Positions 1 to 32,187 of a DNA stretch of 32,187 nt are shown piece by piece. Origin of the DNA: Macrostomum hystrix (Eukaryota; Animalia; Platyhelminthes); contig CATNEN010000016.1 of the NCBI GenBank assembly GCA_950097015.1, forward strand, positions 1-32,187. The letters are read 5' to 3'. A program made the position numbers and the translations under genes. The notes under the pieces were generated by a model. It saw nothing but the letters and a program-made list of their open reading frames with translations, searched no databases and was not told where the DNA came from. Within the stretch, counting starts at the first letter, position 1. Every line of letters starts with the position of its first letter.

Positions 1-781
1 TAGCTAAACCAGAGTTTGAATCGTGGCTAAACCAGAGTTTAATCATGGCTAAACCAGAGTTTGAATCATGGCTAAACCAGAGTTTGAATCGTGGCTAAAC
101 CAGAGTTTTTAATCATGGCTAAACCAGAGTTTGAATCATAGCTAAACCAGAGTCTGAATCATGGCTAAACCAGAGTTTGAATCATGGCTAAACCAGAGTT
201 TGAATCATGGCTAAACCAGAGTTTGAATCGTGGCTAAACCAGAGTTTTAATCATGGCTAAACCAGAGTTTGAATCGTGGCTAAACCAGAGTTTGAATCAT
301 GGCTAAACCGGAGTTTGAATCATGGCTAAACCAGAGTTTGAATCATAGCTAAACCAGAGTCTGAATCATGGCTAAACCAGAGTTTGAATCATGGCTAAAC
401 CAGAGCTTGAATCATGGCAAACCAGAGTTTGAATCATGGCTAACCAGAGTTTGAATCATGGTTAAACCAGAGTCTGAATCATGGCTAAACCAGAGTTTGA
501 ATCATTGCTAAACCAGAGTTTGAATCATGGCTAAACCAGAGTTTGAATCATGGCTAAACCAGAGTTTGAATCATGGCCAACCAGAGTTTGAATCATGGCT
601 AAACCAGCGTTTGAATCATGGCTTACCCAGAGTTTGAATCATGGCAAAATCAGAGATTGAATCATGGCTAAACCAGATTTTGAATCATGGCTAAACCAGA
701 ATTTCAATCGTGGCTAAAACAGAGTTTGAATCATTGCTAAACCAGAGTTTGAATCATAGGAAAACCAGGGTGTGAATCATA
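1..781. repeat. 23-bp tandem array (GCTAAACCAGAGTTTGAATCATG)n
   Basis: Period 23 read directly (ATCATGG at 181 and 204). Confidence 0.97.
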
Positions 782-913
782 GCAATTTTTTTTGCCATTG
801 ATGAATTCTCATATAACGTCATAATGATATACATTTGTATGAAAATAATTTTGTCTGATATTCAACTAATGTTGTTCTTCTCAATTTTCTACAATAGCAG
901 CTAATAAAAAATT

Positions 914-3769
914 CAACTGGGGAACATTGTCAACTGGGGAGTCTTCATAAAATAGGGGATCATGGTAGACTGCGGGATAATCGTCAACTGGGGGATCATT
1001 GTCAACTGTGGGATTATTGTAAACTGGGGGGATCATCATCAAATGGGGGTTCATTGTCAACTGGGGGAACATTGTCAACTTGGGGATCATTGTCAACTAG
1101 GGGATCATTGTCAACTGGGTAATCATCATCAACTGGGTGATCATCATTTACTGGGGGATCATTGTCAAATGGGGGAACATTTATTGACTGGGGATCATTG
1201 TCAACTGGGGGATCATTGTCAACTGGGCGATCATTGTCAACTGGGGGATCATTGTCAACTGGGGGATCATCATCAACTGGGGATCATTGTCAGCTGGGGA
1301 ATCATTGTCGACTGGGAATCATTGTCAACTGGGGGATCATTGTCAACTGTCGACTGTGGGAAATAAATGTACACAACCAACCGCGAGACTGAGTGTACTC
1401 TATTTTCTTACTTCATTGTACAAAGCCAGAACTTTGAGAATTCATTTTATAAGGCTGATTTTTGCACCCACTAACCAACAGTCGGAATAGCCGATGTGTA
1501 GGCACTAGGAATAGGTTAGGCTAGGCTAGGGTTCGATTCTGCACTGCGTCAAATCATTTAGACTAATTTTCAGCCAGTAGTGATTGAAGACTATTTTAAT
1601 TTATTTTTTTCATTTCGTAAATAAAATATTGCTTGGTTGGTTGGTTGTAATTGATTTTCATCATTTACTGGGGGATCATTGTCAACTGGGGGAACATTTA
1701 TTGGCTGGGGATCATTGTCAACTGGGGGATCATTGTCAACTGGGCGATCATTGTCAACTGGGGGATCATTGTCAACTGGGGGATCATCATCAACTGGGGA
1801 TCATTGTCAGCTGGGGAATCATTGTCGACTGGGGAATCATTGTCAACTGGGGGATCATTGTCAACTGGGGGATCATCATCAACTGGGTATCATTGTCAAC
1901 TGGGGGATCATTGTCGACTGTGGGATCATTGTCAACTGGGTATCATTGTCAGCTGGGGGATCATTGTCAATTGGGGGAACATTGTCAACTGGGGATCTTC
2001 ATCAATGGGGAGTCATCATCAACTGGGAGATCATTGTCAACTTGGGGATCATTGTCAACTGGGGGATCATTGTCAACTGGGTAATCATCATCAACTGGGT
2101 GATCATCATTTACTGGGGATCATTGTCAACTGGGGGAACATTTATTGACTGGGGATCATTGTCAACTGGGCGATCATTGTCAACTGGGGGATCATTGTCA
2201 ACTGGGGGATCATCATCAACTGGGGATCATTGTCAACTGGAGTAACATTGTCAACTGGGGATCTTCATCAATGGGGAGTCATCACCAACTGGGGGATCAT
2301 TGTCAACTGGGTGATCATCATCAATTGGGGGATCATTGTCAACTGGGGAATCATTGTAAACTGGGGGATCATTGTCAACTGGGGGATCATTGTCAACTGG
2401 GGGATCATCATCACCTGGGGTATCATTGTCAACTGGGGGATCATTGTCGACTGTGGGATCATTGTCAACTGGGTATCATTGTAAACTGGGGGATCATTGT
2501 CAACTGGGGATCATTGTCAACTGGGGGAACATTGTCAACTTGTTGTCATCATCAATGGGGAGTCATCATCAACTGGGGGATCATTGTCAACTGGGTGATC
2601 ATCATCAATTGGGGGATCATTGTCAACTGGGGAATCATTGTCGACTGTGGGATCATTGTCAACTGGGTATCATTGTAAACTGGGGGATCATTGTCAACTG
2701 GGGATCATTGTCAACTGGAGTAACATTGTCAACTGGGGATCTTCATCAATGGGGAGTCATCACCAACTGGGGGATCATTGTCAACTGGGTGATCATCATC
2801 AATTGGGGGATCATTGTCAACTGGGGAATCATTGTCGACTGGGGAATCATTGTCAACTGGGGGATCATTGTCAACTGGGGGATCATTGTAAACTGGGGGA
2901 TCATCATCAACTGGGGTATCATTGTCAACTGGGGGATCATTGTCGACTGTGGGATCATTGTCAACTGGGTATCATTGTAAACTGGGGGATCATTGTCAAC
3001 TGGGGATCATTGTCAACTGGGGGAACATTGTCAACTTGTTGTCATCATCAATGGGGAGTCATCATCAACTGGGGGATCATTGTGAACTGGGGATCTTTGT
3101 CAACTGGGGAATCATTGTCGACTGTGGGATCATTGTCAACTGGGTATCATTGTAAACTGGGGGATCTTTGTCAACTGGGGATCATTGTCAACTGGAGTAA
3201 CATTGTCAACTGGGGATCTTCATCAATGGGGAGTCATCACCAACTGGGGGATCATTGTCAACTGGGTGATCATCATCAATTGGGGGATCATTGTCAACTG
3301 GGGAATCATTGTCGACTGGGGAATCATTGTCAACTGGGGGATCATTGTCAACTGGGGGATCATTGTAAACTGGGGGATCATCATCAACTGGGGTATCATT
3401 GTCAACTGGGGATCATTGTCGACTGTGGGATCATTGTCAACTGGGTAGCATTGTCAGCTGGGGATCTTCATCAATGGGGAGTCATCACCAACTGGGGGAT
3501 CATTGTCAACTGGGTGATCATCATCAATTGGGGGATCATTGTCAACTGGGGAATCATTGTCACATGGGGGATCATTGTCAACTGGGGGATCATTGTCAAC
3601 TGTGGGATCATTGTAAACTGGGGGATCATTGTCAACTGGGGATCATTGTCAACTGGGGGTCATCATCAATGGGGAGTCATCATCAACTGGGGGATCATTG
3701 TCAACTGGGGAATCATTGTCGACTGCGGGATCATTGCTAACTGGGGGATCATTGTCAACTGGGGGATCA
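914..3769. repeat. 18-bp tandem array (GGGGGATCATTGTCAACT)n, interrupted at 1360-1658
   Basis: Direct periodicity; source of the spurious GDHCQL/WGIIVN ORFs. Confidence 0.97.
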
Positions 3770-4253
3770 ATGTAGAATTAAAAAGCTGTAAATTCAGCTG
3801 CTTAAAGGTATATAATAGACGAATTAAAAATATTTCTGCTCCCCGAAGGGGGGCAAAACTTGCTAGTATATACTAAAAATGAAATGGTTGCTTGGTTGCT
3901 TGTAATTGATTTTCTCCCGAACGGCTCAACCGATTTTCACCATTTCTTCACCAAAATATGCCAAATATGGGCAGAATTTTACACGTATTTTTAATATGCT
4001 TAACTTCATTGTTAAGGGGATTAAATATTCGAAAAACTGTTTTAGATAGGATTTTTAATGCATTTCATCAGAGCCAGTTTTGTCAACGTGCATTCCACTG
4101 CCAATTTTATTGATTGCATCAGGGCCAGTTTTGTTAATAGTGAGTACACTGATAAGAATTTCACTGTGTCAAATGTACATAGCTATGTCAACCCCACTGA
4201 CGAGACAGTCAGTACGAATTTATAAATAGATTACATCACAGCTTTTCTCACCC

Positions 4254-4271
4254 GTGTGTGTGTGTGTGTGT
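4254..4271. repeat. (GT)n microsatellite
   Basis: GTGTGTGTGTGTGTGTGT seen directly. Confidence 0.9.
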
Positions 4272-4394
4272 TTGATTTGAATAGGTAAAATGTGCATAGC
4301 AGACTTCAATTCAACGATATATTGAGACATCTACTCCTTTCTTACTACAACATATAAATCATCAAATCTTTAACAAAATTTCAATCGAGAAAAG

Positions 4395-6745
4395 TGTCCA
4401 ACAGTTTTTTAAATGTCCAACAGTTTTTTAAATGTCCTACAGTTTTCTACATGTGTTTACCAGTATTCTAAACGTGTTTACCAGTATTCTAAAAGTGTTT
4501 ACCAGTTTTCTACATGTGTTTACCAGTATTCTAAAAGTGTTCACCAGTATTCTAAAAGTGTTTACCAGTATTCTAAATGTGTTTACCAGTATTCTAAAAG
4601 TGTTTACCAGTATTCTTAAAGTGTTTACCAGTATTCTAAAAGTGTTTACCAGTATTCTAAATGTGTTTACCAGTATTCTAAAAGTGTTTACCAGTATTCT
4701 AAAAGTGTTTACCTTTTTAGTTTTTTAAATGTCCAACTTTTTTTTTAATTGTCCTACAGTTTTCTACATGTGTTTACCAGTATTCTAAATGTGTTTACCA
4801 GTATTTTAAATGTGTTTACCAGTATTCTAAAAGTGTTTACCAGTTTTCTAAATGTGTTTACCAGTATTCTAAATGTGTTTACCAGTATTCTAAATGTGTT
4901 TACCAGTATTCTAAATGTGTTTACCAGTATTCTAAAAGTGTTTACCAGTATTCTAAATGTGTTTACCAGTATTTTAAATGTGTTTACCAGTATTCTAAAT
5001 GTGTTTACCAGTATTCTAAATGTGTTTACCAGTATTCTAAATGTGTTTACCAGTATTCTAAAAGTGTTTACCAGTATTCTAAATGTGTTTACCAGTATTT
5101 TAAATGTGTTTACCAGTATTCTAAATGTGTTTACCAGTATTCTAAATGTGTTTACCAGTATTCTAAATGTTTTTACCAGTAGTCTAAATGTGTTTACCAG
5201 TATTCTAAAAGTGTTAACCAGTTTTCTAAATGTGTTTACCAGTATTCTAAATGTGTTTACCAGTATTCTAAATGTGTTTACCAGTATTCTAAATGTGTTT
5301 ACCAGTATTCTAAAGTGTTTACCAGTATTCTAAATGTGTTTACCAGTATTCTAAAAGTGTTTACCAGTATTCTAAATGTTTTTACCAGTAGTCTAAATGT
5401 GTTTACCAGTATTATAAATGTGTTTACCAGTTTTCTAATTGAGTTTACCAGTTTCTAAATGTGTTTACCTGTTTTCAAAATGTGTTTACCAGTATTTTAA
5501 ATGTGTTTAACATTTTTCTAAAAGTCTTCAACTGTTTTCTAAAAGTGTTTAACCGTTTTCTAAATGTATTTATCAGTTTTCTAAATGTATTTATCAGTTT
5601 TCAAAATGTGTTTACCAGTATTCTAAATGTGTTTAACATTTTTCTAAAAGTCTTCAACTGTTTTCTAAAAGTGTTTACCTGTTTTCAAAATGTGTTTACC
5701 TGTTTTCAAAATGCGTTTACCAGTATTTTAAATGTGTTTAACATTTTTCTAAAAGTCTTCAACTGTTTTCTAAAAGTGTTTAACCGTTTTCTAAATGTAT
5801 TTATCAGTTTTCTAAATGTATTTATCAGTATTCTAAATGTGTTTACCAGTATTCTTAATGTGTTTAACATTTTTCTAAAAGTCTTCAACTGTTTTCTAAA
5901 AGTGTTTAACCGTTTTCTAAATGTATTTATCAGTTTTCTAAATATATTTATCAGTTTTCAAAATGTGTTTACCAGTTATTCTAAATGTGTTTAACATTTT
6001 TCTAAATGTGTTTACCAGTTTTCTAAATGTGTTTATCAGTTTTCTAAATGTGTTTACCAGTTTTCTAAATGTGTTTATCAGTTTTCTAAATGTGTTTACG
6101 AGTATTCTAAATGTGTTTAACAGTTTTCTAAATGTCTTTAACAGTTTTGTAAATGTGTCCAACAGTTTTTAATGTGTTTACATAGTTTTCTAAATGTGTT
6201 TACCAGTATTATAAATGTGTTTAACAGTTTTTAAATGTGTCCAACAGTTTTCTAAAAGTGTTTAACCGTTTTCTAAATGTGTTTAACAGCTTTCTAAATG
6301 TGTCTAAAAGTTTTTTTAATGTGTTTATAGGTTTCTAAATGTGTTCAACAGTTTTCGCAATGTGTTTAACATTTTTCTAAATGTGTTTACCTGTTTTCTA
6401 AATGCGTTTTCCAGTGTTCTAAATATGTTTAACAGTTTTCTAAATCCGTTTTCCAGTATTCTAAATGTTTTTTTCCAGAATTCTAAATGTGTTTATCAGT
6501 TTTCTAAACGTTTATATTAGTTTTCTAAATGTGTTTAACATTTGTCTAAAAGTGTTTAACTGTTTTCTAAATGTGTTTATCAGTTTTCTAAATGTGTTAA
6601 ATAGTTTTTTAAAGGTGTAAATCGTTTTTCAAAATGTTTCCAGTAGTTTTTTAATGTGTTTAATAATTTTCTAAATGATTTCAAGAGTTTTCTAAATGTG
6701 TCCAGTAATTACCGCTTTTCTAAATGCGTCTAAAAGTTTTTTAAT
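4395..6745. repeat. 21-bp tandem array (GTGTTTACCAGTATTCTAAAT)n
   Basis: Direct periodicity; homogeneous at ~4750-5400 and increasingly divergent toward 6745. Confidence 0.96.
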
Positions 6746-6767
6746 TCGTTTATTGGTTAAAAATGGT

Positions 6768-7345
6768 TATTTGCTGCTGGTGGGATTAGTTCTCTGCTGC
6801 AGGGGGGGGATTAGTTCTCTGCTGCAGGGGGGGAATTAGTTCTCTGCTGCTGGGGGGAATTAGGGGGGGAATTAGTTCTCTGCTGCTGAGGGGAATTAGG
6901 GGGGAATTAGTTCTCTGCTGCTGAGGGGAATTAGGGGGGAATTAGTTCTCTGCTGCTGAGGGGAATTAGGGGAGAATTAGTTCTCTGCTGCTGGGGGGGA
7001 ATTAGGGGGGAATTACTGCTGGGGGGAATTAGTTCTCTGCTGCTGAGGGGAATTAAGGGGGAATTAGCTCTCTGCTGCTGGGGAGAATTAGTTCTCTGCT
7101 GCTGGGGGGAATTAGGGGGAATTAGTTCTCTGCTGCTGGGGGGAATTAGTTCTCTGCTGCTGTGGGGAATTAGTTCTCTACTGCTGGGGGGAATTAGTTC
7201 TCTGCTGCTGGGGGGAATTAGGGGGGAATTAGTTCTCTGCTGCAGGGGGGAAATTAGTTCTCTGCTGCTGGGGGGAATTAGGGGGGAATTAGTTCTTTGC
7301 TGCAGGGGGGAAATTAGTTCTCTGCTGCTGAGGGGGGGGACATTC
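6768..7345. repeat. G-rich minisatellite (G5-7 AATTAGTTCTCTGCTGCTG)n with interspersed GGGGGGAATTA subunits
   Basis: Direct periodicity of about 24-36 bp. Confidence 0.95.
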
Positions 7346-8264
7346 GTTTTTATTGCTGAGGGGATAGTATTCACATGTACCCCAGTAGCATTAAGCTGAG
7401 TTGTATCAAACGGAAGTTACTTGGGTTATTTTTGCCCCAATGGGGCTCTTGGTGTACTGACCGAATGTCTCAGAATGTATTCAAGCTCAGCCTGACTATT
7501 TTTGTATTTAGTGAGAATTCTGATTCTCGTTGACTCGCAATAACGTATATTCGCAATCAGGGAAATTATGACTGACGAAATGAGTTTACGTTTTTGTTTG
7601 CTTTCAGGTGTTTTATCCTTCTGCATTGCACAAGATTTTTTTGTCTGACCAGTAGTGCTCCCCGAAGGGGGGCAAAACTTGCTAGTCTAATATACTAAAA
7701 ATGAACTGTTTACTTACTTGGTTGTAATTGATTTTCTCCCGAACGGCTCAACCGATTTTCACCATTTCTTCACCAAAAGATGCCAAATATGGGGACAATT
7801 TACACGTATTTTTATTAAGCCTAACTTTATTGCTAAAGGGATTAAATATTCGAAAAACATGATTTTTCAAAGGTCAAACCATCTTGGCCTATTGAGAATT
7901 TTACTCACTGCCGCTGAATTGGAATTGCATCGTCAAATTGCGCAACACCCCCTCGCTGACTGAGTTAGAAGCCTGCACTCTGGAGACAAATTTGAAATAA
8001 ATGTACACAACCAACCGCGAGACTGAGTGTACTCTATTTTCTCACTTCATTGTACAAAGCCAGAACTTTGAGAATTCATTTTATAAGGCTGATTTTTGCA
8101 CCCACCAACCAACAGTCGGAATAGCCGATGTGTAGGCACTAGGAATAGGTTATAGGCTAGGCTAGGGTTCGATTCTGCACTGCGTCAAATCATTTAGACT
8201 ACTTTTCAGCCAGTAGTGATTGAAGATTATTTTGATTTTTTTTTTCATTTCGTAAATAAAATAT

Positions 8265-8990
8265 CATAAATCATAGCAAACCTGAGTTTGAATCATGGCA
8301 AAAATAGAGCTTGAATCATGGCTAAACCAGCGTCTGAATCATGGCTAAACCAGAGTTTGAATCATGGCAAAAATAGAGCTTGAATCATGGCTAAACCAGA
8401 GTTTGAATCATGGCAAAACCAGAGTCTGAATCATGGCTAAACCAGAGTTTGAATCATGGCTAAACCAGGGTCTGAATCATGGCTAAAACAGAGTTTAAAT
8501 CATGGCTAAACCAGAGTCTGAATCATGGCTAAACCAGAGTTTGAATCATGGCTAAACCAGGGTCTGAATCATGGCTAAACCAGAGTCTGAATCATGGCTA
8601 AACCATAGTCTGAATCATGGCTAAACCAGAGTCTGAATCATGGCAAAACCAGAGTCTGAATCATGGCTAAAACAGAGTTTAAATCATAGCTAAACCAGCG
8701 TCTGAATCATGGCTAAACCAGCGTCTGAATCATGGCTAAACCAGAGTCTGAATCATGGCTAAACCAGCGTCTGAATCATGGCTAAACCAGCGTCTGAATC
8801 ATGGCTAAACCAGAGTCTGAATCATGGCTAAACCAGAGTCTGAATCATGGCTAAACCAGAGTCCGAATCATGGCTAAACCAGAGTTTGAATCATGGCTAA
8901 ACCAGAGTTTGCATCATGGCTAAACCAGAGTCTGAATCATGGCTAAACCAGAGTCTGAATCATGGCTAAACCAGCGTTTGAATCATGGCA
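8265..8990. repeat. 23-bp tandem array (same family as 1-781)
   Basis: GCTAAACCAGAGTCTGAATCATG units. Confidence 0.97.
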
Positions 8991-9135
8991 AAATTTTTCT
9001 TTTGTCATTGAATTGAATTTTGAGTTTGTTATCTCATAACGTCATAATGATATAATTTGTATGATAAATATTTTGCCTAATAATCATTTAATTGTTGTTC
9101 TTCTCAATTTTCTACAAAAGAAGCTAATATAAAAA

Positions 9136-10612
9136 TTAACTGGGCAACATTGTCAACTGGGCATCATCATCAATAAGGAGTCCTCATCAAATGGGGGATC
9201 ATTGTCAACTGGGGGATCATTGTCAACTGGGGGATCATTGTCAACTGGGTGATCATTGTCAACTGGGGGATCATTGTCAACTGGGGATCATTGTCAACTG
9301 GGGGATCATTGTCAACTGTGAGATCATTGTCAACTGGGGGATCATTGTCAACTGGGGGATCATTGTCAACTGGGTGATCATTGTCAACTGGGGATCATCA
9401 TCAACTGGGGGATCATTGTAAACTGGGGGATCATTGTCAACTGTGGGATCATTGTCAACTGGGGGATCATTGTCAACAAGGGGATCATTGTGAACTGGGG
9501 GATCATTGTCAACTGGGGATCATTGTCAACTGGGGGAACATTGTCAACTGGGGGATCATTGTCAACTGGGGGATCATTGTCAACTGGGTGATCATTGTCA
9601 ACTGGGGGATCATTGTCAACTGAGGGATCATTGTCAACTGGGGTATCATTATCAACTGGGGGATCATTGTCAACTTGGGAATGATTGTCAAATGGGTGTT
9701 CATTGTCAACTGGGGGATCATTGTCAACTGGGAGATCATTGTCAACTGGGGGATCATTGTCAACTGGGGGATCATTGTCAACTGGGGTATCATTATCAAC
9801 TGGGGGATCATCATCAACTGGGTGATCATTGTCAACTGGGGGATCATTGTCATCTGAGGGATCATTGTCAACTGGGGTATCATTATCAACTGGGGGATCA
9901 TTGTCAACTGGGGAATGATTGTCAAATGGGTGTTCATTGTCAACTGGGGATCATTGTCAACTGGGAGATCATTGTCAACTGGGGGATCATTGTCAACTGT
10001 GGGATCATTGTCAACTGGGGGATCATTGTCAACTGGGTGATCATTGTGAACTGGGGGATCATTGTCAACTGGGGATCATTGTCAACTGGGGGATCATTGT
10101 CAACTGGGGGATAATTGTCAACTGGGGGATCATTGTCAACTGTGAGATCATTGTCAACTGGGTGATCATTGTCAACTGGGGGATCATTGTCAACTGGGGG
10201 ATCATTGTAAACTGGGGGATCATTGTCAACTGTGAGATCATTGTCAACTGGGGGATCATTGTCAACTGGGGGATCATTGTCAACTGGGTGATCATTGTCA
10301 ACTGGGGGATCATCATCAACTGGGGGATCATTGTCAACTGTGGGATCATTGTCAACTGGGGGATCATTGTCAACAAGGGGATCATTGTGAACTGGGGGAT
10401 CATTGTCAACTGGGGATCATGTCAACTGGGGGTTCATTGTCAACTGGGGGATCATTGTCAACTGGGGGATCATCATCAACTGGGGGATCATTGTCAACTG
10501 GGGATCATTGTCAACTGGGGGTTCATTGTCAACTGGGGGATCATTGTCAACTGGGGGATCATCATCAACTGGGGGATCATTGTCAACTGGGGGATCATTG
10601 TCAACTGGGGGT
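9136..10612. repeat. 18-bp tandem array (same family as 914-3769)
   Basis: GGGGGATCATTGTCAACT units. Confidence 0.97.
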
Positions 10613-11586
10613 TTATTTTAGCTTTAAAAAGCTGTAAATTCAGCTGCTAAACAGTATATACAAGACGAATTAAAAATATTTCTGCTCCCCGAAGGGGGGC
10701 AAAACATGCTAGTCTTCTAGCTATAGATCTAATGAGTCGAAATGGCCTAATCTGCAATTAATTGTACGAAACTACACTCAAAAAATGTATCAATGTAATA
10801 ACACCTCAATGAAAATAGAATTTGTCTCTCTGATTCTTCTATTAATTCAACTTTAAAGATGATATGAATATGTGCATATATGTATTATATTCAAGTAATT
10901 GCACAACGTATATATTTTTCGTTTTTACGAGCGTAATAATGCGCCATACGTGTAATTTCACAATTACATAATCTCTATTTACACTTTCTCCATAATCATT
11001 TAACTTTAAACACAGTTTTTCAGTACTTATCTAATCCTTCTCAATAAAAGTGTCATAATTGCTTCAACATCAACGTGCAAAATCTAATTAGCTCCAGTCT
11101 GCAGCTTTGATCGACAGCTGCTCACAAAAATTATCTGCATATTATTGTATAAGGCTTAGTGGTTGAAGCAAAATTGTTTATTATAGCAAGCAATTATATC
11201 TAAACCCTAGTTAAATTTTGTGTGTTTTCAAGACCAATCGCAACTAATGATAGTTGTTTGTGCAGTAAGATTTAATTCAACGTGTTAAAGAAATCGCGCG
11301 TCACAATTAGCTTACAAAATGTACACAAATACATGTGCGGTTCCATTTTGACCTGAATTAAGAACATTCAAAGTGACGGAAATTTCGAGCGATAACTTTA
11401 CCAGCAGTAAAATATTAATTATGACCAATTTCGTGATTTTAATTTGCCCTGTCTGCTATGTTTATATCCGCCACAGACTTTACAAAGTTGACGCTGTGCC
11501 GAGAAGCTCGAGATTGTGCCAACTCGCCTGCTCAGCGGCTGATGATCCGATCTGCTGCGCTGGCGGTGTCACAGCTAAGAACTTCT

Positions 11587-11638
11587 GTCACGCCCACAGA
11601 TAAATATATAACAGTTATATATTATCTGTGGTCACGCC
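11587..11638. mobile_element. 36-bp palindromic insertion (11595-11630) flanked by an 8-bp direct repeat GTCACGCC; minimal MITE or transposon remnant
   Basis: GTCACGCC | CACAGATAAATATATAAC A GTTATATATTATCTGTG | GTCACGCC; the arms are reverse complements apart from one A. Confidence 0.7.
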
Positions 11639-12121
11639 TGGTGCCTCGGTGTCAGCGAAGCCTGTTGGCCCGGGCCCTGCCAGCTAGATATGGGAGGCCA
11701 CAGAGCAGATGCCGAGATCCGCTGAACTGCATGTGTGGGCCACCTTCAGCCTGACTAACCGCGACGGCGGTAGAGCACTGCAAGAAGCACACGCGGCTAT
11801 GATATGTCGAGATGAGGGAAGCTTGCAGTAATATTAAGTGGAGTCGGTAAACCCGCAAGGGCTGTTTCGCTTGGAAGTTGCTTAATTTGTGCAACTGAAT
11901 AAAGCTTGTGAAGTGCATGAATATGTATTTTCAATTCGTACGATAAATTTATATAGAATATAAAATCATGCACTACTGCAGGTGTATATAAACAGGATGC
12001 TTAGGTGCATGCTTTCATGGTTTAGTAAATTTCATGCGTTAACTCGACATAAATTTTAATGATTATTTATATGGTTATGGGTAACTGTTGTGGGTTTCGT
12101 TACGATAATTCCGTAAATAGT

Positions 12122-12222
12122 TTTCCAGAACTTTCTACCACTTGTTATAACACTCTGTTGTTTCCAGAATCTTCTCTGCGCCTCCCCCGCGGGCTATCTA
12201 TGAGAACTTTCTAGAAAGTTCT
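12122..12222 (+). promoter_or_regulatory. Three heat-shock elements in the 5' LTR
   Basis: tTTCcaGAActTTCt (12122-12136), tTTCcaGAAtcTTCt (12161-12175) and aGAActTTCtaGAAagTTCt (12203-12222). All are perfect alternating nGAAn arrays. Confidence 0.8.
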
Positions 12223-12239
12223 CCCACTCGCTCCCAGGC

Positions 12240-12247
12240 TATAAATA
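12240..12247 (+). promoter_or_regulatory. TATA box of the 5' LTR
   Basis: TATAAATA, 17 bp after the four-unit HSE. Confidence 0.8.
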
Positions 12248-12425
12248 GAAACCCCCGCGCGGTGCACACACTCAAAAACTTTCCAGTATTTAATAATACT
12301 GCTGTTACAAATATACGCTTATCCAGTCGACTGCCGAGTGCTCCTTTCGGCGCTATACTTACATTTACCAACACTACAATTGGAATCTCTGTATTCGTTA
12401 CTTCAAGAATACAACAGGGATTTTC

Positions 12426-12443
12426 TGGCGTCGCAAGCAGGAT
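12426..12443 (+). promoter_or_regulatory. Primer-binding site, probably tRNA-Ser type
   Basis: TGGCGTCGCAAGCAGGAT, 9 nt after the LTR. Its complement ...ATCCTGCTTGCGACG-CCA has the form of a tRNA 3' end with a G discriminator, as in tRNA-Ser. Confidence 0.7.
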
Positions 12444-12515
12444 CTTGATCAACTTCGAGGACGTCTAATCTACAACGACTGTCACTATTGACCGAAGGAT
12501 CAAGCTACTACAATC

Positions 12516-13454
12516 ATGCCCGAAACGATGCAAGACGAGGATATAATCAGCCTCCTACGGCAGCAGATGGAAGAAGAGCGCCAACAGCGGAACGCTGACC
12601 GGCAGATGATGCTCGACCTCATTCGGTCTCTAAAGCCTGCAGCGGACCAGTCCAGGCTGCAGCTTTGCCGACACATGTGACGACGTCGACTCCGGGTTTC
12701 TCGCCATTCGACGCCACGTCCGAGCTCTGGCCCGACTACTTGGCCAGATTCTGCACCTTCACGGGCGCGAACTCCATACCCGACGACAAGAAGGCTCAGG
12801 TGTTCCTGACGAACCAGTCTCCGTCTGTCTACAAGCTTCTCTCAAACTTGGCAGCGCAGCAGACGCCGCGGAAGGAGATCAACAAGCTCACTATGGACGA
12901 GATTGAGAAGTTCATGGAAGAACAGTATGACACCAAGCGCTTCATCGTGCGGGAGCGTTTCCGGTTCTGGAGCGACATGCGGCGGAAACCGGTGAGACGA
13001 TCCAGGAAATGGCTGCGAGAATCCGCCAGGATGCAACCACCTGCGATTTCTCTTCCATCAAAGATCCACTGGACGAGGCGCTGCGCACGCGTTTCATCTG
13101 CTCAGTGAGGAACGAAGCAGTACTCAAAGCTTTGTTCAAATTAAAGGTGGAAGAGCTCACGTTCGCCCGGGCTGTCGAGATCGCCATCGAGACAGAGGAA
13201 GCCGCCCGAGTCGCCAAGGAGACGGTTTACGGCGACAAATCCAGCCCGTAAACAAGGTTAAGCAGAAGGTTCGGCGACCCGGAGCCACTTCGGCGAAATT
13301 TACGACAGATTCTACTGCTTCCAGGTCTACTACTGACTCTGCGTCTGGTTCGTGCTACCGCTGCGGAGCGAAGAACCATCGGGCAAACGATTGCCGATTC
13401 AAAGACGCGACCTGCCGGCACTGCAAAAAGGTGGGTCACCTAGAATCTGTCTGC
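12516..13454 (+). CDS. gag: Gag (capsid-like region plus two CCHC zinc knuckles); frameshifted in this assembly
   Basis: Starts MPETMQDED; contains PFDATSELWPDYLARF and LRTRFICSVRNEAV. Knuckles CYRCGAKNHRANDC and CRHCKKVGHLESVC at 13353-13454. Confidence 0.9.
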
Positions 13455-16400
13455 CGTTCCAAGGCAAAGGATCTGCCCCTGCGGCGAACTTCAAGAAGCC
13501 AGTGAAACAGGTCGAGGAGCATGTGCTTGTACATGCTGTAGCCCGAACCGAGGACGACCTGCCTAAGCTGGAAGTGTCGATCCACATCCAAGGCAAGGCT
13601 CTCGCCATCGAGGTCGACACTGCGACAAACGGCAACTTCATCACAGAGTCATTCTGGAAGAAGCTGGGGACGCCGCCGCTCGAAGTAGCGATGTCACGCT
13701 ACGAGTCCGCCAGCCGACACGACTTACCTGTACTAGGTACCTTCGTCGGGAAAACGACATTGCCTGGCTCAGCTCCTGAGCACGACATCCAGTACATCGT
13801 CACACAGGTGCCCGGCTTGAATCTACTCGGCCGGACCGCCACGAAGCTGTTGGGAATCTCCGTCGACAAACTGCTCGGCGCTGCCAGCGCCATTCAAGAA
13901 GTCAACGCAGTGTTTGACCACCTGCCGCCGGACGAGGCTCTTCAAAAGGCCTGCCGAAATCTTTGCGACGAATTCCCGGACCTGTGGAAGGACGAGCTGG
14001 GTTGCCTCAAGGACTTCAAGCTCGAGTTGCAGTTTAACCCGGATGCAAAGCCGGTGTTCCGGAAGGCTAGGCCTGTCCCCTTCGCCATCCGCGAGGAGCT
14101 CGAGCGCGCCTACGACGAGGGCATCAGGAGAGGCATCTGGGAGCCTACTGACTTCAATGACTACGGGACGCCCGTGGTCCCCGTGCGAAAGCCCTCGACC
14201 GGCTCAGAGCAGCCGAAACTGCGAGTCTGCGGAGACTACTCGTGCACTATCAACCCGCAGCTGGAAGACAACCGTCACCCGCTGCCCCTCCCAGAGGAAC
14301 TGCTACAGAAGCTGGGAGGCAGCTACTGCTTCTCAAAGGTAGATCTGGCCGACGCCTACAACCAGATCGAGTTGGGACCGATGAGTCAGAGGCGCCTGGC
14401 ACTGAGCACCACCGGGGTGTGCTTCTTCAGAAGCGGCTCGCTTTCGGCCCGAAGTCTGCAGTGGGTGAGTTCCAGTTCATCATGGAAATGGTAGCCGGTG
14501 ATCTGCCCGGAGTCGTTTTCTACTTGGACGACTACCTGGTCGGCGGCGCGACCGCTGATGAGCATCTCGCAAACCTACGCCGGCTTTTCCAACGCCTTTC
14601 TGACAAGGGAGTTCGCTGCCGGACGGGAGAAGTGCAAATTCGCCATGCCCAGCATCGAGTACCTTGGCTATGTACTGTCAAAAGAAGGCATCGCCAAGGG
14701 AACCAAGGTGGACGCTGTCCGCGAAAGGCCTCCACCAAAGGACGTGTCCAGCCTCCGGTCATTCCTCGGCTCGGTCCAGTTCTACGCGAAGTTTCTGCCG
14801 CCAAGCATGGCCACGATCTCCGAGCCGCTGTACCGGCTCACCAGGAGGGACACACCGTGGACCTGGAAAGACGCAGAGCAGCGGGCCTTCGACCAGATCA
14901 AGGAGGAGCTCTCGTCGGAACAACGTGCTGGTCCACTACAATGCCGACCTCCCTCTCGGGCTCTCCTGCGACGCATCCAACGTCGGGATCGGCGCCGTCC
15001 TGTTCCACCGCTACCCGGATGGTAGCGAGCGGCCGATCGCCAACGCTTCAAAGTCTCTGACGGATGCTCAGCGCCGCTATCCTCAGATTCAGAAGGAAGC
15101 CCTTTCAATCATCTTCGGCCTAAGAAGTTTTTCCAATACTTGTTCAACCGCAAGTTCATCCTGGTCACGGACCATAAGCCGTTGATTTCTCTATTCGGGC
15201 CCGAGAAGGAGACACCAGTGATGGCGGCAAACCGGCTGGCACGGTGGGCTAACCTGCTCCACAACTTCACCTACGAAGTCGAGTACCGCCAGACCAAGAG
15301 TCACGGAAACGCGGATGCCCTGAGTCGCCTGCCAATGGGAGACGACCCAGATTTCGACGGGGAGGAGAGCACAGCCGACTTCGACATGGTCTGTGCGATC
15401 AAGGTCCTAAGCTTGCAAATCCAGCCGGCTGACGCCTCAGCCGTGGCCAAAGAATCATCGAGGGACCCGGTGATCTCCACCGTCATGCGCTACTGTCGAG
15501 AAGGATGGCCACCAGACAGGCGAGACGAAGACGCCGAGGTGGCCCGCTTACGGAAGGTCAAGATTCGCTCTCCTGCTGCAACGGATGTCTTCTGCAGGGC
15601 TGTCGTCTTGTGATTCCTCAAAACCTTCGGAAGGAGGTGCTGAAGATTCTCCACCTCGGACACTTTGGAATGCAGAGGATGAAGCAGCTGGCTCGATCGG
15701 CAGTCTACTGGCCGAACATCGACGACGACGTCGAGCACCTGTGCCGCGGCTGCCATAGCTGCGCTGAGCACCAAAATCATCCGCCAAGGCCGCCGTTCAT
15801 CCGTGGATGATGCCTGAGAAGCCTTGGAGTCGCCTACATCTGGATCACGCAGTCAACTTCCTCGGCACCAACTGGCTAGTGCTCACGGACGCCTACTCGA
15901 AGTACCCGTGCATACCCCCGACGCAATCCATGTCAACGCGGGCAACGATCGAGCTTCTGGAAGAAGACTTCGCCCACTTCGGCTACCCTCACGCCATCGT
16001 CACTGACAATGCAGCGGCATTCATGGCTGAGGAGTTTCAAGCTTGGTGTCGCGAACACGGCATCGCGCACCTCACAGGAGCTCCGTATCATCCTGCAACA
16101 AACGGAGCGGCCGAACGACTGGTTCAGACCTTCAAGAAGGCCCTGAAGAAATCCAGCCTGCCACCTGCCAGGGCGCTACAGCAGTTCCTGATGCAGTACC
16201 GACGGACTCCTGCGATCAACGGCTACTCTCCGAGCGAACTCCTAAATGGCCGGCAGATCAGGACGCAGATTGATACTCTGCTGCCATCTCCAGCCCATCT
16301 CGCCCAGGATCGCCAAGTCAAGCAGGCCGAAGAGTCCAGAGCTCGGAAAAAGGTGTCTCGCGTCCGAGAAGGCTACAACGTTGGAGATCCGGTCTACGCT

Positions 16401-16773
16401 CGCTACTACGGACCACACCGCGAGAAGGAAGGCCGCTGGGTTCCGGCAGTGGTCACCAAGCGGCACGGCAAGCCGCAGCGTCAACGTCAAGGTTGTCCCA
16501 AGCGGCCCGGTGTGGCGACGGCACTTCGACCAGCTTCAACCGCGACACGTGTCCGCGGAAGACAGCGAGCCAGGATCACTGCCGACTCAACAAAACGAAA
16601 CGGCCGGCCACCTGATGCTGCCGGCCACACCAGCGGTGGCACATCCAGGATCTCGACCCAGGCCTCCAGGATGGCGAGCGCCGGACCAAGTCCAACACCC
16701 GCCGCCCTACGGACCAGATAATCCACGACGGTCGGCTAGGCAGCGAAAGCCACGGCTACAAATGGACTTATAG
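13455..16773 (+). CDS. pol: Pol (aspartic protease, reverse transcriptase, RNase H, integrase); several 1-nt frameshifts
   Basis: Protease EVDTA; RT LRVCGDY, KVDLADAY, YLDD; RNase H CDASNVGIGAVL, QIQKEAL, TDHKPL; integrase HLGHFG/CxxC, HLDHA, VTDN, PYHPATNGAAER. No env or chromodomain seen. Confidence 0.95.
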
Positions 16774-16800
16774 ACTTTCTATCAGCTGTACTCACAGTTT

Positions 16801-16811
16801 TGGTGGGGAGG
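16801..16811 (+). promoter_or_regulatory. Polypurine tract
   Basis: TGGTGGGGAGG directly before the 3' LTR. Confidence 0.8.
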
Positions 16812-17143
16812 TGTTGTGGGTTTCGTTACGATAATTCCGTAAATAGTTTTCCAGAACTTTCTACCACTTGTTATAACACTCTGTTGTTTCCAGAATCTTC
16901 TCTGCGCCTCCCCCGCGGGCTATCTATGAGAACTTTCTAGAAAGTTCTCCCACTCGCTCCCCAGGCTATAAATAGAAACCCCCGCGCGGTGCACACACTC
17001 AAAAACTTTCCAGTATTTAATAATACTGCTGTTACAAATATACGCTTATCCAGTCGACTGCCGAGTGCTCCTTTCGGCGCTATACTTACATTTACCAACA
17101 CTACAATTGGAATCTCTGTATTCGTTACTTCAAGAATACAACA
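16812..17143 (+). repeat. 3' LTR (332 bp)
   Basis: Copy of 12086-12416, followed by TSD GTAAC. Confidence 0.98.
16848..16974 (+). promoter_or_regulatory. Heat-shock element cluster and TATA box in the 3' LTR
   Basis: HSEs at 16848-16862, 16887-16901 and 16929-16948; TATAAATA at 16967-16974. Confidence 0.78.
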
Positions 17144-17660
17144 GTAACTATATTGGGTAATTTTTATAGCTAATATAGTGGCTGCTATATCGATGAAATT
17201 GAAACACAAAGTATAAAAGTGTATCTAATTTGTAATATACATTTATATGTATGTACAAGCATTGTATTTTACTTTCACGAAGGGACTTCAGTAAAGTAAA
17301 AAAGTCATGATTACAATAAGTTTAAAAGAGTTTCATTACTTGGTTAAATTTTTATATGGCTATTTTCAGCTTAATTATTTTTTTTAATTACATGAAGCTT
17401 GATAATCATACTTAATAAGCTGGGTATTTTATATGTCATTGTGCTGATCATCGTAAATCACGAGGCTTGGCAAAGAAACATTAAAGTTTTTACGACTACA
17501 CATTTGCCGTCCATGTTTGTTTCCCCTTGCAAACAAAGAGTAAGTTGTCTGATGCTAATAAGATCGAGATTCTGTTTTGCTCTAGAACTGAGTTGCAGGC
17601 TGACAGTCTATTAGATTCTTTTCTGCACGTTCACATTATTAACGTTGATCTGGTGTGGAA

Positions 17661-17712
17661 ATGACATCTGCTTTGACTGGAACTAAGAAACGTGTTTGCT
17701 ACTATTATGATG
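17661..17712 (+). CDS. HDAC1: Class I histone deacetylase, coding exon 1
   Basis: MTSALTGTKKRVCYYYD-G matches the HDAC1/2 N-terminus. Phase-1 donor G|GTAAGT matches the exon 2 acceptor, giving G-DIG. Confidence 0.88.
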
Positions 17713-19432
17713 GTAAGTCGAATTTTTAGACCAGATTATGATATTACCACTTGTTTGTAGTACACTGCTAGTTGTGTCTATTAAAATGTATCATATTTTA
17801 ATTATCTTTATCGCTCAGAATCTTGCAATCAATACCGATTAGCATTAGCTTTATCCATACCATAGACATAGTCAGTAATATCCCTTTGCTTGGAAAATTC
17901 CAGCGCAGAATGGGTTAGAACAGGCACCAACTCAGAGCCCTAACAAAAGGTAGAAAAGAGCTAGCTATTCATATTTACTTATTTCTCTTTCAGACTTTCA
18001 ACTTAAGTGTAAATAGACAAGCCTAACATAGTTAGGATCCTGTCTTATGTGAAAGAATTCAACATTCATTTTGGAGTCCCTTTCCTTTAGGATGGCTTTA
18101 TTATCTGGCTGCGTTTTTGCAATCCCTTAATCGTAATGTGGTCCAAAAAGTGGAAACTGATTTCAGAAATTGCATTATATATCTCTTTGCTAGGGAAAGA
18201 AAGTCCCTTATTTTTGGCTAACAAGTTTTTCTAGTCTAGTTTTCCATGCCAGCATGTGAAAGACCCAAAAACGTTTAGGTCTGCCTATGATTTGGGCTGG
18301 TGGGTAGGGCTGGCTCTGACTTCATGTAGCTCTAGATGAATGAGGGGGTAGGTATAAAATATACATTAGTGTAAGGATGATTTGTGCACGCAAGTTGTGC
18401 ATATCAAGCCTGTTGTCCCTATCACCCTCTGTCACCCATTGATTCTAAACATAGGGGCAAGGAAAGGTTTGACACAAATAAAAAAACTAGGCCCCTAAGT
18501 GTTTTACTTGCCTGACAGAAAAAAACTACAATTCTTTCTTTAATTAACAGCTAGTTCTAATCTTGGGCATTGACTATAAAATACAATGGTATCAACATAG
18601 GCCTAACCATAGAAATAGCACAACAGACATAAGGCAATTTTGCATTGACAAAGAACTTTTTTAGAGATAAATGGAAAGGCACAGTGCTTTATCTGCATAG
18701 GAACTGTCACTGTTTTCAAGAATGCTTATATCTGCCTTCATTTGGATTCTGCACAAGGCATCAAGGTATATAACAATAGACACTGTTGCTTGCCAGAATG
18801 TAGCAATAAAAACCATAGTTTTGTAAAATTCAGCTATAATTATCTGTATATTTAGATAAAGTAACAATAACTACTATTATTTAAATAGCCAAGCAACATT
18901 TTTTACAATTGCCATAAGCTGGTGCATGCATTAAGAATACTTTATTGACTATAGTACTTATTAAATTAATATTTATACTAAAATGTTTGTTAGCCAAGTT
19001 GTATCCATAATAAGTGGTATCAAAAATAGCAAATATTTAAGCTAGTGAACAAAATATTTATGAAAGGTAAAGAAAATTGCGTGATGAAATTTAGTGTAGT
19101 GGTATACCAATGGACCCCTTTCAAACTTCGACATTTAATATTTAGTTACCTTTAACATAGTAGTATATAGTAATATAACAAATACTACTACAAATACTAA
19201 AGGTACATACAACTACAATACATTTTTTCTTCTTGCAATGGGTAAACTTGGTCTGAGTAGTAAAAAAGCAACTTTAGTGTCCTCTGGGGGCACAGGCAGA
19301 ATTTTAGGATTCATACAATCCCCTAATGCAAATTACACTTGTCCTCTCAATCAGCTAATACTCCCCTCCCTGTTGGCCCCAAACATATCACCTCTTGGCT
19401 GGCAACCTAGGCAGACAAAAACCTACTCTCTC

Positions 19433-19850
19433 CAGCAGCAGAAAACTAATGTCCCCCAGGAGCAGAGAACCAATGTCCCCCAGCAGCAAATAAACAATGT
19501 CCCTTAATAGCAGAGAACCAATTAAGTGTCCCCCTAGCAGCAGAGAACTAATGTCCCCCCAGCAGCAGAGAACTAATGTCCCCTAAGCAGCAAATAACCA
19601 ATGTCCCCCCAGCAACAAAGAACCAATGTCGCCAAACAGAAGAGAACCTCCATAATACCAGGCTACCAAACCCCCCACAAGAAATTGGTAGCCCCCCACA
19701 CAAAACTTTCTCCCCTTGACAGCAAACCATTGCCCCCATATAGCAGAGAAATTATGATTTTAGTCAGCCCTGCAAATATCTCCCAGCAGTTAACCAGTAA
19801 CCCCTTTAGCAGAGAAAATATCCTATTTTAGCAGAAAAATGTTTTTCCAA
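19433..19850. repeat. Minisatellite (CAGCAGCAGAGAACTAATGTCCCCC)n, degenerating 3', in HDAC intron 1
   Basis: Direct periodicity; reverse complement of the 6768-7345 core. Confidence 0.85.
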
Positions 19851-19954
19851 TAACATATTTCAGAATTTAATTAAAAAATACAAAGCACTAAAAATCAGTA
19901 AGCCAAGGACAGTTGAGAAGGATTTACACAAATTACTACGCAAGGATGTCGACC

Positions 19955-20195
19955 AATGTCCCTCAGCAGGTAATGAATGTCCCTCAGCAGGTAATGAATG
20001 TCCCTCAGCAGGTAATGAATGTCCCTCAGCAGGTAATGAATGTCCCTCAGCAGGTAATGAATGTCCCTCAGCAGGTAATGAATGTCCCTCAGCAGGTAAT
20101 GAATGTCCCTCAGCAGGTAATGAATGTCCCTCAGCAGGTAATGAATGTCCCTCAGCAGGTAATGAATGTCCCTAAGCAGGCAGACAATGTCTCTC
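19955..20195. repeat. Perfect 21-bp array (AATGTCCCTCAGCAGGTAATG)n
   Basis: About 10-11 near-identical copies. Confidence 0.97.
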
Positions 20196-20333
20196 TTTAG
20201 CAAAGAACTAATGACACATTTAGCATGTAACCTGCTAAATGTTGGCTTTATTGCAAAAACGTGGCTATGTCTGCAGGTGATTGAATGTTAAGTCCCAAGG
20301 AATTCATGGAACTTTAGTTCCCTTTGATTAAAA

Positions 20334-20414
20334 CCTGAGATTCGAACTCCCGACCATGTAAGAGTTGTATTCAAAGTCCAAAGCTCTAACTACTCGTACT
20401 CGGCCACTGGACTA
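20334..20414 (-). pseudogene. tRNA-derived sequence (tRNA-Gln-TTG-like pseudogene or SINE head)
   Basis: Minus strand shows TGGCCGAGT (A-box-like), TTGGA-CT-TTG-AA-TACAA (anticodon arm, one mismatch) and GAGTTCGAATCTC (B box / T arm). The acceptor stem is not intact. Confidence 0.45.
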
Positions 20415-20531
20415 ATCTACACACGGATTAATACCTTTAGAGAGCTCAAAAGTAATGATATACTTTAATTGCTTATTTAAATGTAAAAATCGGATTAACA
20501 AGGTTGAAATCAAACCCATTTGAAACGCCAG

Positions 20532-21396
20532 GCGACATCGGCAAACTACTACTACGGGCAGGGCCACCCGATGAAGCCGCACCGCATAAGAATGACACAC
20601 AACCTGCTGCTGAACTACGGCCTGTACCGCAAGATGAGATCTACCGGCCGCACAAGGCCACGGCCGAGGAGATGACGCGCTTCCACAGCGACGACTACAT
20701 CAAGTTCCTGCGCTCCATCCGGCTGACAACATGCACGAGTTCAACAAGCAGATGCAGCGCTTCAACGTTGGCGAGGACTGTCCCGTGTTCGACGGCCTGT
20801 ACGAGTTCTGCCAGCTCAGCACCGGCGGCTCCATCGCCGGGCCGTCAAGCTAAACAAGTGTGCCACCGACATCGCCATTAACTGGGGCGGCGGCCTCCAT
20901 CACGCCAAAAGTCCGAGGCCTCCGGCTTCTGCTACGTCAACGACATTGTGCTGGCCATTCTCGAGCTGCTCAAGTACCATCAGCGGGTGCTGTACGTTGA
21001 CATCGACATTCACCACGGCGACGGCGTCGAGGAAGCCTTCTACACCACCGACCGCGTCATGACCGTCTCGTTCCACAAGTACGGCGAGTACTTTCCCGGC
21101 ACCGGCGACCTCAAGGACATTGGCGCCGCCGCGGCAAGCACTACGCCGTCAACTTCCCGCTCAGGGACGGCATTGATGACGACGCCTTCGAGCAGATCTT
21201 CGCTCCCGTCATCACCAAGGTCATGGAGCACTACCGGCCCTCCGCCATCGTCCTGCAGTGCGGCGCCGACTCTCTGGCTGGCGACCGTCTCGGCTGCTTC
21301 AACCTATCGCTGAAGGGCCACGGCCGCTGCGTCCAGTTCATGAAGAAGTTTGACACCCCCCTGCTTCTGCTGGGTGGGCGGTGGCTACACGATCAG
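20532..21396 (+). CDS. HDAC1: Class I histone deacetylase, exon 2 (about seven 1-nt indels)
   Basis: CCAG|[76 protein letters not shown]|GT. Confidence 0.96.
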
Positions 21397-21430
21397 GTGG
21401 GTCCGGGCTGTGGGTGGCTTCTGCTGGCTA

Positions 21431-21640
21431 GAATGCAGCATCAGGCAGCTGGGCAGCATCAGGCAGCTGGGCAGCTGGGGATGGAGCATCAGGCAGCTGG
21501 GGATGCAGCATCAGGTAGTTGGGGATGCAGCATCAGGCAGTTGGGGATGCAGCATCAGGCAGCTGGGGATGCAGCATCAGGCAGCTGGGGATGCAGCATC
21601 AGGCAGCTGGGGATGCAGCATCAGGCAGCTGGGGATACAG
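21431..21640. repeat. 22-bp array (GCAGCATCAGGCAGCTGGGGAT)n filling HDAC intron 2
   Basis: Period 22 (21549, 21571, 21593). Confidence 0.93.
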
Positions 21641-21680
21641 CCTTATGCAGATGGGGATTCAACGAATCCCGCCTCCGCAG

Positions 21681-21910
21681 GAACGTGGCCCGCTGCTGGA
21701 CCTACGAGACGGCCATCGCTCTGGGCCAGGAGATCCCAAACGAGCTGCCCTACAATGACTACTTCGAGTACTTCGGACCGGACTTCAAGCTGCACATCCA
21801 GCCGTCGAACATGTCCAACCAGAACACCCCGGAGTACCTGGAGAAGATCAAGACTCGCCTGCTGGAGAACCTGCGAATGCTGCCCAACTCACCTGGAGTT
21901 CAGATGCAAG
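21681..21910 (+). CDS. HDAC1: Class I histone deacetylase, exon 3
   Basis: CCGCAG|[40 protein letters not shown]...PGVQMQ|GTGAG. Confidence 0.96.
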
Positions 21911-22084
21911 GTGAGCTCTGGCTTCTGTGCTCAAATCCCACCTGCTTTAGATCCCACCCACTGCACCATCCTAATCTGTGTCATACAAATACATACAACT
22001 CATAAAAATCCACACAGTCTCATACGAATCCCATAGAGTCTCACAGATCCCATATCAGAGAATTCTCAACTCCAACACCCGCAG

Positions 22085-22395
22085 ACATCCCGGAGGACGG
22101 CATGGTGGTGGACGCGGACGTGGCGCAGGAGGAGGCGGAGCAGGACCGCGGCAAGCGGGACGAGCAGCGGGTGAGCATTCGCTCGTCTGACAAGCGCGTC
22201 TCCGGCGACAACGAGCTCAGCGACAGCGAGGACGAGGCCGGCGACGGCCGGCGCGACGTCAGGTCGCACAAGCGGCAGAAGCGGGACAGCCGCGGCGAGT
22301 CGGCCGCCAAGCCCGAAGGCGTCGCCAAGAACGGCGACGGTGCCGGCAAGGCTGACTCAGCAACCAAGGGGGACAGCGAGGCGAAGACGGATTGA
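22085..22395 (+). CDS. HDAC1: Class I histone deacetylase, last exon (charged C-terminal tail)
   Basis: CCGCAG|AC IPED...RVSIRSSDKR...ELSDSEDE, ending in TGA. IPED and SDSEDE match the HDAC1/2 tail. Confidence 0.93.
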
Positions 22396-22875
22396 AGGAA
22401 TCGTCTGTGGACTCTTCTCTCGGCAGCTTTACTAATTTAATCCCGTGCACCCATTGAGGAGAAACCGCAGCTGAAGGATCCCAATTCTGATTCAGTTCAA
22501 GATCCAATCGCATAGAGATGTCACCCTGGCTCTTTTAAAATCAAACTATGCTACTCTTGATCTGTTTAGGCGCATATTCTCCGTAGTAGCCTACTCACTT
22601 GGTTTCTTCTAGTAAGTAGTATAATTGGCATATCGCATTGTTTTTTATTTGTTGTTAAATACGACTTTAATGAGTGTTTTTATTAAATATTCAGGGCTAG
22701 TTCGGTTAAAATCTAATTCGTTGTATTTTATGAGTTTATCGGAAGTCTAATTTATCTTTTCGTCTTGCATAGTGTTGTTGAAATCGTTACACACTTGCTA
22801 GCTTGTACTTTTATTCTCTCAGTTTCTAAAAAAATACATTTCTCTACTGCTTTTTTAATGCTTGCAGTCAAAACA

Positions 22876-22881
22876 AATAAA
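22876..22881 (+). terminator. Candidate polyadenylation signal of the HDAC gene
   Basis: AATAAA about 480 nt after the stop codon; position only. Confidence 0.4.
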
Positions 22882-23294
22882 ATATTGCGCATCCAACACT
22901 TTATTGTCCCACGCCGTTGCTACTAATTAGCTGAAAACCGTTAAGTTGTTTCTCATTTCTCATTGATGTCTCATACGAGCGTACAAATCCATAAAATATT
23001 ATGCAGGTCTTTAGTTAACAGATTTGGTAAATTTCAAACTTTTGAAACATATTAGGTAAATTCTAGACTTTAAGTACGACAGAAGCAAATAGGAACTCCA
23101 CTTTGTTATCAAGGTCATTGGAGCATTACTGACTTAGCGACAAAACTGGAGGGACAGAGATCGAGAAGCACCCATAATCTCTGCTGTAGTCTATGCGTCT
23201 ACTGATTAAAACAAAATTCTGTCTTTTTGCAAAAAAAATTTACCTGCTCTGCAACTATTTTTCGTCAAGATAGTTGGAAGGAACGTTAAAAACA

Positions 23295-24250
23295 TTGTTT
23301 AGAATTCGGGGTGTTAGTTAACAGATTTAGTAAATTCGGGACTTTAGTTAACAGATTTAGTAAATTCGGGACTTTAGTTAACAGATTTGGTAAATTCGGG
23401 ACTTTAGTTAACAGATTTGGTAAATTCGGGACTTTAGTTAACAGATTTGGTAAATTCGGGACTTTAGTTAACAGATTTAGTAAATTCGGGACTTTAGTTA
23501 ACAGATTGGTCAATTCGGGACTCCGGAAAACAGATTTTAGGAATATGGACTTTACTTAACAGATTTTGTAAATTCGGGACTTTAGTTAACAGATTTTGTA
23601 AATTCGGGACTTTAGTTAACAGATTTGGTAAATTCGGGACTTTAGTTAACAGATTTGGTAAATTCGGGACTTTAGTTAACAGATTTAGTAAATTCGGGAC
23701 TTTAGTTAACAGATTTGGTCAATTCGGGACTCCGGAAAACAGATTTTAGGAATATGGACTTTACTTAAACAGATTTTGTAAATTCGGGACTTTAGTTAAC
23801 AGATTTTGTAAATTCGGGACTTTAGTTAACAGATTTAGTAAATTCGGGACTTTAGTTAACAGATTTAGTAAATTCGGGACTTTAGTTAACAGATTTGGTA
23901 AATTCGGGACTCCGGAAAACAGATTTTAGGAATTCGGGACTTTGGAAAACAGATTTTAGGAATTCGGGACTCCGGAAACCGATTTAAGGGAGTCGGGACT
24001 CCGGAAACAGATTTTAGGGAGTCGGGACACCGGAAACAGATTTTAGGGAGTCGGGACTCCGGAAACAGATTTTAGGGAGTCGGGACACCGGAAACAGATT
24101 TTAGGGAGTTGGGACTCCGGAAACAGATTTTAGGGAGTTGGGACTCCGGAAACAGATTTTAGGGAGTCGGGACTCCGGAAACATATTTAAGCAATTCGGG
24201 ACTCTGTAAAATAGTTTCAGGAATTCAGGACTCTGGAAACAGATTTCAGG
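23295..24250. repeat. Intergenic tandem array: 30-bp unit (AAATTCGGGACTTTAGTTAACAGATTTAGT) grading into a 29-bp unit (CCGGAAACAGATTTTAGGGAGTCGGGACT)
   Basis: Period 30 at ~23340 and period 29 at 24001/24030. Confidence 0.95.
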
Positions 24251-25042
24251 AATATGTAAAGGTATGCACACTGTAAAGTTCTTTCTAAGAAATAAAATAA
24301 TTTTACGCATAAATAGAACTTTTATATTAGTTTTTTCATTGCTGCTAGAAAATATAAAGAAGGAAAATCGTATAATTGATATAATCAATTAAAAAAAAGG
24401 CTCCTAAAAAAGTTAAAAAGTGCAAAGCATCCTAGCTAAAAAATCGGATCCAATTGCTCGCTCCATCGGCCCGTGCAGATGCAGAGGCTTCAGTTGAAGT
24501 TGTATTTTGCGTCCCCACTTCGCAGTCGCATATATTAATTATAGTATCAACGTGAAACACTAGCAGCGCCCTGGGACAAGCGGGGTTTCCTTTGCTAGCT
24601 TGCAGGGGCTGTAAAAACCGGTTTTAGCCGGTTCACTCCACCGCCTGGGCCTTGCCTTTCGCCTCCGCCACCCCGCTGGTATGGGTAGGAAGGGTGGGGG
24701 ACGAAAAGACGGGAATGTACACCCCAATGTACAGTGTGAGCCTCCTTGCCTTTACAAATTAGGGGTAGTTTGGGAGACTCATTTTCGGCGTCTCCCCAAA
24801 AGAGGGATTGCCGGAGCAGTGAACAGGGGAGAATGCTCCGTTAATTCTCTTAGTTATTCAACAAGCCCTATTAAGTAGCCGCAATTGTATAGTAGCATTA
24901 AGAAGTTTAATTACATAGTGAACAGTGGCCAGATGAACTGTGGCACACTATCTCGATGTGAAGTTGAAGAAATAAATTAAAGAGATTGACCTCGAGCTGG
25001 CCGCATTCAGTGTGCTTAATAATTATTGCAAAATACTGATCG

Positions 25043-25191
25043 ATGGCGTCGAATCCCAGCAGAACAAGTGGCGGCGGAAAATCACAGCCGAAGCCGAAGC
25101 AGCCAAAGCCACAACCTCAGCAGCAGCAGCAGCAGCAAGAGCAGGAGTTAGATCCTGAACAGGCGCGACTGCAACTGCTGGATGCGTACAG
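25043..25191 (+). CDS. Ankyrin-repeat TRPM-like channel, exon 1 (polyQ-containing N-terminus)
   Basis: MASNPSRT...QQQQQQQ...LLDAY AG|GTACTG; phase 2 matches the acceptor at 25467. The start codon is inferred. Confidence 0.7.
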
Positions 25192-25217
25192 GTACTGGAC
25201 ATTTCGGACAAGCGAGC

Positions 25218-25460
25218 AACTACAACTAACCTGCCGAACTATCAAACTACCCTACCAATCTCAACCAATGCCTACCTACCAACCTATTAACTACCAACTA
25301 CCAACCTACAATCGACCTACCAACCTACTAACCTACCTACAACCTACCAATTGAACTACCAACCTACCAATCGACCTACAAACCTACCAATCGACCTACC
25401 AACCTACTAACCCACCTACCAACCTACCAATTGAACTACCAACCTAATAATCGACCTACA
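25218..25460. repeat. (ACCTACCAA)-type low-complexity array in TRP intron 1
   Basis: Recurrent ACCTACCAAC / TCGACCTAC motifs. Confidence 0.85.
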
Positions 25461-25467
25461 CAACAAG

Positions 25468-25815
25468 GTCCGGCAAGCGGGACCTGCTGCGCCGGCTGTT
25501 GGCTCGCGCAGGTCTCTACGCCACAGTTGACGGCAACAAGACAATCGCCGATCTGGCAGCCGAAGAAGGCGACGGCGAGACACTCAAAGCGCTGAAAGTC
25601 CGCCGGCATGGATTTTGACAGACGAAACAACGACGGCCTGACGCCGTTTCACTACGCAATGCGCCGCGGCCGCGCCAACACGCTTGCGCTATTGCGCCGT
25701 CTCGGCGCCAGCGTCGACCTGCCGATGCCAGCCGTGCTGGGCGCTGGCATGGGCGACTACCCGCTGCATGCCGCCTGCGCCGGCGGTGACGCCCGTCTGC
25801 TCGATGTGCTGCTAG
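25468..25815 (+). CDS. Ankyrin-repeat TRPM-like channel, exon 2 (ankyrin repeats; one indel near 25597)
   Basis: GNKTIADLAAEEGD, NDGLTPFHYAMRRG, GDYPLHAACAGG; donor G|GTTTG. Confidence 0.88.
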
Positions 25816-25824
25816 GTTTGTCGT

Positions 25825-26413
25825 GGGATTTAGAATCCTAGGGATTTAGAATCCTAGGGATTTAGAATCCTAGGGATTTAGAATCCTAGGGATTTAGAAT
25901 CCTAGGGATTTAGAATCCTAGGGATTTAGAATCCTAGGGATTTAGAATCCTAGGGATTTAGAATCCTAGGGATTTAGAATCCTAGGGATTTAGAATCCTA
26001 GGGATTTAGAATCCTAGGGATTTAGAATCCTAGGGATTTAGAATCCTAGGGATTTAGAATCCTAGGGATTTAGAATCCTAGGGATTTAGAATCCTAGGGA
26101 TTTAGAATCCTAGGGATTAGAATCCTAGGGATTTAGAATCCTAGGGATTTAGAATCCTAGGGATTTAGAATCCTAGGGATTTAGAATCCTAGGGATTTAG
26201 AATCCTAGGGATTTAGAATCCTAGGGATTTAGAATCCTAGGGATTTAGAATCCTAGGGATTTAGAATCCTAGGATTTAGAAATCCTAGGGATTTAGAATC
26301 CTAGGGATTTATAATCCTAGGGATTTATAATCCTAGGGATTTAGAATCCTAGGGATTTAGATTCCTAGGGATTTAGAATCCTAGGGATTTAGAATCCTAG
26401 GGATTTAGAATCC
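25825..26413. repeat. 16-bp quasi-palindromic array (GGATTTAGAATCCTAG)n in TRP intron 2
   Basis: Period 16; near-perfect copies. Confidence 0.97.
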
Positions 26414-26442
26414 TTAACAGGTGGATTCGCTGTGTTCCGCAG

Positions 26443-27564
26443 ACCAATGTGGCGCGAATCCCGATGTGCTCGACGCCCAGGGGAACTCGCCCCTGCACCG
26501 CGCCTGCCTGGAGGACAACGCCGCCGCTGTTCGCGCCCTGCTTCCGCGCCTGCAGCCAGCCCTGCTGAACCTTCGAGGACACGACGGCCGCACCGCCCTG
26601 CACATCGCGGTGCTGAACCAGAGCCGCCTCATTGTCTACCTGCTGCTATCGCGCGGCGCTCTAGTCGATGTACCCGCAGAGAACGGTAAAACCGTCATCG
26701 ACCTGATCCTGCAGACCAGCAATCCGGTCCTGCTGAATGACTTCGCCAGGTTCTACACTGTTCGCATGACCGACGGCGCGCCAGTCTCGGACCTCGCCAG
26801 CCTCTGCAGCCAGCCGCAATTCCTTCGCTACCTGGAATTCCTGTCTAACGTTGACAACGAGTTCAGCCTCTGCAGCCTGGAGTACCGCCCGGTCGGATCC
26901 GCCGAGATGGCAGCGCTGCGAGCCAAGCTTCGCGACGATGACCGCATCGATGTGGTAGAATTCAAAGAGGTCATCCTGCGACTGCTGCAGACCGAGGAGA
27001 TCCACTCGCTGTGCCTGGACTATGATACCCTGGTCAAGGTGGTGGAGAACATCGTGCACTATGTACTGTTCAGGGAGGACGCGGATCTCCTGGAGAGAAT
27101 CATGCAGTGCGGCCCACTCTGGTCACGCATCGCTCCCCTGCTGCAGGAAAACCTCGACTCGCTCTATCTGCAGACTCCGGAGCGAGAGGTCAAACGGCAT
27201 CATCGCCCACTTTAGGGCTAATTTTGTGCGCGACGGCCGAGTGATGCACGACCGATTGGCCGGGTACTACGGCCGCAAGCTGGCCTGCTTTGGCCTGCCT
27301 GCCTGCCCGAGTCAGACCGGACCTGGCCAGCTGCCAGTTTGCGCCCTACATGCGCCACCCGATGCACAGCCTGACCGTCTGGTCGTCCTGTCTGGCCGGC
27401 TTCGCCTAATTCAACTGCTGCTGCGTCAGGAGCGATTCGATGTCGTGCCGCTGGCCCTGTTCTGCGCCGGACTGCTGCGCACGTTCCCGGACAATCAGGA
27501 GCTGGCCGTTGAGGCGGAGGAAATTGAACACCTGGCACTCACCTGCGAGAGGTTCGCTCGAAAG
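26443..27564 (+). CDS. Ankyrin-repeat TRPM-like channel, exon 3 (ankyrin repeats, then a helical MHR-like region; one indel near 27190)
   Basis: CCGCAG|AC gives an in-frame LLDVLL-D-QCGANPD. Contains QGNSPLHRAC, HDGRTALHIAV, NGKTVIDL and the MHR4-like PLALFCAGLLR...CERFARK|GTGAG. Confidence 0.88.
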
Positions 27565-27611
27565 GTGAGATCATGAAATTTGATTCGAGCGCCACTGCTT
27601 GCTTCTTCAAA

Positions 27612-28400
27612 TCCGAATCCTCAATCCTCACCCAGAATCCGAATCCTCAATCCTCACTAAGAATCCCTATCATCAATCCTCACCCAGAATCCAAATCCTC
27701 AATCCTCACCCAGAATCCAAATCCTCAATCCTCACCCAGAATCCGAATCCTCAATCCTTACCCAGAACCTGAATCCTCAATCCTCACCAAGAATCCGAAT
27801 CCTCAATCCTCACCCAGAATCCAAATCCTCAATCCTCACTAAGAATCCCTATCCTCAATCCTCACCCAGAATCCGAATCCTCAATCCTCACTAACAATCC
27901 CTATCCTCAATCCTCACCAAGAATCCAAATCCTCAATCCTCACTACAATCCCTATCATCAATCCTCACCCAGAATCCCTATCCTCAATCCTCACCCAGAA
28001 TCCAAATCCTCAATCCTCACCCAGAATCCGAATCCTCAATCCTCACCCAGAATCCCTATCCTCAATCCTCACCAAGAATCCCTATCCTCAATCCTCACCC
28101 AGAATCCAAATCCTCAATCCTCATCAAGAATCCCTATCCTCAATCCTCACCCAGAATCCGAATCCTCAATCCTTACTAAGAATCCCTAGCCTCAATCCTC
28201 ACCAAGAATCCGAATCCTCAATCCTCACCAGAATCCAAAACCTCAATCCTCAACCATAACCCAAACTAAATTATCACCCAGAATTTTAAATCCTCAATCC
28301 TTAACAAGAATCCAAATCTCAATCCTCACTCAGAATCCAAATCCCCAATCGTTACCAAGAATCCCAGTCCTCAATCCTCACTCAGAAACAATCCTTAATC
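27612..28400. repeat. 26-bp array (CCCAGAATCCRAATCCTCAATCCTCA)n in TRP intron 3
   Basis: Period 26 (27968, 27994). Confidence 0.95.
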
Positions 28401-28583
28401 CTCACTCAAAAATCTCAAACTCAATTTGCACTTTGGATGCCAAACCTCATTTCAAAATGACCTCAAATTGATTCCAAATCCTAAATCACTAAAATTCGAT
28501 TTCGGTACATCAGTTCCTCCCTAAAATCCTTACCCTCCTCCATTCGCGAATTCTGAAACATTCAAGTCCACTCAAAATCGCAG

Positions 28584-28933
28584 GTGACAGAGAAGGTGAA
28601 CTCAATCGACACCTCCTACGGCCGGTCGGTCAGCTCCGACTACCTGCTTCGGCCGCTGGAAGCCTACGGCGGCGTCACCTGCATCCGGCTGGCCGCTGGC
28701 AACGGCTGCGCCGACTTCCTGCAGAGCGAGGTCTGCCAGCGCGCCCTGGACAGGCAGTGGTACCGCAGCCTGCACCCGATGCCCCCCGGCCTGAGGGAGA
28801 TGCTCATCTGGATGGGCGCCGTTCCGTTCAACGTGTTCGCCCCGCTGCTGCTGCTGTACTTCGAAGAGACTGAGGCCTTGGCGCTAGGCGGCACGAGGAG
28901 CGATCCTTTGTGGGATCTGACAATGGGACTCAG
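28584..28933 (+). CDS. Ankyrin-repeat TRPM-like channel, exon 4 (MHR4 / pre-S1; 3' end phase uncertain)
   Basis: LLRPLEAYGGVTCIRLAA...FLQSEVCQRALDRQWYRSL resembles the TRPM LL-R-x-WG-x-TCL-x-LA...Q-x-LL-x-W motif. Confidence 0.85.
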
Positions 28934-28965
28934 GTGATAAGAGAATGGGATTCAAGCTCTGAAAT

Positions 28966-29215
28966 CTAGGGATTTCGATTCCGAATATTAGGGATTTCTA
29001 ATCAGAATCCGGGGGATTTCTAATCAGAATCCGAGGGATTTCTATTCAGAATCCGAGGGATTTCTAATCAGAATCCGAGGGATTTCTATTCATAATCCAA
29101 GGGATTTCTATTCAGAATCCAAGGGATTTCTATTCAGAATCCAAGGATTTCTATTCAGAATCCAAGGGATTTCTATTCAGAATCCAAGGGATTTCTAATT
29201 AGAATCCAAGGAATT
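28966..29215. repeat. 22-bp array (GGGATTTCTATTCAGAATCCAA)n in TRP intron 4
   Basis: Direct periodicity, with an internal GGATT...AATCC inverted repeat. Confidence 0.93.
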
Positions 29216-29247
29216 ATGATTCAGTACTAATTTTCAACATCCAACAG

Positions 29248-29933
29248 ACAGTCACCAAGTTTCGTCTGACGCTGCCAATCGTTGCCAAAAGATCTGACAC
29301 AGTTGATAGAAAATCACTCGACTTTGATTCGTCGATGGAGGCTGCCGAAAATATGCGCCGAGCAAAATCAATCGATAATCAGCAGCAGCAGCGGCAAGAA
29401 CAGCCAGAGTCTGTGCAGCTGCTTGCAGTTGAGGCCAGGGCCAATCCCATCTCGACCCCTAACACGGACAGCGAGCCGCAGTCTCTGATTCGCCCGCTGT
29501 CTGAGCCCGGCGGTCGCAGCGGATTGGTCCGGCGGTTCGGTCGGTTTTTCCAGCTAATTGACGAATTTTATTCTGTGCCGGCTGTGAAATTTCATTATCA
29601 CGTGGCTTCTCACCTGCTGTTGGTCCTACTGCTGTCTTACCTGTTGCTGGTTGACTTCAAGTACGCATTGAGCTTCAAAGAGGGCCTAGCCTACGCCATC
29701 CTGTTCGGTTTCCTGCTCGAGGAGGCTGTCCAGGTGATGCAGAGCGTCCACGTTCGCGACTTTCGCAGCTACTTTCGCACCAAATGGAATCTGATTGACT
29801 TGGCCGGACTGGCTTCCGGCAGTGTGGGCTTCGGACTGAGAGCTGTGCGCCTGGGAGCCGCCGAGACCGACTGGTCCGAGCCGGCCAGGGACTTTGATGA
29901 CAACCTGTGGTATTTATCCAGGGTCATGCTCCA
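29248..29933 (+). CDS. Ankyrin-repeat TRPM-like channel, exon 5 (S1-S3 and start of S4)
   Basis: FYSVPAVKF, S2 LLEEAVQ, S3 KWNLIDL, LSRVML|GTGAG. Confidence 0.9.
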
Positions 29934-29965
29934 GTGAGTGCTTCGGCTGCTCTGAGTGCTTGGGA

Positions 29966-30560
29966 AAGGACTAGGGAAACCAAGGACTAGGGAAACCATG
30001 GACAAGGGAAACCATGGGACAAGGGAAACCAAGGACTAGGGAAACCCAGGACTAGGGAAACCATGGACTATCAAATCCAAGGACTAAGAAACCATGGACT
30101 GTCTAATCCAGGACTAAGAAACCATGGACTGTCTAATCCAAGGACTAATAAACCCAAGGACAATCAAATCCAAGGACTAAGGAAACCAAGGACTATCAAA
30201 TCCAATGACTATCGAATCCAAGGACTAAGGAAACCAAGGACTATCGAATCCAAGGACTAAGGAAACCAAGGACTATCAAATCCAATGACTATCGAATCCA
30301 AGGACTAAGGAAACCAAGGACTATCGAATCCAAGGACTAAGGAAACCAAGGACTATCAAATCCAAGGACTATCGAATCCAAGGACTAAGGAGCCCGAGGA
30401 CTATCGAATCCAAGGACTAAGGAAACCAAGGACTATCAAATCCAAGGACTATCGAATCCAAGGACTAAGGAGCCCGAGGACTATCGAATCCAAGGACTAA
30501 GGAAACCAAGGACTATCAAATCCAAGGACTATCGAATCCAAGGACTAGGGAAACCAAGTA
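29966..30560. repeat. 16-bp subunit array (CCAAGGACTATCGAAT / CCAAGGACTAAGGAAA) with 80-bp higher-order repeats, TRP intron 5
   Basis: Diagnostic variants recur at 30201/30281 and 30391/30471. Confidence 0.93.
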
Positions 30561-30872
30561 ATTGGGAATCCAAATAGTAAGGGTCATTTGGGACGCACAA
30601 AGCCGCACTCCATACCCCTGCACCACCCAGCCACCCACTCGCCAATCACAGCGCAGCAGGGGGATGGCTGCCCGGATTGGCAGCCAATCAGCGTGCAGTA
30701 AACAAGCGATTTAACAACGGGGGTTAAGTGACGCCAAGCAGAAAATGAGGCTACGCAATACACATGAAATGAATTACATGAAAGAATAGAATTACAAATT
30801 ATAAGTGAGATAACTTTCAAGAAAGTTGCATCCAGATTGAATGGCAGTTGTACTCTACCATAATCTGCGCAG

Positions 30873-31236
30873 GCATCTGTTGCATGCTGTACTGGATTCG
30901 ACTGCTGTACGTGTCTACAGTGCTAGAGAATCTGGGACCGAAGCTCAAAATGATTGCCACCATGATCACCAAGGACTGCTACCATTCCTGCTAATTCTGT
31001 TCATCTTCATCTTTGCTTCGGCGTGCTCATCCACAGCCTGCTCTATCCCAACGGCTACAAGGCGTGGAATCCCAATAAGCTGAGCAAGGTGCAAGTGCTT
31101 CTCAAAATGCTCAAAGTCTGTTTCTACAGCATGGTCGGCGAGTACAGTCTGGACATTCTGATGGGCGACGAGGTCTGCGAGCAGCTGTACGCCAACGGCA
31201 CGGCGAATGATGAGAGCTGTCCGCATCCGTTTGCAG
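30873..31236 (+). CDS. Ankyrin-repeat TRPM-like channel, exon 6 (S4, S4-S5 linker, S5, pore; two indels)
   Basis: ICCMLYWIRLLY, LGPKLKMIATMITKD, FGVLIHSLLYP, pore FYSMVGEYSLD, and an extracellular Cys pair (VC...ESCP). Confidence 0.92.
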
Positions 31237-31266
31237 GTGCGGCGGGCTCGGGGAAGCTGGCTTCGT

Positions 31267-31702
31267 TTGAGGATTGGATTCCATTAGGTAGAGGTTTGGA
31301 TTCCATTAGTAGAGGTTTGGATTCCATTAGGTAGAGGTTTGGATTCCATTAGGTTGAGGATTGTATTCCATTAGGTTGAGGATTGGATTCCATTAGGTTG
31401 AGGATTGGATTCCATTAGGTTGAGGATTGGATTCCATTAGGTTGAGGATTGGATTCCATTAGGTTGAGGATTGGATTCCATTAGGTTGAGGATTGGATTC
31501 CATTAGGTAGAGGTTTGGATTCCATTAGGTTGAGGATTGGATTCCATTAGGTTGAGGATTGGATTCCATTAGGTTGAGGAATTGGATTCCATTAGGTTGG
31601 GGATTGGATTCCATTAGGTTGAGGATTGGATTCCATTAGGTTGAGGATTGGATTCCATTAGGTTGGGGATTGGATTCCATAGGTTGAGGATTGGATTCCA
31701 TT
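31267..31702. repeat. 22-bp array (GAGGATTGGATTCCATTAGGTT)n in TRP intron 6
   Basis: Direct periodicity. Confidence 0.96.
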
Positions 31703-31827
31703 CGACCGAGTGTTGGGTTCCGCAGGTTTGAAGGATTGGGTTTCACAGGGTCAAGAAATAGAATTTAGTCGCTATGGCTATCCAGCCGTATGTGCTTTAT
31801 CTACTAAAGAGTTTGGACTCACCGCAG

Positions 31828-32187
31828 ATATCTGGTGCCTTATGTGGTCCTACCGCTGTACGTGATTGTGACCGAGATCCTGCTGCTGAATCTCATCATC
31901 GCCATATTCAGCAAGACGGTGGAGACCATCGACTCGCGCAGCAAGGGCCTCTGGCAGTTCGAGCGGCACGACCTCATCGAGGAATTCGAGGGCCGCTCCG
32001 GCCTGCCGCCACCTCTGAAACGCTCTGGATTTGGCGCGCCGGCTGCTCGTACGGCTGGCCAAGCGGCTGTGCTCCAGGGCTGACCGCCCCGGCACCTTCA
32101 GCCGCTTCAGCCAGAAATTGGTGCTGCAGTTCCTGCTGTTTCAGGTGACACGGCCTGACTGCATGTCACCAACTGAACACTCAGATT
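31828..32187 (+). CDS. Ankyrin-repeat TRPM-like channel, exon 7 (S6, TRP box; gene runs off the window end, possible donor at ~32145)
   Basis: LYVIVTEILLLNLIIAIFSKT, TRP box WQFER, then LIEEFEGRSGLPPPL. Confidence 0.92.

Follow-up and report, generated by a model that had tools for sequence, protein, structure and literature searches.

Introduction

Heat-responsive retrotransposons of the kind considered here are best documented in the flatworm Macrostomum lignano. [quoted passage not shown] In the same study, four HSE-bearing LTR families were upregulated more than 250-fold at 37 °C, with induction starting within 5–15 min, and mutation of the HSEs in the three-HSE Mag LTR abolished induction of the reporter (PMC12801592). 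Two HSE-bearing Copia families, each with one HSE, are described there as not induced (PMC12801592), so that one HSE alone is no guarantee of a response. According to that study, most Macrostomum LTR families belong to Mag (PMC12801592). It also cites Helitron1_CE of C. elegans, whose HSEs make the transposon and nearby genes responsive to HSF-1 (cited in PMC12801592).

Here, we analyzed a 32,187-nucleotide stretch of DNA from Macrostomum hystrix (the window), in which an initial annotation had described a Gypsy-type element whose LTR resembles an hsp70 promoter and had inferred it to be young and heat-inducible. An assembly of about 220 Mb in 42 contigs has been published for M. hystrix (PMC10468722), and our genome searches covered 220,453,370 bases on 42 contigs.

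Results

The window contains an LTR retrotransposon of 5.06 kb (12086–17143, + strand), flanked by the target-site duplication GTAAC, which is found at 12081–12085 on the 5′ side and is repeated after the 3′ LTR at 17144–17148. The 5′ LTR spans 331 bp (12086–12416, TGTTG...ACAACA), exactly as initially delimited, and the 3′ LTR spans 332 bp (16812–17143), the sole difference between the two being one C in a C-run. A 19-nt primer-binding site (PBS), TGGCGTCGCAAGCAGGATC, lies 9 nt beyond the 5′ LTR (12426–12444), and the polypurine tract GGTGGGGAGG (16802–16811) abuts the 3′ LTR. The gag-pol coding region (12517–16773) comprises a zinc knuckle, a protease-like segment, RT, RNase H and integrase, and its frame is interrupted in this copy. 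In relatives of the element, the PBS occurs at the same offset, and a GGTGGGGAGG-type polypurine motif is present as well (L068, L070 and L078).

Pfam analysis of an uninterrupted copy placed zf-CCHC at residue 280, RVT_1 at residues 596–721, RT_RNaseH at 785–919, Integrase_H2C2 at 1035–1089 and rve at 1123–1195, together with a weak protease match (Asp_protease_2, E 0.003); neither a chromodomain nor env was found in the gag-pol frame of that copy. The succession of zinc knuckle, RT, RNase H and integrase is that of Ty3/Gypsy elements, in agreement with the original Gypsy-type assignment. The best named pol relatives are "K02A2.6-like" proteins, and these matches, along with the single gag-pol frame that lacks a chromodomain and env, probably place the element in the Mag clade.

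The complement of the PBS, with CCA, corresponds to the 3′ end of host tRNA-like loci, nine of which end in TTCG[AG]ATCCTGCTTGCGACG. A tRNA-like locus on contig C1 (L099:1498–1591; G000:C1:10205271–10205364, minus strand) encodes the CCA and matches the PBS of the element. ARAGORN calls this locus a tRNA-Gln(CTG) of 94 nt. Its 3′ half (variable arm, T arm and acceptor) has what we take to be a resemblance to tRNA-Ser, its 5′ half is not tRNA-like, and the locus had no match in Rfam; it may be a retro-copied tRNA fragment.

The window copy contains stops in every reading frame. Against the allelic copy on contig C31, which has the same duplication and flanks, it shows 0 substitutions; the two differ by 12 gaps of a single base, each within a homopolymer. 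Because only homopolymer gaps separate it from the C31 allele, its frame breaks resemble errors in the assembly of a small duplicate contig that was poorly polished, rather than decay. A degenerate, non-autonomous window copy was also considered and was rejected given the 0 substitutions relative to the C31 allele and the open frames of most other copies.

The window contig itself (C16, 1–32187) duplicates the 2.884–2.891 Mb region of C31 (L031, L096). In the unique flank the two contigs differ by 26 substitutions in 1,501 bases (97% identical), against 0 substitutions in the 5-kb element inside it. Gene conversion could lie behind this diverged flank beside an identical element, as could a haplotig that is chimeric or was poorly polished.

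Upstream of the predicted transcription start, the U3 of both LTRs contains the canonical HSE, read as nGAAnnTTCnnGAAn or as the complement of that sequence. Read directly from the 5′ LTR, HSE 1 (12122–12136, tTTCcaGAActTTCt) and HSE 2 (12161–12175, tTTCcaGAAtcTTCt) are perfect 3-unit arrays, and HSE 3 (12203–12222, aGAActTTCtaGAAagTTCt) is a perfect 4-unit array within an exact 22-bp palindrome (12202–12223); none of the three is assigned to a strand. The array starts are 39 and 42 bp apart, and the TATA box TATAAATA (12240–12247, + strand) stands 17 nt past the last unit of HSE 3. From the usual TATA distance of 25–30 nt, transcription is predicted to start at 12270–12277 (+ strand), where R would begin. 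The arrangement in the 3′ LTR is the same, with HSEs at 16848–16862, 16887–16901 and 16929–16948 and a TATA box at 16967–16974 (+ strand), the one extra C in its C-run giving a gap of 18 nt. The initial annotation had read this promoter accurately, down to the HSE coordinates, the unit counts of 3, 3 and 4, the 22-bp palindrome, the array spacing of about 40 bp, the 17-bp distance to the TATA box and the repetition of the arrangement in the 3′ LTR.

Both the arrays and the TATA box are exact, far beyond what chance would give. In the 32-kb window, the 3-unit core was counted eight times where 0.5 occurrences were expected; every one of the eight falls within the two LTRs. Among 200,000 dinucleotide-preserving shuffles of the LTR, a check proposed in advance, one array appeared in 595, two appeared in 1 and three in 0. 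Chance origin of the arrays was rejected on the basis of these shuffles and window counts. We also considered STAT/GAS sites as the identity of the motifs. GAS sites have a 3-nt spacer, and since TTCCAGAA has a 2-nt spacer, which is the spacing of HSEs, this assignment was rejected.

Across the genome, we obtained 40 scored LTR matches (98–100% identity), 21 full-length RT-RH matches (94–100% identity) and about 24 LTR-PBS junctions, and the family comprises about two dozen copies that are nearly identical. We extracted 16 full-length copies; two pairs of them occupy the same site on duplicate contigs, leaving 14 insertion sites, each with its own 5-bp target duplication. The LTR pairs of family copies differ by 0–2 substitutions. 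An uninterrupted 1,420-codon gag-pol frame, counted from the ATG corresponding to 12517, is present in most sampled copies, and the remaining ones have a single stop or frameshift. The distinct duplications, near-identical LTR pairs and mostly open frames show that the family was very recently active, bearing out the description of the element as young. The HSE arrays and the TATA box are present in all 19 distinct LTR sequences sampled, HSE 3 being down to three units in one of them. With all copies 98–100% identical, this conservation is silent on selection, which is unreadable from the family because its members are nearly identical.

Host hsp70 genes provided a direct reference for the promoter layout. 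Four intronless hsp70 genes, two of them in a divergent head-to-head pair, are located on contig C33 (L080–L083; G000:C33:3867893–3873260, 4230542–4232353 and 4642505–4644316), and the encoded protein aligns with Macrostomum lignano Hsp70 along its entire length at 95% identity, its second-best full-length match being at 84%. Three of the genes share nearly identical upstream sequence over about 350 bp, and the fourth (L082) over about 230 bp. Each of the four promoters contains perfect 3-, 3- and 4-unit HSEs, the last of which ends 13 nt before TATAAAAG. Measured to the TATA box, the arrays of the LTR leave gaps of 103, 64 and 17 nt, compared with 162–165, 84 and 13 nt in three hsp70 genes and 196, 92 and 13 nt in the fourth, and the distance from the first HSE unit to the TATA start is 126 bp in the LTR versus about 180–211 bp in hsp70. 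The likeness to an hsp70 promoter that had been proposed for the LTR thus extends to the host's own genes, with the same 3/3/4 order before a TATA box at 13 nt versus 17 nt. The proximal arrays are in opposite phase, GAA-first in the LTR against TTC-first in hsp70, and blastn-short comparison of the LTR with the four hsp70 upstream regions returned only HSE-sized matches (≤16 nt, E 0.037 or worse). Because similarity was confined to HSE-sized matches and the proximal arrays are in opposite phase, the LTR is, judged by its sequence, a mimic of the hsp70 layout and not a captured piece of promoter.

The nearest other elements in the genome share only 35–47% RT-RH identity with the family. The initial annotation had suggested examining sister Mag LTRs for HSE conservation, and the outcome was negative: no 3-unit HSE was found in any of 12 other Mag-like families examined (LTRs of 234–454 bp), one of which has a single 2-unit site. 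The LTR pairs of these 12 families are 98–100% identical, so they are young too. Among the Mag-like families sampled in this genome, the HSEs are specific to the family described here. The genome holds at least 12 further Mag-like single-frame LTR families (for example L046–L067), which indicates that many families were recently active.

Searches with pol returned hundreds of proteins with 63–82% identity in RT-RH and 46–61% in gag-protease, named relatives including those from the snails Batillaria attramentaria and Littorina saxatilis. An entry tagged Em presumably derives from the sponge Ephydatia muelleri. None of the 120 best matches of either pol search was a protein named as M. lignano, and the M. 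hystrix family may represent a lineage separate from the M. lignano elements. Exact look-ups of the pol and hsp70 proteins yielded nothing, and a metagenome scan returned only 3 loci.

The LTR was readable in twelve relatives (set L068–L103). L070 has a six-unit HSE run with one imperfect unit, followed by TATAAATA; L077 has two 3-unit arrays and L102 two perfect arrays plus two dimers, in both cases upstream of a TATA box; and L101, from Littorina saxatilis, has one perfect array 15 nt before TATATAAG. Imperfect or 2-unit palindromic sites adjoin the TATA box in L069, L071 and L078, the site of the last (GAGctTTCtaGAAgcTTG, then ccaggcTATA) being visibly like the palindromic core of HSE 3. 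No HSE was found near the TATA box in L074, L075 or L076, and L068, the closest relative found (82% RT-RH identity), has neither an HSE nor a TATA box. Perfect arrays in four of the twelve relatives, against a chance expectation of about 0.3% per LTR, are far more than chance would produce.

In a pol tree with a sister family from the same genome as outgroup, these ten to fifteen elements group tightly as a single clade that is well separated from that sister family, and LTRs with perfect HSEs occupy at least four sub-branches of the clade. This recurrence of HSEs with a TATA box may reflect either an ancestral promoter with losses or repeated gains. The pol of the family is closer to elements from snails, a presumed sponge and many other assemblies (56–82% RT-RH identity) than to the nearest family in the same genome (47%), a contrast that suggests horizontal spread. 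We hold only tentatively, as a possible but doubtful extension, that these elements are a Mag sub-lineage shared across phyla by a flatworm, the intertidal snails Littorina and Batillaria and a sponge, whose ancestral, portable HSE-plus-TATA promoter could explain its spread between distant animals, presumably by horizontal transfer. Under that reading, the promoter would work in any new host, as HSF and the site it binds are found in all eukaryotes.

A search of sequencing runs found no run on record as RNA that contained the element. Run contigs included tiny, low-depth pieces of the element in X1 and X14, both guessed to be RNA, and covered the full element in X3 and X7, whose kind is not on record; none of these contigs came from a heat experiment. 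Seventeen runs guessed to be RNA and sharing the species label of X7 contained almost none of it, which fits low expression without stress and proves nothing. In run X3 (record 6), a 1,382-nt contig joins 16418–17005 to 12279–13064 and so runs from the 3′ end of the internal region across a single LTR into the beginning of that region on the 5′ side; it could come from collapse of the repeat graph, from tandem elements with a shared LTR or from a circle with one LTR.

The full HSE-TATA promoter of the 3′ LTR points outward, and a class I HDAC gene (HDAC1-like) on the same strand has its start codon (17661) 518 bp downstream of this LTR. Within window 17144–20700, exon 1 of this gene reads MTSALTGTKKRVCYYYDG, the next exon lies near 20560, and the first intron contains a 21-bp minisatellite (19913–20237). 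Heat-driven read-out from the 3′ LTR into the HDAC1-like gene is possible given this arrangement. Minisatellites are unusually dense in the window at 1–11000 and 19900–32000, with periods of 16, 18, 21, 22, 23, 26, 29 and 30 bp.

Discussion

We consider it likely that host HSF directly activates the LTR upon heat or proteotoxic stress, where HSF binding, heat induction and the start site are what we infer. The U3 region would act as an HSF promoter, with three sites for HSF trimers about four helical turns apart, the strongest of which would be the 4-unit HSE 17–18 nt before the TATA box. Under heat or proteotoxic stress, activated host HSF would bind the array, and transcription beginning near 12270 would run by way of R-U5 along the single gag-pol frame and yield the genomic RNA. 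Expression of the element would thus fall at the time of least control by the host.

The same promoter could serve an HSF paralogue that binds the HSEs for developmental or germline expression rather than under stress, with the new insertions then being inherited. In other animals, HSFs also act in gametogenesis, apart from any stress response. At least four or five HSF DNA-binding domains are encoded in the genome, more than the single HSF typical of many invertebrates, and the family has often reached the germline, with about two dozen fixed or segregating copies. We nevertheless consider this unlikely: the LTR layout corresponds to that of the host's stress-type promoters at the intronless hsp70 genes, the runs guessed to be RNA, from unstressed animals, are almost devoid of the element, and an analogous LTR reporter in M. 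lignano is described as heat-dependent and seemingly without expression in the gonads (PMC12801592). The chances appear slim, too, that the motifs are real but silent, with the family repressed by small RNAs or chromatin and the HSEs a neutral legacy of one master copy. Such a history would agree with near-identical copies from which selection on the HSEs is unreadable, and with a run search that yielded no element-bearing run on record as RNA. It is at odds with the very recent transposition, by which the promoter was in use, with the recurrence of HSEs beside a TATA box across at least four of the wider clade's sub-branches, which points to function, and with the twelve HSE-free sister families, which indicate that drift does not build such arrays in these LTRs.

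A different origin of the promoter, in which recombination or read-through brought part of a host heat-shock promoter into the LTR instead of HSEs being built up stepwise, would account for the 3+3+4 order shared with host hsp70 and the nearly equal distance from HSE to TATA. Capture of an hsp70 promoter was rejected, however, as similarity to the LTR does not go beyond the motifs. The matches to hsp70 are HSE-sized only (≤16 nt, E 0.037 or worse; the test covered the four hsp70 promoters), the proximal arrays have opposite phase, the spacings to the TATA box are 103/64/17 versus 165/84/13 nt, and relatives in other phyla already have HSEs at the same place, making capture very improbable. Direct activation by HSF under heat or proteotoxic stress is the reading that we prefer. 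The LTR reproduces the host hsp70 layout in the absence of sequence homology, a clear case of regulatory mimicry.

With about two dozen copies, the family has spread strong predicted heat-shock promoters around the genome, and the HDAC1-like neighbor offers a ready-made case in which to look for stress rewiring of a host gene. The recurrence of the HSE-TATA arrangement in snail and other relatives suggests that heat-responsive LTR promoters are possibly a lineage trait and not isolated accidents, which bears on warming or intertidal heat stress as a trigger of transposition bursts.

Compared with known systems, the LTR shares with the host hsp70 promoters the succession of 3, 3 and 4 perfect nGAAn units before a TATAAA box and differs in what is driven, a chaperone gene in the one case and gag-pol RNA in the other. 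The closest described element is Mlig-id115|Mag of M. lignano, which belongs to the same genus and probably the same clade, has about 20 copies and carries three canonical HSEs, with the predicted TATA box and start site downstream of them; its HSE form, nTTCnaGAAnnTTCc, is close to the nTTC[ct]aGAAnnTTCt of the M. hystrix LTR. The two differ in species, and in M. lignano both heat induction and HSE dependence have been shown experimentally. In its available text, the M. lignano study compares LTR schemes only with the Hsp20 promoter (PMC12801592), whereas the match to the hsp70 layout is shown here for M. hystrix. The initial annotation had pointed to ONSEN as the best-known case; ONSEN is indeed an HSE-bearing LTR element, and the closer precedent is the one described in M. 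lignano (PMC12801592). ONSEN (ATCOPIA78), found in Arabidopsis and other Brassicaceae, resembles the present family in its HSE-bearing LTR and is directly activated by heat-shock factors, with stress-linked transposition bursts; it is a Ty1/Copia rather than a Gypsy element, from another kingdom, and the resemblance is convergent, not by descent. Helitron1_CE, which with ONSEN makes up the validated cases outside M. lignano, differs in being a rolling-circle DNA transposon and not an LTR element. Heat-activated LTR elements with HSEs have thus already been described in the genus and the M. hystrix family apparently has not; what it adds is modest, namely a promoter laid out like those of the host hsp70 genes and an HSE-TATA arrangement that recurs across a cross-phylum clade.

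Follow-up and report, generated by a model that had tools for sequence, protein, structure and literature searches.

The channel gene that runs from position 25043 to the end of the window (the whole 32,187-nt stretch of Macrostomum hystrix DNA analysed here) very probably encodes a subunit of the flatworm 'TRPM-like' channel typified by TRPM_MCLZ, the schistosome target of the drug meclonazepam. The gene joins N-terminal ankyrin repeats to a TRPM-type core, is colinear with Macrostomum lignano paralogues and belongs to an ankyrin-bearing clade. It is a new free-living relative of the TRPM_MCLZ family and not a new kind of channel. The first-pass annotation had suggested an unrecognised clade; however, the layout with ankyrin repeats in place of SLOG has already been published for flatworm TRPM_MCLZ in papers dated 2024-2026 (PMC10788528, PMC11731825, PMC12861061), has been in print since 2023-2024 with a cloned, drug-gated representative, and the M. 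hystrix gene groups with the TRPM_MCLZ clade. By both tree and literature, the transmembrane region thus falls within an already described ankyrin-bearing TRPM/TRPS clade, which the annotation itself had named as evidence against its proposal.

The nearest protein is M. lignano PAA64798.1 (P0014; cluster mates PAA83050.1 and PAA90177.1, annotated merely as 'hypothetical protein'), which runs colinear with the gene from residue 142 to 1220, with an identity of 56-89% depending on the exon. The window covers the gene up to about residue 1220 of ~1360, the remainder lying beyond it, and this part was modelled as seven exons:

Exon 1, 25043..25191, + strand: ATG and low-complexity N-terminus to ...LLDAYR, read from the open reading frame; donor AG/GT.
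Exon 2, 25468..25815, + strand: ankyrin repeats 1-3 (Pfam Ank families, tblastn with P0014).
Exon 3, 26443..27564, + strand: ankyrin repeats 4-6 (to ~26775), then a helical domain resembling MHR3 and the first part of the TRPM2-like (PF25508) region.
Exon 4, 28584..28933, + strand: MHR4 (EAYGGVTCIRLA..., CQRALDRQW) and pre-S1 region; donor CAG/GTGATA.
Exon 5, 29260..29933, + strand: low-complexity linker, pre-S1 helix, S1-S3.
Exon 6, 30848..31236, + strand: S4, S4-S5 linker LGPK, S5, pore helix, VGEY filter, Cys pair.
Exon 7, 31828..32144, + strand: S6, TRP helix (LWQFERHDLIEEF...LPPPL), post-TRP helix; donor CAG/GTGACA.

Exon 1 ends in phase 2, which fits the acceptor at 25468, and its LLDAYR end together with exon 2 is colinear with 'VLDAYKANRLEQLKRLL' of P0014. 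The junctions 25191/25468, 25815/26443 and 27564/28584 agree in phase, in line with the earlier statement that ankyrin and core exons are spliced in matching phase. The exon 4/5, 5/6 and 6/7 junctions could not be placed to the base because of indels: the exon 5 acceptor at 29260 fits phase 0, with 29292 or 29310 as alternatives, its donor reads CAG/TGAGTG, from which a G is probably missing, and exon 6 might instead start at 30836. Splice junctions and gene intactness were deduced from homology and from the HDAC1 control described below. The introns are long and filled with repeats.

The N-terminal part matches Pfam Ank, Ank_2, Ank_3 and Ank_4 at 25596-25838 (E 5e-9), and Ank_2 again over the first 85 residues of the ORF at 26418-27212 (E 3.5e-11). 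By eye and with an AF2 model of a homologue, we count about six repeats at roughly 25468-26775, which agrees with the 5-6 counted previously. The spacer between the last repeat and YGG, formerly put at 240 aa, is really ~290-300 aa, although the point drawn from it holds, in that it is far too short for SLOG plus MHR3. The ankyrin repeats stand in place of the SLOG/MHR1-2 module, as had been proposed, and Pfam found LSDAT_euk in none of the clade members, including 10 close relatives. Of the full-length relatives scanned, nine have Ank and Ion_trans without LSDAT, eight of these nine also matching PF25508; P0022 shows Ank and PF25508 with no Ion_trans match. The layout is common to at least 10 M. 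lignano paralogue clusters and to trematode and cestode proteins. SLOG-bearing TRPMs from the same search show a strong LSDAT_euk match and a full PF25508. Pfam detected no NUDT9H or other enzyme domain in P0014; the M. hystrix C-terminus lies outside the window.

Downstream of the repeats, exon 3 aligns with P0014 residues 244-495 (64% identity) and 496-616 (57%), and exon 4 with 615-712 (67%) and then 717-737. The post-ankyrin domain of P0014 matches TRPM MHR3+MHR4 at 98.2% by hhalign, a comparison that gave no SLOG match, and the post-ankyrin profile retrieved only TRPM chains from the PDB (E 2.9e-14). In the VIA structural alignment (Z 14-17), model residues 37-361 correspond to residues ~390-760 of TRPM2/3/4/5/7. 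The PF25508 match of P0014 is partial, and Pfam did not detect this family on the M. hystrix exon pieces themselves; searched directly against the PDB, exon 4 matches nvTRPM2 660-709 and TRPM8 640-687 weakly. MHR3 and MHR4 are thus assigned to the M. hystrix gene via P0014 and profiles from relatives. Canonical TRPM was considered as an identity and set aside: of the complete melastatin region, MHR3 and MHR4 are present and MHR1/2 (LSDAT_euk) is absent.

The channel core contains all motifs quoted earlier: EAYGGVTCIRLA in exon 4, the S4-S5 linker ENLGPKLKM, the pore SMVGEYSLD plus C...SCPHPF, and LWQFERHDLIEEFEGRSGLPPPL in the TRP helix. PDB searches with the S1-S4 exon and the S6-TRP exon returned TRPM chains only or first, with TRPM2 as the best match (2.4e-7 and 2.9e-14), supporting the TRPM-type core that had been proposed. 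Among 1.84 billion proteins, exon 5 matches P0014 best (3.5e-43). This exon carries the His pair of S1 and four of the five TRPM Ca2+-site residues, namely E and Q of S2 and N and D of S3; the fifth, E of the TRP helix, is conserved as well. In exon 6, which aligns with P0014 975-1016 at 79% and 1029-1102 at 68% identity, S4 retains the R and has Y at the meclonazepam-critical position. Exon 7 aligns with 1104-1168 at 88% identity and then with 1168-1220. A TRPC or TRPN identity was also rejected, as the leading PDB hits to the window exons and to the post-ankyrin profile included neither a TRPC nor a NOMPC chain.

We built a tree of the S1-TRP core in which exon 5 represents the M. hystrix gene. 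In this tree the ankyrin group is monophyletic (96/90) and separate from the SLOG TRPMs (95/88), and the TRPN P0115 lies outside it on a long branch. M. hystrix exon 5 is sister to P0014 (99/97) inside a Macrostomum clade (100/100). The TRPM_MCLZ orthologues lie in the clade that is sister to this Macrostomum expansion, at a node of only 90/88 to 96/90, and the M. hystrix gene is a co-orthologue or paralogue of TRPM_MCLZ, not a one-to-one orthologue.

The cluster of P0102 (Schistosoma, 1380 aa) contains S. bovis CAH8481013.1, from which Sb.TRPM_MCLZ was synthesised (PMC10788528), and P0102 residues H827, H831, Y864, E868, R943 and Y1117 exactly match PMC12861061. H831 and R943 are reported not to vary across 63 orthologues, and other schistosome TRPMs to lack the His pair (PMC12861061). 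The M. hystrix gene has H, H and R at the columns of H827, H831 and R943; flatworm SLOG TRPMs have N/S/H plus Y. Activation by (S)-meclonazepam needs His at S4 position 946, where the M. hystrix gene has Tyr, like low-sensitivity orthologues (PMC10788528).

The reading frame of the gene is interrupted by at least six one-base breaks (~25596, 27192, 28880, 30975, 31015 and 32019), none of which the first-pass annotation mentioned:

Exon 2, ~25596: CTGAAAGTCC; the tblastn match to P0014 passes from frame 2 (142-170) directly to frame 3 (170-243).
Exon 3, ~27192: GTCAAACGG; P0014 244-495 and 496-616 contiguous across the break.
Exon 4, ~28875-28885: P0014 717-737 in a different frame from 615-712.
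Exon 6, ~30975 and ~31015: P0014 975-1016 and 1029-1102 in different frames, the 12 residues between the two breaks sitting in the third frame.
Exon 7, ~32019: CTGAAACGC; P0014 1168-1220 in another frame than 1104-1168.

Further probable breaks lie at the exon 5 donor (29934) and the exon 6/7 junction (31236/31828). Were these 6-8 breaks real mutations, the copy would be a decaying pseudogene that yields no full-length channel, a reading to which the two junction phase conflicts also lend themselves, and a dead copy is plausible given the numerous Macrostomum paralogues. We nevertheless consider such decay quite improbable: the ~3.3 kb of coding sequence contains no in-frame stop, every exon is 56-89% identical to P0014, and the highly conserved HDAC1 gene 3 kb upstream is broken likewise, with at least six breaks in ~1 kb. 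The HDAC1 frame changes occur without an intron or a stop codon; the Pfam profile match is in frame 2 over positions 115-195 and switches to frame 1 for 191-274, and the match to PDB HDAC1 switches from frame 1 (residues 81-120) to frame 3 (120-145). Because this neighbour shows the same defect without stop codons, the one-base breaks are most likely assembly errors, and the channel gene is therefore most likely intact. Gene boundaries could hide in the long repeat-filled introns, so that an ankyrin-repeat protein and a neighbouring N-terminally short TRPM channel might have been wrongly joined. This is scarcely credible, because ankyrin repeats 4-6 and ~260 aa of MHR3-type sequence are held in the single exon 3 (26443-27564). 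The PF25508-type domain of the homologue, moreover, spans the next intron, independent gene models of at least 10 M. lignano clusters have the identical layout, a 4.6-kb intron-free contig encodes a 1413-aa protein with the same layout (its cluster also contains the Schistocephalus entry A0A0V0J4K6), and a cloned S. mansoni cDNA carries the whole layout (PMC10788528).

How deep the ankyrin-bearing lineage lies is a separate matter. The group may have branched before the sampled SLOG-bearing TRPMs diverged, forming an old lineage outside TRPM that is either the TRPS so far missing from flatworms or one more branch of TRPM type. With the TRPN P0115 as root, the ankyrin group is the sister of every SLOG TRPM in the sample and does not nest within the flatworm ones. 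Platyhelminthes were left out of the two large TRPM/TRPS phylogenies: they are not among the 14 phyla listed in one (PMC7306681), and the other makes no mention of flatworms (PMC13143021). However, P0115 is the only outgroup and its branch is very long (5.4 changes per column), clades that evolve fast get pulled rootwards, and the sample contained no identifiable TRPS, TRPM alpha, beta-like or gamma references. By architecture, TRPS (soromelastatin) has SLOG and NUDT9H and no ankyrin repeats (PMC7306681), and the M. hystrix gene has ankyrin repeats and no SLOG. As a clade, TRPS is the sister of TRPM. We regard such an early origin as unlikely. If it were true, the published rule that every TRPM/TRPS member has the full melastatin region would fail, the ankyrin repeats would have been kept from a pre-TRPM ancestor or MHR1/2 swapped out early, and free-living Macrostomum would later have expanded the branch to at least 10 paralogues with diverse ligand pockets.

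As a member of the TRPM_MCLZ family, the M. hystrix protein would be a subunit of a tetrameric cation channel that is non-selective and permeable to Ca2+. From N to C, its predicted layout comprises a brief low-complexity segment, some six ankyrin repeats that replace MHR1/2, MHR3+MHR4, a pre-S1 helix, an S1-S4 voltage-sensor-like domain, S5-pore-S6 (VGEY filter, conserved Cys pair) and the TRP helix. For the schistosome relative only, the whole layout is encoded by a single, cloned cDNA, and a ligand in the S1-S4/TRP cavity opens a non-selective channel; the meclonazepam-evoked current has a linear I-V and reverses near 0 mV (PMC10788528). Gating of the M. hystrix channel may use the same cavity, since the S1 His pair and S4 Arg conserved in TRPM_MCLZ orthologues are kept. 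The channel probably needs or senses cytosolic Ca2+, as all five Ca2+-site residues are kept, would lack ADP-ribose or nucleotide control, as SLOG is absent, and, having Tyr where TRPM_MCLZ has H946, probably does not respond to meclonazepam. Being one of many Macrostomum paralogues, it probably has a function that is sensory or otherwise specialised.

The finding is an ordinary one in channel biology, and its comparative value is modest. Published TRPM_MCLZ surveys cover parasitic flatworms only; the family is now seen in a free-living, basally branching genus, where it is greatly expanded and its MHR3/4 part is still recognisably TRPM-like. This helps to place the domain change earlier than the rise of parasitic flatworms, offers non-parasite channels for structure-function study of the drug pocket, and exposes the omission of Platyhelminthes from large TRPM/TRPS phylogenies.

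Among known proteins, P0014 has the same domain order and is sister in the tree; it comes from another species, has a longer N-terminal low-complexity part (~120 aa versus 44 aa) and has no frame breaks. TRPM_MCLZ (Smp_333650), which with its trematode, monogenean and cestode orthologues forms the 'TRPM-like' group of PMC12861061, also lacks MHR1/2-SLOG and has an ankyrin-like N-terminus (PMC11731825). It shares with the M. hystrix gene the TRPM-type MHR4, S1-S6 and TRP helix, a similar length (~1360-1380 aa), the S1 His pair and S4 Arg, and a common clade in the core tree. The two differ in that Y864 and Y1117 are Phe and H946 is Tyr in the M. hystrix gene, which has at least seven exons versus three in S. 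mansoni, a TRP box of WQFER versus W-L-A-G-R-Y in parasites, and a place in a Macrostomum-specific expansion of at least 10 paralogue clusters, whereas parasite orthologues number one per species; PF25508 still recognises MHR3/4 in Macrostomum members but not in parasite ones. Canonical TRPMs (TRPM2/4/5/8 and others) share the MHR3+MHR4 fold, S1-S4 with Ca2+-site residues, the LGPK linker, the pore helix and Cys pair, and the TRP helix with PPP after it; they have MHR1/2 SLOG where the M. hystrix clade has true ankyrin repeats, and clade homologues have no NUDT9H or kinase domain. TRPC and TRPN, which differ in the PDB matches described above, share ankyrin repeats ahead of a helical linker domain, the TRP box and a proline-rich box.

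The gene under study has seven exons on the + strand and runs from 25043 to the window end, as follows:

25043-25191, + strand, exon 1 (E1)
25274-25464, intron minisatellite
25468-25815, + strand, exon 2 (E2)
25825-26414, intron minisatellite
26443-27564, + strand, exon 3 (E3)
27610-28405, intron minisatellite
28584-28933, + strand, exon 4 (E4)
28968-29215, intron minisatellite
about 29260-29933, + strand, exon 5 (E5)
29966-30558, intron minisatellite
about 30848-31236, + strand, exon 6 (E6)
31267-31702, intron minisatellite
31828-32144, + strand, exon 7 (E7)

The E1/E2 junction is backed by 'LDAYK' of P0014 (Macrostomum lignano PAA64798.1), the closest relative of the gene. Long introns separate the exons; a tandem minisatellite takes up most of each one, and its unit differs from intron to intron (16-26 bases, 10-37 copies, 77-98% matches). 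A 29-base tandem repeat (8.7 copies, 90% matches) was also observed at 24000-24250, some 800 bases before the start codon.

The window was searched one exon at a time, with no spliced protein, and P0014 served as the proxy in full-length comparisons. Pfam assigned ankyrin repeats to E2 and, in the E3 reading frame, to the first 85 residues. Against the PDB, the S1-S4 exon retrieved TRPM chains only (best zebrafish TRPM2, 2.4e-7), the S6-TRP exon placed TRPM chains on top (human TRPM2, 2.9e-14) with TRPV3 far behind, and the MHR4 exon matched nvTRPM2 and TRPM8 weakly, in the expected region; the E3 frame-1 piece and the pore exon gave chance-level matches only. Piece by piece, Pfam found no PF25508 (the TRPM2-like MHR3/4 region) or TRPM family in the window exons, only Ank and weak Ion_trans/PKD_channel. 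The observation of the first-pass annotation that ankyrin repeats are joined to a TRPM-type core is confirmed, with the frame breaks described below as a caveat, and all the motifs quoted there are present. A TRPC-like identity, which we also considered, is opposed by both the PDB and the profile searches.

One-base shifts of the reading frame occur within exons at about 25596, 27192, 28880, 30975, 31015 and 32019, and the phase does not fit at the E5 donor (CAG/TGAGTG) and at E6/E7; no in-frame stop was found anywhere in the gene. Because the tblastn alignment of P0014 crosses every break with contiguous residue numbers, the breaks are indels and not introns. Where one base must be removed to restore the frame (25596, 27192 and 32019), the break lies in all three cases at G/C-AAA-G/C (CTGAAAGTC, GTCAAACGG and CTGAAACGC), and the breaks that need a base added lie at sites of a possibly shortened two- or three-base run (GACTGC, GCTTCG, CAGTGAG), a pattern that looks like systematic homopolymer miscalling. 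As a control we examined HDAC1, 3 kb upstream (20508-22400), which contains a repeat-filled intron at about 21400-21650 and shifts frame by one base six times or more within about 1 kb, also with no stop codon. Two of these changes are covered by tool evidence: positions 115-195 of the Pfam Hist_deacetyl profile match frame 2 and positions 191-274 match frame 1, and of the HDAC1 residues, 81-120 fall in frame 1 and those from 120 to 145 in frame 3. By this control, the window carries about one assembly indel for every 150-500 coding bases. Since HDAC1 is highly conserved and is frame-broken here yet intact in its residues, the comparison points to single-base errors of assembly as the probable source of the breaks in both genes; tiny introns or programmed shifts, which might otherwise be proposed for the channel gene, are disfavored by the same control.

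A word search with E3, owing to its length filter, returned only generic ankyrin proteins, and one with the P0014 transmembrane region returned seven matches, too few for a tree. The S1-S4 exon, searched exhaustively, had 46 matches, the best of which was P0014 (1358 aa, 3.5e-43); it is colinear with the window gene over residues 142-1220, with 56-89% identity per exon. Among the full-length relatives, Pfam assigned Ank and Ion_trans without LSDAT (the SLOG, or MHR1/2, module of ordinary TRPMs) to nine, namely eight M. lignano clusters and one public-read-assembly protein that clusters with a Schistocephalus entry. All eight M. lignano clusters match PF25508 partially, from about 63-136 to about 231-255 of the profile. 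In the tenth relative, M. lignano cluster P0022, Pfam found Ank and PF25508 and no Ion_trans. The SLOG-bearing TRPMs from the same match list have LSDAT_euk, full PF25508 and Ion_trans. A search started from an Opisthorchis member showed that trematodes and cestodes share the ankyrin-TRPM layout; it also returned P0115, a tardigrade protein identified by PDB search as a NOMPC orthologue. The gene model of P0020 (Opisthorchis viverrini, 1906 aa) contains two channel cores in succession (S1-S4 at 673-772 and 1363-1477; TRP at 921-982 and 1605-1666), consistent with the duplication of an alternative terminal exon (3a/3b) that PMC12861061 reports for Opisthorchis.

When hhalign was used to compare the region after the ankyrins in the Macrostomum clade with the N-termini of SLOG TRPMs, there was no SLOG match, and the sole match was of P0014 519-686 to the MHR3 end and MHR4 (98.2%). 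A profile of the post-ankyrin domain retrieved only TRPM chains from the PDB (nvTRPM2 563-756 at 2.9e-14). In the AF2 model of P0014 140-860 (721 aa; pLDDT 74), six ankyrin repeats precede a domain that is entirely helical. Foldseek with this model was swamped by ankyrin proteins and was rerun on the post-ankyrin part alone, which, modelled separately (pLDDT 82), finds TRPM channels only. VIA-align matched 37-361 of this model to about 390-760 of TRPM (MHR3 and MHR4) with Z of 14-17 over 240-310 aligned residues; helical repeats can give such Z values, and here all 50 top rows were TRPM and the whole domain was covered. Together, these comparisons of relatives, in part through predicted structures, place the ankyrin repeats exactly at the MHR1/2 position, with MHR3 and MHR4 retained.

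For the phylogeny, we analysed just the S1-TRP core in IQ-TREE (LG+C20+F+G4 by PMSF), with the window represented by E5 alone, and left out the N-terminal columns (the trait itself), nearly identical members of a cluster, fragments and two chimeric models. In the resulting 49-row tree, whose rows are without TRPS, TRPC or typed TRPM alpha/beta-like/gamma references, SLOG TRPMs separate from the rest (95/94), the Macrostomum ankyrin proteins form a clade (100/99) in which the window E5 is sister to P0014 (99/97), and the parasite orthologues of TRPM_MCLZ, the schistosome channel targeted by meclonazepam, group together (93/99). The Macrostomum clade is sister to these orthologues plus three further proteins (90/88). 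The three, P0028, P0042 and P0058 from public read assemblies and MetaClust, branch between the two groups and are probably from other free-living flatworms; two carry ankyrin repeats, and the P0028 model is without the N-terminus. A second tree of 40 rows, from which the metagenome protein P0116 and P0036 were removed as very long branches, recovered the ankyrin group (96/90) and the SLOG TRPMs (95/88), its root being P0115, the sole TRPN and only outgroup, on one very long branch. On the topologies of both trees, the window gene falls in an expansion of the family in Macrostomum, and this expansion is co-orthologous to TRPM_MCLZ. Platyhelminthes were unsampled in large TRPM/TRPS phylogenies (PMC7306681, PMC13143021).

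The product would most likely assemble as a tetramer and conduct cations non-selectively, with gating through the S1-S4/TRP cavity. It retains the His pair in S1 and the Arg in S4 found in TRPM_MCLZ, together with the five residues by which TRPM2/4/5/8 coordinate Ca2+. It has Tyr in place of the His required for meclonazepam potency, which predicts a meclonazepam-insensitive channel. As SLOG is absent, and NUDT9H is absent in homologues, nucleotide control would be unlikely.

The first-pass annotation had proposed that ankyrins replaced SLOG in what might be an unrecognised clade. The replacement is borne out by hhalign, the PDB profile and the predicted-structure alignment via P0014, but the clade had already been published. 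Schistosome TRPM_MCLZ (Smp_333650, 1380 aa) was described in 2024 as lacking the NH2-terminal MHR1/2 or SLOG and having ankyrin-like modules instead (PMC11731825), and in 2026 the group, with 63 orthologues in parasitic flatworms, was named 'TRPM-like' for its N-terminal ankyrin repeats (PMC12861061). TRPM_MCLZ cDNA has been cloned and gives a meclonazepam-evoked current with a linear I-V and a reversal near 0 mV (PMC10788528). The Schistosoma member in our set, P0102 (1380 aa), has H827, H831, Y864, E868, R943 and Y1117 exactly at the published positions, and it shares a 90% cluster with CAH8481013.1, the S. bovis accession of PMC10788528. The window gene is a further member of this already described ankyrin-bearing flatworm TRPM group.
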